In this document: positions 1 through 64,000 of the stretch, piece after piece
Layout of the letters: each line of letters starts with the position of its first letter
How positions within the stretch are numbered: position 1 is the stretch's first letter
Origin: an uncultured Acidobacteriota bacterium
GTDB taxonomy: Bacteria; Acidobacteriota; UBA6911
Direction of reading: 5' to 3'
Length of the DNA stretch: 64,000 nt
Assembly (NCBI GenBank): GCA_963809485.1
Contig: CAWEJX010000020.1
Span: forward strand, 64,001 to 128,000
Position numbers and translations under genes: made by a program
Notes under the pieces: model-generated
The model's input: only the letters and a program-made list of their open reading frames with translations
The model's database searches: none
What the model was told of the DNA's origin: nothing

Positions 1-44
1 CCAGGGGCCGTCAAACTCTGTGCTTCCAACATCAAAGCCGGGTA

Positions 45-881
45 TCATGGTTTGACGGCCTTTGCCGCGACAAAATATCCGGTCAGGCCTTTTGTGGGAA
101 GCCGCTCGGTGTGTTCCATCGCTTTGAGCAGGCTGACAAAACAAGCTTTCATCCGTTTCCGTTTTGTTTTGCCGATCAAGGAACCCGCCCATATGGCCAG
201 AATCCTTGGACTGTGAACTATCACCGTGCTGTCGGCCACCCTGAATCCTGCAGACTCGAGAGCATCAATCAGCTCGGGCCGCGACAGAGTCACGCCCATG
301 TAATAGGGGATGATCCCAAGCCGCCTGAGAAAGCGATAGGGCAAACGGTTCCTCACCCACACGACAGGGTTCCAGGGATTGTCCAGGGTGATAATAAGGA
401 CTCCGCCCGGCTTCAGAATTCTGTGCAACTCTGCCAGGCTCGCCAGCAGGTCGCCTCGTTGGGAGAAATGATCAAGAGTCGAATTGGACAGGATTTCGTC
501 GAAAACCTGGGCTTTGAAGGCCTGGCGCCTGGCATCGGAAACTGCAATAAGGTTTTGCGCTCTTCCCGTTTGCTTCAGCCTGCGACTGGCCGCCTGGGCT
601 GTTTCCAGAGAAACATCCGTTCCCACCATGCAGACGGATCCTTCTGCAAACAGAGAGAATAGATCATGCGCGCTTATGGCTTCATCATATAGATCGGTTT
701 TGAGCGTCCGTCCGACGCTGCCCGTTTTTCGCCATCGAGTCCCAAGCGCTCGATATACATCTTTAAGGTAAGCCCTCCAGAGATCCTCCCGATCGTTGTC
801 TTCGGATTGCGGCACAAGAAAATTCCAGTAGCCGTGAACGCCGGGCTTGGTTTCAGACTTGTTTTGCATGGAATCCGACAT
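45..881 (-). CDS. Class I SAM-dependent methyltransferase
   Basis: 278-aa ORF; FDEILSNSTLDHF and LHRILKPGGVLII motifs of type 11/25 methyltransferases; motif I is atypical (LKTDLYDEA); overlaps the upstream radical SAM gene. Confidence 0.8.
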   Translation of the reverse strand: MSDSMQNKSETKPGVHGYWNFLVPQSEDNDREDLWRAYLKDVYRALGTRWRKTGSVGRTLKTDLYDEAISAHDLFSLFAEGSVCMVGTDVSLETAQAASRRLKQTGRAQNLIAVSDARRQAFKAQVFDEILSNSTLDHFSQRGDLLASLAELHRILKPGGVLIITLDNPWNPVVWVRNRLPYRFLRRLGIIPYYMGVTLSRPELIDALESAGFRVADSTVIVHSPRILAIWAGSLIGKTKRKRMKACFVSLLKAMEHTERLPTKGLTGYFVAAKAVKP

Positions 882-1986
882 GCCTCAGCACGGGCGTGAA
901 AGGAGCAATCCACCGGAACAGGCGGTGGATCTGAATGCTATTTCGAATATGGCAGCAATAACCGCAAACGCAGCGATCGCTCATGCCCTCGAGACCCTTC
1001 CGCGTGGAGGAAGCTCTCCTGAATCTCCGATAGGATTCCCCGCTCCAGATCCGGGAAAAGCTTTTTTCGCTCAGGTTCCCCAGAGGCAGCTCGCACCTTC
1101 CGCAGGGGTAAATTGTGCCGTCCACCCGCACTCGCGAATGCACCCAGCCGACATAGCAGGGCAGCGCATCCCACACATTTTCGCCGATCCGGTATAATTG
1201 AAGTGCTACATTAATATTGTTATTCATTTCATGCTTGTATAAAGCTTTTTTTATACGATCAATCGAGGCGCATACCACGCTTTCCTCTTCCGCTGAAAGC
1301 TTATAAGAAGACCCATCTCCTTTCAGCGAGTGAACCGGGGCGACTGTGAGCTGGTTGCATCCGCCGCGTAAGGCCTGCTCCAGGGCGGTCTCCACCGTGC
1401 TGAAATTGTCGCGGCTGATGGGCCGGTGCAACCGCAAAGCGGGCAGGGAGCTTTTTCTTTGGGCCTTTAAATCCGTTACCAGGCTTAGGGATTCGATGAC
1501 TTTGTCAAAAAAATCCGCCCGGGTGCCCGGATAAAGCCTCGCATATTCCTCTTTGGAGCTTGCCCAGAGGCTGACGGTTAAAAGATCGAGCCGCATATCA
1601 ATAAGTTTGCAGATTATGTCCCTGGTGAGCAGCGTCCCGTTGGTGATTACGTTTAAAGAGAGGCCTGCCGATTTTGCGCAAGCAACGGCTTCCAGGAAAC
1701 GGGGGTAAAGCAGCGGGTCTCCTTCTCCTGCAAAGATGAGTTCGCGCGTACCGATTTGCTGCAGTTCGCGCAGCAGGTTTTTCAAAATATTAAAATCCAT
1801 ATCGGATATCCGGCTGGCAACCGGTGAGGGGAATTCCGAAAGGCAGGAATGATAGCGGCAGTGCAGGCAGCTGAGATTGCAGCGGCGCGTTAAATCCACG
1901 CTGACAAAAAACGGGCTCGTGTAGGCGCGTTCGCGCGTAATCAATCCTCTGAGCAGCCCGGCTTTTTCAATCCATGTAGTGCCCAC
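853..1986 (-). CDS. Radical SAM protein with C-terminal SPASM/twitch domain
   Basis: CNLSCLHC (CX3CX2C), GEGDPLL, ITNGTLL; C-terminal CYVGW...DGTIYPCGRC...LGNL...CVCGYCCH. Confidence 0.92.
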   Translation of the reverse strand: MGTTWIEKAGLLRGLITRERAYTSPFFVSVDLTRRCNLSCLHCRYHSCLSEFPSPVASRISDMDFNILKNLLRELQQIGTRELIFAGEGDPLLYPRFLEAVACAKSAGLSLNVITNGTLLTRDIICKLIDMRLDLLTVSLWASSKEEYARLYPGTRADFFDKVIESLSLVTDLKAQRKSSLPALRLHRPISRDNFSTVETALEQALRGGCNQLTVAPVHSLKGDGSSYKLSAEEESVVCASIDRIKKALYKHEMNNNINVALQLYRIGENVWDALPCYVGWVHSRVRVDGTIYPCGRCELPLGNLSEKSFSRIWSGESYRRFRRASSTRKGLEGMSDRCVCGYCCHIRNSIQIHRLFRWIAPFTPVLRHVGFHAKQV

Positions 1987-2016
1987 GCGTTACGCTCTCC
2001 GCATCACGCCCGAAGC

Positions 2017-3492
2017 CTAGTCCTGCCTTCCATAAAGCCCGAACGCCCGTACCAATTTTGACTCGATGGGCAGGCGTGCATCGAGATGCTTTATCCTGTA
2101 TCGGGCCAGGGGGTAATAGAGCCTGGATAAACCCACGACGACAGGATTGGTTTTTTTGTAGGGAGCCACGAAGTGTTTTTTGCCCAGAAACATCAGAGGG
2201 AAATCCAGCCCCTGCACCAGCTTCCGCATCTCCGGCGCAAGCCAGGTGTATGGCTCAGGCACGTTGCGGTAATTGAAGTGAACCCATTCCTCCAGGCAAC
2301 GGGGTTCCCTCAGCCCCAGCTCGACACACTTCGTGTAGAGTTCCGTTCCCGGGTAAGGAGTATATATATTGAATGTCTTGACCGCCTGCGGATTTTCATC
2401 CGTGAGGCGGATAGCCAGGCGGACGCTTTCGGCGAACTCGTCGGGCGTTTCGGTGGGAAGCCCCATCATAAAAAGATAGAGCGGAACAATCGGATAGGAT
2501 GCCAGTATGCGGTTGGCCCTGACGATCTGCTCGACCGTTTCGCCTTTTTTCAGCAACTGAAGGACGCGCTCATTGCCGGATTCCACTCCCATGGTCATTC
2601 TTTTGACCCCTGCCCTGACGAGCAGCCGGAAAAAATCCCGGTCCATTTGACAGGCGGAATCCGCGCGGATCTGCAGCTTGGCGATACTGATTCGAAGGTC
2701 CTCCCTGACGATGCCTTCAAGGATGGCGTGAGCCCTGTCCAGGTCGACAAAAAAGTTGTCGTCGGCAAACAGGAAACCCCTTATCCCGTAATCCCGGATG
2801 ATGCGCTTCATGTGCTCCAGAACCGTTCCCGGTTTCAGGGTGCGCCATTTGCGTTGGTTCATGGCCGGTTCCCAGCAGAACGCACAGTGAAACGGGCATC
2901 CACGGCTCGAAGTAAAACTCACATAATCCATGCCGAAAAGCCGTCTCCTGTATCGGTCCATGTCGACCAGGCTGTACGCAAGAGGAGGTTGCCCGTCATA
3001 GTCTATAAAGGGGCGATTCCCCGTAAAGCAGGCTTTTCCATTTTCCCGGTGCCATAGGCCAGGGACCCGGCTGAGAGGCGCGCCTGTCTCCAGAGCGTTG
3101 ACAAGTTCTTCGAACGTGGCCTCTCCCTCGCCGGCCACGACTATGTCCACCAGCGGATTTTCGAGCGTTTGTTCCGGAAGCAGCGTGGGGTGAATTCCGC
3201 CCCAGACAATAGGAACATCCGGGTGCAGCCTTCGGACCAGCCGGCATCCCTCGAGCGCGCGCAGGATCTGCGGCCCGGTCATACAGGTCACGCCGAAACA
3301 GATCGGCTTTTCCTTCACCGCTTCCAGGAGTTCCTTTTTCCAGCCCGAAGAGGCGAATCCATCGATGATCCGGACCTTATATCCCCGTTGGACTAACCCT
3401 GTGGCGACGCACAGCAAGCCCAACGGCAGTTCGACACGCCTTTGAACCTGCCAGCCGCTGCGCGGCGCTGGATTAAACAGCACAACCTTCAT
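2017..3492 (-). CDS. B12-binding radical SAM protein (class B methyltransferase-like)
   Basis: Start placed at MKVVLFNP (3492); PLGLLCVA, WGGIHPT and GEGE cobalamin-domain motifs; SRGCPFHCAFC; GVESG; PYPGT. Confidence 0.92.
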   Translation of the reverse strand: MKVVLFNPAPRSGWQVQRRVELPLGLLCVATGLVQRGYKVRIIDGFASSGWKKELLEAVKEKPICFGVTCMTGPQILRALEGCRLVRRLHPDVPIVWGGIHPTLLPEQTLENPLVDIVVAGEGEATFEELVNALETGAPLSRVPGLWHRENGKACFTGNRPFIDYDGQPPLAYSLVDMDRYRRRLFGMDYVSFTSSRGCPFHCAFCWEPAMNQRKWRTLKPGTVLEHMKRIIRDYGIRGFLFADDNFFVDLDRAHAILEGIVREDLRISIAKLQIRADSACQMDRDFFRLLVRAGVKRMTMGVESGNERVLQLLKKGETVEQIVRANRILASYPIVPLYLFMMGLPTETPDEFAESVRLAIRLTDENPQAVKTFNIYTPYPGTELYTKCVELGLREPRCLEEWVHFNYRNVPEPYTWLAPEMRKLVQGLDFPLMFLGKKHFVAPYKKTNPVVVGLSRLYYPLARYRIKHLDARLPIESKLVRAFGLYGRQD

Positions 3493-3502
3493 TACAATTC
3501 CT

Positions 3503-4459
3503 TCAATGAGTGACTTTTCTTTCCAATCCGACCAGGGATGGATCAAAGGCTTCGAACAGCTTCGGGATATCCAGATGTGCGGGGGATTTATGGGTGGCAA
3601 CAAACTCCCCAACTACCGGGGCCAGTTTCGATACCGGGATCCCGCTTTCCCGCTCGACGGCCTGTGACAGTTCTTTCAGTGTGCCAAGATCAATCCCCGT
3701 CTCCATGCCTTGCAGATGAAGCGCCATCACAACCTGCTCCAGGGAGGCATTCCCCGCCCTGTCTCCCAGGCCGTTTACGGTCACATCCACGCCGTCGGCG
3801 CCGGCTCGCACTGCAGCGACGGAATTGGCTGTGGCCATCCCAAGATCGTTGTGGGCATGAAAGAAGATGGGAACATCGACACACTCTCTTAGGCGACGGA
3901 TGAGGCTGTAAACGCCGAAGGGGTCCATGCCGCCATGAGTGTCATAAATAAAAATCCTCGCGGCGCCCCGACGTGCACTTTCCCGGCATATATCCAGCAA
4001 AAATTCCGGGGCGGCCTGCGTGGAATGCGGGAATCCCACACCAACATTGGGGCAGTACTCCCGGGAATAACTCAGAGCGTCCAGCAGGACCTCTTTTTTG
4101 GTCTCTCGATCATAGGGTTTTCTTTGTTCCGAAACCGGCATCAGAACGTCGAATCGATCCAGGCACTCGCGGGCGGCCTTTACCTCTTCCCTGCAGCGGG
4201 GGCTGGAGGCGAAAATCAAACCGGAAGCCTTGATTCGCAGGTTTTCAGCTTTCAGGCCGCGGGCAAATTCCAGGTCCTGGAAAACTCTGCCAGGCGCCAC
4301 AATCTCAATCTCCGGCACCATGGACCGGTCGAGCAGTTTCGCTATTTTGACTCTCTGTCCGGATGAAAAAGCGACACTGGGAACGTCCAATCCTTCCCGC
4401 AGAGTCGAGTCCCGTATAGCGACTTTTCGAGCTTCAGTGGCCCAAGTTTCACGCACCAT
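3503..4459 (-). CDS. DRE-TIM metallolyase, homocitrate/isopropylmalate synthase-like, catalytic domain only
   Basis: DSTLREG (cf. DTTLRDG), HAHNDLGMATAN, NGLGDRAGNASLE; 318 aa with no LeuA regulatory domain. Confidence 0.85.
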   Translation of the reverse strand: MVRETWATEARKVAIRDSTLREGLDVPSVAFSSGQRVKIAKLLDRSMVPEIEIVAPGRVFQDLEFARGLKAENLRIKASGLIFASSPRCREEVKAARECLDRFDVLMPVSEQRKPYDRETKKEVLLDALSYSREYCPNVGVGFPHSTQAAPEFLLDICRESARRGAARIFIYDTHGGMDPFGVYSLIRRLRECVDVPIFFHAHNDLGMATANSVAAVRAGADGVDVTVNGLGDRAGNASLEQVVMALHLQGMETGIDLGTLKELSQAVERESGIPVSKLAPVVGEFVATHKSPAHLDIPKLFEAFDPSLVGLERKVTH

Positions 4460-5666
4460 AAATCATCCCGTGGCAATCCTGCACCAGCTTGTCAGGGTTT
4501 GACACACGATACTCCGGTTTGGCATTCCCATCCGCCACCCTTGTGCCGCTTGTCAGGCAGCACAAGATCCTGCTCCCACGCGAAATTCTGCCGCCGGCTA
4601 TTTGCTTGAATGCCCCCGCGAGCGAAATCAAGCCGGTTTTTTCGACCACGTCCCCGTTGCGGGTTCCAATGTGAACCCCGTTCTCCGCAAGCAAATCCAG
4701 AAGGCTTTTCCCGTTGGCTTCATAGTCGAGCAGACCGGAGAATTCAGGATGATTAATGGTTGTTAAATCCCCTCCCGTAGCCGTCAGCAGCCGTTTTAAG
4801 TCTTCGAAGGTGCCGTAGGTCTGCGGGGTAACGTCGTACATAACTCGGGTCAGAAGCTTCCCGCGGACATCGGGAGGGGGCGAGCCCGGGTCCAGGTTCC
4901 CGCCGCCGGATTTCCAGGCCCTGTACATCGGGCTGTTGGCCTCCTGCTGGACCCCCAGGAATCTTGGGACTGCGCCGCTGCTCGATTTGAAGCCGTCGAG
5001 AACGCTGTATATGCCTATCGGGCCGAAAGCCGCGCTGATGGTTTGGACAATCCAGTCAAAGTCCCCGTTTTGCGTGGAATGCTCCAGGATAAAACAGCCC
5101 CTGAACCTGGAGGCTTCGTATCGCCAGGCAACTTCGGGAATATGCTGAATCCCGTTCAGTCTTTGAAACAAATACGCGGACTTTTTCACCCATCCGGCTT
5201 CGGCCACCGATAAGAGGTGCGCCCTGCCGGACTCAAAAGCCTTGCTGTCGAGAAGAGAAAGATTTTCTTCCGGGACAAAAAGAAAGGTCTCCAGACCGGC
5301 TCTTCCGCAATATTCGGTCAGGGCTGCGCCGGTGTTCCCTCCGGACTCGAAGACAACCCGCCGATACCCTCTCAGCTTGCACTTTGCCGCGGAAATGCAG
5401 CCGTCGATCGACTTCAGCGTGCCGGTATGCATCAACGAGGACTCGTCCAGGATATGGATATCGACGCCCCGGTATGTGAGCAGGCGGAATATCCTTACGC
5501 CTTCCCTAATGCTGGTTTCGAGGAGTGTTTTTTTGTATACGGCATCTTCATCGGCAGAGCCGAAGGTGAAGGCATTTCTGTACCGGCACACGACGCTTCG
5601 TTCGGGGTCGTATACGGGGTCGATGAAATCAAACAGATTCCGCTTATCTCTTTCCAAAACATTCAT
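4449..5666 (-). CDS. PLP-dependent fold-type II enzyme (divergent threonine synthase-like)
   Basis: HTGTLKS (cf. PTGSFKD, PLP lysine), ESGGNTGAAL (cf. ASTGNT), LGVQ, CCLTS near the C-terminus. Confidence 0.75.
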   Translation of the reverse strand: MNVLERDKRNLFDFIDPVYDPERSVVCRYRNAFTFGSADEDAVYKKTLLETSIREGVRIFRLLTYRGVDIHILDESSLMHTGTLKSIDGCISAAKCKLRGYRRVVFESGGNTGAALTEYCGRAGLETFLFVPEENLSLLDSKAFESGRAHLLSVAEAGWVKKSAYLFQRLNGIQHIPEVAWRYEASRFRGCFILEHSTQNGDFDWIVQTISAAFGPIGIYSVLDGFKSSSGAVPRFLGVQQEANSPMYRAWKSGGGNLDPGSPPPDVRGKLLTRVMYDVTPQTYGTFEDLKRLLTATGGDLTTINHPEFSGLLDYEANGKSLLDLLAENGVHIGTRNGDVVEKTGLISLAGAFKQIAGGRISRGSRILCCLTSGTRVADGNAKPEYRVSNPDKLVQDCHGMIYGA

Positions 5667-6195
5667 AGGAAACAAGTCCGTGTATGGATTTCATGTTTTT
5701 GGGTTCCGGAGTCTCGTCCGGATAGCCCAGGGGCAGGATCGATATGGGATCGATGTGCGGCGGAATTGCCAAAATCCGCCGGATCTCGCCGGAGACGCCC
5801 GGCTCATCCGCCCTGTAGGCTGACATATAGACACTGCCCAATCCCCTGGCATACGCGGCCAGAAGCAGGTTCGCCGCGGCAAGAACACCATTTTCGATTT
5901 CCCGGTCGTATGATTTCTCCCTGTCGACACAGATCACCACGATCGCCGAGGCGTTCAGAAGGAAATCAGCCCTGTATTCCTTTTTCTCGATGGGGCAGTA
6001 TTTGTTTTTGATCTGCACGAGCTTTGTTTTTGTTGCGTCGTCCCGGATAACCATGAAGGTCCAGGGCTGGCCGTTCATCGACGACGGGGCATATCTTGCC
6101 AGATCCAGGATCTCTTCAATAAGCGAATCTTCCACGCGTCTGTTCTTGTATTTCCGTATGGACCTTCTGCCCTTCACGGCCTCGTCAAATTCCAT
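5644..6195 (-). CDS. Nitroreductase family protein
   Basis: RRSIRKY, APSSMNGQPW, LLAAYARGLGSV, LGYP. Confidence 0.93.
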   Translation of the reverse strand: MEFDEAVKGRRSIRKYKNRRVEDSLIEEILDLARYAPSSMNGQPWTFMVIRDDATKTKLVQIKNKYCPIEKKEYRADFLLNASAIVVICVDREKSYDREIENGVLAAANLLLAAYARGLGSVYMSAYRADEPGVSGEIRRILAIPPHIDPISILPLGYPDETPEPKNMKSIHGLVSYECFGKR

Positions 6196-6219
6196 CAGTG
6201 CACCTCACGCCGGATCCTG

Positions 6220-7434
6220 TCAAATCCCGCCTTCAATTCGCTTTTGAAAATATTTCACGGCCAGCTTTCCCACCAGGGCTGAAGGAATCATTCCATTTCT
6301 GTAGAGCTCCAGCCCGAGTGAAAATGTCCGGCTCCGGAGCGAGCGCTTTTCGGCGGCGCTTTTCACACGCCTCCATCTTTCCGCCGCAATTCGCTCGGCG
6401 TGATCCCGTATGTGGATGCCTTGCCTGCCGGCCTCCCGTATGAGAGCGGAAACCTGCCTCGAAAAGCTTTTATCCATGAATTCGGCTATGTCCCGGGGCC
6501 GGATCCCGGCGAATTCCATGGTGCCCCCCAGCACCCCGCCCGAGTTGGCGACAAAATCCGGGATGCAGAGTATGCCTCGCTGCCAGAGAGACCTCTCCGC
6601 TTCTTTGGTTATGGGGGCATTCGCCCCGCAGCTGATCAAATTCGCTTTGATGGAGGGGGCATTGCCGGACTGAATGCTGTGGTGTCTGGCGCAGGGGAGC
6701 AGGATATCGACATCAAGCTCCAGGAGCGCTTCTCTCGGGATTTTCCTCGGTCCATCATAAAAATCAACCAGCCGGCTGCCATATTGGCGATAGCACTGGA
6801 GAAGCCTTGCCACGTCGAGTCCCTCTGCGGCATAAAGCGCTCCGTTGTATGTGGATATTGCGACCACCCTGCTTCCCAGCCGGCTGAGTCCTTCCGCGAC
6901 GGCGCTTCCCACAGAGCCAAAGCCCTCGATCGCGACGGCGGCTTTCGCCAGGTCCAAATCCCGGTGCTCAGCCGCCGTTTTTGCGCTGGCAACAACCGTC
7001 AGACTTGTATACCACCCCGACAGCGCTCCCCTCAAAGCTTTGGCCGGCACGCGGATCCCGACGCTTTGCATCATTTCGCGGATTTCCTTCCCGGTTGTGC
7101 CCATGTCGGCCCCCGGGAGGTATGCACGCTGCTCGAGAAGATCTTTGATGTTCCGCGCGAATGCGGTCAGCAGTTTTGCCTTATCCGCTTTCCTTCTCTC
7201 TTCGTCGTATACGATGCCCGCCTTGGCGCCGCCATGCGGAAGCCCCAGAAAGGCGTGCTTCAGTGTCATAGCTTGGGCCAGTTCGGCCAGTTCCGGAGCT
7301 GAGACGTCGGGAAGCATCCTCAGCCCGCCGCAGTAGTGATTGTCAACGATGGAATCGACGGCAAGCCAACTCGTAAGGCCGGCCTTAGCGTCCGATACCT
7401 CTATTACTACCGGTGGTTGCACCGCAGACGTCAT
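6220..7434 (-). CDS. Glu/Leu/Phe/Val dehydrogenase
   Basis: GGLRM, MTLK, GGAKAGI, GADMGT, EGFGSVG, GANAP, PDFVANSGGV. Confidence 0.92.
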   Translation of the reverse strand: MTSAVQPPVVIEVSDAKAGLTSWLAVDSIVDNHYCGGLRMLPDVSAPELAELAQAMTLKHAFLGLPHGGAKAGIVYDEERRKADKAKLLTAFARNIKDLLEQRAYLPGADMGTTGKEIREMMQSVGIRVPAKALRGALSGWYTSLTVVASAKTAAEHRDLDLAKAAVAIEGFGSVGSAVAEGLSRLGSRVVAISTYNGALYAAEGLDVARLLQCYRQYGSRLVDFYDGPRKIPREALLELDVDILLPCARHHSIQSGNAPSIKANLISCGANAPITKEAERSLWQRGILCIPDFVANSGGVLGGTMEFAGIRPRDIAEFMDKSFSRQVSALIREAGRQGIHIRDHAERIAAERWRRVKSAAEKRSLRSRTFSLGLELYRNGMIPSALVGKLAVKYFQKRIEGGI

Positions 7435-7737
7435 AAAGTGATTCCCGGGAAGGGCGCCGTCATCATGCGCCTATAAGCCGCTGTGATCACCGCAGTCCTA
7501 TTCTGCAGAGAGTCGGAGTATAGGCAATAAGCAATTGCAGGTCAATTGGCAGTACCATATATTTAGGGCCTGCCCATCTTGGCACAAAGCCGGTTATAAC
7601 CATGCCGATGCTGCGACCATTGGCGGCAACCGCTATTCTCGTAAATATGGGGCGGAAACCTTTGAAAATCTTCACCTACTGTTCCGCGCAAACAGGTGGT
7701 ATATTGAGCCCTCCCGGCCATGCCGGGGAGCCGGAGG

Positions 7738-9708
7738 ATGGCTTTTTTGTTCTATTCAACCCGCTCAAAACTCATTGTCAGTTTCCTCGCAGTTTCACTG
7801 CTGGTATGCGGGGTAGCGCTTCTGGTTGGCGGCCAGCTTCTCTACAAGGCGTTTCTAAATGAAGCCTACAATCGAATCGGCCTGGAATTAAATGCCGGAC
7901 GCGAGATTTACGCTTCCCGTATTCTTGGAGTCCGTCAGGCCCTGGGTGTTACGCAATCGGCGGCCGAATTCCGCGCAGCGCTTGCGAGGCAGGATCCGTC
8001 CGGGATCGTGCCGCTTCTAAGGGACGTTGCCGGCCAAACCCGGATGGATTTTGCCGGGATCGTCACAAAGGACAGCCGGACACTGTGCCGGATGGGACCC
8101 AATGCAATTCCAAAGGCCGCAAGCCCTCCCAACCCAATCGCGGACCTGGTACTCAAAAAACATGTGCCCGTCTCAGGAACTATGGTGCTGGATCCGGAAT
8201 TTCTCTTTGCCGAAGATCCCGCGCTCGCCGATCGGGCCAGGATCAAAATGAAACCCACCGAGGGGGCAGGCACACGCGAGAGCGCCGAGCAACTCTCCGG
8301 CATGGCCCTGGCTGCAGCGGTCCCGGTTTTTGAAAATGGCGCCTTTCTGGGAGTTCTCTACGGCGGGGTTTTACTCAACCGAAACGAAGAGATCGTGGAC
8401 AGGATCTGCGACACGCTCTTCCGGCATGAGATTTACAGCAATCGCCGCGTCGGCATGGCTTCCATTTTTTTAAAAGACACCCGCATTTCCACCGATATTG
8501 TTTTTACGGACGGAGGCCGGGCGATCGGAGCCGTGGCATCCGGCGATGTTGCAGAGCGGGTTCTCACGCAGGGGAAGCAATGGATCGACAGGGCTTTTGT
8601 GGTGAATGACTGGTATATAACCGCCAGCGAACCCATCGAGGATATCCTCGGCCGGAGAGTTGGGATGCTTTGTGTGGGTGTGCTGGAGGCCAAGTACGCC
8701 GATGTCCGTCGTAAGGCGCTCTCGATCTTTATTTTGATCACTTTGGCGGGCATGGCCCTTGCGCTTGGCCTGGGCTATATCATCGCGGACAGGATCAGCC
8801 AACCGGTGCGCCAGCTCATCGACGCAAGCGTTCAGGTATCGCGGGGGAACCTCTCGCCCGATACCGGCAGCATCTCCAAAGGGGAGATCGGGGTTCTACA
8901 AAAAACCTTCCATCAGATGCTTACGTCCATTCAGGAAAGGGACAAACGCCAGAAAGCTGAGAGCGAGACCAAGCTGCTCCAGTCGGAAAAGCAGGCCAGC
9001 ATCGGCAAGCTCGCCGGCGGAGTGGCCCACGAAATCAACAATCCGCTCACCGGAGTGGTCACATTCACTCACATGCTGCTGAAGCGCAAGGATCTCCCCG
9101 AAGATGTCCGATCAGATCTGGAGACCATCGCTCAGGAAACGGAGCGCGTGCGAAAGATCGTAAAAGGCCTGCTGGATTTCTCCCGTCAGTCCCAGCTGGA
9201 TCCGGAGCCCACGGACATCAACCGGCTGATCCGCCACACAATCTCGCTCGTTGAAAACCAGGCCCTGATCAAGGGTGTCACGCTTTCCTTCGAGCATGCG
9301 GATGGGCTTCCCATGATTACGGTCGACAGGAATCAGATGCAGAGCGTCTTCCTCAACATCATCATAAATGCCCTGGACGCGACAGACACCGGCGGCAGCA
9401 TAAAAATCTCGACGTCGGCTAAAATGAGGATGGCGGCCGGGAAAGCCGGCCAGAAGGGCATCGAGATTGCGATAACCGATACAGGCTGCGGTATCCCGCC
9501 CGAGATTATGGATAAGCTGTTCGATCCGTTCTTTACCACCAAGGACGTTGGCCGGGGAACGGGTCTTGGATTATCCGTTTCGCACGGGATCGTGGAACGT
9601 CACGGCGGAACGATTTTAGTTCAAAGCAAGCCGCAAAGCGGCAGCACCTTTTTCGTCTGGCTTCCCAGCGACGAACAGGTATTGGGAAATGAAAATACTA
9701 ATAGTTGA
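7738..9708 (+). CDS. Sensor histidine kinase (TM, Cache-type periplasmic domain, HAMP, HisKA, HATPase)
   Basis: Two TM segments; VAHEINNPL H-box; N-box NALDA; DTGCGI, FDPFFTTK, GTGLGL. Confidence 0.95.
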   Translation: MAFLFYSTRSKLIVSFLAVSLLVCGVALLVGGQLLYKAFLNEAYNRIGLELNAGREIYASRILGVRQALGVTQSAAEFRAALARQDPSGIVPLLRDVAGQTRMDFAGIVTKDSRTLCRMGPNAIPKAASPPNPIADLVLKKHVPVSGTMVLDPEFLFAEDPALADRARIKMKPTEGAGTRESAEQLSGMALAAAVPVFENGAFLGVLYGGVLLNRNEEIVDRICDTLFRHEIYSNRRVGMASIFLKDTRISTDIVFTDGGRAIGAVASGDVAERVLTQGKQWIDRAFVVNDWYITASEPIEDILGRRVGMLCVGVLEAKYADVRRKALSIFILITLAGMALALGLGYIIADRISQPVRQLIDASVQVSRGNLSPDTGSISKGEIGVLQKTFHQMLTSIQERDKRQKAESETKLLQSEKQASIGKLAGGVAHEINNPLTGVVTFTHMLLKRKDLPEDVRSDLETIAQETERVRKIVKGLLDFSRQSQLDPEPTDINRLIRHTISLVENQALIKGVTLSFEHADGLPMITVDRNQMQSVFLNIIINALDATDTGGSIKISTSAKMRMAAGKAGQKGIEIAITDTGCGIPPEIMDKLFDPFFTTKDVGRGTGLGLSVSHGIVERHGGTILVQSKPQSGSTFFVWLPSDEQVLGNENTNS

Positions 9709-10090
9709 TGACGATGCCATCGTGATCCGGAGCTGCACGCGGATCCTCCAAGAGCGGCAATTTGAAATCACCTGCGTCGCCAGCGCCGATGATGCGCTGG
9801 AATCCGCAAAGAAAACCTCATTCGACCTGTTGCTCATCGATGTGGTAATGCCCCGGCATAACGGCATGTACCTGCTGACGGAGTTTAAAAAGATATCGCC
9901 GCACACACCGGTTATCGTGATGAGCGGGTATTCGACGCCTGAGACAATTTCGGAAATGTTCAGGTTGGGAGCCGACAAATTCGTCCCGAAACCTTTCAGG
10001 CCGGATGAGTTGTTGAAAACGATTCGGCAGGTATTGCAAAAGCGGCGAAGCAGCAAATCCATGCCTGAAACGGAATCCCGGGAATCCTGA
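9689..10090 (+). CDS. Single-domain response regulator
   Basis: ILIVDDD, IDVVMP, MSG, KPF; overlaps the kinase stop. Confidence 0.92.
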   Translation: MKILIVDDDAIVIRSCTRILQERQFEITCVASADDALESAKKTSFDLLLIDVVMPRHNGMYLLTEFKKISPHTPVIVMSGYSTPETISEMFRLGADKFVPKPFRPDELLKTIRQVLQKRRSSKSMPETESRES

Positions 10091-10167
10091 ATTCCCGTGC
10101 ACAGGATTCTGAAACGCAAAGGAAACCGGACCCGGAAATCGGATCACAGTTTGGGGGAGAGAGCCTG

Positions 10168-11436
10168 ATGGCCGAAAAAATGCTGATTATCGATGACGAA
10201 GAGATTGTATTGAAATCCTGCCGGAGGATATTCGAATCCGAAGGATTTGAGGTGACAACCACGGGCAATCCGGACGAGGGTCTCAACCTGGTATCGCAGA
10301 AGCATTTCGATGTCATCCTGGTGGACTGGATGATGCCGGGTTTCGACGGGATGGATGTGGTCGAGGAGATCGACCGGCGATCCGCCAATTCCGCCATTGT
10401 TATGATCAGCGGGCATCCTTCGGTGGGCCGTGCAACGGAAGCCATGAAACGCGGTGCTATGGACTATCTTGCCAAGCCCTTTACCCCGGAGGAGGTCAGT
10501 GCGGTAGTCAAAAAAGCGGTGAGGAGAAAAGTCGTCGAGGAAAAGAAAGCCATAGGCCGCGTCGAGACAATAATGAAATCCTGGCAATTCCCCGTGCCCG
10601 CCCTGGAGGACAACGCGCCCAAAACGATTGCGGAGACTGTCGCCCAGAAGATTGGGGTTACCAAAGCCACTTCTCCATGGTTGAGCGTCTTCGTGTTGGG
10701 CATCCTGGCCGGCGCCTATATCGGTTTTGGAGGCATGCTTTCCACGACCGCCACGTTTGACGCTGCGGCCAAGGTGGGAGTCGGCCTTTCCAGGGTGCTC
10801 GGCGGGGCCGTCTTCAGCGTAGGCCTGATGCTGGTCGTGATCGCGGGGGCGGAATTGTTCACCGGCAATAACCTGATGGTCTCCAGCGTGATGCTGGGAG
10901 AAATCACCTTCAGCACGATGCTGCGGAGATGGGGGATCGTATTTATCGCCAACTTCATCGGGTCCATCATTGTAGCGCTCCTCTTCTTCTACTCGGGTCT
11001 CTGGAAAACGGGGGACGGGGCCTTGGGCGCCGCAGCTATCAAGGTAGCCTATAACAAGGTCAATCTCTCCTTCGTGGAGGCGCTCATCCGGGCGATAGGG
11101 TGCAATTGGCTGGTCTGTCTTGCCGTCTGGATGGCGCTGGCCTCGCGTCAGACCATCGGGAAGATATTCGCCATTTTCTTTCCAATCATGGCTTTTGTCG
11201 CTATCGGCTTTGAGCACAGCGTCGCCAATATGTACTTCATCCCCACCGGGATGCTGCTGGCTCACGGAACTGCCGTCTCGGAACTTGCGGGCATAGACAT
11301 CAGTCAGCTGAACTGGGCGAATTTTCTATTCAGGAACCTTCTGCCCGTAACCATAGGAAATATCATCGGGGGCGCTGTTTTCGTCGGCATGAGCTATTGG
11401 GGAGCTTACCTCAGGCCTCTCAAAGCGGCCAAATAG
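10168..11436 (+). CDS. Receiver domain fused to formate/nitrite transporter (FNT) channel
   Basis: N-terminal REC (IIDDE, VDWMMP, ISG, KPF) in frame with FNT motifs GAELFTGN, CNWLVCLA, GFEHSVANM, GNIIGG. Confidence 0.92.
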   Translation: MAEKMLIIDDEEIVLKSCRRIFESEGFEVTTTGNPDEGLNLVSQKHFDVILVDWMMPGFDGMDVVEEIDRRSANSAIVMISGHPSVGRATEAMKRGAMDYLAKPFTPEEVSAVVKKAVRRKVVEEKKAIGRVETIMKSWQFPVPALEDNAPKTIAETVAQKIGVTKATSPWLSVFVLGILAGAYIGFGGMLSTTATFDAAAKVGVGLSRVLGGAVFSVGLMLVVIAGAELFTGNNLMVSSVMLGEITFSTMLRRWGIVFIANFIGSIIVALLFFYSGLWKTGDGALGAAAIKVAYNKVNLSFVEALIRAIGCNWLVCLAVWMALASRQTIGKIFAIFFPIMAFVAIGFEHSVANMYFIPTGMLLAHGTAVSELAGIDISQLNWANFLFRNLLPVTIGNIIGGAVFVGMSYWGAYLRPLKAAK

Positions 11437-11465
11437 AAAAGAGAGCCGGAGGGAGCAGGCGCCGG

Positions 11466-12758
11466 CTATTCGATCGGATTGGCGCTCCTTCGATCGACGG
11501 TATCGCCGAGCTGCAGGACCGTAACTTCCACCGTTGAGCGGACTCCCTCCACGACCACGATTCCGTTTTCGGATACAAAATAGGAACTGCGATCCTTCTC
11601 GGGGTCATATCCGATGGCAGCCCCTTCGGGCACGTGGACATTCTTGTCCAGGATGGCGCCCCGCACCCTGGCATAGCGCCCGATATCGCAGTTATCGAAC
11701 AGGACCGACGATTCGACGACCGCCCCGGAATGAATCCGCACGGCCCTTCCGAGCACCGAATTCAGTGCGACTCCGCCCGAGAGAATGCACCCGCTCGATA
11801 TGATCGAGTCGATGGCATGACCGCGCCGCCCATCCTGGTCGAATACGAATTTTGCCGGCGGATAAAGCTCACGGGTCGATCCCAGCGGCCATTGCGTGTT
11901 GTAAAGGTTCAGATCGGGGATCACGGCGCGCAGATCCATGCTGGCCTGGTAGTAAGCATCGACGGTGCCCACGTCGCGCCAGTAGGGGAGCACAGAGGGA
12001 GGATCTCCGGGGATGCGGTTTTCCCGGAAATCGTAGGCGTAGACTTTCGCCCGCTGCACCAGGTCGGGCAGGATATCCTTCCCGAAATCATGGCTGCTCG
12101 TCTCATTGGCCGCATCGGCGACAAGTTCCCGCATCAGGACGTCCGCCGTAAAGACATAATTGCCCATCGAGGCAAAGACCTTTTCCGGGTCATCCGGAAT
12201 GGTGGGGGCATCGGATCTTTTTTCGTGAAAATCGATGATCCTGCCTTCGGGCGTCACTTCCACCACACCGAACTCGGCTGCAAGCTCCTTGGCCATCGGG
12301 AATGCCGCAACCGTCACATCGGCGTCTTTTGCATTGTGAAACTCGATCATGTCCCGGATGTTCATCCGGTAGATGTGATCGGCGCCGAAAACCAGGACCA
12401 GGTGCGGGTCTGCCCGCTTGACAAGATCCATGTTCTGATAAATCGCGTCTGCCGTTCCTTGATACCAGGTTTCGTCCGGAGACCGCATCTGCGCAGGGAC
12501 AGGGACGATAAATTGATACGGCAGCAGGCTTCCGAACTGCCATGTATCCCGCAGGTGTTGGAGCAGAGACTGGCTTTTGAACTGTGTGAGCACGAAGGTG
12601 GAATATACGCCGGAGTTCACAAGGTTGCTGAGAACAAAATCGACGATGCGGTATTTGCCGCCGAAGGGCACCGCCGGCTTTGCCCTGTTCTTCGTCAGCG
12701 GGTAGAGACGAGTTCCCTTCCCTCCGGCGAGCACCATTGCGAGTACGCGACGATTCAT
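11466..12758 (-). CDS. glgC: Glucose-1-phosphate adenylyltransferase
   Basis: LAGGKGTRLYPLT, RAKPAVPFGGKYRIVDF, WYQGTADA, ASMGNY, HDFGKD, YWRDVGT. Confidence 0.97.
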   Translation of the reverse strand: MNRRVLAMVLAGGKGTRLYPLTKNRAKPAVPFGGKYRIVDFVLSNLVNSGVYSTFVLTQFKSQSLLQHLRDTWQFGSLLPYQFIVPVPAQMRSPDETWYQGTADAIYQNMDLVKRADPHLVLVFGADHIYRMNIRDMIEFHNAKDADVTVAAFPMAKELAAEFGVVEVTPEGRIIDFHEKRSDAPTIPDDPEKVFASMGNYVFTADVLMRELVADAANETSSHDFGKDILPDLVQRAKVYAYDFRENRIPGDPPSVLPYWRDVGTVDAYYQASMDLRAVIPDLNLYNTQWPLGSTRELYPPAKFVFDQDGRRGHAIDSIISSGCILSGGVALNSVLGRAVRIHSGAVVESSVLFDNCDIGRYARVRGAILDKNVHVPEGAAIGYDPEKDRSSYFVSENGIVVVEGVRSTVEVTVLQLGDTVDRRSANPIE

Positions 12759-13150
12759 TATTTGCCCGGCTTTCCTGGAGCGCGTTGCGAATTCCTCTGC
12801 TACTGTCTGTTAGTTTATTCTAATTCCTTCGCCGGATCAACCCAATCACATCAGCATGGCCACGAGCGGTTGGTGGTTTTTCCGGGCTCTCCCGAGCGAA
12901 GAGACCGATGGAGCCGAGAACAACATCCGCAAATATCCAGCGTGCCGCGAGGCATGGGCAAATTGAGCATAATCCCTGCAAAGAATTAGGCTTGTCTTCA
13001 AACAATTCAGTATAAAATACCCGTTTAGTGTCGGCGGTGCAGCAGTTGGGCATATCCGCAGCAATCCCGAAAATAATCTTGGGCGGGTAGCATCATATTT
13101 TGCCTTTCATCTCATATCCGCAATTTCACAAGGGAGGACTGAAGACATCC

Positions 13151-14668
13151 ATGCCACGCAGAATCGGGTTCGACAACGAGCGGTATATCCAGGAACAGAC
13201 GTCGGAAATCCTCCAGCGGGTGAAGCGGTTCGATAACAAGCTGTACCTGGAGTTCGGAGGCAAGCTTTTGTTTGACTTCCATGCCTCGCGCGTTCTTCCG
13301 GGCTACGACTCCAATGTCAAAATGCGCCTGATCCGGGAGTTAAAGGACAAAGCGGATATCCTGCTGTGCATTTACGCAGGAGATATCGAGCGAAAGAAAA
13401 TCCGGGCCGATTTCGGCATCACCTACGACGCCGATGCCTTGAAGCTGATTGACGACCTGCGAAGGTGGGACATCAGCGTGCGCGGCGTGGTCATCACCCG
13501 CTTTGACAACCAGCCGGCTGCCACCCTTTTCAAGAACAAGCTGGAGCGCAGAAACATCGAAGTTTTCACGCATCGATATACAAAAGGCTATCCGACGGAC
13601 ATCGAGTCGATCGTGAGCGACGAAGGCTATGGGGCGAATCAATATGTAGAGACCAAAAATCCACTGGTGATTGTGACGGGTCCCGGACCGGGCAGCGGCA
13701 AGCTCGCCACCTGTCTGTCCCAGCTTTATCATGAGTACCGGCGGGGGAACAAGGCCGGCTATGCCAAGTTCGAGACCTTCCCAATCTGGAACATCCCGCT
13801 CAAACACCCGATTAACGTAGCCTATGAAGCAGCCACCGCGGATATAAGGGATTTCAACCTCGTGGATCCCTTCCATCTGGACGCATATGGAACGAAAGCC
13901 GTGAACTATAACCGCGACGTGGAGGTTTTTCCGATCGTCAAACGCATTCTTGAAAAAATCACCGGGGGGAATTCTTTCTACCAGTCACCGACCGACATGG
14001 GCGTTAACAGGGCGGGATTTGCCATTGTCGACGACGGAGCAACCAGGGAAGCCGCAAAACAGGAAATTCTGCGTCGCAGCTTCCGCTACCGTTGCGAATA
14101 CGCTATGGGTCTGGCGGACAAGGACACCGTTCAAAGGGTGGAACTCCTCATGGAGGATCTGGGGATCCGGACGGAGGACCGCGCCGTTGTCGCTCCTTCA
14201 TGGGAGGCGGCCCGGAAAGGCCAGGAGCAGGAAAAGGGAAACGAGGGGATCTATTGCGGTGCAGCGATAGAGCTCAGGGATGGGACGATCATAACAGGCA
14301 ACAACTCCCCTCTCATGCATGCATCCTCAAGCCTTGTGCTCAATGCCATCAAATTCCTGGCAGACATTCCCGACAAGATCAAACTGCTGCCAAATGCGAT
14401 TACGGACTCGGTGCGAAGCTTGAAGACGGATATTCTCAACGAGCATTCCGTCAGCCTGGACCTGGAGGAAACTTTGATAGCCCTCAGCATCAGTGCCGCA
14501 ACAAATCCGGCCGCCCAGCTCGCTATCGAGAAGCTGACGGAGCTTCGCAACTGTGAAGCTCATATGACCCACATCCCCACGGCAGGCGATGAAGCCGGCC
14601 TGAGGCGTCTTGGTGTCAACCTGACCACCGAGCCTCATTTCTCGACCAAAAATCTCTTTATGCCCTGA
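13151..14668 (+). CDS. DUF1846 / UPF0371 family protein
   Basis: KLYLEFGGKL, GPGPGSGKLATCLSQLYHE, YAKFETFPIWN, SPTDMGVN; RBS GGAGG before ATG 13151. Confidence 0.9.
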   Translation: MPRRIGFDNERYIQEQTSEILQRVKRFDNKLYLEFGGKLLFDFHASRVLPGYDSNVKMRLIRELKDKADILLCIYAGDIERKKIRADFGITYDADALKLIDDLRRWDISVRGVVITRFDNQPAATLFKNKLERRNIEVFTHRYTKGYPTDIESIVSDEGYGANQYVETKNPLVIVTGPGPGSGKLATCLSQLYHEYRRGNKAGYAKFETFPIWNIPLKHPINVAYEAATADIRDFNLVDPFHLDAYGTKAVNYNRDVEVFPIVKRILEKITGGNSFYQSPTDMGVNRAGFAIVDDGATREAAKQEILRRSFRYRCEYAMGLADKDTVQRVELLMEDLGIRTEDRAVVAPSWEAARKGQEQEKGNEGIYCGAAIELRDGTIITGNNSPLMHASSSLVLNAIKFLADIPDKIKLLPNAITDSVRSLKTDILNEHSVSLDLEETLIALSISAATNPAAQLAIEKLTELRNCEAHMTHIPTAGDEAGLRRLGVNLTTEPHFSTKNLFMP

Positions 14669-14910
14669 CGAAGGAAGGACGGCAATTTCAAAAGCCATTT
14701 TCAAGATCGCCGCTGGCCGGCGGAAAGGTCACAGCCTGATGGAGGCAGCTTGAAGCATCGGCCGGCCGGTTCCGCCGTCCGGCAATCCGGCGAAGCATCG
14801 GGCAGGGCGATGAGCTCCGATGCAGCGGCTGAAAGCCTGGTTGTTTGAGCCTGAGGCCTGTGTTAGACTTTTTTCCTTGAAGATGGGTTGAACGGCCGGA
14901 GGAACCAGAG

Positions 14911-15570
14911 GTGGAATTCCACAAATCAACGGTTCGGGAATATTTTGAATCCATAGTCATAACTGCCATCATTGCACTCTTTGCCACCACGTTCGTGGTT
15001 CAGGCGTTCAAGATTCCTACCGGATCGATGGAATCCAATCTGTTGATCGGCGATCATCTTTTGGTCAATAAATTTGCATACGGGCTAAAGTCAGGCTTCA
15101 TATCCAAGCTCCTTCCCTATAAAGAACCCAAACGCGGGGATGTCATCGTTTTTAAATATCCGAACAGCCCGGAAGTCGCCTACGTTAAGCGGCTGATCGG
15201 AATGCCCGGCGACCGGATTGAGATGGTAGGCCATACCATCTACGTCAATGGTCAGGCACTAAAGGAAACTTATACCCAGTATATTGATCCCGGGAGCATT
15301 TATGCTCGCTACGGGCCATATACCGTGCCGACGGGCCATTATTTTGCCATGGGGGATAACAGGGACAACAGCCAGGACAGCCGTTTCTGGGGATCGGTGC
15401 CCCGGGATTACCTATTGGGCAAAGCCCTGGTCATATATTGGTCTTTCGAAACGCCGCGAGATGAATATCTCCAGACAAGCGTGCCGGATCGACTGAAACA
15501 GTTTGCCGATGTCTTCCTTAACTTTTTCACCAAGACGCGGTGGCGCCGCACCCTCAAGATCATTGCATGA
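14911..15570 (+). CDS. lepB: Signal peptidase I
   Basis: IPTGSM (catalytic Ser), GDHLLVNK, YVKRLIG (Lys), GDNRDNSQDSR. Confidence 0.96.
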   Translation: MEFHKSTVREYFESIVITAIIALFATTFVVQAFKIPTGSMESNLLIGDHLLVNKFAYGLKSGFISKLLPYKEPKRGDVIVFKYPNSPEVAYVKRLIGMPGDRIEMVGHTIYVNGQALKETYTQYIDPGSIYARYGPYTVPTGHYFAMGDNRDNSQDSRFWGSVPRDYLLGKALVIYWSFETPRDEYLQTSVPDRLKQFADVFLNFFTKTRWRRTLKIIA

Positions 15571-16225
15571 TCGAGGCGCACGATCATGGAATTCAAGATG
15601 CGCCATTATCAGCCGGTGGTGCCGGCCTGTCCTTCGGCTTGCAATTATCGCTTTGCCTGCCGGGCTCATGATGGTCCATGCCCGGCCGGAAACCAAGCCT
15701 CCCGGCATATCTCAAGCGGCCGCAGAGCGTTGCGGTCTCAAGATGAAAAGCCTCGAGGATTTTGCGGCCGACCGCAAAGGTCATCCGAACCAGACTACAC
15801 AGTTTTCCGAGGAAGAGGCCAATTCATATCTTGCGCTCAATTTAAGCCGGAAATACCATCCCTCCCTCAAGAGCCTGGTCGTTACTTTTGAAAAGGAACG
15901 GATGCAGGCGGTTGCGGTTATTGACTTCGACCAACTGGCAAGCAAATCGACCAAGCTGTTGCCCCAGCTGATTGGCTTATTGCTTTCCGGAACCCACACT
16001 CTCACGGCGCGCGGGCAGGTAATAAGTGGGGGCGGCAAGGCCAGATTCCAGCTGGAACAGGCCCGCTTTGACGACAGCACGCTCCCAAAATCCCTGGTTG
16101 AGGAGATTATTACGGCTGTAGGAAAGAAGCAGAATCCTCCTTTCGATCCTTTGCAGCCCTCAACGCTGCCGTATGAGATCGATCACCTGGAGCCGAATCA
16201 GGGGAATATCATGGTATTCCAGTAG
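15503..16225 (+). CDS. Hypothetical exported or membrane-anchored protein; start uncertain
   Basis: Fills the gap between lepB and the TPR gene; hydrophobic segment RPVLRLAIIALPAGLMMVHA followed by a protein-like soluble domain; no clear in-frame start before the hydrophobic segment. Confidence 0.65.
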   Translation: MPMSSLTFSPRRGGAAPSRSLHDRGARSWNSRCAIISRWCRPVLRLAIIALPAGLMMVHARPETKPPGISQAAAERCGLKMKSLEDFAADRKGHPNQTTQFSEEEANSYLALNLSRKYHPSLKSLVVTFEKERMQAVAVIDFDQLASKSTKLLPQLIGLLLSGTHTLTARGQVISGGGKARFQLEQARFDDSTLPKSLVEEIITAVGKKQNPPFDPLQPSTLPYEIDHLEPNQGNIMVFQ

Positions 16226-16330
16226 ATGCGCTGGCCGGCATCCGGCAAAGCCCCCTGGAGCAAGCCCTTGGCGGCTATAGCCGGCATGCGGTTATGTTTT
16301 TTTCACTTAATCCTTGTGAGGTCTCCCGCA

Positions 16331-17449
16331 GTGAACAATCAACAATTCAAAGCCATGCTTAAGAGTGCAAGCACCGACGAGGAACGAATATCTCTCTATG
16401 ACACCTACGGCGAAGAGTTGTTCGAAAAGGCGAGCTATGCCGAAGCCATTGAGATTAATGCACAGGCGTTGAAGGCTCAAAAGCAGCCGAACCTGAAGGC
16501 ATACTTTATGGGGCGGATCGGGTTTTGCCACTTCAACATGGGCAATGACAGGGAAGCCTTCAAATACCTGCTGAAATCGGCGCAGCTCTTTGAGCCCGGC
16601 AAGCCGGAATTCATGGAGGATATGTTTGGTTTCGTCCATTTCCACCTGGGATCGCTCTATGAGTTTCACGGCAAAATCCAGAAATCACTGGAGGCCAGGA
16701 AGATATGTGAGGGGCACATTGACAGCCAGGAAAAGGATACTCAGTGGATGCTTTATGCCGGGATCAGCCGCAACTATGAAATGCTGCGCATGCACGATGA
16801 GGCTATTCGATATTCCCAGAAGGCCATTCAGGTACTGAGTGATAATGACCCTGGGTTGGGCTATCTGTATGAAAGCATGGCCAATAACTATATGGGGCTT
16901 CAGCAGTATAACGAGGCTATCAAGCATTTTTCAAGAGTGCTGGAACTGGATCCGCATTTCGAACGTAAGGACGAGATCCAGATGAAAATGGCCGAGTGCT
17001 ACCATAGGCTCGCCAATTACAAGATGGCAATGGAAACCTACCAGAAGATCCTGGAACTCAAGCAGATCACCGGGAAAAAGAACGATCTGGTCTGGCTCTA
17101 CCTCAAAATGGCTGAATGTCATTTTCGTCAGGAAAAGTATGAAAAATCTCTGCTTGTCACGCTTGAAATGCTGCGCCGGTCTATCAGAAACAAGCTGGAG
17201 AAAGCCGAAGCCCGCAGCTACCTGACGGATAACTATTATGAACTGGGCCGCTATAAAGAAGCCGTGGAAGAAGGAGAAAAAACGCTATTGCTGGCCCGGC
17301 GATTCCCCAACGACGATCTCTTCTATGTCCGCATGGCTTTGAGCTATCAAAAATTGGGAGACAAGAAAGCCTTCGCAAAATACCGCTCTCTTTTCCGTAG
17401 AATGTTTCGCGGGGACAATTGGAATAAATACCTTGAGAAACTGACCTAG
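16331..17449 (+). CDS. Tetratricopeptide repeat protein
   Basis: Repeated TPR-like units (e.g. YESMANNYMGLQQYNEAIKHFSRVLELDP); GTG start at 16331. Confidence 0.85.
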   Translation: MNNQQFKAMLKSASTDEERISLYDTYGEELFEKASYAEAIEINAQALKAQKQPNLKAYFMGRIGFCHFNMGNDREAFKYLLKSAQLFEPGKPEFMEDMFGFVHFHLGSLYEFHGKIQKSLEARKICEGHIDSQEKDTQWMLYAGISRNYEMLRMHDEAIRYSQKAIQVLSDNDPGLGYLYESMANNYMGLQQYNEAIKHFSRVLELDPHFERKDEIQMKMAECYHRLANYKMAMETYQKILELKQITGKKNDLVWLYLKMAECHFRQEKYEKSLLVTLEMLRRSIRNKLEKAEARSYLTDNYYELGRYKEAVEEGEKTLLLARRFPNDDLFYVRMALSYQKLGDKKAFAKYRSLFRRMFRGDNWNKYLEKLT

Positions 17450-17557
17450 ATCCTTCTTTCGGCAGTTGGTTGACGGCAAACAAGGCCATGCGATTCCCGT
17501 AGCTGTGTATTCTTAAAGCGCCCCGGAGAAGCCGGGGATTTTCATCAGAAGTCAAAG

Positions 17558-18868
17558 ATGAGAAAAGCTGCAAGGCGGATAGTGGAGAAACTTCGTCTGC
17601 ACGGTCACGAGGCCTTCTTCGCGGGCGGCTGGGTGAGGGACTATCTGCTGCGAAAAAAGCCCAAGGATGTGGATATCGCCACAAGCGCCCTTCCGGATGA
17701 AGTGATGAGGCTTTTCCCGAATGCCCGAGCCATTGGCGCGCAGTTTGGCGTAGTCCAGGTTCGCATGTATGGCCGTGCTTATGAGGTGGCTACCTTTCGC
17801 AGCGATCACCTATACCTGGACGGGCGCCATCCGTCCTCCGTATCCTTTTCCGGACCAGAGCAGGATGCTTTGAGGAGAGATTTTACGATCAATGGCCTTT
17901 TCTATGATCCGGTGGCGGATCGGCTTATTGATTTCGTCCGTGGCAGGAACGACCTTCAGAACCGGCTCATCCGAACCATCGGCGATCCGGGCGCTCGTTT
18001 TGCAGAAGATAAGCTCCGGATGTTGCGGGCCGTTAGACTTGCCAGCTGCCTCGATTTCGAAATTGTGCCGGAAACATGGGATGCCATTCGGAAGCTGGCG
18101 CCGGAAATTCTGAGTGTCAGTTGGGAGCGGATCCGCGACGAATTGGTCAAGCTTCTGACGGGACCGGCACCTGCCGCCGGAATCGACCTGCTCCATGAGA
18201 GCCGCCTTCTTTGGCATATCCTGCCGGAACTTGAAACGATGCGGGGAGTTCCAAACATGGGGGCCTCCGGGGATGTAGACGTCTTTGCGCATACGCGGGC
18301 GGCATTATCGCTGCTTCGCAACCCGTCGCATTGTCTGGCATTCGGCACCTTGCTGCACGATGTCGGCAAGCCGTCCTCGTATTCTGTTGATGCCCAGGTA
18401 TGTTTTGCAGGACATGCCAAACTGGGCGGCAGGATCAGCGAGCAGATTTGCCGCCGTTTGAAAATGTCGCGGGAAGAAGCCGGCCGGATAACCGACCTGG
18501 TTGAAGGACACCTTGACTTCGAGCAAGCTAAAGGCCTGAAGGAGAGCGCGCTGCGCAGATTACTCGGCAAACCCTATATTGCCGAGCACCTGGAACTCCA
18601 CCGGGTGAACCTGCTTAGCAGCCGCAGAGACTTGGAGGTTCACACCTACTGCCTGCAAAAACTTGAACAATATCGGCATGAGCCTGCACCTGCGCCATTC
18701 ATAACAGGGGAAGACCTGATCGGGCTGGGTTATCAGCCTGGCCCGATTTTCAAAGAGATGCTTCGAGCCATCGAGGACCTCCAGCTTGACGGGATCGTGC
18801 GTTCGCGCGAGGAAGCTCTCGAATACCTGAGCCGGAGTTACCCGCCGCTTGGCACGGCAGAATCATAA
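17558..18868 (+). CDS. cca: CCA tRNA nucleotidyltransferase / poly(A) polymerase family
   Basis: GGWVRD, DVDIAT, EVATFR, RRDFTING, EDKLRMLRAVR, LLHDVGK. Confidence 0.9.
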   Translation: MRKAARRIVEKLRLHGHEAFFAGGWVRDYLLRKKPKDVDIATSALPDEVMRLFPNARAIGAQFGVVQVRMYGRAYEVATFRSDHLYLDGRHPSSVSFSGPEQDALRRDFTINGLFYDPVADRLIDFVRGRNDLQNRLIRTIGDPGARFAEDKLRMLRAVRLASCLDFEIVPETWDAIRKLAPEILSVSWERIRDELVKLLTGPAPAAGIDLLHESRLLWHILPELETMRGVPNMGASGDVDVFAHTRAALSLLRNPSHCLAFGTLLHDVGKPSSYSVDAQVCFAGHAKLGGRISEQICRRLKMSREEAGRITDLVEGHLDFEQAKGLKESALRRLLGKPYIAEHLELHRVNLLSSRRDLEVHTYCLQKLEQYRHEPAPAPFITGEDLIGLGYQPGPIFKEMLRAIEDLQLDGIVRSREEALEYLSRSYPPLGTAES

Positions 18869-18880
18869 TCGGAGGCCTCG

Positions 18881-20059
18881 TTGAATCCCTTTGTCATAGA
18901 CAGTCGTGCTCAAATTACTGCGGCCGCAGTCCGGCGCCTGCGCCGCGGTCATCTGTGGGTTTATGCCGGGGACGTAGAGCATGAGCCTTCCGGAACTCCC
19001 GCGATTGTTCAGGTAAACGATCCGGCTTCCAATGTTCTGGGATATGCCTTTTATAGCAGGCAATCGCAGATTCGGCTGCGCTTTCTTTCCCGGGATACGG
19101 ATCCGCCTACCATAGATTTTTTGCGGGCCCGTATCCAACAATCGATAGGCAGAAGACGGGGAATGATGGGTGAAGGATCGGCATGCCGTCTGGTTTTTGG
19201 AGAGGGAGACCTGCTCCCTGCCGTCATTGTGGACCGATATGGTGATTACGTCGCATTGCAGACTCTTTCGAGCGGCGCCGACGCGATAAAACCTGCACTG
19301 GTTGACATTCTCGCAGATCTGCTCTCACCGGTGGGAATTCTGGAGAGGAATGACGTTAAGTCCCGCCGTTTGGAAGGACTTGAAGAAAAACAGGGCGTTT
19401 TGTGGGGGAGTGTTCCCAAGGAAATTGAAATATTGGAAGATGGAACCCGATTCCTGATCGATTTAAGGGGTGGACAAAAAACAGGCTTTTTCCTCGATCA
19501 AAGTCAGAATCGCATAGCCGCCAGGAAGTATGCTTCCGGCCGGGCATTGGATTGCTTCAGCAATACGGGGGCTTTTGCGCTCCAATTCGCGCGATGCTGC
19601 GATTCCGTATTGGCGGTCGACATATCCGCCGAATCACTGGAGATTGCGCGCCGCAACAGCGAACTCAACGGCATCAAAAATGTCGATTTTGTGGTCGGGA
19701 ACGTTTTTGATTTTCTCCGGGAAATGGAAAGCGGGGGTCAGTTGTTTGACACAATATGCCTGGACCCTCCGGCATTCGCCAAAAACCGGAAGTCGCAGGC
19801 CGGCGCGAGAAGCGGATATAAAGAAATCAACTTGCGGGCTCTCAAGCTGCTGCGGCCGGAGGGTATTCTGATTACGTCGAGCTGTTCTTATCACATTTCC
19901 GAGACGGATTTCTTTGATCTGGTCTGCGATGCTGCCCGTGACAGCCACCGTTCCCTTCAGGTTATCGAGAGACGCGGGCAGGCGAATGACCACCCGGTGC
20001 TGGCAGGCATGCCTGAAACGCAATACCTCAAGTGCTTCTTCCTTCGGGCTATTCATTGA
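18881..20059 (+). CDS. rlmI: RlmI-family rRNA (m5C) methyltransferase
   Basis: GHLWVY PUA-like N-terminus, GQKTGFFLDQ, LDPPAF, TSSCS. Confidence 0.85.
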   Translation: MNPFVIDSRAQITAAAVRRLRRGHLWVYAGDVEHEPSGTPAIVQVNDPASNVLGYAFYSRQSQIRLRFLSRDTDPPTIDFLRARIQQSIGRRRGMMGEGSACRLVFGEGDLLPAVIVDRYGDYVALQTLSSGADAIKPALVDILADLLSPVGILERNDVKSRRLEGLEEKQGVLWGSVPKEIEILEDGTRFLIDLRGGQKTGFFLDQSQNRIAARKYASGRALDCFSNTGAFALQFARCCDSVLAVDISAESLEIARRNSELNGIKNVDFVVGNVFDFLREMESGGQLFDTICLDPPAFAKNRKSQAGARSGYKEINLRALKLLRPEGILITSSCSYHISETDFFDLVCDAARDSHRSLQVIERRGQANDHPVLAGMPETQYLKCFFLRAIH

Positions 20060-20421
20060 TTGCCGGATAACACCGTCTCAGAAACACGATTCCCCTTCCT
20101 GAAGCTCGATGAGAATGGTCCCAAGCACCTGCTCGCGGTTGGGCGCAGATGAAGAACAAGCCAAAAGGGCAGCGCATCGCCTGGCGGAGACGAAGCCATA
20201 TTCAAAATCCGATTCTCAATATCTCGCCTATTTCAAAGGAGTTCAGGGACGTGACAATGGGTGGCTCAGTTGCAGGACATTGGGCAGGTGAGGACGGGCC
20301 TGTTGGCTCGTCCTCACTTGTTAAAATCAAAAGGCAGAAGACTTTGTGGAAATGACGATGGCAACCGTCCTGTTGCTTTGAGCATTCTCCACTGGAGGCG
20401 TGCGCCATTCAGCATAAAGCG

Positions 20422-21261
20422 CTACTTCTTCTGCGATTCCCTGGCAATATCTTCGGGCGTCGCATCTTTGGCGCAGCGGAAGCCGAAATCATATAGGGCT
20501 TCCGGCTGAGCTCCCAGGCGCTCCCATATATGCGCAACCTTCCCTCGGTAGCGCGAAGACAGGCCTCGGACCACACGGTGAGTCTCTCCGGATACGGGAT
20601 TTCTCTTGGGATTTCCCTTATAGGTCTTATACCAGGAAGAGGTCCATTCCTGAACATTCCCGAGCATATCAACGGCACCATAGGGGCTTATATCATCGTA
20701 TTGAGCAATTGCAGTCGGCTTGGATGGTCCAAATTCGTAGGTGTTCGCCCGCTTTTCCCCCCAGTCATTTCCCCAGGGATAGCCTCGTCCATCGGTTCCT
20801 CGGGCTGCTTTTTCCCATTCCTCTTCAGTCGGAAGCCGCTTCCCTTCTGCTTTGCAGTAAGCAGCCGCATCGTTCCAGGTAATATAAACAACCGGGTAAA
20901 GGCCTTTATCCGGGGTAAAGAACAGCCTCCAGTCCTTGCCCTCTTTGGCGCCTTCACCGGTGTAGCCGGTTTTGATGGAAAAGTCCAGGAATTGAGAATT
21001 TGTTACTTCGTATTTATCGATATAGAATGCCGGCAAATCGACCTTAAGCTGCGGATAGGCATCGTTATTTTTGTCATCCGTGCCCATGATGAACTCTCCT
21101 GCCGGCACGAAAACCATCTCTCCGGGAATAACGGCCGGCGTGGCGATTTCGGCAGCGCCTTCGCCCTCAACCTGTTCAGCGGAATCCTTGCGGCCGCAAG
21201 CGCTTAAGGCGCAAACGGCCAGTAACAAAATAATAAAAGCAAAATATGCCTTTCTTGACAT
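20422..21261 (-). CDS. FGE-sulfatase (SUMF1/EgtB/PvdO) domain lipoprotein
   Basis: Lipobox LSAC; FYIDKYEVTN, KRLPTEEEWEKAARG, YPWG, DMLGNVQEW, GFRC. Confidence 0.9.
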   Translation of the reverse strand: MSRKAYFAFIILLLAVCALSACGRKDSAEQVEGEGAAEIATPAVIPGEMVFVPAGEFIMGTDDKNNDAYPQLKVDLPAFYIDKYEVTNSQFLDFSIKTGYTGEGAKEGKDWRLFFTPDKGLYPVVYITWNDAAAYCKAEGKRLPTEEEWEKAARGTDGRGYPWGNDWGEKRANTYEFGPSKPTAIAQYDDISPYGAVDMLGNVQEWTSSWYKTYKGNPKRNPVSGETHRVVRGLSSRYRGKVAHIWERLGAQPEALYDFGFRCAKDATPEDIARESQKK

Positions 21262-21578
21262 GATTTCTCCTTGGGAGTTGTGCATAAATCCCAAAATGCG
21301 TGATGCTTTATACAGTAACTCGGCCATCCAGTCAAATTCAGCCTGGTGACGAAATCACAAAACCTCCGACCATGATTATTATGGTATAGACCTGGCCAAA
21401 ATCAAAGCCCGCTGCTTTGCCCGAATCCCCTGAAGCTCTCAAACCGGCATGGCCATTAACGCCTTAAGTGCCTGCAGATGCTCATTGTTATTGCAATTGC
21501 TGCAATCTAACACTATCATTCGCAACCATAAACGCTATCGTGGCCGTAGTTGCCGAGTCCCCTCGACTGAGGCTCGAG

Positions 21579-23954
21579 ATGGCAGAGATGCATTGGAAGT
21601 TGCGATCGGACCTTGAGATTCGTTCGGAGCCGAACTCAGGGATTATCATTAAGGATCCGATCACCGGCAGTTTCTATAGATTCCCTCCCGTGCAGGCTTC
21701 AGTGCTGGAGCTATTGGATGGGCAGGCCGATGCTGCGTCCATAGCCGCATATGTTTCCGAGAAACATCAGACCGAAGTCCTGGAAGAACAGGTAACGATT
21801 TTTGCCGGAAAGCTGCAAGCGCTTGCTCTGCTTGATCATCCCTCTTGCTGGGCCAAGCTCGAAAATCTGGGTAAGAAAAAGCGCGGAATTGTGCGAAGCA
21901 TACTTTCGATCAAGATACGCGCTTTCAATCCCGACACATTTTTGACCGAGCTCGAAAAAAAGGTTCGTTTCTGCTTTAGCCCGGCTTTTGCGACGATTGC
22001 CTTGGGCACCATGGCTATCGCCATGGTCATTTCTGTTCTGAATTGGGAATCGCTGTTTGTTTCTGTGCGCTCCCTTTTCTCCCTTTATTCCGTTCCGCTT
22101 ATACTGACGGTAGTTTTTGCCGTCATGACTATCCATGAAATATCGCATGGCGTTGCATTGAAACACTTTGGCGGGAAAGTGGAGGAGATGGGATTCATGA
22201 TTCTCTATTTTATCCCGGCCTTCTATTGCAATGTCAGTGACGCATGGATGCTGAAGAAGCGCGAGCGGATCCTGGTCTCATTGGCGGGAAGCTACATCCA
22301 GGTATATCTCTGGGCTCTGGCCACAATAGCATGGAGGCTACTGGCGCCCGAAATCCTGCTAAGCCGGATTTGCCTCATTGTTATAGCCTTCACGGTTATT
22401 CAGACCCTGCTCAACTTTAATCCGCTGATCCGCTTGGATGGCTATTATGTTCTTAGTGATTTTATCGAAGTCCCCAATTTGAGGCCTAAGGCTGTTAAGT
22501 ATATCAAGGATCGGGTTCAGTCAATGCTTACTGGAGCGCCCCATGTAAGCGCTGGCGGACTAAACTCAAGAGAGAAAAGGTTATACTTGTATTACGGGAC
22601 TTCTTCTTTGCTCTTCACTGCGGCTCTGATAGGGATTATGTTTCAGCGTCTCGGAGAGTGGATGGTTCGTGAATATCAGTCATGGGGCGTGCTTTTGATA
22701 TCGGTGCTTTTTTTAATGGTTGTACCGATTGCGAAGAAAGAGAACGCGACGAATTCCGGAAAGATGCTAAAGCTGGTTATAAAGCGCACAGGAAAAACCC
22801 CTTGGGCCCTCATAGTTATTTGCCTCCTGTTAGCAGCCGGGTTCCTGCCCTGGGAGCTGAAAATTTCGGGCGATTTTACGATCATAGCCTCCAAGAGGGT
22901 TTCTGTGACACCACAGGTAATGGGGAATCTGAAGAAGATACATGTCGGGCAAGGCAGCCAGGTTCGTGCGGGGCAGTTGCTGGCAGAGATGGAAAATCTG
23001 GAGATTGCCAATAATTACCAGGAGACCAAAGGGGAACTTGCATCCCAGATGGCTTCACTGGATCTGCTGAAAGCCGGATCCAGGCCCGAGGAAATTGAAA
23101 GAGCGAAGCGGCTTGTGGAGACAAAAAAGGCTGAGCTTTATAACGTATCCCGAATCGCCCAGGAGCGCGCGGTTTTACTTGAGACTATCGCCAAAAAGGA
23201 GGCCGAACTGGCCAATGCCCGGCTAAATCACGAACGGTCGCAAAAGCTTCTTGATACCGGGCTGATAGCACGAAATGATGCGGACAGGGACCGGACAGCT
23301 TATGAGGTTCGGCAGAAGGAGCTTTCGGAAGCCAAGGGGAAGCTTAAGGTTTTGGAGGAGCAGACGGATCGGAGCCGGGACATCAAGAACAAGGAATTGG
23401 CTCAGGCCAATAGCGAACTCAGGATACTCCTGGCGGGATCGCGCAAGGAAAACATACGGGCGGTTGAGTCTCAGGTGAAAAAGCTGGAAGAAAAGCTGTA
23501 TATCCTTGAACGTGAAATTGAGCTTTTAAAAATACGAAGCCCTATTGATGGTGTAGTTTCCACATCCTATCTCCAAAACAGAATCGGCGATTTTTTGGAC
23601 AAAGGAGATGCATTCTGTGAAATTGTCAGTGAAGGAACGGTGGTGGTGGAAATGCCCGTTCCTGAGAAGGAGATTGGAGATGTGAGCCTGGGATTTCCGA
23701 TCACCATCAAAGTTCGCGGATATCCGAAGCGCTGGTACAGGGCTCATGTAACCAGCATCGCGCCGGTGGCTGCAGTCCATGGGCTGGAACGGATTGTGGT
23801 AGTGCAGGGCCAGTTGGAAAATCCGGATGGCAGTCTCAAAGCCGGGATGACGGGAGTGGGCAAGATTCTATGCGGAAAGCGGATGATTTTTGACATCGTA
23901 TCCCGTCGCCTGATCCGGTGGCTTCGGACGGAGTTTTGGGAATACCTGCCTTAA
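21579..23954 (+). CDS. PqqD/RRE - M50 (site-2) peptidase - HlyD-type periplasmic adaptor fusion
   Basis: N-terminal RRE-like segment (IIIKDPITGSFYRF...LLDG...KLQALALL); HEISH (HExxH) and NFNPLIRLDGYY; several TMs; lipoyl half-motifs flanking a long coiled coil; LKAGMTG. Confidence 0.9.
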   Translation: MAEMHWKLRSDLEIRSEPNSGIIIKDPITGSFYRFPPVQASVLELLDGQADAASIAAYVSEKHQTEVLEEQVTIFAGKLQALALLDHPSCWAKLENLGKKKRGIVRSILSIKIRAFNPDTFLTELEKKVRFCFSPAFATIALGTMAIAMVISVLNWESLFVSVRSLFSLYSVPLILTVVFAVMTIHEISHGVALKHFGGKVEEMGFMILYFIPAFYCNVSDAWMLKKRERILVSLAGSYIQVYLWALATIAWRLLAPEILLSRICLIVIAFTVIQTLLNFNPLIRLDGYYVLSDFIEVPNLRPKAVKYIKDRVQSMLTGAPHVSAGGLNSREKRLYLYYGTSSLLFTAALIGIMFQRLGEWMVREYQSWGVLLISVLFLMVVPIAKKENATNSGKMLKLVIKRTGKTPWALIVICLLLAAGFLPWELKISGDFTIIASKRVSVTPQVMGNLKKIHVGQGSQVRAGQLLAEMENLEIANNYQETKGELASQMASLDLLKAGSRPEEIERAKRLVETKKAELYNVSRIAQERAVLLETIAKKEAELANARLNHERSQKLLDTGLIARNDADRDRTAYEVRQKELSEAKGKLKVLEEQTDRSRDIKNKELAQANSELRILLAGSRKENIRAVESQVKKLEEKLYILEREIELLKIRSPIDGVVSTSYLQNRIGDFLDKGDAFCEIVSEGTVVVEMPVPEKEIGDVSLGFPITIKVRGYPKRWYRAHVTSIAPVAAVHGLERIVVVQGQLENPDGSLKAGMTGVGKILCGKRMIFDIVSRRLIRWLRTEFWEYLP

Positions 23955-24057
23955 ACGCACGTATTACATTCGTTATTCAAGCTGCTGTCGGGACAGAACT
24001 CTATTACTGCATATCGGCATACCGCACGCTATAAATTACAGAATTAAACAATTTATA

Positions 24058-24087
24058 TTGACAAGATCATTGGAACCCTGTTATTTT
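24058..24087 (+). promoter_or_regulatory. Possible sigma70 promoter upstream of the micro-peptide region
   Basis: Perfect TTGACA at 24058-24063 in an AT-rich tract, 18-bp spacer, weak -10 TATTTT. Confidence 0.35.
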
Positions 24088-24511
24088 CCACAACATAGCT
24101 AAGAATATGCTTTGGGAAACGCGCATCGGGAACTTGCTTTTTTGAGTTTTTGGTGGCGAATCCGGCTTGGCTATGAAGATCAGCATTCTCGAATAGCTCT
24201 CTCACCTTGATGAGCATCTGGTCTGTTTTCGCATGGGGAAAACGGATTTGGATGCCTCTCCCAATCTGAGCAAGAGCAAAAGCTGATGTTGCGGCAGGGC
24301 TTTGCGGTTGAGGTTTAAGTTCTTGCTTCTGATGCACAAGCCGGAGGCGGATATCTGTGGATATGCCGTGCCGGATCAAGCCATCCCGTAAGCGGGGCTG
24401 CCTCGAAGCAAACCTGGAGCAACCAAGCTTTGTTGTTCCTATTGGGTTTCGAACTGTAAGGGGGCAACCTCGAACAGAAAGATTTCCAACGAGGAAGCTG
24501 TGTCTGTGTAT

Positions 24512-24528
24512 TTGGCTGAATTAGTGCC
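24512..24528 (+). promoter_or_regulatory. Putative sigma54 (-24/-12) promoter
   Basis: TTGGCTGAATTAGTGCC: GG(24514-15)-N10-GC(24526-27); predicted +1 near 24539, immediately before RBS AAAGGAGG at 24541. Confidence 0.5.
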
Positions 24529-24553
24529 GTTCCGCGCAGCAAAGGAGGCCTTT

Positions 24554-24580
24554 ATGGCAAGCGGAATTCTTTGGCTGTAA
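24554..24580 (+). CDS. Micro-peptide MASGILWL (8 aa), candidate leaderless signal peptide
   Basis: AAAGGAGG-CCTTT-ATG GCA AGC GGA ATT CTT TGG CTG TAA; C-terminal GILWL resembles SVLWM of the next ORF; an upstream in-frame GTG at 24500 would give a 26-aa version. Confidence 0.6.
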   Translation: MASGILWL

Positions 24581-24632
24581 TGCTCGGGGACACCCTCAGT
24601 GCCACCGAAGCAAGTTCAAAAGTGGAGGCTGT

Positions 24633-24692
24633 ATGCAGACCGAAATCGAAATTCTCGAAACTCGTGAAAATCCTAGTGTTCTCTGGATGTAG
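24633..24692 (+). CDS. Small precursor peptide MQTEIEILETRENPSVLWM (19 aa)
   Basis: RBS GGAGG at 24624-24628; acidic leader-like IEILETRENP followed by hydrophobic SVLWM; downstream of the RRE-M50-HlyD gene. Confidence 0.75.
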   Translation: MQTEIEILETRENPSVLWM

Positions 24693-24731
24693 GATCTAGC
24701 GTGTTTGTAGGACGAGAAAACTTTCTCGCAT

Positions 24732-24789
24732 TTGATCTGCAGGTCAGATCTGGGAGTTTCTCACTCCTGGATTCTGATCTGCAGATCAA
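24732..24789 (+). repeat. Long inverted repeat (stem-loop) after the peptide genes
   Basis: TTGATCTGCAG-GTCAGATCTGGGAGT / ACTCCTGGATTCTGAT-CTGCAGATCAA; no U-tract follows. Confidence 0.8.
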
Positions 24790-24929
24790 CAATAAGTCAT
24801 TGGCCTGCTAATCCATTGAAATTATTGGTCTTGGTAATTTTCTTTTGACTAATGCCCAACCAATCGATTGCCGATTAGTTCACGGAGGCCTTTTAGATAG
24901 AAATACTGATTTCTCGGCCTGAGATTTTT

Positions 24930-27346
24930 ATGACTTGGCATGATCTGCCCAAGAAGCTTAAATATTTTATCGTTCTCATAAATCTTCTAGCTCTTCCGAT
25001 TTTTGCCCTATCCTCGTGGAATCTCATCCAGCACCCGCCAAGTGACAAAGGCTGGATAATCCTAACTATTTTAACCGTCTTAACTGTACCGGCATTCCTC
25101 GGCTTCCCTCGGTGAACACAATGGCACTCATAGGGGATGCCTATGTAATGTCAATTGCAATGATGTACGGGTGGACACCTTGTATCGTGGCAACTGTATG
25201 CCATAGTTTGGTCGCTTCCATTTTTGGCATACAAAAATCAAAACGATACATTTATCGGATTGCATTCAATGTATCGAGCAGTGTTTGTTGTGCCTGGGCT
25301 TATAGTAGCATCTATCAACTAATGAATCCCGGGCTGAGCAAGCATGCAGCGGACATAGCTTTGCCCACCGTTGCACTGACAATTACATTTTTCGCCCTGA
25401 ATTCTCTTCTAACAGCAGTAGCCATAGGACTGGCATCAGGGCAAAATGTCCTTCGATTTTGGACCGAAAATTACCTTTCTTTGGGGGTCGAATTTTCCAT
25501 ATCTTCTGTTTGTGCTGCGCTAATAGTAACCCTCTACCAGATGGGTCCTTGGGTACCATTCATTGCAGCTCCATTTATAAGCGTAGTCTGGGGATGGAAT
25601 AAATTGAACAAAGCAAAGGCCATGGAAGCCGAAAGGCACTTGAAGGAGCAAGAAGAGCTTTACATGCGGACGGTAGAATCACTGGCACTGGCTGTTGACG
25701 CAAAAGACCAAACCACGTACGGACACATTCGACGGGTCAAGGTTTATGCGACTGGTCTTGCAAAGCTGGTAGGCATCAAAAATCCTGACGAGCTTAAAGC
25801 AATTGAAACTGGTGCATTACTTCATGATATTGGCAAACTGGCCATTGACGATTACATTCTGAATAAGCCCGGGCGCCTTTCGAAACAGGAATTTGAAAAG
25901 ATCAAGATGCATGCAACTGCCGGCGACGAAATTTTGCAGCAGATCCGATTCCCGTTCCCAGCGGCTAAGTACGTGCGTTACCATCATGAACGTTGGGACG
26001 GACAAGGCTACCCGGACGGACTAAAGGGAGAAGAAATACCGCTTGGGGCCAGGATACTATCCATTGCTGATGCTTTCGATGCCATTCGCTTTTCGCGCCC
26101 CTACAAGCTTTCGATTGTGCAGGACGAAGCAGTTGAAATCCTTCGATCTCAGAGCGGGACTGTCTATGATCCTAAGTTGATTCAGCTATTTTTAGAGCAT
26201 ATCGTGGAATTGGAGGAAGCCGCTGCAAAAGAGTCCGAAAGTGTTCCTGAGCTGTCCTTCAGAAAGTACTTCGAAAAAGTCGATCAAGCAATATCTGCTG
26301 CCGATGTTTCGCTCTCTGGCCTTTCTGTTCCACAAGATATCCCGGCCGAACTTGTACAACTGGCTGAATTTTGCAGCACGATGACCGGACATCTCGATCT
26401 AGGAGATATTCTCTCTGTTATTGCGCGAAAGATGGAGCGACTGGTTCCATATACTACTTGCGCATTTTATGTTGATGACGGGGAGGATCACGTACAAGCA
26501 ATTCATGTAAATGGGAGGTTTTCTGAAGTTGTCCAAGGACATAAAATCAGCATGGGCAAGGGAATAAGCGGCTGGGTAGCTGCATATAGACGACCCATGA
26601 TTAACACTGGACCCGCACTTGATTTTCAGGGGATCCAGGGGGACTTTTCCGCATTTAAGGATGCTCTTGTTGTACCAATTTCCCTAGATGACGAATCGCT
26701 GGGAACAATATCGCTCTATGCGCAGGAACCCATCGCATATAGCCCGTATGAATTGAGCATATTGCAGACGTTATCAAGCTTTATTGCGCCGTTAATCTCT
26801 GATGCCAAAAAACATGCAGCCGTTTCATCTGAGCACTTTATCGATCCAACAACACATATTCACCGCGTTTCCTACCTGACTGCAATCGGCCCGCAGCTTA
26901 TCTTCTTTCGCTAGCAAAAACCGGGCTCCTGTTTCGCTGATTTATCTCGGGATTAGGAATTTATCTCAAATCATACGTGTGTATGGAGATGCTGTATCCA
27001 ATTCGGTTGTTAAAAAGGGTTGCGGCATCCATCAAACCCGAGCTACGGGAGACAGACGTTCTTGGTTCGATATGGGCATCAGGCATTTGTAGCCTTTCTG
27101 CCTGGCGTTCGTGACGATCAAGCTAATCATTGCGTGGTCCGCCTTCTTCATCAGATACGGAATCAAGGATTGGCTTTTTCCGGCCAAAATGTGCTGGTCG
27201 ACTGTAAAGCAGGTATATCTTCATTCCCAAAAGATGGAGCCACGATATTCGCTCTAATCCAGTCCGCGCAGGAGAATATTTTGGATGCTGATCCTGGGGC
27301 ATCGGTGGCGGACAATAATGTCGTGGATTTCCTGCCGCGCGCCTAA
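24930..27346 (+). CDS. Membrane sensor - HD-GYP - GAF - degenerate GGDEF protein, interrupted by about 4 single-base frameshifts (sequencing error or pseudogene)
   Basis: Multi-TM N-terminus; LHDIGK, HHERWDGQGYPDGLKGEEIPLGARI, ADAFDA; GAF (GKGISGWVAA); reconstructed C-terminus LRETDVLVRYGHQAF; shifts near 25107, 26902, 27018, 27061. Confidence 0.85.
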
Positions 27347-27372
27347 AACCATATTTTGCAATATTATAGAAA

Positions 27373-30300
27373 TCAGTTCGCGCGAGAACTCCGGAACTGA
27401 CGATATTCCAGATAGCAATTGTTGCGCTTTAAGAACAACATAATCGACGAATATTGCCGAGCCGGGATTCCCAAAATCTCAAAAGCCTCACGATAATTCC
27501 CCTTAGCCTGTTTCAGCGCCTTATGCAATACGGCTCGTACAACTGATGGGCCCAATTGGTGACTCGAAAATGGTTTTTTCACCAAGTCTGCGAAGCTCCC
27601 TCTTTTATCAAGGATGTCGTTAAAAAGCCCCTCGGCAGTTTCAAGTTCCAAATTTGCCTCTCTGGGCATTGCATTGCGAACATCCAAAGGCAAGTGGTTA
27701 ACATCGAGAATTGAGTCGGTTGTTGAGAAGTATGCCCCTTCAACAATCTTTATCAATTCCCTGACGTTTCCTGGATAGGAGTATTTTTTTAGTACATTAA
27801 TCGCACTGGGTGAGAACCTCTTGACCCTACCTCCTTCCATTTCAGCTGTTTTCGACAAAGCCCATGCGAGCAATATAGGGATATCATCTTGGCGTTCCCG
27901 CAATGTCGGCACCTGAATTTCCATAGCCTTCAGTCTGTAGTAAAAATCCTTTCGAAATGTCCCTATCCTCATCTCCTTTATTAGGTCTTTGTTGGTTGCA
28001 GCAAGTACTTGAATGTCGATTTTGCGGGGTGCTGTTTCTCCCAATCGCCTTATTTCGCGCTCTTGCAGCACACGCAAGAGCTTGGCCTGCAGGCGAAGTG
28101 GCAAATTTGCAATTTCATCCAGAAAAATTACTCCCCCGTTTGCCGCTTCCAGTAAACCTTGTCGGTTTTCTGTTGCACCGGTGAAGGCACCCTTCCTATA
28201 GCCAAAAAGCTCGGCTTCCGCTAGGCTATCGGATAAAGATCCACAGTCCACGGGCACAAATCGGCCGGATTTACGCCTACCAGTTCTATAAATGGCCCGA
28301 GCCACCAATTCCTTCCCGGTACCGCTCTCGCCTGTTATCAATATATCTAGAGGTGAGTCTGCAGCGCGACCTATTCGCCTGCGCAATTCCTTCACCGCTA
28401 TGCTTTCTCCAATAATCTCCGCATATCCCTCTCGCGCTTGATGCAGATATTGTTCAAGCTCTGTTTTTTCCCTAATGAGCTGCTGATGCGCCAAGGCATT
28501 ATCAATCGCAATGGCTGCAAGATTACAGAAGGCGGCAAATAGACTAATGGTAGACTCACTTAGGCTTCTCGCAGGCGAAGAATGATCGGCATAGAGCACA
28601 CCCAGCACTCGTCCAGATACCTTCAATGGTGCGCATAAAATTGTCCCCAATTGAAAGGCAACAATGTGCTCCTTGTTTGCTACACGAGGGTCTCCTTGCG
28701 CATCGGCACTCACGAAGGGACTTCCTTTACGGCTTACTTCTTCTAATATATCCTGGCTAATAGCATGGGCCCCATCTAATGACTCTCGTTTGATATTCCT
28801 TCCCTTAAATAACTCGAGATTACCAGTAGATTCATTTTTTATAAACACCAAAGCCCTTTCAATCCCAACTGCTTCAATTAGCAAATCCACGATTGATTCA
28901 AGAAGGGGATCCAATTCCCTTATCGAATTGATAACTCTGCTAACTCGTAACAACGTTCGGATCTGCTGTTCCTGGATATCGTCAACAGCAGAGCTGCTAA
29001 AAATCCTTCGCTTGTTTTGCAGACTCTCATTGCGCTTCTCACACTCCGACATGGTATGACGTCGAGCAAAGGCTGCCCAGAATGATTCAAGCTTCGCTTT
29101 TGGCACTTTCTCCGCAATTATTTGAAGGCACTCTATCGTTTTTGAGCTGTGGTATAAGCAAGATTCCCAATTTGATAATATTTCTTCAATGCGTGACATT
29201 TCTGCATGGGAACGCCATTGAAGCTCGAAGTCTCCACAATCGCGCGAGAGTCTGATAGCGATTTCAACCTCATTTTTTGCATCTGTTATGGAATTATCTG
29301 AGTTCAACTTGAGCTTTCGAAAATTAAGCCCTCCCAATATTAAATGCGCTTTAGCCATAAGAAGATTACTATTCATCGCCCTTGCCAACCTCATTGCATT
29401 TCTAATAACCCTTGAGGCACCCTGTAAATCGCCACTTGCTGTAAGGCATTCGCCCAAATACAGTTTTATCAGGCATGATTGATACGGCCAGTGCTTTATT
29501 GTTACGGCCTTATTCAAGTTAGAAAGCAACCTAATTGCATCGGCTTCCCTTGCTCGCTGAAATAGAATGCATGCGCGGATGGCTTCGCCAAGTTCCCTTT
29601 CGTATACGGGTGCTTCAGAAGTTTCAAGTTTAGCCAATTGAGTAACATAGGCTAGGGAAAGATCAAAATCTCCGAGTTCGAAATTGAGCCACGCCGATAG
29701 ATAGGAGGCTTGCGCTTTTGAAAAAATGGCTACGAAAGGGCTTATTTCGAAATCTAGTTTGCATAATATATCGTTGGCACCTTGATAATCTCCGGTGGTG
29801 ATTTTGATGTCAGCCAGAGTGGCTTGACATGAGTGTTGGAGTATCGGGTTTCCGCTTTCAATAGAGAATCTAACCGCGCGTTCAGAGGCCGCCTTTGCCT
29901 CTGCCAGTTGTCCATCTCGGCATAGGCATTCAGCGTAATTGCTTAGAGCTTGGGATCTTAGGGGAATAGATCGACATTCTTCGCTGATTTTAACAGCGCG
30001 TTCATGATGCTCCAATGCCTTCGCAAATCTACCTCTTGCAAGCAAGCAGGCCCCATAATGTGAATGTGCCACTCCCAGTGCGCCAAAATCTTCATATTGC
30101 GCAAGGATATCAACAGATTTTTTTGCCGCACTAACAGCAGAATCTAAGTCGCATGCAACACGCTGAAGAGCGGAAACCAACGCATAAATTTGGCCTACTG
30201 CGACGCTCGCCTTTTCCCTGGACATTGCCCTAAGAGCTCGATTTAAAAGCAATAATCCTTGACGTGGATGTGATTTTATAAGCTGACAGTAAGCTAGGTG

Positions 30301-32757
30301 TCTGAGCAGTGAAGCCCTAATTGTCGAGTCCTTAGTTCCATACTGCCCCTTTAAAACCAGCAATGCCTTATTTGCAAATAACTCCACTTTTGCAGCATTC
30401 CCATCGTGACGATAGGAGACGGCCAATTGGAGTAGAAGGTTGGATTGCGTTGTGCTAGAAATCCGCCCAATTCTACTCAGGCTTCGCGTTATAAGCCTGG
30501 TTGCCTTCCTAGCCGATCCAAGGGCACAATAGCTCTCTGCAGCATTAATCGTAATTTCAGACAATACATCAGGAGGGTAGTTATTTCTCGTAGCCAAGAC
30601 ATACTCATAAAACAAAAGCGCACTATCATATGAATGATCGTTTTTGCATTCTGCAGCAGCATTGAGGGCATATTCAGTTGCCTTTTCGCGATGTTCACCC
30701 TGCATATAATGTACGGCCAATTCTTGGAGGTGGCCTTCTGGACCATACTCCTGTTCAAGCACCTCGGCGATTTTGCGATGCATCCTCCGTCGCATCGGCT
30801 TTGGCAGACTGCCACGGATCACTTCCGCAATCAGTGCATGGCGAAATTCCACGGTTTCATCTGATTCCTTAGCCTCCACACGCACCATCTGGCGATGGCT
30901 CAGTTCCTGCAACGCCTCGTTCGTTTCAGCCGAGCTTTTGGACATGACTGAAATCAGCGTTCCTTTGGAAACAGCCCGCTCCATTAAAGCCAGCCAGCGA
31001 GACAGCTCCTGGGCAAGTGAGGACAACTGGTGCAGACGACGCTGAAGAACCGCACTCAAGCTGGCCGGGACATCGAGGTTTTTCAAATCCTCATTGATAA
31101 ATATCCACGCACCCGACTCACAGCGGAGCAATTCCTGCTCAACCAGGTGCTTCATCATTTCTTCCAGAAAAAACGGATTGCCCCCAATATTTCTATACAT
31201 CCAGGATCCCAAGGTCACCCTTAGATTCCGATCTCCCGTCATTGCGGCAACCAAGTCCTGAACGTGATCCTGAGATAACGGTTCCAGCGTTACGACTTCC
31301 CCGCGCTGTTGCCGCACAACAAGCTCCATGAGCTTACCCAGCATTGCCTTGGGCTCCTCCCCGGTACGCAGGCTGACACACAGAAGAACCGCATGAGCCT
31401 GTATATCCGAACTCAGGTAATCCAGAACTGTGCAGGTGGCTTCGTCCGCCATGTTAAAGTCATCCAATAACAGCAGGGTTGGATGCTCTTTAAGACGCCG
31501 GACCAGTTCCCGGGTCAGCAAGTCCCGGAATTGCCCGGCCGCAAACTCAGAGGAAGACTCAAACGCGCCCGAATCCGGCACCCGGGGTGAATTCCCAAAA
31601 TCAAATAGCGCTTCTCCCTCCGCCGGCTCGGTTCGGGCCAATATCTGGCGGAAGGGTGCGTACGATCCATCCTCGCGCGTCCCACAAGTCCCCTCAATAA
31701 CCCTCCATCCTTCCAGAAGTGCCCAGCTTCTTAGTTCCTCCATGCACCTTGTCTTCCCGGATCCGGCTTCTCCTGTCAGGAATACTGTCCACCCCCGGCG
31801 GTTTCCCCGCACTCTATCAGCGCAATCCTGCAGGATCGTCATTTCTTTTTCCCGGCCGACAAACCGGGTGATGGAAAAATGACTTTCCAGTTCTTTCACG
31901 TCCATCGCCAAACAGTCTTTGCCGATGGCCTCGCCCAGCGGCCGCAACACTTCTTCCCTGGAATGAGGCCGTTTTGAAGGATCTTTGTCCAAAAGTCTGC
32001 TAAGCAGATGGGATAGCGCCGCACCCCCGCTCAGACGCTCAATCGGGCGCAAATCGAAACTACCCTGCAGGTGTTTCTGGATCAGGAAACCGGGATCCTC
32101 ATCTCCAAAAGGAAGGCGTCGGGTCAGCAACTGATAGATCAAAACCCCCAAAGAATACAGATCCGATTCGGCGTTCGCTTTTCCGCCCAGCAGGATCTCC
32201 GGCGCCGTATATAGCGGGATCGCATTAATATTCCCCTGCGGGGTCTTCCGGATCCATTGTCCGAGGCCGAAACCCATGAGTTTCAACCGCTCATCTTCGT
32301 GCTCATGTTCCCGCAAAATGGTATTGGAGGATTTAAGATTCCCGTGCACGATTTCCTGCGAATGCAGGTAAAGAATTGCTTTGGACAGAGACACGATCAG
32401 CTTTAGCTGTTCCTCGATATCCATCCCTTCCGAGGCGGAATAGATATCCTTCCCGGCAACAAACTCCTCTGCCAGAAATACTCTCCCCGTATCTTTGAGA
32501 ATCCCGAAATCCAAAAGCCGAACAAAGCTTGGATGACTGAACCTGCGCAAAAAGGAGAATTCCGCGCTCAGAACACTGAGCGGTCCCGAATCCGTGTCGA
32601 TTCCATGCAAAATCTTTATCGCGACCCGAGCTTTCCCTCCGCCAAGATCCCGGCATCTGTAAACTTCCCCGGTATTGCCCGCTCCCAAAAATTCTTCCAC
32701 CTGATAGCGTTCCGCGATCACCTGCGCATCCCTGAGCCGTTTGTGCGCCGTCTTCAT
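27373..32757 (-). CDS. Ser/Thr (pseudo)kinase - P-loop NTPase - TPR - GAF - sigma54 enhancer-binding protein, 1794 aa
   Basis: Kinase fold (LGAGNTGEVY, VAIK, YTAPE, DLYSLG); FVGRE, GEAGSGKT, GGNPFFLEE; helical TPR-like region; GAF (PLKVSGRVLGVLYAD); GESGTGKE, GAFTGA, FLDEI, PGNVREL. Confidence 0.93.
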   Translation of the reverse strand: MKTAHKRLRDAQVIAERYQVEEFLGAGNTGEVYRCRDLGGGKARVAIKILHGIDTDSGPLSVLSAEFSFLRRFSHPSFVRLLDFGILKDTGRVFLAEEFVAGKDIYSASEGMDIEEQLKLIVSLSKAILYLHSQEIVHGNLKSSNTILREHEHEDERLKLMGFGLGQWIRKTPQGNINAIPLYTAPEILLGGKANAESDLYSLGVLIYQLLTRRLPFGDEDPGFLIQKHLQGSFDLRPIERLSGGAALSHLLSRLLDKDPSKRPHSREEVLRPLGEAIGKDCLAMDVKELESHFSITRFVGREKEMTILQDCADRVRGNRRGWTVFLTGEAGSGKTRCMEELRSWALLEGWRVIEGTCGTREDGSYAPFRQILARTEPAEGEALFDFGNSPRVPDSGAFESSSEFAAGQFRDLLTRELVRRLKEHPTLLLLDDFNMADEATCTVLDYLSSDIQAHAVLLCVSLRTGEEPKAMLGKLMELVVRQQRGEVVTLEPLSQDHVQDLVAAMTGDRNLRVTLGSWMYRNIGGNPFFLEEMMKHLVEQELLRCESGAWIFINEDLKNLDVPASLSAVLQRRLHQLSSLAQELSRWLALMERAVSKGTLISVMSKSSAETNEALQELSHRQMVRVEAKESDETVEFRHALIAEVIRGSLPKPMRRRMHRKIAEVLEQEYGPEGHLQELAVHYMQGEHREKATEYALNAAAECKNDHSYDSALLFYEYVLATRNNYPPDVLSEITINAAESYCALGSARKATRLITRSLSRIGRISSTTQSNLLLQLAVSYRHDGNAAKVELFANKALLVLKGQYGTKDSTIRASLLRHLAYCQLIKSHPRQGLLLLNRALRAMSREKASVAVGQIYALVSALQRVACDLDSAVSAAKKSVDILAQYEDFGALGVAHSHYGACLLARGRFAKALEHHERAVKISEECRSIPLRSQALSNYAECLCRDGQLAEAKAASERAVRFSIESGNPILQHSCQATLADIKITTGDYQGANDILCKLDFEISPFVAIFSKAQASYLSAWLNFELGDFDLSLAYVTQLAKLETSEAPVYERELGEAIRACILFQRAREADAIRLLSNLNKAVTIKHWPYQSCLIKLYLGECLTASGDLQGASRVIRNAMRLARAMNSNLLMAKAHLILGGLNFRKLKLNSDNSITDAKNEVEIAIRLSRDCGDFELQWRSHAEMSRIEEILSNWESCLYHSSKTIECLQIIAEKVPKAKLESFWAAFARRHTMSECEKRNESLQNKRRIFSSSAVDDIQEQQIRTLLRVSRVINSIRELDPLLESIVDLLIEAVGIERALVFIKNESTGNLELFKGRNIKRESLDGAHAISQDILEEVSRKGSPFVSADAQGDPRVANKEHIVAFQLGTILCAPLKVSGRVLGVLYADHSSPARSLSESTISLFAAFCNLAAIAIDNALAHQQLIREKTELEQYLHQAREGYAEIIGESIAVKELRRRIGRAADSPLDILITGESGTGKELVARAIYRTGRRKSGRFVPVDCGSLSDSLAEAELFGYRKGAFTGATENRQGLLEAANGGVIFLDEIANLPLRLQAKLLRVLQEREIRRLGETAPRKIDIQVLAATNKDLIKEMRIGTFRKDFYYRLKAMEIQVPTLRERQDDIPILLAWALSKTAEMEGGRVKRFSPSAINVLKKYSYPGNVRELIKIVEGAYFSTTDSILDVNHLPLDVRNAMPREANLELETAEGLFNDILDKRGSFADLVKKPFSSHQLGPSVVRAVLHKALKQAKGNYREAFEILGIPARQYSSIMLFLKRNNCYLEYRQFRSSRAN

Positions 32758-33143
32758 ACCCGCTCCACTGAGAAAGCCTCGCTGTTCGATGCCGGATTTC
32801 TCAATAAATGCTTCTGCCCCGAAAAATCATTCTGCAGCCCTGATGTCCCAAGCCCACTGGTTGTAGCGGCTGTGAAAAAGCGGATTTGGCAACTGCCCCG
32901 CCCACCCCATTGTCCCCGGTCCCGCATCCCTGAAGGACCTTCCTCTGCTGCGGCGCGCCCTGAAATGCCGGCAGGGTTGCGACGCCTCACGCCGAAGGTT
33001 CCCGAGGAACAGCGGCAGCCTTTTAGAAAGCTTGAATCCTATTGTAAACCATATAGCCTGCGACATTTAAAGTCATTCGGATTCATCCCGCCGCAATGCT
33101 CGAATTTCTTGACAGCACGGCAGAATTCGATAAAACTGCCCGC

Positions 33144-34898
33144 ATGCTCTTCCTACTGCGAAAATATTTGCTTTCTTGCCTTTTTCTAGCGGCGATTTTA
33201 CCGAATACACCTTTTGCGCAGGAGGCGGGAAAAACCGATTTCCTCCAGCTTAAAAATCTAAACGGTGTCCGGGGAGGAAACCTTGTTGCCGCCGTCTCCA
33301 CCGACCCTTCAAATTTCAACCGGATGCTAACATCGGGCCTGGCAAACACTGCCATCACGGAGCGGTTGTCCGCGGACCTTGTGCACATCAACAGAGGCAA
33401 CATGCAACTGGAGCCCTCCCTGGCTGCGCGGTGGGAAGCAGATAAAACGGGCGGAATTTATACGCTTCACTTGCGCCGTGGCGTCCGTTTTTCCGACGGC
33501 AGCCCGTTTACCGCAGATGACGTCGTTTTCACTTTTCAAGTGCTGACCGATCCCGGCACCCAGAGCTCCATGTCCGGCCAGCTTGAAACCGACGGCACGT
33601 TCCCCGCTGTAGCCAAAATCGACGAGTATACCGTTCGCGTCGCGTTCCAGCGTCCGGTGGGAATGGGGCTTCGAATGCTCGACTCGGTGCCCATACTGCC
33701 GAAGAATCGATTATATAAAGCCTATAAAGAGGGCAATTTCGGCTCAGTGTGGGGGCCGTCAGTCGCGCCAAGAGACGTTGTGGGCCTTGGGCCCTTTCGT
33801 CTGAAGGAATATCAGCGAGGAGTGAGTGTCACTCTTGAAAGGAATCCATTCTACTGGAAAAAGGATCGCTCCGGGCAGGCCTTGCCTTACCTGGATGCGA
33901 TTACGTTTTTGATCATTCCCGATCTCAATTCCGAGGCGCTTCGTTTTCAGCAAGGCGAGCTGGATCTTGTAAGCTCCCTGAATCCCGAAAACTACGCGAT
34001 GCTTCGGCGGACACGGCGCGCCTACACATTGCGAGATCTGGGTCCCGGCCTGGCCATGGATTTTGTCTGGTTTAACCTCAACCGGGGCAAGAACAGCCAG
34101 GGCAAATCCTATGTGGATCCCGACAAGCTGGCGCTATTTGAAAAGGCTGAATTCCGCCGGGCAGTTTCCTACGCGCTGGACCGAAAGGGGATGGCGCGCT
34201 CGATTCTGCTGGGACTGGGCTCCCCTCAATATGGGCCCGTCAGCTCTGGGAACACCGTCTGGTATCACGGTGGAATTCTCCAGACCGCTAATGATCCAGC
34301 CCGTGCCCGGGAATTGCTGGCCAGGATCGGCCTGAAGGATTCCGACCGCGACGGGATTGTCGAATATGGCAGCCGAAGGCGTCCCCTGGAGATCAGCATA
34401 TTCACTTCCCGGGGAAACAGCGTGCGCGAGAAAACCGCACAGGTCATTCAGGACAACCTGTCCAAAATAGGGATCCGCACGGGGATCCAGCATTTGCTGC
34501 CCAACGAAATCGCCTCCCGTTTTCTTAGCTCCTTTGAGTATGAAGCCATCCTGTTCGGATTCACGCCAACAGACGTCGCTCCGGACCTGCAAACCGACCT
34601 CTGGTTCAGCAGCGGCAAGATTCATTTCTGGTGTCCGAATCAGAAAAAACCCGCGCGCGCGTGGGAAGCGGCGATTGACGACCTGATTTCCAAGCTTGTG
34701 CGAAGCATCGATCCCGCCGCCAGGAAAGCCGGCTTCAACAGGGTTCAGGAGATTTGGGCAGAAGAGATGCCGGCCATTCCGACAATCGCACCCAATATTC
34801 TTGTGGGATGGAGCGAGAAGTTGGGCAATATGCACCCCTCCATTCTGGCGCCCCACCTCATCTGGAATGCTGAGGAGATCACAAAGAGGAAACCCTGA
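33144..34898 (+). CDS. Peptide/nickel ABC transporter substrate-binding protein (family 5, OppA/DppA-like)
   Basis: Signal peptide; LRRGVRFSDGSPFTADDVVFT, GLGPF, LERNPFYW, FRRAVSYALDR. Confidence 0.92.
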   Translation: MLFLLRKYLLSCLFLAAILPNTPFAQEAGKTDFLQLKNLNGVRGGNLVAAVSTDPSNFNRMLTSGLANTAITERLSADLVHINRGNMQLEPSLAARWEADKTGGIYTLHLRRGVRFSDGSPFTADDVVFTFQVLTDPGTQSSMSGQLETDGTFPAVAKIDEYTVRVAFQRPVGMGLRMLDSVPILPKNRLYKAYKEGNFGSVWGPSVAPRDVVGLGPFRLKEYQRGVSVTLERNPFYWKKDRSGQALPYLDAITFLIIPDLNSEALRFQQGELDLVSSLNPENYAMLRRTRRAYTLRDLGPGLAMDFVWFNLNRGKNSQGKSYVDPDKLALFEKAEFRRAVSYALDRKGMARSILLGLGSPQYGPVSSGNTVWYHGGILQTANDPARARELLARIGLKDSDRDGIVEYGSRRRPLEISIFTSRGNSVREKTAQVIQDNLSKIGIRTGIQHLLPNEIASRFLSSFEYEAILFGFTPTDVAPDLQTDLWFSSGKIHFWCPNQKKPARAWEAAIDDLISKLVRSIDPAARKAGFNRVQEIWAEEMPAIPTIAPNILVGWSEKLGNMHPSILAPHLIWNAEEITKRKP

Positions 34899-35003
34899 CC
34901 CGGGAGCCCGACTGAGCATCGCGGAAAGCTCGTCACAAGGACCTGATCGTCGGTTTCGCGGCCCGATCCCCGATCAGAGACGGCAGCAACCCGATTGTTT
35001 AAT

Positions 35004-35993
35004 ATGCGAACGATTGTGTTTATCCTCAAACATGCTTTGCGCCTGATTCTACTTGCTCTCGTTGTCGCCTTTGTGACATTCTGGCTCTCCTCAATAATTC
35101 CTGGCGACTTTTTCAGCACCCATCTTATGGAATCCGGGATGCGGGCTGAAACAGTGGAGCAGCTCCGCGATAAGTATGGCCTGAACCAGCCTGCATATAT
35201 TCAATACTCGCGCTGGCTGTTCGACCTGCTTCGACTGGACCTCGGGTATTCGCTCTTTTATCAGCGGCCGGTTACATCCATTGTGGCCGATGCACTTGGG
35301 AAGACCTTGTGGATTGGGATTCCCGCATTAGTATTCGGATTTTGCGGAGGAACCATTCTGGGGGCGCTTCATAAAGTAGCCGAACGCCGCCTGTTGGGAC
35401 GCTGCCTGGATTTTCTTTCCACCGTGGCACTATCCCTGCCGTCTCTTCTGCTGGGATTAATGGCCCTGCTTTTTGCGGTGCATACAAACTGGTTCCCGCT
35501 GGGAGGCATGAGTTCGCTCGACAGCCAAAATGCCGGATTTCTGCAATGGCTGGCCGACCGAATCCATCACCTTGTCCTGCCTGTGGCATGCCTCACTCTT
35601 CCTATTCTGGCATCGGTGGAACGCATCCAATATGCCGCCACTCGCGGTCATGCGAAAGATCCGTATCTGCGGTTCGCCCAGTCCCGTGGATTGGGGCGTC
35701 TTCGCTTTTTTGCTCACTACGTACTTCGCCCCGGGCTCAATCCGGTTCTATCGATCTCAGGACCCATGATCGGAGGCGTCCTCAGCGGCAGCCTCGTTCT
35801 GGAAGTGATTTTCGCCTGGCCCGGCCTGGGCCAGATCACCTATGATGCCCTATTCAACAACGACCTCTTTCTTTTGGCCGGATGCATCGTGGGCAGCAGT
35901 GTGCTTCTGATCGTGGGAAATCTGCTGGCCGATCTTGCTCTGGTTTGGTTGGATCCCCGGACACGATCGCTTGTCCGGAAAGGCCTCAGATGA
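35004..35993 (+). CDS. Peptide ABC transporter permease (OppB/DppB-like)
   Basis: PGD, YGLNQP, DLGYS, HLVLP, EVIFAWPGLG, DPR. Confidence 0.92.
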   Translation: MRTIVFILKHALRLILLALVVAFVTFWLSSIIPGDFFSTHLMESGMRAETVEQLRDKYGLNQPAYIQYSRWLFDLLRLDLGYSLFYQRPVTSIVADALGKTLWIGIPALVFGFCGGTILGALHKVAERRLLGRCLDFLSTVALSLPSLLLGLMALLFAVHTNWFPLGGMSSLDSQNAGFLQWLADRIHHLVLPVACLTLPILASVERIQYAATRGHAKDPYLRFAQSRGLGRLRFFAHYVLRPGLNPVLSISGPMIGGVLSGSLVLEVIFAWPGLGQITYDALFNNDLFLLAGCIVGSSVLLIVGNLLADLALVWLDPRTRSLVRKGLR

Positions 35994-37030
35994 AAAAAAA
36001 CAGGAGAATTCCCATTGCAGCAACCTTTGCCGGACTGCTGGTACTTGCCGCATTGTTTGCCGACTTTCTGTCGCCGAATCCTCCTGACATGCAGAACCTC
36101 GATCAATTCTTCCATCCTCCGTCGCGTGTCCATATCTTCGACCGCAGAGGCGGGGTGAAACTCAGGCCCTTTATATATAAAACCGAGTTGACAGATCCCC
36201 TCAACGTCACCTATCGGGAAAACACGGAAGCCACGTTTGCCCTGGAATTTTTTTTCAGGGGCTACCCCTACAGGCTTCTGGGGCTGATTCCGTTGGACCG
36301 TCATCTTGTGGGCAGAAGCGGGCAGCCGCACTATTACCCTTTGGGCACGGACGAACTGGGCCGTGACGTTACGGCTCGCGTTCTCGCGGGCACACGCACT
36401 TCCCTGCTGGTCGTTGTGCTGGGCATGGCCATTTACGCAGCTCTGGGTTTGACCATCGGCGCATCCGCCGGTTTGTTCGGAGGCTGGATGGATGCTCTGC
36501 TGATGCGCTTTTCGGAGTTTGTCTTAGCTCTTCCTGCACTCTATCTGGCTTTGGCTCTCAGAGCACTAATGCCCCTGCGCATACCGTTCTGGCAGACTCT
36601 GCTTTTGACGGTCGGAACAATCGCGTCGGTTGCATGGCCGCCGATGGCCCGGGGGATCCGGGGACTTATATTGCAGCTGAAAAACTCGATGCATATCGAG
36701 GCCGCGAGGTCGCTGGGAAGCACGCCCATGCAAATTTTCCGCCGGCACATGCTTCCGGCACTGCTGCCTTACGCTTTGACCCAAACGGCAGTGGCCGCCC
36801 CTGTGTTTTTGTTGGGTGAGGCGGTGCTATCCTTCCTGAATGTAGGATTCCGAGACTCGGGAGAATCGTGGGGCAGCATGCTGCGCAGCCTAAAAGACAT
36901 CAGAGTCATCACGGACTTCTGGTGGAATCTGCTGCCTTTGTTTATGGTCTTTCTTACGCTGCTATGCCTGAATGTATTCAGCATCAGACTGGGGCGCAGG
37001 GAACCGGACAGTCAGATCATGCGTATATAG
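35990..37030 (+). CDS. Peptide ABC transporter permease (OppC/DppC-like)
   Basis: LGTDELGRD, EAARSLG, RHMLP, LSFL, SWGSML; ATGA overlap with the previous gene. Confidence 0.92.
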   Translation: MKKNRRIPIAATFAGLLVLAALFADFLSPNPPDMQNLDQFFHPPSRVHIFDRRGGVKLRPFIYKTELTDPLNVTYRENTEATFALEFFFRGYPYRLLGLIPLDRHLVGRSGQPHYYPLGTDELGRDVTARVLAGTRTSLLVVVLGMAIYAALGLTIGASAGLFGGWMDALLMRFSEFVLALPALYLALALRALMPLRIPFWQTLLLTVGTIASVAWPPMARGIRGLILQLKNSMHIEAARSLGSTPMQIFRRHMLPALLPYALTQTAVAAPVFLLGEAVLSFLNVGFRDSGESWGSMLRSLKDIRVITDFWWNLLPLFMVFLTLLCLNVFSIRLGRREPDSQIMRI

Positions 37031-37136
37031 ATACAACAGAATCAGGTCCCTAGAATCCCCGGGAACCCGGCCGATGCATGGCCAATTCAGTCGGATTCTG
37101 AGGACCTGATCCCATTTGTACTCAAGGCAGCGGACC

Positions 37137-37436
37137 TTACTTCTTGGGGGGAACCACCGCATCCTTGAACGCTTTGGCAACACGAAATTTCACGACCGTC
37201 TTTGCTGGAATCTTTATGGCCACACCGGTCTGTGGATTCCGCCCCATGCGAGCTTTACGTTGAGATTTCACGGTCTTCCCGACACCGGGGATAATGAACT
37301 GACCGTTCTTCTTGGTCTCGGCGATCGCGGTCCCGGAGATGATCTCGAGTATCGCATTGGCCGTTGCCTTTGTAATGCTTGCTTTTTCTGCTACCAGGGA
37401 AACCAACTGAGCTTTAGTCATCACTTTACCAGCCAT
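37137..37436 (-). CDS. hup: HU family DNA-binding protein
   Basis: MTKAQL, RKARMGRNPQTG, KIPAKTVVKF. Confidence 0.95.
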   Translation of the reverse strand: MAGKVMTKAQLVSLVAEKASITKATANAILEIISGTAIAETKKNGQFIIPGVGKTVKSQRKARMGRNPQTGVAIKIPAKTVVKFRVAKAFKDAVVPPKK

Positions 37437-37729
37437 TCAACTCCTCCCGTAAAAATATTGTTTGGATCTTCCGGAATACAGCAAACAAGCTAGATTCATT
37501 TTCCGGATATTCTGATAAAAAGCAATAAAGTTTTTTAAAAAAGCCGCTATTTATCGATATATGCGAAGATTTTGCCCCTCGGAACGGCATTTTTACTATA
37601 TTTCGACGATTTGCGCGGATGGAAACGCAGTTTTGCCGGCAAAAAAGGCCGCGCCAAAATTTCGCATCCTGCATCCGCAAAATCGATTCGGGGGCTTGAT
37701 CCGGGCCCATCCCGCGGATGATGAGTTTC

Positions 37730-38320
37730 TCAGGATTTGTAAAAAGGATTGCGGCCGGCGGCGTGGTCGGTTGTGTCCAGGATTTCGCCAACTTCCGGGA
37801 TTCTCTCGCGGATCACTCTCTCGACTCCCATCTTCATGGTCAATTTCGCCGACCCGCAACCCTGACAGCCGCCGCCCAGTTTCAGATAAACCGAGTTCTT
37901 TCTCACGTCAATGAGTTCCACCCAGCCGCCATGCATACCCAGAGCAGGATTGATTTCCCCGTCCAGAAGGTTTTGCACCTTCATTCTGATTTCGGCCTCC
38001 GGAGGCATCGCGGTGTCGTATTGCTCGCTGACCGCCGGCTCGCCCGACTGCATGTGTTCGCGAATTTTTGCCCCGATCTGTTTGCCGATGAGGGGCCATG
38101 CGTCGAATCCGGATTTGGTGACGGTGATCTGGTTGTCGGCAATCAGAATGTTCTCGACCTCGGCAATCTCAAAAATCCTCTGTGCCAGAGCAGATTCCTT
38201 GGCCGCTTCCCGATTTCCGAAATACGCCGAACCTCCGGGATACACCGGCCGGTCAACCGTGAATTTGCAGGTGGCCGGATTAACGGCAGGTTCCCCCTTT
38301 ATGCTTATCTCATTATCCAC
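37730..38320 (-). CDS. NifU/NfuA-type Fe-S cluster carrier
   Basis: Nfu N-terminal domain plus INPALGMHGG and GGCQGC; GTG start with RBS AAAGGAG. Confidence 0.9.
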   Translation of the reverse strand: MDNEISIKGEPAVNPATCKFTVDRPVYPGGSAYFGNREAAKESALAQRIFEIAEVENILIADNQITVTKSGFDAWPLIGKQIGAKIREHMQSGEPAVSEQYDTAMPPEAEIRMKVQNLLDGEINPALGMHGGWVELIDVRKNSVYLKLGGGCQGCGSAKLTMKMGVERVIRERIPEVGEILDTTDHAAGRNPFYKS

Positions 38321-38563
38321 AGCGTTCTCCTTTGTATAACTAATCCACAAAATCACGTTAGCTGACAACAGGCACTGATGTCAACGGCCGTGCAACTGCC
38401 AACTCCCCATGTCGGGCGATGCCGTGGGGCCTGATCGCGAAATTGCCCCCGGCCGGAATTTTGAGAAATGCAAATTGTACCTTAATAAGATCCATATTCC
38501 GGCAATTCTGCTATGATCCACCGCTGAAGCGACAATCGGATTTTGGAAAGGTAACCGGGTACC

Positions 38564-40618
38564 ATGCATGTCCTGAAATTTTGTTCCCTGCTGGCGACTG
38601 CAGCAGTTTTGATTTCGAAACCTTCCCCCGGAACAAACCAGGCGGCCGATCTGCATCTCATGCCGATTCCGGCGAATATTTCTGTGCAGCCCGGCAGGCT
38701 TATGCTGGACGGCAGCTTCCGGTTCAGCGTGGGCGGTTACGAGGATTCACGCCTGAGAGGGGCCATCGCCCGTTTTCTTGCCCGCCTTTCGGGCAAGACG
38801 GGATTCTCGCTGTCTGAAGCGCCCGTTGCGGATCCGACAGAGGCCGTGCTCGATATTCGTTGCGATGGAGTTGGTGAACAGGTCCCATCGGTTCAAGCTG
38901 ACGAATCGTACGTGCTCGACGTGACGACCCGGCGGGCTGCGTTGACTGCGCCTTCGCCTGTTGGAATCCTTCGAGGACTGGAAACCTTGCTTCAACTGGT
39001 TGATCTGGATTCCCAGTCCTTTTTCGTTCCTTCGCTGAGAATCGAGGACCATCCCCGCTTCCGCTGGAGGGGTCTGCTCATCGATGTTTCCCGCCACTGG
39101 GAGCCCGCAGATCTGATAATACGAAACCTGGATGCCATGGCGGCCGTGAAGATGAATGTTTTCCATTGGCATCTGTCCGACGACCAGGGATTCCGAGTGG
39201 AATCCAAGGTCTTCCCGAAGCTTCATAAAATAGGGTCCGAGGGGAAATACTACACCCAGCAGGAAATCAAAGAGGTTGTCGAATATGCACGGAATCGAGG
39301 TATCCGTGTGATACCGGAATTCGACATGCCCGGCCATACCACGGCCTGGCTTGTTGCTTATCCTGAGTTGGCAAGCAAACCCGGGCCATACAAAATTGAA
39401 CGTTCCTGGGGTGTGTTTGATCCGTGCATGGACCCAACGCGGGAGAAGACCTATTCTTTTTTGGATTCCTTCATTGGCGAAATGGCCGGGCTTTTCCCGG
39501 ATGAATATTTCCATATTGGCGGGGATGAGGTAAACGGCAAACACTGGAACACCAATCCGAGAATCCGCTCTTACAAGAAGCGGCACAACCTGCAGAATAA
39601 CCGCGACCTGCAGGCGTATTTCAACCAGCGCCTGGGAAAAATCCTCGCAAAGCACGGGAAAAAAATGATCGGATGGGATGAAATTCTCCATCCCGGCCTC
39701 CCTTCCGAGGTCACAATCCAGTCCTGGCGGGGACAGGCTGCACTGGCAGACAGTGCCCGTCGGGGACACTCCGGCATCCTCTCCTATGGCTACTACCTGG
39801 ACCATATGCGGCCGGCTTCATTTCACTATGAAATCGATCCTCTCGGCAAGGAGGCCGCGTCTCTTACCGATGCCGAAAAATCCATGATACTCGGGGGAGA
39901 AGCCTGCATGTGGGCCGAGTTTGTCAATCCCGACAATATTGAATCAAGAATCTGGCCGAGAGCCGCAGCTATTGCAGAGAGGTTCTGGTCCCCCGCCGAA
40001 ATCCTCGATATTCCGGACCTGTACCGCCGCCTCGGCTATATGGACAGTGCACTGGTTTCCCTGGGCCTGCAGCATCAAACCCGATACATCGGCGGGCTGC
40101 GAAACATGATCGGGGAGCGTCATCTGGATCTATTGCATGAATTCGCGGGACTCCTGAAACCCACGGGACTGGGAACCCGGCAGCGATCCCGGCAATACAG
40201 CAGCCTGATTCCATTAAATCGGATGGTGGACGCGGTTTTGCCTGAGAGCCAGGCGGCCAGGCAGCTGGAAAACCAGGTGCAGGCCGCTCTTGCCGGCGGG
40301 ATGGATGCCTCCGGAGCCGTTCAGAGGATTCGGCAATCGCTGGCCCGGTGGCAGGAAACCGCAAACCGATTGAGCCCTGAGTTTGCGCGATCCGAGATCC
40401 TGGCGGAAGTCGTGCCGCTGACTGGAATTGTTTCCAGGCTCAGCGATATGGGACTTCAGGCGCTGGAATTTCTGCAGTCCGCGCAAAAACCGTCTGCGGA
40501 ATGGCGCGACCAAACAGCCGCGTTGATCAAAATCGCGGACATGCCGCAGGCGGAAATGCTGGTGGCGATTGCTCCCCCCATCCTAAAGCTCATCGATGCG
40601 GCAAACGCGATGCCTTGA
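38564..40618 (+). CDS. Beta-N-acetylhexosaminidase, GH20, secreted
   Basis: DHPRFRWRGLLIDVSRH, FHWHLSDDQG, PEFDMPGH, HIGGDE, GGEACMWAE. Confidence 0.95.
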   Translation: MHVLKFCSLLATAAVLISKPSPGTNQAADLHLMPIPANISVQPGRLMLDGSFRFSVGGYEDSRLRGAIARFLARLSGKTGFSLSEAPVADPTEAVLDIRCDGVGEQVPSVQADESYVLDVTTRRAALTAPSPVGILRGLETLLQLVDLDSQSFFVPSLRIEDHPRFRWRGLLIDVSRHWEPADLIIRNLDAMAAVKMNVFHWHLSDDQGFRVESKVFPKLHKIGSEGKYYTQQEIKEVVEYARNRGIRVIPEFDMPGHTTAWLVAYPELASKPGPYKIERSWGVFDPCMDPTREKTYSFLDSFIGEMAGLFPDEYFHIGGDEVNGKHWNTNPRIRSYKKRHNLQNNRDLQAYFNQRLGKILAKHGKKMIGWDEILHPGLPSEVTIQSWRGQAALADSARRGHSGILSYGYYLDHMRPASFHYEIDPLGKEAASLTDAEKSMILGGEACMWAEFVNPDNIESRIWPRAAAIAERFWSPAEILDIPDLYRRLGYMDSALVSLGLQHQTRYIGGLRNMIGERHLDLLHEFAGLLKPTGLGTRQRSRQYSSLIPLNRMVDAVLPESQAARQLENQVQAALAGGMDASGAVQRIRQSLARWQETANRLSPEFARSEILAEVVPLTGIVSRLSDMGLQALEFLQSAQKPSAEWRDQTAALIKIADMPQAEMLVAIAPPILKLIDAANAMP

Positions 40619-40785
40619 GAAACACATTTACCAGCCGCACCCGCAGCATTGGGCATAGCGAGAGATCGCTCCCGGTTATTGGTGAGGATGGTCTGCAGAC
40701 CCGTCTGACCAACCATAACCGGTTATCCGTCTATCGGACGGTCTCTGGAGAGCCGTCCTCACCAATAAATGCATCCGGGGCGTCT

Positions 40786-41046
40786 TCATGGCTGCTGCAA
40801 AATCACTGTGGTGGATCCGTGGTCGATTGCGTCGCGGAACGCAATTACGCGGGGGTGTTTTTTGAGGATGGAGTGGACGATTGCACGCTGCACCCCGATG
40901 CCGCGGCCGTGAATGATGCGCACCTCGCGGAAACCTTTCAGGATCGCCTGGTGAAGGTACTCCTCGACCAGGCTGGGGATATCCGCCGGCAGAAATGTAT
41001 GCAGGTCAATCGAGTCTTCTATGGGCAACTCCACCGTCTCCGTCAT
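40786..41046 (-). CDS. Small Smr (MutS2 C-terminal) domain protein
   Basis: IDLHTF, VRIIHGRGIG, GSTTV. Confidence 0.88.
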   Translation of the reverse strand: MTETVELPIEDSIDLHTFLPADIPSLVEEYLHQAILKGFREVRIIHGRGIGVQRAIVHSILKKHPRVIAFRDAIDHGSTTVILQQP

Positions 41047-41129
41047 TTCGGATCCTTTCGGGACTTTTGGAAGAAAGCCCCTTGATTTTCGCTCCACTCT
41101 GCGCCCATTTTTAAACAAGGGAGATCACA

Positions 41130-42540
41130 ATGCAAACACGAACAGAAAAGGATTCCTTGGGCGAGCGGCGGATTCCAGCCGACGCCTATTACGGCATACA
41201 AACAGCCCGGGCCCTTGAGAATTTTCCGATCAGCGGCCTGAAACCGAAAACCCAATATATCCGTGCAACGGTCTACATCAAGAAATCCGCCGCCAGGGTG
41301 AATGAAGCCCTGGGACTGCTGGAAGGCAAAAAGGCGGATGCCATCATCGGCGCATGCAATGAAATACTCGAAGGCAAGCTTCTCGAGTGGTTTGTCGTGG
41401 ACGTTTACCAGGCCGGAGCCGGGACCTCGCACAACATGAATGCGAATGAGGTTATTGCCAACCGCGCCATCGAGCTTTTGGGCGGATCAAAGGGAGATTA
41501 CGCTCTTGTTCATCCTAATGATCACGTCAATATGGCTCAATCGACCAACGATGTCTGCCCAACAGCCATACGGATCGCCGCGGTTCTGTGCTCACAGCTG
41601 CTGGCAAACTCTTTGAGGGGGCTGGAGCGCCGTTTTTCGGCCAAGGCAGAAGAGTTTGACACTGTGATCAAGTCCGGCCGCACCCATCTGCAGGATGCGG
41701 TTCCGGTGCGTCTGGGGCAGGAATTCGGCGCGTATGCTGCCTGCATGCGCAAGCACCTTAAAAGCATCGAGGCAGCTGCGGATGCCAATAAGGAACTCGG
41801 AATCGGGGGCACAGCTGTCGGGACCGGGATTAACGCGCACCCGCAATATCGTCCAATGATGATCCGCGAACTCAGCTGCGAACTCGGGATCGTTTTCCGT
41901 GCAGCTGAGGACTATTTTGAGGCCATGCAGTCTCTGAGGCCTTTTGTAGAGCTCTCAGGAGCCGCTCGGTGCCTGGCCCAGGATCTCATTCGCATCGCGA
42001 ACGATCTGCGCCTCATGAGTTCCGGCCCCAAAACAGGTCTGGCCGAGATTGTTTTGCCGGCTGTCCAGCCGGGATCCTCCATTATGCCGGGCAAGGTGAA
42101 TCCCGTCCATCGCGGAGATGCTGAACATGGTCTGTTTTCAGGTGATTGGTTGTGACATGACCGTTCTGATGGCTGCCCAGGCCGGTCAACTGGAACTCAA
42201 CGTCATGATGCCCGTGGTCGCCCTTAATCTGCTGCATGAAATCGAGATCCTCCGGAACGCCATCGAAGTGTTTGCGCAGCTCTGCATCGCAGGCATACGG
42301 GCGGATGAAGCGAAGTGCAGAGAGTTTGCAGAAGCCAGCATGAGCATCGTCACGGTTCTGAACCCGCACATCGGCTATGCTGCGGCGGCGGAAGTGGCCA
42401 AGGAATACCTGAATACGGGAAAACCGATCCGCAAGATCGTCCTTGAAAGAGGGTTCGTAAGCGAGGAAAAGCTGGATAAGATTTTTGACCTGAAAATCAT
42501 GACGGAACCGGGAATCAGCCTGCCGGGTGGTAATTCCTGA
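41130..42540 (+). CDS. aspA: Aspartate ammonia-lyase (fumarase/aspartase superfamily) with one frameshift near 42108
   Basis: GAGTSHNMNANE, QSTND, GRTHLQDA, GSSIMPGKVNPV; removing one C at about 42108 restores NPV-IAEMLNM and joins ORF 42118..42540 (GQLELNVMMP). Confidence 0.85.
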
Positions 42541-42541
42541 C

Positions 42542-42588
42542 GGGAAACCGGCAGCGGCGATTGACGTTCCGCCCGCTGCCGGTTACCC
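42542..42588. terminator. Hairpin between convergent genes
   Basis: AACCGGCAGCGG / CCGCTGCCGGTT arms. Confidence 0.6.
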
Positions 42589-42600
42589 GCATTGCTTTCT

Positions 42601-43101
42601 TCAAATGTCCCTGTGCCAGTGAACAAAGGCAAATTTGTCCTCCGGCGCGTATCTGAGATTGAGAGTCCCTCCATAATCCCGCTGGACCGATTTGCCGATT
42701 CTTGCGACCAGGTGTTCGGTTGTAGCAGATAGTGTAATGCCCTCTCTATTTTCTTTCATTCCTATGATGCGCTCCAATGGCCTTTCTTCCTGAGTCTGTT
42801 TCTCCACATTTCTTATCCGGTTTAAAAGCTCCTGACGATGAGTATGGGCAAAAGTGCCGCTGAACTGAACTACACCCCCAACCAGCCCGTCGCGGACCTG
42901 CATGCAGGCCGGGCATAGCTTATATTGCCGCCCCTGTTCATTCGCCGAAGTCCCATGTTTCCAGACTCCGTCCTGGAAGCGGAGATCGCATCGAGGGCAC
43001 CGTGTATTCGAAGGATATTTGCCGGATCGTGGTAGCGACCCGCCGAGTTGACCGCGTTTCTGTTTGCGCAGTCCTTCGCGCAACTGCAACCTTTTAGCCA
43101 T
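42601..43101 (-). CDS. BCAM0308-like protein with two CxxC pairs
   Basis: CPRC...W...CPAC, HRQELLN, PLERII, TTEHLVARIG. Confidence 0.75.
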   Translation of the reverse strand: MAKRLQLREGLRKQKRGQLGGSLPRSGKYPSNTRCPRCDLRFQDGVWKHGTSANEQGRQYKLCPACMQVRDGLVGGVVQFSGTFAHTHRQELLNRIRNVEKQTQEERPLERIIGMKENREGITLSATTEHLVARIGKSVQRDYGGTLNLRYAPEDKFAFVHWHRDI

Positions 43102-43189
43102 CGATCCTCCTTAGGCACAAAAAATCAGAATTCATTGCCAAACCTGCGGACACAGCTTTTGTCCGCCAGCCTTGCCGACTGCCGGCCTT

Positions 43190-43666
43190 CTAGTACAGCA
43201 GGACCCCGAATGATCCGGTTTGGGGTCGTACCAGCCGTTCAAAGTCAGAGAAAGACATCTGGATAGTGTCCGCATGCGTCCCCGCGTTGAATGCAATGGT
43301 GGAGTTCAAACCGAGAGCTTCATCAACCCATACTTCCATGTGATAGAGATTCCCCAGCGGCGGCATCGCGCCCAGTTCGCATTCCGGGAAAACATCCCTG
43401 AATTCCTCCTCTGTCGCAATCCGCATGCAGCGCGCATCCAGAAGGTCTCCCAATGTATCAAGATCCACGCGGCTGTTCGCCGGAACGACAGCCATGATCA
43501 TTTTGCTGTCGTCAACCACGACCAACACAACCTTGGCGATCTTTTTACCGCTGAGGTGCTGCGCCTGCGCAGTCCCCTGCGCCGTGTATGCCGGCATGTG
43601 TCTGCATGGCTGATACGCAATGTGACGGGATTCCAAAAACTTGATGATATGAGCCGGAATTGGCAT
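43190..43666 (-). CDS. YbaK/EbsC aminoacyl-tRNA deacylase family
   Basis: AYTAQ, AKVV, ATEEE, CELGAMPP, FNAGTH. Confidence 0.9.
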   Translation of the reverse strand: MPIPAHIIKFLESRHIAYQPCRHMPAYTAQGTAQAQHLSGKKIAKVVLVVVDDSKMIMAVVPANSRVDLDTLGDLLDARCMRIATEEEFRDVFPECELGAMPPLGNLYHMEVWVDEALGLNSTIAFNAGTHADTIQMSFSDFERLVRPQTGSFGVLLY

Positions 43667-44118
43667 GTTGCTCTCCTTTCCGGTTCGAAGGCGGGTGCGA
43701 TCAGGGCATGGCTCCCGTAAAGCTGCTCCAACGAAACCCGCCTTGAAACCACGAAGACAGGTTTATACAAATTTGCAGCTTATAATCGAACAGGGCTGCA
43801 ATTCTCCAGTCCTTGCCGGGATTGTGGATGTTTTCTGGAAGCAGCACATATTGTTCCGCTCCTTCCAATAATTCCTCTACCGTTATGCTATACCCTTTCC
43901 CCGGCGCGATCTACCTCATAACGAGATCCATCCGCGCCTGGGAGGGAATTTGAAGCCTTCGGGACTGGGAGGCTGAAGGGGGCTAAGACGCCAGAACGTC
44001 CGGTTCTTATTGTCAAAATCGGCTGACAGGAAGAATGGACTTTCTCCAAATTTCCTTTATAATGCTTCGGCTGGCAAGACCCGGTTATAAATGTTTCTAT
44101 TACGAAGGAGCGCAGAAC

Positions 44119-45882
44119 ATGCCCTATGATGCAACCAAAATGGCCGATTGGGAAATAGCCCAGGCCACTGAAAAAAATATGCCCTCGGCAGCCCAATGGA
44201 AGGAAAAACTGGGGCTTCAGGAGGACGAAATACTGCCCATGGGTAGAGTCAGTAAGCTGAATTTTCTCAAGATTATAGACCGGCTGAAGAATCGCCCTGA
44301 CGGCAAGTTTGTTGAAGTTACGGCAATCACCCCCACGCCCCTGGGCGAAGGTAAAACAACAACTTCCATCGGTTTAATGGAAGGGTTGGGCAAGTTGGGA
44401 AAGAATGTCGGCGGCTGCATCCGTCAGCCGTCGGGCGGGCCCACCATGAACATCAAGGGGACCGCGGCGGGCGGTGGCAATGCACTGCTGATCCCGATGA
44501 CCGAGTTCTCCCTCGGCCTTACCGGAGACCTCAACGACATTATGAATGCGCATAACCTCGCGATGGTCGCCCTGACCGCGCGGATGCAGCATGAGCGCAA
44601 CTATGACGATGAAAAACTGCAGAAGCTCTCAAAAATGCGCCGCCTTGATATCGATCCCACACGCGTGGAATTCACATGGGTGATGGATTTCTGTGCTCAG
44701 GCCTTGCGCCACATGGTGATCGGGATGGGGGACAAGCAGGACGGCTACATGATGAAGTCTCAGTTCAACATCATTCCGAGTTCCGAGCTCATGGCCATTC
44801 TTGCCATCGTGCGCGACCTGGCGGACCTGCGCGAACGCATCGGCAATATTACGCTGGCTTTCGACAAGTATGGCAAGGTGGTAACTACAAGCGACCTCGA
44901 GGTCGCGGGTGCCATGACAGCCTGGATGCGTAACACAATCAACCCGACTCTCTGTTGCACGGCCGAATATCAGCCCCTGCTGGTTCATGCCGGCCCGTTC
45001 GCAAACATCGCCGTGGGCCAGTCCTCTATCATCGGCGACAGGGTCGGACTCAAGCTGTGCGATTATCATGTTACAGAGAGCGGGTTCGGCGCCGACATCG
45101 GCTTCGAAAAATTCTGGAACGTCAAGTGCCGCTACGCCGGCATGAAGCCGAGCACTTCAGTGCTGACTGCCACCATCCGAGCGCTCAAAATGCACGGCAA
45201 GGGCCCAACCGTTACTCCGGGTGTTCCTCTGCCTGAAGCCTATACCAAAGAAAATCTCAAGCTGCTGGAAGACGGCCTCTGCAACATGATCCATCACATC
45301 GGAATCATCCGCAAAGCCGGCATCAACCCGGTGGTTTGCATCAACAAGTTCCACACGGATACCAAAGATGAAATCGCCATGGTCCGCAAGGCAGCCGAAG
45401 CCGCCGGAGCCCGTTGTGCCGTTTCCGAACAGTGGGCGAAGGGCGGTGAAGGTGCCGTCGAGCTGGCCGAGGCCGTAGTCGAAGCCTGCAACGAAAAGAT
45501 CAACTTCGATTACCTGTATCCTCTGGATATGAAACTCCGCGATCGCGTCGAAAAGATTGCGAAGGAAGTCTATGGCGCCGACGGTGTTTCCTGGGCGCCC
45601 GATGCGCTGGCCAAGGCAAAGGCATTCGAGGCGGATCCGAAGTACGCCGATTACGCCACGCTAATGGTGAAGACGCACCTGAGCCTTACCCATGAACCCG
45701 GACTGAAGGGAGTGCCCAAGGGATGGACACTTCCCATCCGCGACATCCTGATCTTCTCAGGCGCCAAGTTCCTCTGTCCGCTGGCAGGAAGCATCAGCCT
45801 GATGCCTGGCACCGGATCGAATCCCGGATTCCGGCGTGTCGACGTGGATGTAAAGACCGGCGATGTTATGGGATTGTTCTAG
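44119..45882 (+). CDS. fhs: Formate--tetrahydrofolate ligase
   Basis: [46 protein letters not shown]; RBS AAGGAG before ATG 44119. Confidence 0.97.
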
Positions 45883-45920
45883 TCGGGCGTTCTCTGAACA
45901 GAGAACCGTTGGAGTACTGC

Positions 45921-45975
45921 AAATCCGCCCCGGCTCATGCGGGATCAACAAATTCGGCTGAGTCGGGGCGGATTT
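45921..45975. terminator. Inverted repeat between convergent fhs and MFS genes
   Basis: AAATCCGCCCCGGCTCA / TGAGTCGGGGCGGATTT. Confidence 0.7.
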
Positions 45976-47253
45976 CTATTTTGGGAGACTGGCAGACGAT
46001 CCCCGGATCATAAAAAAAGCCGATCCCGCGAGGCAACAGATGCCCCCGAGCGCAACCGCCAGGGGCGCTCCAACGTTTTCAGCGATGATCCCGGCCAGAA
46101 AAGAACCAAAAGGCGCCATTCCCATAAAAATGGTGGTGTGTACCGCCATCACCCTGCCGCGCAGGTTGTCGGGAACCATCAGCTGAATCAAGGTGTTTGT
46201 ACATGCCATCTGAAGCATAAACGAAAAACCCACCGGGACCAGAAAAAGCGCCGAAAGCCAGAAAGAACGGGAGGCTGAAAACAAAATCAGGCTGAAGCCG
46301 AATCCGGCAGATGCCAGGGCGATCAGTTTTTGAAGCCCCCGCGAGCTGGACCGCGCTGCCAGCATAATGGCGCCTGCAACGGCGCCCAACCCTGTGGAGC
46401 CCATCAGGATGCCCAGGCCGCGCGAGCCTCCGTGAAGTATCGAGTCGGCAAAAATGGGCATGAGCACCGAATAGGGCATCCCCACAAGACTTACCAATCC
46501 CAGAAGCATCAGCACGTTTCGAATGGATCCCGCACGCCGCACAAAACGGAATCCTTCCAGCAATTCGCTGATGCCCGAGCTGCGGCTCGCAACCGGCGCC
46601 CCGTGATCCAGCCTCATAAGCAGCAGGCCGCCGATGACGGCCAAAAAGCTGAGGGAATTGCCGAAAAAACACCACCCTTCCCCGATGCCGGCGATGAGCA
46701 CTCCCGCGACCGCAGGCCCCAGCACTCGCGCGCCGTTAAAGAGCGTGGAATTGAGCGCTATGGCATTTAGCAGGTCCTCTTTCCTGACCAGTTCCACCAC
46801 GAAGGCCTGGCGCGCCGGCATGTCGAATGCATTCACTATGCCCAGAATCGCTGCGAGCACGAAGATATGCCAGATCCGGACGGTTCCACTCAGCGTGAGC
46901 AAAGCCAGAATCAATGCCTGGATCATTGCGGCCGTCTGGGTTGCGATGACGACTTTGCGGCGGTCATATCTATCGGCTACCGTCCCTCCGATAAAAGCCA
47001 GCAGGAGGACCGGGATCTGGGATGCGAAGCCTACCGAGCCAAGCAGCAGAGACGATCCCGTCAGCCGGTACACGAGCCAGGGCTGTGCGACCATCTGCAT
47101 CCAGGTTCCGACAAGGGAGACGAGCTGACCTCCAAAAAACAGGCGGTAGTTCCGATGCCGCAAGGCACGAAGCATCAGCCTGAATTTCGCAGGGTTTTGG
47201 CCGGTGATTTGCGGCACATCGCTTCCCGGGTCGATGACGGGAGTGTTCTGCAT
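45976..47253 (-). CDS. MFS transporter (MFS_3/DUF894-like)
   Basis: ALRHRNYRLFF, GTWMQ, ADRYDRR, PARQA, LRGRVM; about 12 TMs. Confidence 0.92.
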   Translation of the reverse strand: MQNTPVIDPGSDVPQITGQNPAKFRLMLRALRHRNYRLFFGGQLVSLVGTWMQMVAQPWLVYRLTGSSLLLGSVGFASQIPVLLLAFIGGTVADRYDRRKVVIATQTAAMIQALILALLTLSGTVRIWHIFVLAAILGIVNAFDMPARQAFVVELVRKEDLLNAIALNSTLFNGARVLGPAVAGVLIAGIGEGWCFFGNSLSFLAVIGGLLLMRLDHGAPVASRSSGISELLEGFRFVRRAGSIRNVLMLLGLVSLVGMPYSVLMPIFADSILHGGSRGLGILMGSTGLGAVAGAIMLAARSSSRGLQKLIALASAGFGFSLILFSASRSFWLSALFLVPVGFSFMLQMACTNTLIQLMVPDNLRGRVMAVHTTIFMGMAPFGSFLAGIIAENVGAPLAVALGGICCLAGSAFFMIRGSSASLPK

Positions 47254-47548
47254 ACGGGGCGCAGTTTATCCCAATGCCGCATGGAAGGCCAGTTCGGCAT
47301 CGTGTCCGTTCTCTGCCTGCAATGGTGGGCTCCTCAGCGCCTTTATCAGCAAATGCCAGTATCAGCTGTTCCTGAATCCACCGGATTCCTTGAGTCCTCC
47401 CAAAAAGCCAGGCCAAGGGAACCGATGAAACCATGCGTCGTGGGAAACGCATGCAAGGTCCTAATAAGATTAAAAGACAATGCAATATCGGGAAATGGAA
47501 AAGGGTTCGGCTGCCGGGCCGGGAAGGAAAGGCGCGGAAATGCTCGTC

Positions 47549-47570
47549 AGGGCGGCCTTGCGGCCGCCCT
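47549..47570 (-). terminator. GC-rich hairpin just downstream of folD
   Basis: AGGGCGGCC-TTGC-GGCCGCCCT (GCAA tetraloop on the minus strand). Confidence 0.55.
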
Positions 47571-47581
47571 CTCAGGCACGG

Positions 47582-48469
47582 CTACTGAATCAGGCCAACG
47601 CTTCGTTTGGCCGCGTTCAGCGTATTCTGCATTAACATTGCGATCGTCATCGGGCCCACCCCTCCGGGAACCGGTGTGATTGCGCCGGCCACTTCTTTGG
47701 CCTTTTCGAAATCGACATCTCCGACCAGCCTCTGCCCGCTCTTTTTCGTGGCATCCGGGATAGCGTTCGTCCCTACGTCGATGATGGTCGCTCCGGGCTT
47801 GATCCACTCGGCTTTGACAAACTGCGCTTTGCCGATGGCTGCTACCACGATATCCGCTTCGCGCACGACATCGGCAATGTTCTGCGTGCGGGAATGGCAG
47901 ATTGTCACGGTAGCGTTCCTATGAACCAGCAGCATGGCAGCCGGCAAGCCGACGATATTTGACCGGCCCAGGACAACCGCCCGGGCACCCTCGATCTTTG
48001 TTCCCGCCGAATCGATCAGCTCAATGACACCGGCAGGGGTACACGGCACAAACATCGGTTCCCGGTTTTTCATGGCCAGGCGGCCGATATTGACCGGGTG
48101 AAATCCGTCAATGTCTTTTTCGATAGGAACGGCGCCCAGGATGGATTCCGTATCCAGATGCTTCGGCAGGGGCAATTGTACGAGAATGCCGTGAACCTTC
48201 GGGTCTGCCGCGAGTTCGCGCACAACTTTCATGGCGTCCTCTTGCGAGATGTCGGCGGGCAAAGTCCGGCCGACCGAAGCCATTCCAAGCTCCTGGCACA
48301 TTTTGTTCTTCATGCCGACATAGGTTTTGGATGCCGGATTTTCGCCGATCAGCACGGCAGCCAGTCCCGGAGCGATGCTGAATTTCGCCCGAAGCGATTC
48401 CGCCTCCTGCTTGACGCGATCCTGAATGATTTGAGCGACGGCTTTGCCGTCGATTAATTTTGCAGTCAT
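47582..48469 (-). CDS. folD: Methylenetetrahydrofolate dehydrogenase/cyclohydrolase
   Basis: GILVQLPLP, KDIDGFHP, PCTP, GRSNIVGLP, TPVPGGVGPMTIAML. Confidence 0.97.
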   Translation of the reverse strand: MTAKLIDGKAVAQIIQDRVKQEAESLRAKFSIAPGLAAVLIGENPASKTYVGMKNKMCQELGMASVGRTLPADISQEDAMKVVRELAADPKVHGILVQLPLPKHLDTESILGAVPIEKDIDGFHPVNIGRLAMKNREPMFVPCTPAGVIELIDSAGTKIEGARAVVLGRSNIVGLPAAMLLVHRNATVTICHSRTQNIADVVREADIVVAAIGKAQFVKAEWIKPGATIIDVGTNAIPDATKKSGQRLVGDVDFEKAKEVAGAITPVPGGVGPMTIAMLMQNTLNAAKRSVGLIQ

Positions 48470-48826
48470 TTTATCTCCTTAATGAAATAGGGAAAAAGCG
48501 AGCGCGCTTTGATTCGGCCTACCTATATAATGCAGTACTTCCCTTTTCGACACTCCAACGTTGTATTCCCAGCCCCCTAATCCTTTCAGCGCTTCAGAAG
48601 CCGCCATCGCCCGGCGCAGTTCGGGCCCGGGATAAAACCTTAAGGCGCCATGATTGAATGCACCCGGGCTTATTTGGCGCAAAGCGCGCAAATTTTACCA
48701 TGGACAAGCCTCCTAATGCTCTGGAATTTCATGGCGTGGCCAGGCGCACTCCGTGCATTTTTGCCGGCAGCAGCCTGTATTGACAGGATAAAGCCGGGGG
48801 GATTATCGTAAACAGAGAAGGACCCA

Positions 48827-50059
48827 ATGATCTCGCGACGTGAGTTCCTGATTTCCGCTTCAAAGACCGCTTCGATGGCCGGAGTACCGCTGGCGCTGTC
48901 CACGGCCCTTCCGGATGGGTGGGTCTCAGATGCCTTCGGTTTTGCGGTTCCCGATGCCGCGGACAACCTGATTCGAACCGCTCCAAAGGCGCGCTACTGG
49001 ATATCAACGGCCTCCCCCAACGTCGATTGCCGGAATTGCCATAAGCCTGAATACGCAACCAGCGGCAAGGGATATACCCACAAGCCTGCCACGGTACAAT
49101 GCGTCTTGTGCGCTCAGAACTGCGTTCTGCGCGCCGGCGAACGGGGCAAGTGCAGGTCCAGGATGAACGTCAACGGCGAATTGCGGAGCCTGGTATACGG
49201 CCGGCCCGTCTCCGTGCACGTGGATCCCATCGAAAAAAAGCCCTTCTATCATTTTCTGCCGGGTGCCGATGCTTTTTCCTTCGCCACCTCCGGCTGCCCT
49301 CTGAGGTGCAAGTTCTGCCAGAACTGGGAAATCTCCCAGTCCCGCCCGGAGGATTTCGACACGGTCATCGTGCCGCCCGAGGAGATCGTCCGGTCGGCTT
49401 CATCCCGCAAAGCCCCGGTCATTGCCTTCACGTACAACGAACCCACCGTTTTTATCGAATACCTTAGCGACACCGCCAAAATTGCAAAGCGGCAGAAGCT
49501 GCGCTGTGTCCTGGTAAGCTGCGGTTTCATGAACACGGCTCCACTGAGTGAAATGTGCGGGCTTCTGGATGCCATCAAAATCGATCTGAAGGGCTTCAGT
49601 CCCGATTTTTACCGCAATGTCTGCGACGCAGAGATTCAGCCTGTGCTCAACAGCATCCGGCATGTCGCCAGGAGTAAAGTTCACCTGGAAATCGTCAATC
49701 TGGTGGTACCCACCCTGAACGATTCCGAAAAAATGCTGCGCGGTCTTGTGGACTGGATCCTTGGAGAGATCGGCCCGGATGTGCCGATTCATTTCACCCG
49801 GTTTCATCCTGACTATCAGCTTCTCAACCTTCCTCCGACGCCGGTGGCGACTCTGGAAAGAGCTCGGGATCTTGCCGTGAGTCGAGGTATCCGTTTCGCC
49901 TATGTGGGAAATGTCCCGAACCATCCGGGTAATCACACCTATTGCCCCGCATGCGGCAAAGCCGTGATTCGGCGGACCTCGATTTTCATAGAGGAAATGA
50001 GCTTGATAAAAGGATGCTGCAAGTTCTGCGGCAAGGCAATTCCCGGTGTATGGTCTTGA
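48827..50059 (+). CDS. amrS: AmmeMemoRadiSam system radical SAM enzyme with Tat-like signal and an extra CxxCH
   Basis: SRREFL twin-arginine; CRNCH; VDPIEKKPFYHF, GCPLRCKFCQNWEISQ, TYNEP, C-terminal CPAC/CKFC. Confidence 0.9.
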   Translation: MISRREFLISASKTASMAGVPLALSTALPDGWVSDAFGFAVPDAADNLIRTAPKARYWISTASPNVDCRNCHKPEYATSGKGYTHKPATVQCVLCAQNCVLRAGERGKCRSRMNVNGELRSLVYGRPVSVHVDPIEKKPFYHFLPGADAFSFATSGCPLRCKFCQNWEISQSRPEDFDTVIVPPEEIVRSASSRKAPVIAFTYNEPTVFIEYLSDTAKIAKRQKLRCVLVSCGFMNTAPLSEMCGLLDAIKIDLKGFSPDFYRNVCDAEIQPVLNSIRHVARSKVHLEIVNLVVPTLNDSEKMLRGLVDWILGEIGPDVPIHFTRFHPDYQLLNLPPTPVATLERARDLAVSRGIRFAYVGNVPNHPGNHTYCPACGKAVIRRTSIFIEEMSLIKGCCKFCGKAIPGVWS

Positions 50060-50116
50060 ATAAGAAATGCGGAATTCGGGCTGGCGGCTTATTCAATATG
50101 GCCCAGGGAATACTAT

Positions 50117-51643
50117 ATGAAAAGAATGCGGACAGTCATGTTTGCAGCCTTAATCGGTTTTTCTTACCTGGGATCCGGCGCTTGCGGCAATCCGAAAGCC
50201 ACGGATATACGCACGCCTTCCGTGGCGGGGAAATTCTATCCCGCAGATCCTGAAAAGCTGAGGCACGCGATACAGCTGTTTCTCAGAGACTCCGTCAGGA
50301 TACCCATAGAGACGCCCGTGGCGATCATTGTCCCTCATGCAGGGTATATTTACGCGGGGCAGATATACGCTGACGCCTATCGTCAGGTTATGGGGCGGCA
50401 TTATGATGTCGTCGCAATCCTGGGCGTGAATCATACAGCGCCGGGATTCAGCGGAGTGTCGTTGGGCCCTTACAGCGCCTATCGAACGCCGCTCGGGGAT
50501 GTTCCGGTCGATGTAGAAATTACTTCCAGGCTGCTTTCGGTATGCAGGGACTGCAACCGTGACCGCCAGGCCCAGGCAGCTGAGCATTCGATCGAGGTTC
50601 AGGTCCCATTCATCCAGGTCCTGTTCCCAAACGCCAAAATTGTTCCAGCCATTCTTCATCCGCCGGATATGGGCATGTGTACACGCTTCGGGAAGTCTCT
50701 GGCGAAGGCGCTCAAAAACCGGCAGGCGCTGATTGTCATCAGTTCCGACCTGTCCCACTACCCGGATTCGGACAATGCAGCCAAGGCGGATCGTGAGACG
50801 CTCGATGGGATCGCAACACTGGATGCTTCAAAAATCGTGTCTTTAATGCATACACTCAATTTTCCGAACCTGGACACGCGGGCATGCGGAGAAGCGTCGA
50901 TCCTGGCCGGGCTGACGGCTGCCAAAGTGCTGGGCGCCACACAGGCTATCGCTGCCGGCTACGCCAATTCGGGCGACGTAGCCGTGGGAGACAGGTCGCG
51001 GGCCGTAGGTTACGGTGCTATGGTGCTGGCTGCGGGCAGCACCGCAACCGGCATTCAATCCCTGGACCGGCCGGCGCCGCCTTCCCGGTTCACTCCGCTC
51101 CAGGGCGGCGAAAAGCATGAGCTGCTGAAACTCGCAAGGGAAACGATCAAACGTTATCTGGATACACAAACGGTCCCGCTCGCCAGGAATTTCCCTGCCC
51201 GGTTGAATTACCGCCAGGGCGCATTTGTAACTCTTAAAAAGAACGGCCAGCTTCGGGGCTGCATCGGGCATATCCCCCCGGATACGGAACTGTGCAAGGC
51301 GGTGAGTGCAGCGGCGCTGCTTTCCGCATTCGAAGACACAAGGTTCCTCCCCGTGCAAGCGAATGAACTGGGAAGCATCGAGATAGAGATTTCCGCCCTG
51401 ACTCCCATGAAGCCTATACGATCTGCGGATGAAATCGCGGTCGGGCGCGACGGAGTTCTCATTATTAAGGAAGGGGCCTCCGCCATTTTTCTTCCTCAAG
51501 TCGCGCCCGAAAACAACTGGGGACGGGAGGAAATGCTCGAAAACCTCTGCAGGAAGGGAGGATGGCCGGCCGGCTGCTGGAAGCAGGACGCCAAACTGCA
51601 GGTCTTCCAGGCCGATGTTTTCAACGAATCCCAATTCCGATAG
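50117..51643 (+). CDS. amrB: MEMO1-like (AmrB) + AMMECR1 (AmrA) fusion with N-terminal signal peptide
   Basis: VAGKFYP, PHAGY, EHSIEVQ, SSDLSHY, CG, VGY; then GAFVTL, LRGCIG, FLPQVA; N-terminus ends in SGAC (possible lipobox). Confidence 0.9.
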   Translation: MKRMRTVMFAALIGFSYLGSGACGNPKATDIRTPSVAGKFYPADPEKLRHAIQLFLRDSVRIPIETPVAIIVPHAGYIYAGQIYADAYRQVMGRHYDVVAILGVNHTAPGFSGVSLGPYSAYRTPLGDVPVDVEITSRLLSVCRDCNRDRQAQAAEHSIEVQVPFIQVLFPNAKIVPAILHPPDMGMCTRFGKSLAKALKNRQALIVISSDLSHYPDSDNAAKADRETLDGIATLDASKIVSLMHTLNFPNLDTRACGEASILAGLTAAKVLGATQAIAAGYANSGDVAVGDRSRAVGYGAMVLAAGSTATGIQSLDRPAPPSRFTPLQGGEKHELLKLARETIKRYLDTQTVPLARNFPARLNYRQGAFVTLKKNGQLRGCIGHIPPDTELCKAVSAAALLSAFEDTRFLPVQANELGSIEIEISALTPMKPIRSADEIAVGRDGVLIIKEGASAIFLPQVAPENNWGREEMLENLCRKGGWPAGCWKQDAKLQVFQADVFNESQFR

Positions 51644-51750
51644 GAATCATCAGCCGGGCCTTCGTCCTTTGCGGTTGAAGACGGCTGCCCGCAAAGGTGC
51701 CGAGCCTCCAGGGCGACCTAAAATGCGGCGGCTACAGGGATCTGATCTTG

Positions 51751-53889
51751 ATGGAATATCTTTTCGCTATCGGATTCGTCTCTATCCTGGGGCAGGTTGT
51801 CCTGCTTCGGGAACTCAGCGTCGCTTTCTATGGGGTTGAGCTGATTTACACTCTTGCCATAGGAGTATGGCTGTTTTGGGGCGCATGCGGCGCAATGATC
51901 AGCCGGCGAACCCTCAAGCCCTCCCATACATGGATCAACCTGCTTTTTGTCGCGCTATCCATCGGCTTGCCATTCAATATTGCATTTATCCGGTCTGTCC
52001 GTCTTCTGTTCACCGGCACTCCCGGCGCCTACCTCCCGCTGCATGTTCAAATCGCCGCCATGTCGGCATCTCTATTGCCTCTTGGCATGATTCTTGGCCT
52101 GCTGTTTCAATGGGCGGCGAAGATTTATATATCGGACAACAAATCACTGGCCGCAGCCTATGGTATCGAGAGTCTTGGCGGGCTGGCCGGCGGAATTTGC
52201 TCCAGCCTTTTTCTCAGGTTCGGCTTCCAGAATTTTCACATTGCGCTGTTCTGCGCCCTGGCTGCCATTGGCGCTTCTTTCCTGAAAACCGGAGACAGGC
52301 GTCCAAAATGGCTTCAATCCCTATCGATAGCTGTTGCCGTGGCGCTGATCTGTCTTTTGTGGGGAGTCCGGGACTTGGATCACCGGATGACCTCCTGGGC
52401 TCATCCAGGCCTGCTGGAAACCCGGGATACTCCCTATTCCAGGGTTACAGTGACTCAGCTGAATGGCCAAATCGCGGTCTTCGAAAACGACGCATTGTTG
52501 TTTTCGACCGAGGATACACGCGCCGAGGAATTTGTTCACCTTGCGGCCTTGCAGCATCCAAATCCTGAGACGGTGCTGATACTTGGCGGGGGCATTGAGG
52601 GCACCCTTTATGAAGTATTGAAGCATCGTCCCCGCAGGGTGGATTTCGTGGAGCTGAATCCCGCTCTTCTGAATACGGTCACGCCTTTTCTTCCCGCGGA
52701 AATCCAGAAGTCGTTCCGGGACCGCGATGTCCGCATAATCCTGGATGATCCCCGCCATTTTCTGGACAGAGCCTTGAGCTATGACCTTATTCTCGTGGGC
52801 ATGCCCGAACCGTCCTCAGGGCAGGCAAACCGTTTCTATACCCTGGAGTTTTTCCGGCAGTGCCTTTCAAAACTGAATGCTCAGGGCATCCTCGCATTCA
52901 GTATGCAGGCATCGGAGAACGTTTGGACGCCTCCGCTCAAGCGACGGATGGTCAGCATATATCGGGCCGCAAAAATGGCCTTTCCCGACGTTGCGATTAT
53001 CCCGGGCGTGACAAATGTTTTTATAGGCTCCAAAGACCGCCTGGCCACGGATCCCTCGGGCCTTATTGCCAGGCTAAAAACGCGGGGAATCCGGGCCAAA
53101 CTCATATCCGCTCCTTACATTCGATACCGGTATACCAATGACCGATATTCGGCAGCCGCAAGGATCCTTGAGGCTGAAACAGCGCCCGTCAATACGGATT
53201 CGCGGCCGATCTGCTACCAGTACACTCTCATGATCTGGCTCTCAAAATTTCTCCCTTCCGCCAAATCCTGGGACCTGTCCGTCTTTGAACCGGGGGACAA
53301 ACTCACCACAGTTTTGGGTGTTTTCCTGGCGCTCAGCCTGGTTGCGCTAATGCTGAGCCGTTCACCGTGGACCGTCCGCCGCGCCTGCCTGGCCGGCATA
53401 GCCGGATTTGCAGGCATGTCGTTGGAGACGGTTCTGATGCTCCATTTTCAGACAAAGAACGGGATCCTCTACCAGGATGTGGGAATCCTCCTGACGGGCT
53501 TTATGGCGGGTCTTGCCCTTGGAGCCCTTATCGTTGGAAGAACCAGCCCGCGAAATTATAGGGCGCTGGGCATCGTCGTGCTCGGCGGTTTCCTGGCGCT
53601 GAGCGCCGGCATCGGCTGGAGAATCGCATCCGGCGCCGATATGGGTATGGTCGAGATTCTGGCGATCCTGGCTCTGGCAGGATTCCTCGTGGCAGGAATT
53701 TTCGCCTATTCCAGCCTCCAGGGTGCGGGAGACCAGAGAAAAGCAGTCACCGGATTATATTCCTCCGATCTGCTGGGCGGTTGCCTGGGATCGCTTGTGG
53801 CCAGCCTGTTCCTGGCGCCCATGGCCGGCCTGGCGATGACGGCTAATCTGCTGGTTCCGTTGGCCATAGTCTCAGCCCTGCTTCTGTAG
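51751..53889 (+). CDS. Membrane-embedded spermidine synthase-like protein
   Basis: N- and C-terminal TM blocks around LILGGG, VELNP, NRFYTLEFF, VNTDSRP; the usual catalytic DxxDP reads GMPEP. Confidence 0.82.
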   Translation: MEYLFAIGFVSILGQVVLLRELSVAFYGVELIYTLAIGVWLFWGACGAMISRRTLKPSHTWINLLFVALSIGLPFNIAFIRSVRLLFTGTPGAYLPLHVQIAAMSASLLPLGMILGLLFQWAAKIYISDNKSLAAAYGIESLGGLAGGICSSLFLRFGFQNFHIALFCALAAIGASFLKTGDRRPKWLQSLSIAVAVALICLLWGVRDLDHRMTSWAHPGLLETRDTPYSRVTVTQLNGQIAVFENDALLFSTEDTRAEEFVHLAALQHPNPETVLILGGGIEGTLYEVLKHRPRRVDFVELNPALLNTVTPFLPAEIQKSFRDRDVRIILDDPRHFLDRALSYDLILVGMPEPSSGQANRFYTLEFFRQCLSKLNAQGILAFSMQASENVWTPPLKRRMVSIYRAAKMAFPDVAIIPGVTNVFIGSKDRLATDPSGLIARLKTRGIRAKLISAPYIRYRYTNDRYSAAARILEAETAPVNTDSRPICYQYTLMIWLSKFLPSAKSWDLSVFEPGDKLTTVLGVFLALSLVALMLSRSPWTVRRACLAGIAGFAGMSLETVLMLHFQTKNGILYQDVGILLTGFMAGLALGALIVGRTSPRNYRALGIVVLGGFLALSAGIGWRIASGADMGMVEILAILALAGFLVAGIFAYSSLQGAGDQRKAVTGLYSSDLLGGCLGSLVASLFLAPMAGLAMTANLLVPLAIVSALLL

Positions 53890-54043
53890 GCTGCACAATC
53901 CCTGTACTTGAGTGTGAAAGCGCCCTGCTGATACAGTAGGACCGATCGTCAGGCAGAATGCAAAATTGTGCGATGCTTTGGATCCGATAGACTTGGGCAC
54001 TAACACAACATGCCTGCAAGTTTCGAAGCCTCAGAGACGAAAA

Positions 54044-54443
54044 GTTAGATACCTCCGGCAGAGCCGGAGGCTTGAAAGATTTGAACCGCTCAAAGCGGTT
54101 GGACTAGTTACCCCGGTCTTGAACGCTGACTTACGCGGGCAACAGCCGATGAGGCTCTTCCGATCCCCGCAGGGGCCAGCGCTCCGCGTTGGACAGTTTT
54201 CTGCGGCGGCACTGTGGCAAGCGCCGTGAGGCAAGGAGATGAAGGGTATGAGAAAGCGGGCGTTTGCCAAAGTGCCACCGCAGAAAACTCCATCGGAAGC
54301 GCCTCATCGGCTTTTGCTCGCCGACGCTCGCCGAACAAATCGGCGTTTGTCAGCGCTTTTATCAGCGTTTCTCAGCGTTTCAAAATACGGAGCTGTCAAA
54401 CTCTTTGAGTCCCCCGGCAGAGCCGGGGGTTTACCAATGTAAT
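54044..54443 (-). mobile_element. Non-autonomous IS200/IS605-type element, copy 1 (longest)
   Basis: Subterminal hairpins ACCTCCGGC-AGA-GCCGGAGG and CCCCCGGC-AGA-GCCGGGGG, AACCGCTCAAAGCGGTT; shares sequence with 60579-60815 and 61338-61592; no transposase. Confidence 0.75.
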
Positions 54444-54459
54444 TACACGAATCCCAAAA

Positions 54460-55476
54460 GTGATGGCCAGGATGTTTAGCCCTCAGGAACCATCCAAAAG
54501 TGTTCTTGTAACAGGAGGCACCGGGTTCGTTGGCGCCAACCTGGTTGAAGCACTTCTGCACAGAGGCTATTCCGTTACCTGTCTCGTGCGCGACTCGATC
54601 AAGGCCGGGGATATCCGGAAACAGCCGGTGAAGATCATCACCGGCAGCCTGGATGATACTGATGCGCTGCGCAAGGCTGCGGTGGGCGTGCACATGGCTT
54701 TCCATATAGCGGGAGCAATCAAGGCATCGGATCGAGAAGGCTATTTGAAAGTCAATCAATTCGGGACCCGCCGCCTTTTAGAGGCTATTGCCGAGGTCAA
54801 TCCCAATTTAGGCCGTTTTGTCCACATGAGCAGCCTGGCGGCGGCAGGTCCCAGCGAGGACAACCGCATGCTTACCGAAAAGGATCCGCCCAATCCGGTA
54901 TCCTGGTACGGGGAGAGCAAGCTTCGATCCGAGCAGGAAGTCCTGCAGTATGCCGGAGCATTTCCTACCACCATATTGCGTCCCTCGGCCGTTTACGGTC
55001 CGGGTGATAGAGAGACTCTGCTGATTTTCCGAATGATCAAGCGGGGCTGTCTCTTCACTCCAGGACGATTTGTGCGCCGCTTCAGCCTGGTCCATGTGAA
55101 AGATCTGGTTAATGCCGTTATACAGGCAGGTGAGCGCGACACGCCGTCAGGTGAAATTTACTATATTTCCCGCCCGGAGGTTTTTACCTGGGATGATGTG
55201 GGCTGCGAGGCCGCCCGATCGATGGGAAAACGCTATTGCCGGATTTCTTTTCCAAAGTGGCTGGCCCGGGCAGCCGGTCTTGCAGGCGACCTGTATGCAT
55301 TCACTTCCGGCCGGCCCGTATCCATAAACAGCCAGAAAGTGACCGAACTGCTTCAGCCATCATGGATTTGCGACTCTTCCAAGGCACGCGCGGACCTGGG
55401 ATTCAATCCGGGCATAGGACTTGAAGACGGAATTCGTGACACTATCCTCTGGTATAGGGCGCAGGGCTGGCTTTAG
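54460..55476 (+). CDS. NAD-dependent epimerase/dehydratase (extended SDR); candidate ceramide reductase
   Basis: TGGTGFVG, SSLAA, YGESK, RPSAVYGP; role inferred from neighbours. Confidence 0.88.
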   Translation: MMARMFSPQEPSKSVLVTGGTGFVGANLVEALLHRGYSVTCLVRDSIKAGDIRKQPVKIITGSLDDTDALRKAAVGVHMAFHIAGAIKASDREGYLKVNQFGTRRLLEAIAEVNPNLGRFVHMSSLAAAGPSEDNRMLTEKDPPNPVSWYGESKLRSEQEVLQYAGAFPTTILRPSAVYGPGDRETLLIFRMIKRGCLFTPGRFVRRFSLVHVKDLVNAVIQAGERDTPSGEIYYISRPEVFTWDDVGCEAARSMGKRYCRISFPKWLARAAGLAGDLYAFTSGRPVSINSQKVTELLQPSWICDSSKARADLGFNPGIGLEDGIRDTILWYRAQGWL

Positions 55477-55911
55477 AGGCCGTCAGACTCAGGCAACGTC
55501 CGAGGCCTGATGGCAGACCGCTCCACGCGGTTGGACAAGTTCCATTCGCTCGAACCGCTGACGTACGAAGATTCTGGAGGCGTCATACTCCGCCGGTACT
55601 CCACACCGGTAAAGCCGAGGGGGTATCGATGGCTTCAAACAGCTGGCGCAATCCCTAAGTCTGTGTGTTCTCATTTGGCAGCAGCCGTCGCCAACGCTGC
55701 GTTGGTTCGCCTCCCCGGGAAAATCCGTTGAAACTGCAGCGGAAAAAAGCTATGTTCGAATAATTAAACATGGATTGTATTCAGGCAGCAAAAAGGGGCG
55801 TGGTTTTGCCGGGCACTCTCGATCGCCAAGTGCCCGGATCTGCGAAACGCGATATTGCCGTTCGGAATTTGCCGGTGGCGAGGCAATGCGTTTCCGTTTT
55901 GTGAGGCGGAT

Positions 55912-57636
55912 ATGGCAGAAACGCTCAACGCTGCGCACAATGCGGCTGCGTCTGTAACTCATAAAGGTTTTACGTTCCTTGACAACGACCTTAATCCCAG
56001 GTATCGATCGTTCGCCGAAGTCTGCAAAGAATCCCGGAGAATGGGAGCGAGGCTGCAGGCGTTAGGCATTTCCAAAGGGGATCGTCTCGCTCTGGTCCTG
56101 TCGGCGCCGGAGGATTTCGTTCTTTCTTTCCTGGGCACCATCAGCGCCGGCGCCATGCCTGTTCCTCTATACCCTCCCCTGGCACTGACGAGACTGGACA
56201 ATTACATTGAGCGCGCGGAGGGAATCCTGCGCGTTTCCGGAGCAAGAGCGCTTCTGACATCAAGAGAACTCATACCGGTCCTCAGTCCGCTGCTGTCCCG
56301 CGCTCCCACATTGAATAGCATTCTGGGAATCGATTCTCTTTATGGAATGCCCTTCGATCTTGCGCTGAAAGAAACTGAAGCGCATGCCGAGGAGCCCTGT
56401 TTTCTCCAGTTTACTTCCGGTTCCACGTCGGCCCCGAGGGGCGTCATTGTCACTCACCGGAACCTCATGGCCAACGCAAAAGCCATCATCGATAGCCTCG
56501 AAGTCGATCCCGATCACGACAGCGCTGTGAGCTGGCTACCTCTTTATCACGATATGGGCCTGATCGGATTCGTAATTGCGTCGCTGGTTGCGCAGGTGCC
56601 GGTGGTGTTTATTCCCACAATCGCATTCGTGAAACATCCGGGGATCTGGATGGAAACGGTCCATAAATACAGGGCAACCGTTACTTTCGGCCCGAATTTC
56701 GCCTTCGATCTCGCTGCCAGGCGAGCCCCGAAAAATTCCCGGGCTTTGCTGGACTTGTCCTGCTTGCGCATTCTGGGATGCGGTGCGGAGCCGATAAATC
56801 CCAGGACAATGGATTGTTTTCTTTCCGCTTTCGCTCAATGTGGGCTCCGTGAGGATGCTCTCATGCCCTGCTACGGGATGGCTGAAGCCACCCTTGCGAT
56901 CGCGTTCAACCGCCGGGGATGGACCGGGCGGAAGCTGGTCATCGACCGCCACGTTTACGAAACACAAAACGTGGCGCGTGTCCTCGGCGACGAGGCAAAT
57001 ACAGGAGACGCGCGAAAAAGGTTTGAACTGGTCTCCTGCGGATGGACTTTTGACGGCCATGAAATCAGGATTTTTGACGAGGATGGCAAGCCTCTCCCGG
57101 ATGGCCATGTCGGTGAGATCGTTTTCAAAGGTCCCAGTGTCACTCCCGGGTACTTCGAAAATCCGGAAGCCACGCACCAGCTGTTGAAGGACGGATGGCT
57201 TCATACCGGCGACCTGGGATTCATCTTGCAGGGCGAGCTTTATATAACAGGGAGACAAAAAGATATTGTTATTATCAATGGCCGGAATTACCCGCCCCAG
57301 GCCATCGAATGGGTTGTCGAAGAGATTGCCGGGATTCGTAAGGGTAGCGTCGTGGCTTTTTCCATCGACGGGGATGCGACGGAGAAACTTATAGTTATCG
57401 CAGAGACTACCATGACCGACAATGCGGCGCTGGCACAGGCTGTGAGCGAGCGGATCCGTTCAGCGTTAGGGCTGTCGGTGGACAAGGTCGTTCTGGTTGC
57501 GCGCGGATCGGTCCCCAAGACATCCAGCGGCAAGCTGCAGCGCAGGCATACCAAGGCCTTGTTCGAGGAAGGCCTTCTCGGGCCGTCCGGCGCTCAACCG
57601 GACAACACGACCGGGGAAAATCTTGCTCTCGGCTGA
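55912..57636 (+). CDS. Fatty acyl-AMP ligase (FAAL)
   Basis: FLQFTSGSTSAPRGV, SWLPLYHDMGLIG, PCYGMAEATL, TGDLG, GRQKD, PKTSSGK. Confidence 0.9.
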   Translation: MAETLNAAHNAAASVTHKGFTFLDNDLNPRYRSFAEVCKESRRMGARLQALGISKGDRLALVLSAPEDFVLSFLGTISAGAMPVPLYPPLALTRLDNYIERAEGILRVSGARALLTSRELIPVLSPLLSRAPTLNSILGIDSLYGMPFDLALKETEAHAEEPCFLQFTSGSTSAPRGVIVTHRNLMANAKAIIDSLEVDPDHDSAVSWLPLYHDMGLIGFVIASLVAQVPVVFIPTIAFVKHPGIWMETVHKYRATVTFGPNFAFDLAARRAPKNSRALLDLSCLRILGCGAEPINPRTMDCFLSAFAQCGLREDALMPCYGMAEATLAIAFNRRGWTGRKLVIDRHVYETQNVARVLGDEANTGDARKRFELVSCGWTFDGHEIRIFDEDGKPLPDGHVGEIVFKGPSVTPGYFENPEATHQLLKDGWLHTGDLGFILQGELYITGRQKDIVIINGRNYPPQAIEWVVEEIAGIRKGSVVAFSIDGDATEKLIVIAETTMTDNAALAQAVSERIRSALGLSVDKVVLVARGSVPKTSSGKLQRRHTKALFEEGLLGPSGAQPDNTTGENLALG

Positions 57637-57716
57637 TTTTGAAATGCCGCATCCGCATCGATGATCTGATATATTGCCGCCAAACAGATATGCGTCGGGG
57701 GAGTTTGGTTTAGCCG

Positions 57717-59291
57717 ATGGAAATAGAAATGCAGAGTACGGATCGGAGCCTCATTCGCGCGATCAAGTCCGCGGTCTATGACGTGAGTCTGAAAGAACTC
57801 GGGGACATCAGCCCCGCGACGCGTATTTCCGAGCTTGGCCTGGATTCGGTCGCGATGATGGAGGTTATCGGGATTTTGGAGGAGAGATACTCCACACGCA
57901 TCCGCGATGAAGAAGTATCGATGTTAAACAATGTCGGAGATCTGCTGATTCTGATGCGCAGCCGCATCGCTCCCGGTTCGCCAGTTCAGGATACGGTACC
58001 CTTTCCCCACCGGAGTGTGGCGACAAAAGGCTCTCCGCCCCAGAATACCGAGTTCTGGGACATCGCGGCATTCCCTGAAGTTCGAAAGCTCGAGCAGCGG
58101 ATCCGGGATCTCGGGCAGAGCGGTTTGAGAAATCCCTATTTCCAGGTTCATGATGGGACGGCGGGAAACCGCAGCAGCGTCGGCGGTGTCGAAATGCTGA
58201 ATTTCTCAAGCTACAACTATTTGGGATTTTCCGGCCACCCGGAAGTGATTGCCGCCGCCAAGCAAGCTATCGATCGATACGGAACGTCCGTTTCCGCCAG
58301 CCGTCTCGTCTCGGGAGAGCGGCTGATTCACCGGGAATTGGAGGACGGCCTCGCCCGGCATATTGGAGTCGAAGCTGCGGTCGTATTCGTCAGCGGCCAT
58401 GCGACCAATGTCACAACCATAGGTCACCTGTTCGATCAGAGCGACCTGATCCTCCATGATTCCCTGTGCCACGACAGCATCCTTCAGGGGATATATCTTT
58501 CCGGTGCAAAACGGCGGCCGTTTCCCCATGCCGATCTCTCCGACCTCGAAAAAATCCTTACGGAAGTTCGCCATCTCTATCGCCGAACACTTCTATGCAC
58601 GGAAGGGCTTTTCTCCATGGACGGCGACATCTGCGATCTGCCGCGCCTTATAGAGCTCAAAAAGCGCTTCCGGTGCAACCTCATCGTGGACGAGGCCCAT
58701 TCCATGGGCGTGCTGGGGCCCTCCGGGCGCGGAATTGCCCATCATTTTCCGGGGATCGATCCCCGGGATGTCGATCTCTGGATGGGCACCCTTTCGAAGT
58801 CTTTTGCCAGCTGCGGAGGCTATATAGCAGGCGCCGGGCCGATGGTGAATTATCTGAAGTTCACGGCGCCCGGCTTTTTATACTCCGTGGGCATGTCGCC
58901 GCCCAATGCCGCAGCGGCGCTGAAATCGCTGGAGCTCATGCAGCGCCATCCGGAAATCGTGGAGCGTCTCCGACAGCGCTCAAAGCTGTTCCTGGAGCTG
59001 GCGCGCAGCAAAGGAATCAACACCGGGTTTTCCGTCGGCGCCGCGGTCATTCCCGCAATTATCGGCAATTCGGAACACTGCATGCGGCTGAGCCAGGCCC
59101 TGGCGGAACGGCGCATTAACGCGCAACCCATCGTTCATCCGGCTGTCGAAGAGAATGCCGCCAGGCTGCGCTTTTTCATCAGCGCCACTCATTCCGAAGA
59201 TGAGATTCGTCACACGGTCGAGGTGCTGGCGGAAGAGCTCGCGGAAATCGGGCCCCTTTCCAATCGGAACTGCGGGGATGGCGGCCTTTGA
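57717..59291 (+). CDS. Acyl carrier protein - alpha-oxoamine synthase (serine palmitoyltransferase-like) fusion
   Basis: N-terminal ELGLDSV (Ppant Ser); SYNYLG, FSMDGD, DEAHS, GTLSKS. Confidence 0.9.
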   Translation: MEIEMQSTDRSLIRAIKSAVYDVSLKELGDISPATRISELGLDSVAMMEVIGILEERYSTRIRDEEVSMLNNVGDLLILMRSRIAPGSPVQDTVPFPHRSVATKGSPPQNTEFWDIAAFPEVRKLEQRIRDLGQSGLRNPYFQVHDGTAGNRSSVGGVEMLNFSSYNYLGFSGHPEVIAAAKQAIDRYGTSVSASRLVSGERLIHRELEDGLARHIGVEAAVVFVSGHATNVTTIGHLFDQSDLILHDSLCHDSILQGIYLSGAKRRPFPHADLSDLEKILTEVRHLYRRTLLCTEGLFSMDGDICDLPRLIELKKRFRCNLIVDEAHSMGVLGPSGRGIAHHFPGIDPRDVDLWMGTLSKSFASCGGYIAGAGPMVNYLKFTAPGFLYSVGMSPPNAAAALKSLELMQRHPEIVERLRQRSKLFLELARSKGINTGFSVGAAVIPAIIGNSEHCMRLSQALAERRINAQPIVHPAVEENAARLRFFISATHSEDEIRHTVEVLAEELAEIGPLSNRNCGDGGL

Positions 59292-59311
59292 AGGCCTGGA
59301 AATTTGAGGGT

Positions 59312-60433
59312 TCAAAGGTCCTTTCGATAAATCCTGTAACGCTTGTATATACGGGCGCCAAACAGCCGCATGCTCCGGTTAATCAGCTCATTGTTTTCCA
59401 GCGTCCAGGAGAACTCACAGGTGCGATACCCCGCCTCCACGCCGCGGCGAAATGACTCATAGTATAGCGCAGCGCCCAACCCGCTGAAGTTTTGAAGCCT
59501 TTTGGCTATCCCGAGAGCCAGCACACGAACCTGGCGGATACGGCGGGCATGGTAGACCAACAGAGGAAGGCCGATCGGGAACAGGCGGCCGTGGATCTTC
59601 TTCAGGGCCTGGTTGAAATCAGGGATCGCAAGCGAGAATCCGGCTGGTTCGCCGTCTTTTTCTGCAATAAGAACGACGCGCGGATCCACAATGGTCTTCA
59701 GGTCCCTGGCCAGATGGCTGAACTCCGCATCCGTCATCGGGACGAATCCCCAATTGTTACTCCACGCATCGTTGTAGATCCCCTTGATTATGTCGACCTC
59801 GTCCCAGAACCTGTCTATGCGAACCGTGCGGATCTGGACGCCTTCATCCTTCAGAACCTTCTGCCCCACCCGGACGATTTTGGGATTCAGACCGCTTTCC
59901 GTCAGCATCCACCAGGCATAGAGATCCATGGCTTTTTCGAAGCCGGCGGCTTCGAGCAATCCGGCGTAATAGAAGGGATTGTATGCCATCATGATGCTCG
60001 GGGAGGAGTCAAACCCTTCGACAAGAAGCCCGGCGGTTTCATTGGTGGAATAGGACATCGGCCCGCGCAACTCCGTCATCCCACGGTCCCGCGCCCACTG
60101 GGCGGTGCAGTCCAGGAGCGCGCCGGCGACTTCCCTGTCATGAATCGACTCAAAAAATCCGAAAAAGGCGGTCCGTTCGTTGTGAAAAAGATTGTGGTTG
60201 CGGTTCAGGATGGCGGCAATGCGGCCCACACATTCGCCCCTGCGTTGTGCAAGAAAAAAGTCAGCCGTGGAATGGGCAAAAAAGGGATGCCTCGACCGGT
60301 CGAGCAGTTTCTTCGTTTCACCGGCCAACGGCGCAACCCAGAACGGATCCCCACGGTAGATTTCCCGCGGGAGATTCATGAAACGGCGCAAATCACGGCC
60401 ATTCTCAACCGGCAGTATCTCGACTGGCTCCAA
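59312..60433 (-). CDS. GNAT-family N-acyltransferase, candidate bacterial ceramide synthase
   Basis: IYRGDPFWVAPL, GRIAA, FFGFFES, YNPFYY, NDAWSNNWGFVP, SWTLENN, KRYRIY; TTG start at 60433 with upstream GGGGAG. Confidence 0.8.
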   Translation of the reverse strand: MEPVEILPVENGRDLRRFMNLPREIYRGDPFWVAPLAGETKKLLDRSRHPFFAHSTADFFLAQRRGECVGRIAAILNRNHNLFHNERTAFFGFFESIHDREVAGALLDCTAQWARDRGMTELRGPMSYSTNETAGLLVEGFDSSPSIMMAYNPFYYAGLLEAAGFEKAMDLYAWWMLTESGLNPKIVRVGQKVLKDEGVQIRTVRIDRFWDEVDIIKGIYNDAWSNNWGFVPMTDAEFSHLARDLKTIVDPRVVLIAEKDGEPAGFSLAIPDFNQALKKIHGRLFPIGLPLLVYHARRIRQVRVLALGIAKRLQNFSGLGAALYYESFRRGVEAGYRTCEFSWTLENNELINRSMRLFGARIYKRYRIYRKDL

Positions 60434-60578
60434 CGCTCCCCCCTGAATATTGCATACAGCAGAGATCCGTCTGCGCATCGGTGACGGCCAATCTGCTGAT
60501 GCCCGGGCACACACTCCGTATACCGGACCATGATATGATGTTTTTATCGGTCAAGTACAACGTTTCCAGTTCTGCTGT

Positions 60579-60815
60579 GTCAGGTACCTCCGGCAAAGCC
60601 GGAGGCTTGAAAGATTGGAACCGCTCAAAGCGGTTGGAGGAGTTACGCCGGTCTTGAACGCTGACTTACGCGGGCAAAAGCCGACCCTAGCCGAACAAAT
60701 CGGCGTTTCTCAGCGCGTTTGTCAGCGCTTTTATCAGCGTTTCTCAGCGTTTCAAAATACGGAGCTGTCAAACTCTTTGAGTCCCCCGGCAGAGCCGGGG
60801 ATTTACCAATGTAAT
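60579..60815 (-). mobile_element. Non-autonomous IS200/IS605-type element, copy 2 (shortest)
   Basis: Same terminal hairpins and flanks as copy 1 with the internal part deleted. Confidence 0.75.
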
Positions 60816-60841
60816 CAACATTAATTCCTGAGGAGGGCGAT

Positions 60842-61327
60842 ATGGCGATTGCAGGAGCCGCAGGACCTCTGATGAACAGGGGCCTAGCCGCAGCATTTGC
60901 GATAATTGTGGTTCGTATCGGGCTGGAGTTGCTGGGGGCACCCGAATCGGTCAACAACATCTTCGGAGTCGCCTGGCTGTACTTCATCATGCCGGTCCTA
61001 TTCGCCCGGCGCATTGCAGCCCGCGCCGACGAACACCCGTTCCGGGCGCTATTCCAGAGTGTGTTTCTTTTCGCGCTCTACACACGCCTGATGGTTCTCT
61101 GCACGTATATGCTGGCCTATCTATTCCAGTGGCAGGCGCCGAGATTCAGCGCGCGAATGGGCGGCAATGTCGGCGGCAACACCGGACCCTTCATGGGGCT
61201 GGTGGTGATCCCCGTCCGGAATGCCGCTATGTGGATTTTATTTGCTACGGTGGCCGGCTTGATAATCGGCGGGATCACGTTGTGGCTGAAGAAGAGGCCC
61301 GCCGACGCCCAATCGCCGAAAGCATAA
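60842..61327 (+). CDS. Hypothetical membrane protein (about 4 TM)
   Basis: RBS GAGGAGG; hydrophobic segments; lies between repeat copies 2 and 3. Confidence 0.75.
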   Translation: MAIAGAAGPLMNRGLAAAFAIIVVRIGLELLGAPESVNNIFGVAWLYFIMPVLFARRIAARADEHPFRALFQSVFLFALYTRLMVLCTYMLAYLFQWQAPRFSARMGGNVGGNTGPFMGLVVIPVRNAAMWILFATVAGLIIGGITLWLKKRPADAQSPKA

Positions 61328-61337
61328 GCCTGGAGAT

Positions 61338-61592
61338 GTCAGGTACCTCCGGCAAAGCCGGAGGCTTGAAAGATTGGAACCGCTCAAAGCGGTTGGTCGA
61401 GTTACACCGGTCTTGAACGCCGACTTACGCGGGCAAAAGCCAATGAGGCGCCTCATCGGCTTTTGCTCGCCGACCCTCGCCGAACAAATCGACGTTTGTC
61501 AGCGCTTTTATCAGCGTTTCTCAGCGTTTCAAAATACGGAGCTGTCAGACTCTTTGAGTCCCCCTGCAGAGCCGGGGGGTTACCAATGTAAT
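61338..61592 (-). mobile_element. Non-autonomous IS200/IS605-type element, copy 3
   Basis: Same termini; internal hairpin collapsed to GCAAAAGCCAATGAGG-CG-CCTCATCGGCTTTTGC. Confidence 0.75.
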
Positions 61593-61702
61593 TATTGTAA
61601 GTCAGGATGGGTATGGAAACCCGTCCGATCGGGCTTTCATCAATTATCCGACAGCGGATGGCTCGGGAGAGCCCGTCCTCGCCAAAACGCCGCACAGCCG
61701 CT

Positions 61703-62446
61703 TTATTCCGTGATCGGGAAATCTTCTTCCACTACCGTGGCATAATTTTTGAATCCCCTGGCTATGAGAATGTCCATGTTCTTGAGCCTCATGCCGGTCT
61801 GGTTGATGCGTTCGTAGATTGCGCAGACGCCCTCGATGTCGTATCCCTCGAGGTTGATCATCGGAATGGAGTAGTTGGAAAACGCGTATTTCAGCTGCTC
61901 CAGATTCTTGTGGACGGCCGGGGTGTAGCCCCGCGCAGCGGTCAGCGGCCGGCAGTAATCGCCCGGCAGATCCGGAACATCTTTCAAACGGATCAGGAAA
62001 TCCGCGTTGGCATTCCACTTATGCCTGTAATAGTCCTTTTCAAAGAAAAAGACGGCCCGGGTTAAGTCGAAGTAGAGGGTGTAATCAAAGGAAAACTGTT
62101 CCTTGACCTGGCCTGCCCCGCCATAAAAAGACGCCAGGAGAGATGTCGCGCGCTGCTGCCCGTCGAGAATGTATGTCTGGATTTTGCGGTCCTTGCCGCC
62201 ATTCTCAGGTATATAAAAACCACCCAGTTTCCGGTGAACATACAGGCGGGTTCGCGTCTTCCAGCAGAGAATGCTGCCGATTGGATAGCACTGGTAAATG
62301 CTGTCCCAGAGACCGATGATATTTTCAGGGGTCCAGACAAATATGCGCTGAAATGTCGGGATCAAAAATTCTCCCGCGGCAAGCTGCCAGATGAATTCCG
62401 CAATATTCTGGCTATGAGTGCTGATTTTTCGACCGCGATAATCCAA
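61703..62446 (-). CDS. DUF262 (GmrS/ParB-like) domain protein
   Basis: IPTFQRIFVW, DSIYQCYPIGSIL, ILDGQQRATSL, YERINQTG. Confidence 0.85.
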   Translation of the reverse strand: MDYRGRKISTHSQNIAEFIWQLAAGEFLIPTFQRIFVWTPENIIGLWDSIYQCYPIGSILCWKTRTRLYVHRKLGGFYIPENGGKDRKIQTYILDGQQRATSLLASFYGGAGQVKEQFSFDYTLYFDLTRAVFFFEKDYYRHKWNANADFLIRLKDVPDLPGDYCRPLTAARGYTPAVHKNLEQLKYAFSNYSIPMINLEGYDIEGVCAIYERINQTGMRLKNMDILIARGFKNYATVVEEDFPITE

Positions 62447-62602
62447 AGCCTTCCTCCATTAAAGAACTTTAATTCTATCCGGCTCATGGATGAGAGGGCA
62501 AGGCCTGAATTCAGGCGCTCGCCCGGAAACCGATAACGATAGTTGCCATGCCCGCCGAAGGAAAAAGCTTTCCCGGGTACTGTATTTTATTCAGGGAGGC
62601 AG

Positions 62603-63427
62603 TCAGGGTTTGGATTTCTGCAGGGCGTGCCAGGTTTCCCGCTCCAGGAAACTATTCGCGACATTGCGCTCCATTTCCTGATAGAGGGGCCATGGCGCCG
62701 TAAACGAGAGCAGGTTTTCGCCAAGAGTAGCGCGAACGTTTTTGCGCGCCGAAATATCAATCATGCCAACCAGTCCGCGCGGGTGCTCCCGCTCGAGTTC
62801 GCGGTAGGCAAGAATGCCAAAAACCTGGCAACCGGCCCCCCAGGGAATGATCACGTTTTCCAGTTCCGGCCTTTCATGATGGGCGAGGGTTACAAGCGCC
62901 GAGAGGCTATCCGGGTCTACGAAAAAGGTGACGCTTTTGACATCGTTCTGCTCCGGATCTATTTGATCCAGCGGCCGGACGATTACGTATTTGGATGGGA
63001 TCTCACGAATGGGCAGATTTTCGACGAAGCGCCGTGCATCTTCAGGATTTTTGACATAGCGCTCTCCGAGGAGAAAGTCATCCGCCATGCGTCCAAAGCC
63101 CGAAGACTTCAATTGCTCACCTATCGGACGCCCTTGATCCGATGATTCATTGCCGGAGGAGAGGAATCGGCAAAAGCATTCCACGCTGCCGGGAAAGCTC
63201 TCATACTGATTGCCGAATCCCAGGCCAACTCCTCCGCCCCAGCAGCCATAGGTTTGACGGTCGAAGGCGCCCGCAATCCCTCGCGTTGCGGCTGCCGCAA
63301 AAAGGCTCACGACGCAGCCCCAATGCTGCGGCTTGAAGTGGACGGCGTTATCCGGCTCTTTATCTGCCCAAACCAGGGCAACCGGTTGTGTCCCGAGTTT
63401 AATCGATTCGGCCATCATGCTTTTCAT
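62603..63427 (-). CDS. DUF169 family protein
   Basis: PVALV, GCWGGGVGLGFG, GERYVK, PDSLSALV, GAGC, DISAR; start at MKSM with RBS GGAGG. Confidence 0.78.
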   Translation of the reverse strand: MKSMMAESIKLGTQPVALVWADKEPDNAVHFKPQHWGCVVSLFAAAATRGIAGAFDRQTYGCWGGGVGLGFGNQYESFPGSVECFCRFLSSGNESSDQGRPIGEQLKSSGFGRMADDFLLGERYVKNPEDARRFVENLPIREIPSKYVIVRPLDQIDPEQNDVKSVTFFVDPDSLSALVTLAHHERPELENVIIPWGAGCQVFGILAYRELEREHPRGLVGMIDISARKNVRATLGENLLSFTAPWPLYQEMERNVANSFLERETWHALQKSKP

Positions 63428-63789
63428 GGTATCCCTCCAATGGTTTTCCCGGCCATCTGGATTTTGGCAGCAGTTCAATAGGAAACATCATACCAGTCGC
63501 GGGTTGCGGGCCGCAACTGGTGGTTACAGGCTGCAGGCTGAAATAATCGGCATAAATGCATAGAAACCCGGTGAAATGGACGATGTATAAAGAGATTCGG
63601 TCTCTCCAAATGGAAAGGCTGATCCACTGTTTTGGGACCTGAGGCTGGCCGTCGGAGACTCCGATGCATTGTCCGAAATGCGGATTCCAGCAGGAGGACG
63701 GCCCCGAGTGTTTGCGCTGCGGGGTTGTCTTTGCTCGCCTTCATACGGCGGCAGTTTTGTCGTCCGCGAACGCCCCAAGGTCTGAAAGA

Positions 63790-64000
63790 ATGCCGGATCA
63801 ATCAAAATCAGGACCTTTTCGCCGCATCTATCGCGTGTTTCGATGGGTCAGCCTGGCAGTGCTTATACTCATTTTTGTACTGATTCTTCGCACTTCACCG
63901 GCCCCCCGGATTGAAGTGACGCCGGATGCCGTTAAGCAGGCCGAAGCAAAGGTCCGGAAACTGCAAACCTCTGCCCGGCAGGGCGAAGAAGCGAGAGTTG
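63790..64000 (+). CDS. Hypothetical membrane-anchored protein, truncated by the window end
   Basis: Open frame MPDQSKSGPFRRIYRVFRWVSLAVLILIFVLILRTSPAPRIEVTPDAVKQAEAKVRKL... running to the edge. Confidence 0.65.
   Translation, partial: MPDQSKSGPFRRIYRVFRWVSLAVLILIFVLILRTSPAPRIEVTPDAVKQAEAKVRKLQTSARQGEEARV

Follow-up and report, generated by a model that had tools for sequence, protein, structure and literature searches.

In Firmicutes, the RRNPP, Rgg-SHP and ComRS systems combine a short ribosomal precursor, the M50 protease Eep and a repeat-domain receptor. An M50-family protease releases the signal, a short and hydrophobic peptide from the C-terminus of the precursor that often contains Trp. 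Of the known systems, the one nearest to the locus described here is daptide biosynthesis, with the RRE-S2P protease MpaP and an ELExMEAP leader. In daptide biosynthesis, the RRE is fused N-terminally to the intramembrane S2P MpaP, and the clusters contain several short MpaA precursor ORFs with the ELExMEAP leader (bioRxiv 10.1101/2023.03.08.531785). PCAT, HlyD and TolC export the class II microcins, colicin V among them (PMC10352776).

In this study, we analyzed a locus in a 64,000-nucleotide stretch of Acidobacteriota DNA (the window, meaning the whole stretch analyzed). Two tiny unannotated Trp-peptide genes, an RRE/M50/HlyD gene and two large regulator genes lie together here and in many soil Acidobacteriota. 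We read the locus as a leader-dependent peptide production module that is genetically coupled to two regulators, with a probability of about 0.6, and the module may be a peptide signalling system of double-membraned bacteria. Peptide production by the locus is well supported; peptide signalling, sensing and re-import would be further steps that we infer. A first-pass annotation had proposed a peptide circuit closed by re-import; its observations proved largely real and were partly confirmed, and its interpretation was partly supported. The features are as follows.

21579..23954, + strand: RRE, M50/S2P intramembrane metalloprotease and HlyD membrane-fusion adaptor in one 791-aa protein (Pfam, NCBIfam, motifs, AF2, Foldseek)
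24058..24087, + strand: sigma70-type promoter TTGACA-18-TATTTT with extended -10 TG (promoter search, 20-locus alignment)
24166..24310, + strand: conserved structured RNA motif in the 5' leader (alignment, RNAalifold, covariance model R1)
24554..24580, + strand: 8-aa micro-ORF MASGILWL, preceded by AAGGAGG (conserved coding signature)
24633..24692, + strand: 19-aa precursor MQTEIEILETRENPSVLWM, with leader MQTEIEILETRENP and core SVLWM (conserved leader, variable core)
24725..24793, + strand: long near-perfect hairpin 3' of the precursor gene, terminator- or stabiliser-like
24930..27346, + strand: membrane (MASE9-like), HD-GYP, GAF and degenerate GGDEF (RYGHQAF) gene, frameshifted (Pfam)
27373..32757, - strand: 1794-aa regulator (Pfam, NCBIfam)
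33096..37030, + strand: Opp/Dpp-type SBP (33096-34898) and permeases (34995-35993, 35882-37030) (Pfam, NCBIfam)

Results

The first gene had been annotated as an RRE-M50 peptidase-HlyD fusion. A single 791-aa ORF indeed carries all three domains with intact catalytic motifs, and the gene is present in a single copy in the organism's genome. HExxH lies at residues 186-190 and NxxPxxxLDG at residues 279-288, and neither motif varied across 22 homologues. HlyD_D23 reached 66 bits (cut-off 30). The RRE is PqqD-like and occupies about residues 1-100. The PqqD score of the window protein was 19.2 bits, under the cut-off of 23.4, and Pfam detected PqqD at E<=1 in 17 of 25 N-terminal domains. The AF2 model of the N-terminal domain (pLDDT 81.7) had a beta3-alpha3 topology, and ranks 1-10 of a Foldseek search with this domain were RiPP leader-binding proteins only (TMt <=0.78, best E 3e-3). 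NCBIfam daptide_HExxH matched residues 63-421 with 210.5 bits, below its 300-bit cut-off, and YydH/LiaK (NF058609) matched residues 161-335 with 59.6 bits (cut-off 225). The suggestion that the RRE and M50 domains form a leader-removing pair agrees with their homology to MpaP of the daptides, a characterised RRE-S2P protease that removes leaders (motif ELExMEAP).

Both tiny RBS-led ORFs, first noted for their endings GILWL and SVLWM, are genuine conserved genes, with conservation far above chance level. The search pattern for each had its sole match in the 6.04-Mb genome at the present locus. Among 24 related clade loci, each with at least 800 nt of downstream DNA, the micro-ORF was found in 21, the precursor in 22 and either one in 23. 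The micro-ORF occurred in 37 copies with an [AG]ILW[LF]-stop ending and 31 distinct 18-nt DNA versions, which varied only at synonymous sites, in A/G, in L/F and in the stop codon used. Its invariant product, (A/G)ILWL, resembles the core without a leader and would serve as a second product or else as a sensor of translation. The precursor was found in 37 copies from 25 of 76 sources, with 1-4 copies per locus. Core length ranged from 5 to 9 residues, and all 24 distinct cores contained Trp, at core position 4 in 22 of them. Between the window and its nearest relative, the leader showed four synonymous and no amino-acid changes, and three of the five core residues were changed. Leader-like sORFs (L/V-E-E/V-L-E-x-R-x-A-P) also adjoin homologues of only 27-33% identity, in other Acidobacteriota and in contigs labelled Ignavibacteriales, Gemmataceae, Deltaproteobacteria and Myxococcales. 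The proposal that the sORFs are precursors of the form IEILExRExP-xxxW is supported.

Such peptides might be antimicrobial or membrane-active (bacteriocin- or daptide-like) instead of signals, with the regulators controlling only production or self-protection. Daptides, the nearest characterised relatives, are reported to include an antimicrobial, bacteriocins also typically have several precursor copies and rapidly changing cores, and microcin export uses HlyD-type adaptors (colicin V, PMC10352776). However, the cores are very short, the conserved partners are sensory or regulatory proteins, and no tailoring, immunity or ABC-transporter genes were found in the locus. As the first-pass annotation had stated for RiPP-modifying enzymes, Pfam/NCBIfam annotation and neighbourhood comparison gave no tailoring enzyme gene within 21579-37030. 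We consider an antimicrobial function unlikely.

The promoter at 24058..24087 was the sole promoter-like site in 23900-25150. Its TTGACA...TG.TA block was conserved in the 20-locus alignment, and in related loci 81-170 nt separated it from the RNA motif downstream. The core of this motif (24186-24277) consists of UUCUCGAAUAGCUCUCUCACCUUGA, a variable covarying hairpin and CUCCCAAUCUGAGCAAGAGC, in that order. In the motif, 93% of cells were paired versus at most 45% when the partners were slid, and helix 3 showed covariation in 6 of 6 pairs. Covariance model R1 matched 27 of 76 sources, once in each locus, and had a single match in the whole genome. No Rfam family matched this new structured leader RNA. 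After the last precursor, most related loci had a strong hairpin of unrelated sequence.

It had been proposed that the pentapeptide is exported, re-imported by Opp and bound by the TPR of the activator, with sigma54 autoinduction of the peptide genes, as in a full RRNPP-like loop. Every gene named in this scheme is present at the locus, including the Opp/Dpp-type SBP and two permeases as described; the activator is a conserved neighbour, its TPR is of the MalT-like, ligand-sensor type, and rpoN is present in the genome. However, the sigma54-like site placed ahead of the peptide ORFs, near 24512, matched only 7 of 12 consensus positions and was common to the closest relatives only. GG-N10-GC sites scoring at least 9/12 were not conserved downstream or upstream of the protease gene, and a search of the locus for a sigma54 promoter was negative; the conserved sigma70-type promoter and structured leader RNA stand in its place. 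Synteny with the Opp genes was also not conserved. Of 10 judgeable clade loci, the window and 4 others had an adjacent SBP, 1 had only the permeases and 4 had none of these genes. A second clade had an MFS gene at the Opp position, and comparison of gene neighbourhoods gave no ATPase gene adjacent to the permeases. These comparisons indicate that the Opp genes, although present, do not belong to the conserved parts of the module. Our model leaves out Opp re-import and sigma54 autoinduction, neither of which is supported, and the loop as a whole is quite improbable.

The giant TPR-containing sigma54 activator was recovered as described. It has 1794 aa and comprises a degenerate Ser/Thr kinase, an AAA_16 STAND NTPase, MalT-like TPR, GAF, sigma54 AAA+ (GAFTGA at residue 1523) and a C-terminal DNA-binding region. 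The kinase domain has HGN in place of HRD and GFG in place of DFG, and the catalytic Asp is not conserved in fused homologues. Residues 409-997 align to TIGR03903 with 164 bits (cut-off 705), and TPR_MalT was also matched. The product of the membrane HD-GYP gene matched Pfam HD_5 (119.8 bits) and GAF. This gene is present, as first annotated, and is a conserved neighbour, but the window copy is disrupted by at least four frameshifts in the present assembly. Its N-terminal 61 aa lie in a different frame, and the reading frame runs 2, 0, 1, 2 across about 26905-27060. Nine homologues have a single uninterrupted ORF, which encodes 802 aa in L027.

In the window's clade, 19 of 20 loci had an adjacent HD-GYP gene and 16 of 19 an adjacent activator gene. 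Upstream genes unrelated to the module (methyltransferase, FGE-like) were equally syntenic within this clade, and therefore only the cross-clade comparison discriminates. The full four-part set recurs in 4 loci of the second clade (L033, L035, L036, L049). The protease genes of these two Acidobacteriota clades share only about 37% identity, and activator orientation and flanking genes differ, with the activator on the opposite strand in the second clade. The synteny of sORFs, HD-GYP gene and activator with the protease gene, which the first-pass annotation had put forward as a check, is kept in two clades.

The peptide/protease pair could be real and its adjacency to the two regulators an inherited, functionally unlinked gene order. 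In addition to the unrelated upstream genes, this would fit 12 more distant Acidobacteriota homologues at which both regulators are missing (1 of these has an adjacent sigma54 AAA+ gene), L034, which keeps the protease gene but has no sORFs, HD-GYP gene or activator, and L003 and L040, which are without an adjacent activator. However, inherited order is highly doubtful given that the set recurs where the flanking genes differ and the activator is inverted, and Pkinase-TPR genes adjoin the distant homologues L057 and L059, of only 24-27% identity. It is barely credible that the sORFs are cis-acting leader peptides (uORFs) which control the HD-GYP gene with the structured RNA, the protease-HlyD gene being unrelated: the micro-ORF is very short, amino-acid invariant and within a long structured 5' leader, but the precursors vary in their cores and come in 1-4 tandem copies, the leader motif of the precursors recurs in sORFs at distant RRE-M50-HlyD genes without HD-GYP and resembles the RRE-binding motif of daptides, and a strong hairpin separates the sORFs from the HD-GYP gene.

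Discussion

We favour a leader-dependent production module coupled to the two regulators. A short transcript from the sigma70-type promoter would carry the structured leader RNA, both sORFs (micro-ORF and precursor) and the terminal hairpin. By homology with daptide MpaP, the cytoplasmic RRE of the fusion protein would bind the E-I-L-E-x-R-E-x-P leader. Leader removal at the M50 site would yield a small hydrophobic peptide with a Trp, approximately SVLWM if cleavage occurs at the predicted site, and the HlyD half may couple its release to an envelope-spanning export route. The HD-GYP/GAF/GGDEF-like protein and the activator are most likely a response or control arm, through which the peptide would affect c-di-GMP turnover and a sigma54 regulon. 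Because these conserved neighbours most likely form such an arm, the peptide is most likely a secreted signal with lineage-specific variants.

The logic of precursor, M50-family protease, short hydrophobic peptide and repeat-domain receptor is similar to that of RRNPP, Rgg-SHP and ComRS. Unlike in these systems, recognition at the present locus would be RRE-dependent, and the protease is fused to HlyD. As candidate receptor the locus has the STAND, TPR and sigma54 activator, whose kinase domain is dead and which has no homology to RRNPP receptors, and the Opp link is not conserved.

The N-terminal RRE on an intramembrane S2P and the several short precursor ORFs per cluster are shared with daptides, as is an acidic leader motif with a final Pro (ELExMEAP versus EILExRExP or EELExKxAP here). 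However, the present locus is without MpaB/C/D/M-type tailoring genes, its cores have an invariant Trp and no invariant C-terminal Thr, its protease is fused to HlyD, its hosts are diderm Acidobacteriota, and it is coupled to HD-GYP and a sigma54 activator. The epipeptide maturation metalloprotease YydH/LiaK is likewise a membrane HExxH protease maturing a small secreted peptide, whereas the present locus is without a radical-SAM epimerase and ABC transporter.

The TOMM kinase/cyclase fusion (TIGR03903) and MalT/PknK-type STAND regulators resemble the activator in placing kinase, AAA_16 and TPR next to ribosomal-peptide genes. In the activator, the output is a sigma54 AAA+ module, not a cyclase or LuxR HTH, and the kinase catalytic residues are lost. 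PCAT/HlyD/TolC export (PMC10352776) similarly couples leader removal to a membrane-fusion protein across two membranes, but with an ABC-transporter C39 domain in place of M50 with RRE, and no ATPase lies in the present locus. An OEP/TolC-like gene adjoins one distant homologue of the fusion gene (L055).

Organization and distribution of the locus

The ORF listing and family scans of the region gave the features below; the RNA motif comes from an alignment and a covariance model.

Features of the locus
21579-23954 (+): 791-aa fusion protein, the protease gene
Between the 791-aa gene and the HD-GYP/GAF gene: 1.0-kb stretch without annotated genes
24166-24310 (+): conserved structured RNA motif, 5' leader of the peptide operon
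After the 1.0-kb gap (+): HD-GYP/GAF gene
27373-32757 (-): sigma54 activator, 1794 aa
33096-37030 (+): SBP_bac_5 gene and two permease genes

The organism's assembly (6.04 Mb, 21 contigs) carries a single copy of the fusion gene. Its homologues share 59-95% identity, and the few with a named source carry the label Acidobacteriota or Acidobacteria. Of 401 genomes sampled from the phylum, 19 had a match at E<=1e-60, among them all seven of the window's family, the organism's own genome counted. At E<=1e-3 the RRE-M50 part alone matched 11488 representative clusters, a number that falls to 1302 at E<=1e-30; among the best 150 of these clusters, 100 were at least 680 aa long, a length sufficient for a HlyD fusion. 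The sORF search covered all six frames of 75 loci retrieved around homologues. The first-pass annotation knew of no description of this architecture. In the literature that was searched, no account turned up of an RRE-M50-HlyD fusion, of these peptides or of the gene set in Acidobacteriota, the daptide paper being the sole relevant one.

The protease is a fusion of RRE, M50 and HlyD domains

The 791-aa protein had been annotated as an RRE-M50-HlyD fusion, and this assignment stands because evidence was found for each of the three parts. The C-terminal half matched HlyD_D23 (66.4 bits, cut-off 30) and HlyD_3 (51.5, cut-off 22.2) in Pfam, and TIGR01730 (101.6 bits, cut-off 94.9). Residues 63-421 matched NF041824, the NCBIfam model of the daptide biosynthesis intramembrane metalloprotease, with a score of 210.5 bits where the cut-off is 300; the YydH/LiaK model aligned more weakly. 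PF02163 scored 15.8 bits on the window protein, under the gathering score of 27.2, and is precomputed on some of its homologues. The M50/S2P motifs HExxH and NxxPxxxLDG lie in membrane segments, and their residues H186, E187, H190, N279, P282, D287 and G288 were unchanged in 22 sequences.

At E<=1, the first ~100 residues matched Pfam PqqD in 17 of the 25 family members scanned, the lowest value being 3.9e-5 and that of the window protein 0.0015; a PDB profile search with this domain returned the lasso-peptide RRE TbiB1 at E=0.05. In the AF2 model (pLDDT 81.7) a three-strand sheet is followed by three helices in a winged HTH. The ten top-ranked Foldseek matches were RiPP leader-binding proteins (TbiB1, TfuB1, PqqD, the PbtF RRE, ThcOx and MibB), with a probability of 0.99-1.00 and a TM-score on the target of up to 0.78, none reaching E<=1e-3. 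The N-terminal domain thus has the PqqD-like fold of solved RREs by both model topology and Foldseek. The co-fold of the RRE domain of L049, a locus of the second clade (alignment A6), with its own 33-aa precursor (A7) scored 0.04, which we count neither for nor against leader binding.

Short peptide genes accompany the protease

Downstream of the protease gene lie a micro-ORF, MASGILWL (24554-24580, +), and a 19-aa precursor ending in SVLWM (24633-24692, +). The precursor pattern, M-Q-T-E-I-E-I-L-E-x-R-E-x-P with a variable tail, occurred in 37 copies from 25 of 76 sources, one to four in tandem. For the census we used the 41 loci with a protease at least 45% identical, 24 of which have at least 800 nt downstream. 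Among these 24, the precursor was present in 22, the micro-ORF in 21 and either in 23, L034 being the exception.

Trp occurs in all 24 distinct cores and, in 22 of them, stands four residues past the conserved Pro. The cores are five (n=12), six (n=1), seven (n=6), eight (n=2) or nine (n=3) residues long. Compared with the nearest relative, whose intergenic DNA is 93% identical, the 14 leader codons carry four synonymous and no amino-acid changes, and the core differs at three of five residues (SVLWM vs CILWG).

The micro-ORF takes the form M-A-S-(A/G)-I-L-W-L or M-x-x-x-(G/S/K/N)-A-I-L-W-L and is preceded by a strong Shine-Dalgarno sequence. Its 37 copies represent 31 distinct 18-nt versions, and this variation is a coding signature because it is confined to synonymous sites, Ala/Gly, Leu/Phe and the choice of stop codon. 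Since certain versions, M-S-N-P-(G/S)-A-I-L-W-L, retain the N-P that terminates the long leader, the micro-ORF resembles a precursor copy stripped of its leader. Each sORF search pattern matched only this locus in the organism's whole genome. The large protein search has a minimum of 40 aa, which the peptide genes do not reach, and no NCBIfam model matched them; eight precursor-type sORFs gave no family, with one match at E=7.9. By their recurrence, and by the coding signature of the micro-ORF, both sORFs of the earlier proposal are genuine genes.

At 62391 (+) of the window, MNSAIFWL followed by a stop fits the micro-ORF pattern; it has neither a Shine-Dalgarno sequence nor a conserved context and was taken as a chance match. 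The methyltransferase, FGE-like and protease genes are all present in L034 (59% identity), and no sORFs, RNA motif, HD-GYP or activator were found within 6.5 kb downstream. Judging by its identical length and match coordinates, the L094 stretch is probably the contig of L034 again.

Comparison with daptide systems

Daptide clusters are reported to contain co-occurring short ORFs with a conserved N-terminal ELExMEAP motif, 2.3 per cluster on average, and the leader is removed by the peptidase MpaP (bioRxiv 10.1101/2023.03.08.531785). The window protein shares with the daptide system the N-terminal fusion of an RRE to an intramembrane S2P protease, the window leader carries the same kind of motif, and the protease is a relative of MpaP. 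Because the leader motif is daptide-like and the protease related, we read the RRE as the part that would bind the leader and the M50 site as the part that would remove it.

Other daptide features were lacking. The C-terminal Thr of daptides is invariant, whereas only 4 of the 24 distinct cores end in T (AIIWT, VIVWT, LIIWT and FVPVILWT) and the window's ends in M. The ORFs between 18.8 and 46 kb were scanned with Pfam for tailoring genes, and none encoded a DUF-RRE MpaB, alcohol dehydrogenase, aminotransferase or methyltransferase of the daptide type, in agreement with the earlier statement that no RiPP-modifying enzyme is present. The sole methyltransferase in the scanned ORFs matched a PUA domain and general SAM methyltransferase families, including rRNA/tRNA methyltransferases. 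Given an NCBIfam score under the cut-off, no invariant C-terminal Thr and none of the four tailoring enzymes, the locus is not a daptide system.

Nearly all loci of the window's clade have an FGE-sulfatase/SUMF1-type gene (20422-21327, - in the window) upstream of the protease gene and divergent from it; in the second clade no such gene is found there. Its product is a possible candidate for a role in peptide modification.

Promoter and leader RNA of the peptide operon

The alignment of 20 loci revealed conservation of a promoter at 24058-24087, TTGACA-18-TATTTT with an extended -10. The leader RNA motif lies ~100 nt beyond it and consists of a variable hairpin enclosed by two nearly invariant helices. 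All six modelled hairpin base pairs covary; 93% of cells were paired, against at most 45% with partners slid, a figure that leans towards structure because the alignment was fitted to the model. With the covariance model, 27 of 76 sources gave a match to the motif, one per locus and invariably located between the protease gene and the micro-ORF, and the organism's whole genome gave a single match. The second clade yielded none. A search of 23900-25150 against Rfam at E<=10 gave only spurious miRNA/snoRNA matches, none overlapping the motif. This motif may function as a riboswitch-like element or, alternatively, as an sRNA. A coding reading of the conserved blocks, as a minus-strand ORF at 24053-24379, does not hold, since the blocks are separated by indels whose lengths are not divisible by three. 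In most loci the last precursor is followed by a strong hairpin, so the peptide genes appear to form a short transcription unit of their own.

The first-pass annotation had placed a sigma54-like promoter in front of the peptide genes, near 24512. That site agrees with the consensus at 7 of 12 positions and is common only to the nearest relatives. GG-N10-GC sites and the proposed site were scanned downstream (39 sources) and upstream (30 sources) of the protease gene, and none was conserved; over the whole window, sigma54-type sites gave 18 matches against 33.7 expected by chance from shuffles. The locus thus shows no conserved -24/-12 promoter as a target of the activator. A sigma54 promoter before the peptide genes was therefore rejected, and autoinduction through sigma54, also proposed earlier, is unsupported.

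Two regulators recur beside the peptide genes

The activator has a Sigma54_activat AAA+ domain (223.4 bits) with GAFTGA at residue 1523, and the genome encodes rpoN (contig C8), as expected of a sigma54 enhancer-binding protein. Its N-terminal kinase domain (31858-32757, -) has HGN for HRD and GFG for DFG, and so lacks the catalytic Asp residues of Hanks-type kinases. In nine fused proteins, the position of the HRD Asp was occupied by N, N, N, C, R, A, D, S and A. The domain is a pseudokinase grafted onto a STAND-TPR-GAF-sigma54 chain. The STAND-TPR part is like that of the TOMM system kinase/cyclase fusion protein model, both sensors being filed with ribosomal-peptide genes.

The HD-GYP gene scored 119.8 bits for HD_5, and HDIGK and HHERWDGQGYP are present in its translation, which identifies an HD-GYP domain. 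Its orthologues are single ORFs of ~800 aa with a membrane domain, HD-GYP, GAF and a degenerate GGDEF (RYGHQAF). Relative to nine intact homologues, the window gene (24930-27346, +) has at least four frameshifts in this assembly: the first 61 codons are out of frame, and at ~26905-27060 the frame runs 2, 0, 1, 2. The ORF at 27020-27346 is the displaced C-terminal domain of this gene. The damage is local, since four neighbouring genes align unbroken to the nearest relative, and it represents either a pseudogene or a local assembly fault.

The synteny anticipated by the first-pass annotation held in the window's clade for the sORFs (22/24 or 21/24), for the HD-GYP gene (19 of 20 loci with at least 2.5 kb downstream) and for the activator (16 of 19 with at least 4.5 kb), but not for the Opp genes, whose occurrence was patchy. 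The unrelated methyltransferase and FGE-like genes upstream were syntenic to the same degree, so synteny within the clade by itself proves little. The discriminating evidence for the regulator link comes from the second clade, whose proteases are ~37% identical. In four of its loci (L033, L035, L036 and L049), the protease, sORFs, an HD-GYP-GAF-GGDEF gene and a giant protein occur together, the giant protein of L036 being a 1699-aa Pkinase-AAA_16-TPR-sigma54 chain. These loci have other flanking genes (QueA, ClpB) and the activator on the opposite strand.

Opp genes are not part of the module

The SBP_bac_5 gene and two BPD_transp_1 permease genes qualify as an Opp/Dpp-type importer, and re-import of the peptide through it had been proposed as part of the module. 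The Opp SBP adjoins the activator in the window and in L004, L006, L030 and L032, while L007 has the permeases only. In L012, L013, L018 and L023, no Opp match was found in at least 1.1 kb past the activator. An MFS gene occupies the Opp position in the second clade, and no Opp ATPase gene follows within 9 kb downstream in the window. For these reasons we left Opp out of the module; the genetic linkage of Opp re-import that marks RRNPP systems is patchy here and absent from the second clade.

A possible peptide quorum-sensing system

Comparative evidence, together with homology to a characterised system, gives good support to the production half of the system (precursor, RRE-guided S2P cleavage and HlyD-coupled release). 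The recurrent gene neighbourhood suggests a link between the peptide genes and the two regulators. We further infer a signalling role, the identity of the sensor, the cleavage site, and functions for the micro-ORF and the leader RNA.

Taken jointly, the locus could be a diderm-native peptide quorum-sensing system, a tentative reading to which we assign a probability of about 0.3. The S2P protease, fused to its own envelope-spanning adaptor, would cut unmodified Trp penta- to nonapeptide pheromones, with lineage-specific 'pherotype' cores, from an RRE-recognised leader. The pseudokinase-STAND-TPR-sigma54 activator and the membrane HD-GYP protein would read these peptides, which would link cell density to c-di-GMP and to a sigma54 regulon. 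The invariant 8-aa leaderless micro-ORF product (AILWL) would serve either as a signal common to the whole clade or as a sensor at the ribosome, and the new cis-regulatory RNA would gate the operon. The RRE-S2P-HlyD chassis and its L-E-E-L-E-x-R-x-A-P leader would also serve other unannotated peptide classes in several phyla.

In Firmicutes, ribosomal peptide signals are textbook knowledge; in double-membraned bacteria there is, to our knowledge, hardly any record of them. Acidobacteriota abound in soil, and we know of almost nothing on their social behaviour. Several parts of the locus lend themselves to testing: the peptides, whose predicted sequences are exact, the protease with its predicted recognition motif, the two candidate receptors and the new RNA motif.

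Variants of the module in the second clade and distant relatives

The second clade carries the labels Solibacteraceae, Sulfopaludibacter, Terriglobia or simply Acidobacteria/Acidobacteriota. Its loci contain 8-aa micro-ORFs, M-x-F-(G/A)-V-I-W-(I/V), and ~33-aa ORFs bearing E-I-E-E-L-E-x-K-x-A-P-S. In some of the latter, a (Y/F)-(G/A)-(V/I)-I-W block stands N-terminal of this motif within the one ORF, as at L035 3835-3933 and L049 14551-14649; the order of the modules is therefore not fixed.

More distant homologues (27-33% identity) adjoin sORFs with L/V-E-E/V-L-E-x-R-x-A-P, both in other Acidobacteriota and on contigs labelled Ignavibacteriales, Gemmataceae, Deltaproteobacteria and Myxococcales. 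Some tails are Gly/Asn/Pro-rich, and L084 has three tandem copies. Because the RRE-M50(-HlyD) chassis is widespread, searching with the leader motif is a practical way to bring hidden small peptides of diderms to light. Twelve more distant Acidobacteriota homologues were without either regulator, and one of them has an adjacent sigma54 AAA+ gene.

In L084 (8056-8700) and L081 (~4953, +), loci of other Acidobacteriota, one to three tandem sORFs precede the RRE-M50-HlyD gene. Their leader is L-E-(E/V)-L-E-E-R-I-A-P-S, their tails are rich in Gly/Asn/Pro, and they represent another class of peptide built on this chassis. Next to the protease homologue of the retrieved locus L055 lies an outer-membrane efflux (TolC-like) gene. 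In L057 (12634-15683, an Ignavibacteriales contig) and L059 (6769-9534, a Blastocatellia contig), where the protease homologues are only 24-27% identical, a Pkinase-TPR gene adjoins the RRE-M50-HlyD gene. These stand-alone kinases retain catalytic residues (HRD and DFG in L059, HGD and DFS in L057), and L057 also has a 25-aa sORF carrying the leader motif.

Follow-up and report, generated by a model that had tools for sequence, protein, structure and literature searches.

Two very small open reading frames in the genome of an uncultured Acidobacterium are coding, conserved genes, and they probably give rise to an undescribed kind of small, secreted peptide with a tryptophan. Both lie on the forward strand of the window, the 64,000-nucleotide stretch of DNA analysed here. 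The short ORF (24554-24580) encodes MASGILWL in 8 codons, from an ATG at 24554 to a TAA at 24578-24580, and follows a Shine-Dalgarno (SD) sequence graded as strong, AAAGGAGG, at 24541-24548. The long ORF (24633-24692) encodes MQTEIEILETRENPSVLWM in 19 codons, from an ATG at 24633 to a TAG at 24690-24692, behind the SD sequence GGAGG at 24624-24628, and its product divides into the leader MQTEIEILETRENP and the core SVLWM. Re-reading the sequence returned both peptides and both SD sites at the positions reported in an earlier note on this DNA, which had left the start of the short ORF open between ATG 24554 and GTG 24500. Since the in-frame 5' extension is not conserved and the SD sequence stands directly before ATG 24554, this ATG is the start; in two related loci (L040 and L045), four codons are all that separate it from the preceding stop.

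Six-frame scans of the host's own 6.04-Mb genome located a single copy each of the leader motif and of MA[SN][AG]ILW, both at the micro-ORF locus, and five instances of ILW[LM] followed by a stop, the short ORF being one of the five. This uniqueness, together with the recurrence of the micro-ORFs 3' of an orthologous gene in relatives, excludes a chance origin. The peptides match no NCBIfam or Pfam family, and ESM Atlas queries returned just "hypothetical protein" clusters. The 19-mer itself falls below the length minimum of the NCBIfam search, so long-type variants of 20-23 residues were used instead; six of these and two LEERIAP peptides gave no match at E <= 10. A likeness of the leader to LEPR-XLL, presumably the N-terminal domain for which an NCBIfam model is named, had been suggested earlier and found no support, as the 20-23-residue variants match no NCBIfam model.

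Across a comparison set of 32 genomes from the same uncultured Acidobacteriota family, the short type occurs in 28, the long type in 23 and both in 21; one further genome (G033) carries a variant of the long type. Of the eight genomes lacking a long type (the G033 variant counted as long), seven have less than 730 nt of downstream sequence before the contig end, as do two of the four that lack the short type. The micro-ORFs always lie 3' of a gene for an RRE-M50-HlyD fusion protein, in one to three copies per genome and often in tandem; in G031, they stand at the extreme start of a different contig, as a pattern search showed. Contigs stop within 1 kb of the fusion gene in 11 of 30 cases, as expected from tandem repeats.

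Substitution patterns point to selection on the encoded peptides. In 19 distinct 27-nt sequences of the short ORF, the variable columns at codon positions 1, 2 and 3 number 3, 2 and 6 of 8, pN/pS is 0.12, and the stop is TAA in 5, TGA in 9 and TAG in 5, always at the same codon position. For the long ORF (17 distinct sequences), the corresponding counts are 11, 4 and 15 of 19, with a pN/pS of 0.28. An SD core at -16 to -4 is present before 32 of 34 short ORFs and 31 of 32 long ones, compared with a background of 1157 of 11005 (10.5%) for all ATGs in the same loci, and a strong SD of at least five bases precedes 29 of the 34 short-ORF copies. Ribosome-binding site, leader and Trp, whose conservation across relatives the earlier note had proposed as a check, are all conserved, and the reading frames are kept. 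These data bear on the idea that the ORFs are untranslated and owe their conservation to an RNA or DNA element, which would suit a region lying within a structured RNA. That idea is strongly disfavoured and very improbable: changes cluster at the third position of codons, the stop stays at one fixed site while taking all three forms, SD sequences persist where flanking spacers diverge, and frames are preserved even as copy number and order vary.

Codons 1-14 of the long type are near-invariant and encode the leader M-Q-T-[ED]-I-E-I-L-E-x-R-E-[NT]-P, followed by a core of 4-10 residues that is variable apart from its invariant Trp. Conservation falls right past the Pro, which fits a leader/core boundary at this point. 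The short peptide is invariant within the genus, and in sister genera it reads M-x-N-P-[SG]-A-I-L-W-L, retaining the N-P that closes the long leader. The short ORF therefore appears to be a truncated paralogue whose product may still be processed, which weakens its earlier description as a leaderless peptide that would stay in the cytoplasm as a private agonist.

The order of the two genes invites a regulatory reading of the short one. It comes first in 20 of the 22 loci having both, 45-63 nt 5' of a long ORF in most of them, behind a very strong SD sequence in 29 of 34 copies; its peptide is constant despite wobble changes, and the transcript is highly structured (folding z = -5.6). Arrest peptides such as TnaC act by stalling ribosomes, and the 8-codon ORF could likewise be mainly a cis-regulatory upstream ORF whose nascent I-L-W-L-stop stalls the ribosome and sets the translation or stability of the long ORF. 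However, the 8-mer and the long peptides have a core in common, and in sister genera the N-P as well, which suggests common descent and a common target rather than a ribosome-directed sequence. Moreover, short copies also stand after or between long ORFs in four loci (L050, L043, L046 and L056), and the hairpin in the spacer between short and long ORF is insignificant (mean z -0.84; 2 of 19 below -1.5). We consider such a regulatory function unlikely as the main role, and regard the short ORF as a peptide gene in its own right.

The gene upstream (21468-23954, forward strand) encodes a fusion of a PqqD-like RRE domain, an M50 HExxH intramembrane metalloprotease and an HlyD adaptor, as assigned by Pfam, NCBIfam, motifs and fold. 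Its true start is probably near 21579, since orthologues align from that point. The HlyD part is a membrane-fusion protein: Pfam HlyD_D23 (2.9e-18) and HlyD_3 (2e-13) both exceed their cut-offs, Biotin_lipoyl_2 matches at 5e-05, and TIGR01730 RND_mfp scores 101.6 bits against a cut-off of 94.9. For the protease part, the best-scoring curated families are the daptide protease (daptide_HExxH, NF041824; 4e-62, 210.5 bits, under the cut-off of 300) and YydH/LiaK of the epipeptide system (NF058609; 3.6e-16, 59.6 bits, under the cut-off of 225). In the 792-aa form, HEISH at residue 187 and NPLIRLDG at 282 each end a hydrophobic segment, giving the M50/site-2 protease arrangement of HExxH in a membrane helix plus a zinc-ligand motif. 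HExxH with the downstream N-x-x-P-x-x-x-x-D-G motif recurs in all 30 family loci and in all five distant loci checked. Pfam Peptidase_M50 (PF02163) scores 17.4 bits (E 0.0029) against a gathering score of 27.2, and some close relatives carry a precomputed PF02163 match.

At the N-terminus of the fusion, the RRE profile matches TbiB1 (E 8e-4) and PqqD (0.047) in the PDB, and Pfam PqqD gives E 0.013, under its cut-off. The AF2 model (pLDDT 81.8) has a beta3-alpha3 topology, with strands at 14-17, 23-26 and 33-36 and helices at 38-46, 53-64 and 70-82, that is, the three-stranded sheet and following three-helix winged-helix bundle of a PqqD-like RRE. Foldseek places TbiB1, TfuB1 and PqqD at ranks 1-5 (prob 1.00, target-normalised TM-score 0.61-0.78), with no match at E <= 0.001. 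The N-terminal 100 residues thus share the fold of lasso-peptide B1 proteins and PqqD (target-normalised TM-score 0.73-0.78) alongside a weak profile match; unlike in those systems, the RRE forms one protein with a membrane protease, and the leader motif is unlike that of lasso peptides. The domains, motifs, curated-family matches and fold bear out the earlier reading of this protein as an M50-type HExxH protease fused to HlyD, with an RRE in front. A complex prediction for the RRE of a distant homologue (G311, 91 aa) and its 37-aa LEARDSP peptide, run without controls, gave 0.14 against a mark of 0.34 and counts neither for nor against binding.

The same association of leader and protein extends beyond the family. 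A link between L-E-x-R leaders of the LEERIAP type and M50/HlyD proteins, suggested in the earlier note, is confirmed at distant homologues: tandem small ORFs with LE[EKQ]RIAP flank fusion homologues in five genomes (G040, G130, G117, G096 and G308). In G311 and G354, the peptide carries LEA[RK]DSP and then SILWF, which connects the two leader types. Overall, small flanking ORFs with LExRxxP, mostly in tandem, occur at 6 of 25 distant homologue places, in other Acidobacteriota families, and are absent at 19; five of the positive places fall within the seven best distant matches. Pattern matches in L102, L107, L109, L111 and L118 and a second one in L101 were left uncounted as chance, since they come without an SD sequence, a tandem partner and the full L-E-x-R-x-x-P. 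The G083 locus (L094), one of 23 loci scanned, has no match; G083 and G215, flagged as unpublished, otherwise enter only the tally of 50/301 from the distant-match search. Outside subscription journals, the literature searched held no paper on the peptides, the LEERIAP leader or the RRE-M50-HlyD fusion, and the matches for LEERIAP were unrelated word fragments.

A closer look at the surrounding genes separates this locus from two known RiPP systems. It resembles the daptide and epipeptide systems in its leader/core logic and in having an RRE-type recognition domain, but its core is far shorter, its protease is fused to HlyD, and the protease scores lie under both family cut-offs. No modifying enzyme is encoded near the micro-ORFs, whether radical-SAM, aminotransferase, methyltransferase or other tailoring type. 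Assignment to the daptide system fails on both score (210.5 against 300 bits) and the lack of tailoring enzymes among the neighbours, and assignment to the YydF/YydH epipeptides fails because the ORFs of 16000-34000 include no radical-SAM epimerase or ABC exporter. Four distant loci share no common neighbour other than the peptides and the fusion gene. Neither the micro-ORF locus nor the four annotated distant loci encode an inner-membrane transporter or an outer-membrane channel, so that the energised transporter and channel of tripartite or type I export are missing there and the export route and its energy source are unexplained.

These features also weigh on a different function for the peptides, as membrane-active or antimicrobial products, or as substrates of an enzyme encoded elsewhere, in the manner of bacteriocins or RiPPs rather than signals. 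The homology of the protease to RiPP leader peptidases (daptide, YydH/LiaK), its RRE domain, the tandem variable gene copies with a hypervariable core, reminiscent of bacteriocin arrays, and a FemAB-family enzyme gene found between the peptide and protease genes at one distant locus would all suit such a role. Yet the predicted cores of 5-9 residues would be unusually short in a membrane-active agent, the locus has no conserved immunity or modification gene, and it is single-copy and chromosomal with family-wide synteny. A membrane-active, antimicrobial or modified product is therefore quite unlikely, and a signal is the function that we favour.

Downstream, a membrane HD-GYP/GAF/GGDEF c-di-GMP protein is encoded at 24930-27346 (forward strand), as indicated by Pfam and synteny. 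In the window this gene is interrupted, its 802-aa orthologue mapping in two frames across a TAG at 26912-26914. On the reverse strand (27373-32757), Pfam identifies a 1794-aa protein with Ser/Thr kinase, STAND AAA, MalT-like TPR, GAF and sigma-54 activator domains, a conserved neighbour that is syntenic in most family loci; its MalT-like TPR scores 41.8 bits, under the cut-off of 45, and belongs to another family than the RRNPP receptors. An FGE-sulfatase-like lipoprotein is a further neighbour. Synteny in the family extends to housekeeping genes, so the adjacency of the HD-GYP and kinase genes carries little information, and the HD-GYP/GAF/GGDEF protein is put forward as a candidate receptor by inference only.

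The micro-ORFs lie behind a conserved promoter and a structured leader RNA. A sigma-70-type promoter at 24058-24087 (forward strand; TTGACA, an 18-nt spacer and a TG-extended TATTTT) has 10 of 12 matches, which is insignificant alone, as shuffles give 1.2 such sites; its TTGACA is conserved in a 26-locus alignment and lies 84-140 nt 5' of the RNA core in 24 loci. The 5' end of the RNA is predicted near 24095. Strict and relaxed patterns found no sigma-54 promoter 5' of the peptides in 26 intergenic gaps, and a GG-N10-GC site at 24513-24527 was dismissed, being present in the two closest genomes only. The conserved structured 5' leader RNA (24097-24330, forward strand; core 24179-24283) runs from the single-stranded UUCUCGAAUA through stems GCUCU/AGAGC, CUCA/UGAG and UUG/CAA to a variable covarying hairpin, and 24 of 26 intergenic gaps contain the 9-mer GAATAGCTC. 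In the core, RNAalifold finds 15 base pairs, of which 8 show compensatory changes, and numerous G-U pairs; because of the latter, a plus-strand RNA is preferred over a 108-aa minus-strand ORF at 24053-24379. That ORF has no Pfam match and was rejected, its frame being broken and its matches numbering three among the window and 20 loci. At the 3' end, a terminator-like hairpin (24713-24728) within an element at 24713-24793 is followed by a long near-perfect hairpin at about 24725-24793, both on the forward strand. Sub-threshold Rfam mir-492 matches on both strands are chance and reflect the latter hairpin.

Sequences from this region are present in RNA libraries. Among the matches listed, 26-49% of sampled words occur in 20 runs (17 of them recorded as RNA) from 9 studies, and Logan contigs of four studies span the RNA core to both ORFs. 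They include a 558-nt contig at 24110-24667 (X12), a 471-nt contig at 24191-24661 (X1) and contigs at 24317-24641 (X9) and 24370-24661 (X6); such contigs give no RNA ends, strand or level. Contig ends at about 24661-24687 and the joints 24212>24633 and 24286>24632 are probably due to relatives or to branches in the graph where the leader is conserved. Positions 23800-24107 and 24724-25100 lack contig cover in four runs, which is not counted as a finding; on this ground, we do not regard DNA carry-over as the explanation of the contigs. The metatranscriptome libraries with the transcript region come from sediment, wetland and soil.

With such a leader, the RNA could itself be the chief product, a riboregulator or riboswitch-like leader with the micro-ORFs as secondary passengers. 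Covariation is seen in its invariant core, along with a single-stranded 10-mer that is conserved, the transcript folds with the z-score given above, and contig word depth in the RNA libraries reaches high values (about 4300 at most, in X6), albeit a poor measure. The core model R1 also matches once in the host genome (E 2.9e-20), once each in 24 of 40 other family genomes and in none of 150 other genomes of the phylum sample; Rfam has no match to the leader RNA (24097-24330) at E <= 1. Even so, the peptides are more widespread than the RNA core, three genomes (G030, G034 and G035) having the peptides without an R1 match, and the ORFs are under protein-level selection. The RNA as chief product is distinctly improbable, although an RNA function and the peptide reading are compatible and not exclusive. 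Staphylococcal RNAIII, a regulatory RNA carrying hld, offers a parallel to the present structured RNA of about 0.6 kb, which bears very small ORFs and appears as contigs in RNA libraries of several studies; in contrast to RNAIII, the present RNA core has no Rfam family and no known regulatory target.

Taken together, the micro-ORFs are best explained as translated genes of one peptide family, with the 19-mer as a leader-guided, M50-cut, exported likely signal and the 8-mer as its constant partner, an explanation that as a whole we judge moderately probable. Both ORFs would be carried on one strongly structured RNA of about 0.6 kb, starting from the conserved sigma-70 promoter some 140 nt past the end of the RRE-M50-HlyD coding sequence. 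The 19-mer would be a precursor whose acidic leader docks on the cytoplasmic RRE of the neighbouring fusion. The M50 zinc site would then cut it at or just past the Pro, and the freed hydrophobic peptide of 5-9 residues (x-Φ-Φ-W-x; SVLWM here) may leave through the HlyD-like periplasmic part. Because the core differs between species and the leader is constant, a pheromone-type cell-to-cell signal is the likeliest role of the released Trp peptide, with the membrane HD-GYP/GAF/GGDEF protein or the kinase-TPR-sigma54 regulator as possible receivers. The 8-mer, seen as a paralogue minus the RRE-binding leader, with a stronger ribosome-binding site and nearly always first, would most likely be a constant partner peptide for the same target or the same protease.

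Firmicutes use short hydrophobic pheromones such as SHP/Rgg, ComS-XIP/ComR and the enterococcal pheromone/inhibitor pairs, which the M50 protease Eep matures and PptAB exports. Our locus resembles them in its very small genes, its hydrophobic C-terminal end as the presumed active part, its M50-family membrane zinc protease and cores that vary between species, and in those systems related peptides can compete for one receptor. Unlike there, the host is a diderm Acidobacterium, protease and HlyD adaptor form a single polypeptide, an RRE domain accompanies an acidic leader with L-E-x-R-x-x-P at its end, one member has just 8 codons, and no RRNPP-type receptor is assigned. PatS-type micro-ORF morphogens of heterocystous cyanobacteria likewise combine a diderm bacterium, an ORF of fewer than 20 codons, an active C-terminus and a diffusible oligopeptide, the last being proposed here. 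Their sequence is unrelated, however, the processing and export machinery differs, and none of our results ties the peptides to development.

Acidobacteriota rank with the most abundant bacteria of soils, and to our knowledge little is known of their communication and small products; the present host is an uncultured member from soil or sediment. The locus provides a concrete system, comprising 8- and 19-codon genes under protein-level selection, a recognition-protease-adaptor fusion and a structured RNA outside Rfam. The L-E-x-R-x-x-P leader class gives a handle for finding many more unannotated peptide genes, which standard gene callers overlook. If the peptides are signals, pheromone-style signalling with M50-type maturation reaches a diderm phylum. 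A bolder and doubtful proposal combines an ATPase-free RRE-M50-HlyD machine that recognises, cuts and exports, the L-E-x-R-x-x-P class, a two-part language, a dual-function RNA and a c-di-GMP readout. If true, Acidobacteriota would hold a widespread, undescribed class of leader-guided peptides, and this family a language pairing an exported Trp peptide that varies by species with a constant partner lacking a leader; peptide quorum sensing would then exist in a soil phylum of diderms that has no known case.

The micro-ORF pair begins with the short ORF MASGILWL, which runs on the plus strand from ATG 24554 to TAA 24580 behind the Shine-Dalgarno sequence AAAGGAGG (24541-24548). The long ORF, MQTEIEILETRENPSVLWM, follows on the same strand from ATG 24633 to TAG 24692, preceded by GGAGG (24624-24628). 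Both ORFs and their ribosome-binding sites are present in the window sequence exactly as the earlier note described them. Its alternative short-ORF start at GTG 24500 is ruled out, because the in-frame stretch upstream of ATG 24554 is not kept among relatives. When the complete 6.04 Mb assembly is scanned in all six frames, the leader motif and the MA[SN][AG]ILW motif turn up at this locus only, and ILW[LM]-stop five times in total.

Both the source organism and every close relative of it are Acidobacteriota that have not been cultured and are represented by MAGs. Within this family, 35 of 36 other genomes have the upstream fusion gene (RRE-M50 protease-HlyD); outside it, one of 24 genomes of the same class does. 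Sequence downstream of 30 orthologues was extracted, with longer stretches for 20 genomes, and the same two ORF types recur there. The short type reads M-A-[SN]-[AG]-I-L-W-[LF] in the window's genus and M-x(2-4)-[AG]-I-L-W-L, often M-x-N-P-[SG]-A-I-L-W-L, in sister genera. The long type joins the leader M-Q-T-[ED]-I-E-[IV]-L-E-x-R-[ED]-[NT]-P to a core of 4-10 variable residues around an invariant Trp. Conservation among relatives, which the earlier note proposed to scan for, is extensive: 28 of 32 genomes carry the short type, 23 the long type (a further variant in genome G033 lies outside this count) and 21 both.

Most absences coincide with contig ends. With the G033 variant counted as long, seven of the eight genomes lacking any long-type ORF have a contig that ends less than 730 nt past the fusion gene; G033, the case set beside those seven, carries the variant. 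The same early end applies to two of the four genomes without a short ORF (G007, G024), and the other two had 1500 nt of downstream sequence: G014 holds a long ORF only, and G031 has its peptide array at the start of another contig. Copy number varies, with two short and three long ORFs in G025 and three of each in G035. Eleven of the 30 orthologous contigs (L010, L012, L014, L017, L021, L022, L024, L025, L029, L032 and L033) stop 231-950 nt past the fusion gene, in or near the peptide array, as expected if tandem copies break assemblies; the arrays are probably under-assembled in MAGs. In G033, one long-type copy (locus L041, near 8237, minus strand) continues in frame after ...RENP into unrelated residues and is either a frameshifted copy or a sequencing error; the leader of a second copy is divergent (MSTDILELEERENP...).

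Substitution patterns carry a clear coding signature. Across 19 distinct versions of the short ORF, variation affects 3 of the 8 first, 2 of the 8 second and 6 of the 8 third codon positions, with a pooled pN/pS of 0.12, and the stop alternates among TAA, TGA and TAG at a constant codon position. For 17 distinct 19-codon versions of the long ORF, the variable columns number 11, 4 and 15 of 19 and pN/pS is 0.28. The flanking spacers are free to diverge, ribosome-binding sites excepted. Nearly every ORF of either type has a Shine-Dalgarno core ahead of it (32 of 34 short, 31 of 32 long), against a background of 10.5% for all ATGs of these loci; strong sites of at least 5 bases belong to 29 of 34 short but 3 of 32 long ORFs. 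The short ORF comes first in 20 of 22 loci with both types. The micro-ORF observation is thus confirmed, and far more strongly than the window sequence could reveal.

The 600-nt gap that separates the fusion gene from the short ORF holds a predicted promoter, TTGACA-18-TG-TATTTT (24058-24087, +), conserved in a 26-locus alignment, and a conserved, covarying structured RNA (24097-24330, core 24179-24283, +) that forms the 5' part of the peptide transcript. An invariant block (24187-24212 plus 24262-24278), common to 24 of the 26 gaps, starts about 95-100 nt past the predicted RNA start near 24095. The fold comprises an invariant, single-stranded UUCUCGAAUA, then stems GCUCU/AGAGC, CUCA/UGAG and UUG/CAA closing a variable hairpin. 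With 23 aligned sequences, RNAalifold predicts 15 pairs, eight with compensatory changes and many of them G-U, which assigns the RNA to the plus strand. Searched with a covariance model, the own genome yields a single match (24179-24283, E 2.9e-20), and 24 of 40 other genomes of the family yield one each, without exception next to the fusion gene; 150 further genomes of the phylum sample yield none. Rfam holds no family for this RNA. The 704-nt stretch 24097-24800 has a folding z of -5.6, and the RNA could be a riboswitch-like leader or a riboregulator.

Twenty listed public runs from nine studies, 17 recorded as RNA, contain 26-49% of the sampled words of 24040-24900. Contigs were compared from four runs, each of a different study (one sediment, one wetland and two soil libraries, one of the latter prepared with oligo-dT), and they span the RNA core and both ORFs: X12 covers 24110-24667 (558 nt, 14 differences), X1 24191-24661 (471 nt, one difference), X9 24317-24641 and X6 24370-24661, all uninformative on RNA ends, strand and abundance. 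In additional contigs, from relatives, the match is confined to the RNA core and the stretch that codes for the leader.

The fusion gene, ending at 23954, encodes an N-terminal domain, an HExxH membrane protease and an HlyD adaptor (Pfam HlyD_D23, HlyD_3). Among curated families, the protease part scores best against those of the daptide protease and of YydH/LiaK, in each case below cut-off; HExxH and N-x-x-P-x-x-x-x-D-G motifs are present in 30 of 30 family loci and also in five distant ones. A profile of the N-terminal domain (about 115-140 residues, window protein plus 30 homologues) matches the lasso-peptide RRE TbiB1 among PDB sequences at E 8e-4, and TbiB1, PqqD, TfuB1, PaaA and PqqCD make up five of all seven matches at E <= 10. 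In its AlphaFold2 model (pLDDT 81.8), three strands precede three helices, and a fourth helix is also present. The top Foldseek ranks go to TbiB1, TfuB1 and PqqD (probability 1.00, target-normalised TM-score 0.61-0.78), followed by other RRE-bearing RiPP enzymes, with no match reaching E 0.001.

Similar peptides accompany some of the more distant homologues. The RRE-protease part matches 50 of 301 sampled phylum genomes, a tally that takes in the unpublished G083 and G215, mostly in open frames of 700-900 residues. Small ORFs with the same leader logic flank six of 25 distant places scanned, and the seven top-scoring distant matches include five of the six. Genome G040 has two ORFs and G096 three with ...LEERIAP.... 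G130 carries four identical or nearly identical tandem 31-codon ORFs with ...LEKRIAP... (L120, 5433-5816, -), convergent with the RRE-M50-HlyD gene, and G117 three nearly identical tandem ORFs of this type (L079, 139-490, +); in both, the leader ...LNVERLEKRIAP precedes an 8-residue tail beside a distant RRE-M50-HlyD homologue. G308 (L101, 1448-2912, +) has one LEQRIAP ORF, whose long tail is a Ser/Gly/Lys-rich repeat; after it come a FemAB-family gene, which may encode a tailoring enzyme, and then the RRE-M50-HlyD gene. G311 has ...LEARDSP then SILWF..., and G354 the same peptide with LEAKDSP. The G311 peptide gene is preceded, at about 55 nt, by a perfect sigma-54 promoter consensus, TGGCAC-N5-TTGC (L083, ~2616-2680, -); the window's family, in contrast, has a sigma-70-type promoter, yet a sigma-54 activator gene next door. 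The link drawn in the earlier note between LEERIAP motifs and M50/HlyD proteins is real, since LE[EKQ]RIAP small ORFs flank distant RRE-M50-HlyD homologues, and L-E-T-R-E-N-P in the window is, by its residues, a variant of this leader type. NCBIfam and Pfam searches return no match for LExRxxP-class peptides, the ESM Atlas lists the G040 peptide merely as a hypothetical protein, and the abstracts searched mention nothing of them.

Downstream of the peptide ORFs lies a membrane HD-GYP/GAF/GGDEF gene (24930-27346). It is interrupted: an 802-aa orthologue aligns in two different frames, with 24930-25109 and with 25103-27343, and reads through an in-frame TAG at 26912-26914, which indicates either a pseudogene or an assembly error. 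The opposite strand encodes a 1794-aa protein with Ser/Thr kinase, STAND AAA, MalT-like TPR, GAF and sigma-54 activator domains. Both neighbours are candidate receivers by position only, because the family synteny extends to housekeeping genes. Genes for a transporter, an outer-membrane channel or a tailoring enzyme are absent from the neighbourhood of the peptide locus. An FGE-sulfatase (SUMF1-like) lipoprotein gene (20422-21327, -), divergent from the fusion gene and kept in most family loci, has no evident link to the peptides.

Taken together, the pattern fits leader-guided cleavage coupled to export: the leader is nearly invariant and ends in Pro, the core varies, and the neighbouring gene joins an RRE to a membrane zinc protease and a periplasmic adaptor. 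The earlier note had one copy cut after Pro and exported and the other retained in the cytoplasm. This reading finds partial support. Its first half agrees with the pattern; the 8-mer, on sequence comparison, is a truncated paralogue of the long peptide, because it lacks the acidic leader but has the same core and, among sister genera, the N-P as well. The 8-mer is invariant, and strong translation is predicted from its Shine-Dalgarno site; it may remain inside the cell, undergo trimming, compete with the long peptide or influence translation in cis. In the abstracts searched, no earlier description was found of such a peptide system for this phylum and fusion architecture. The predicted products would be hydrophobic Trp peptides of 5-9 residues that differ between species, and species-differing short hydrophobic peptides are a hallmark of pheromone-type signals. 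The system would represent a new variation on leader-guided, protease-matured exported peptides.
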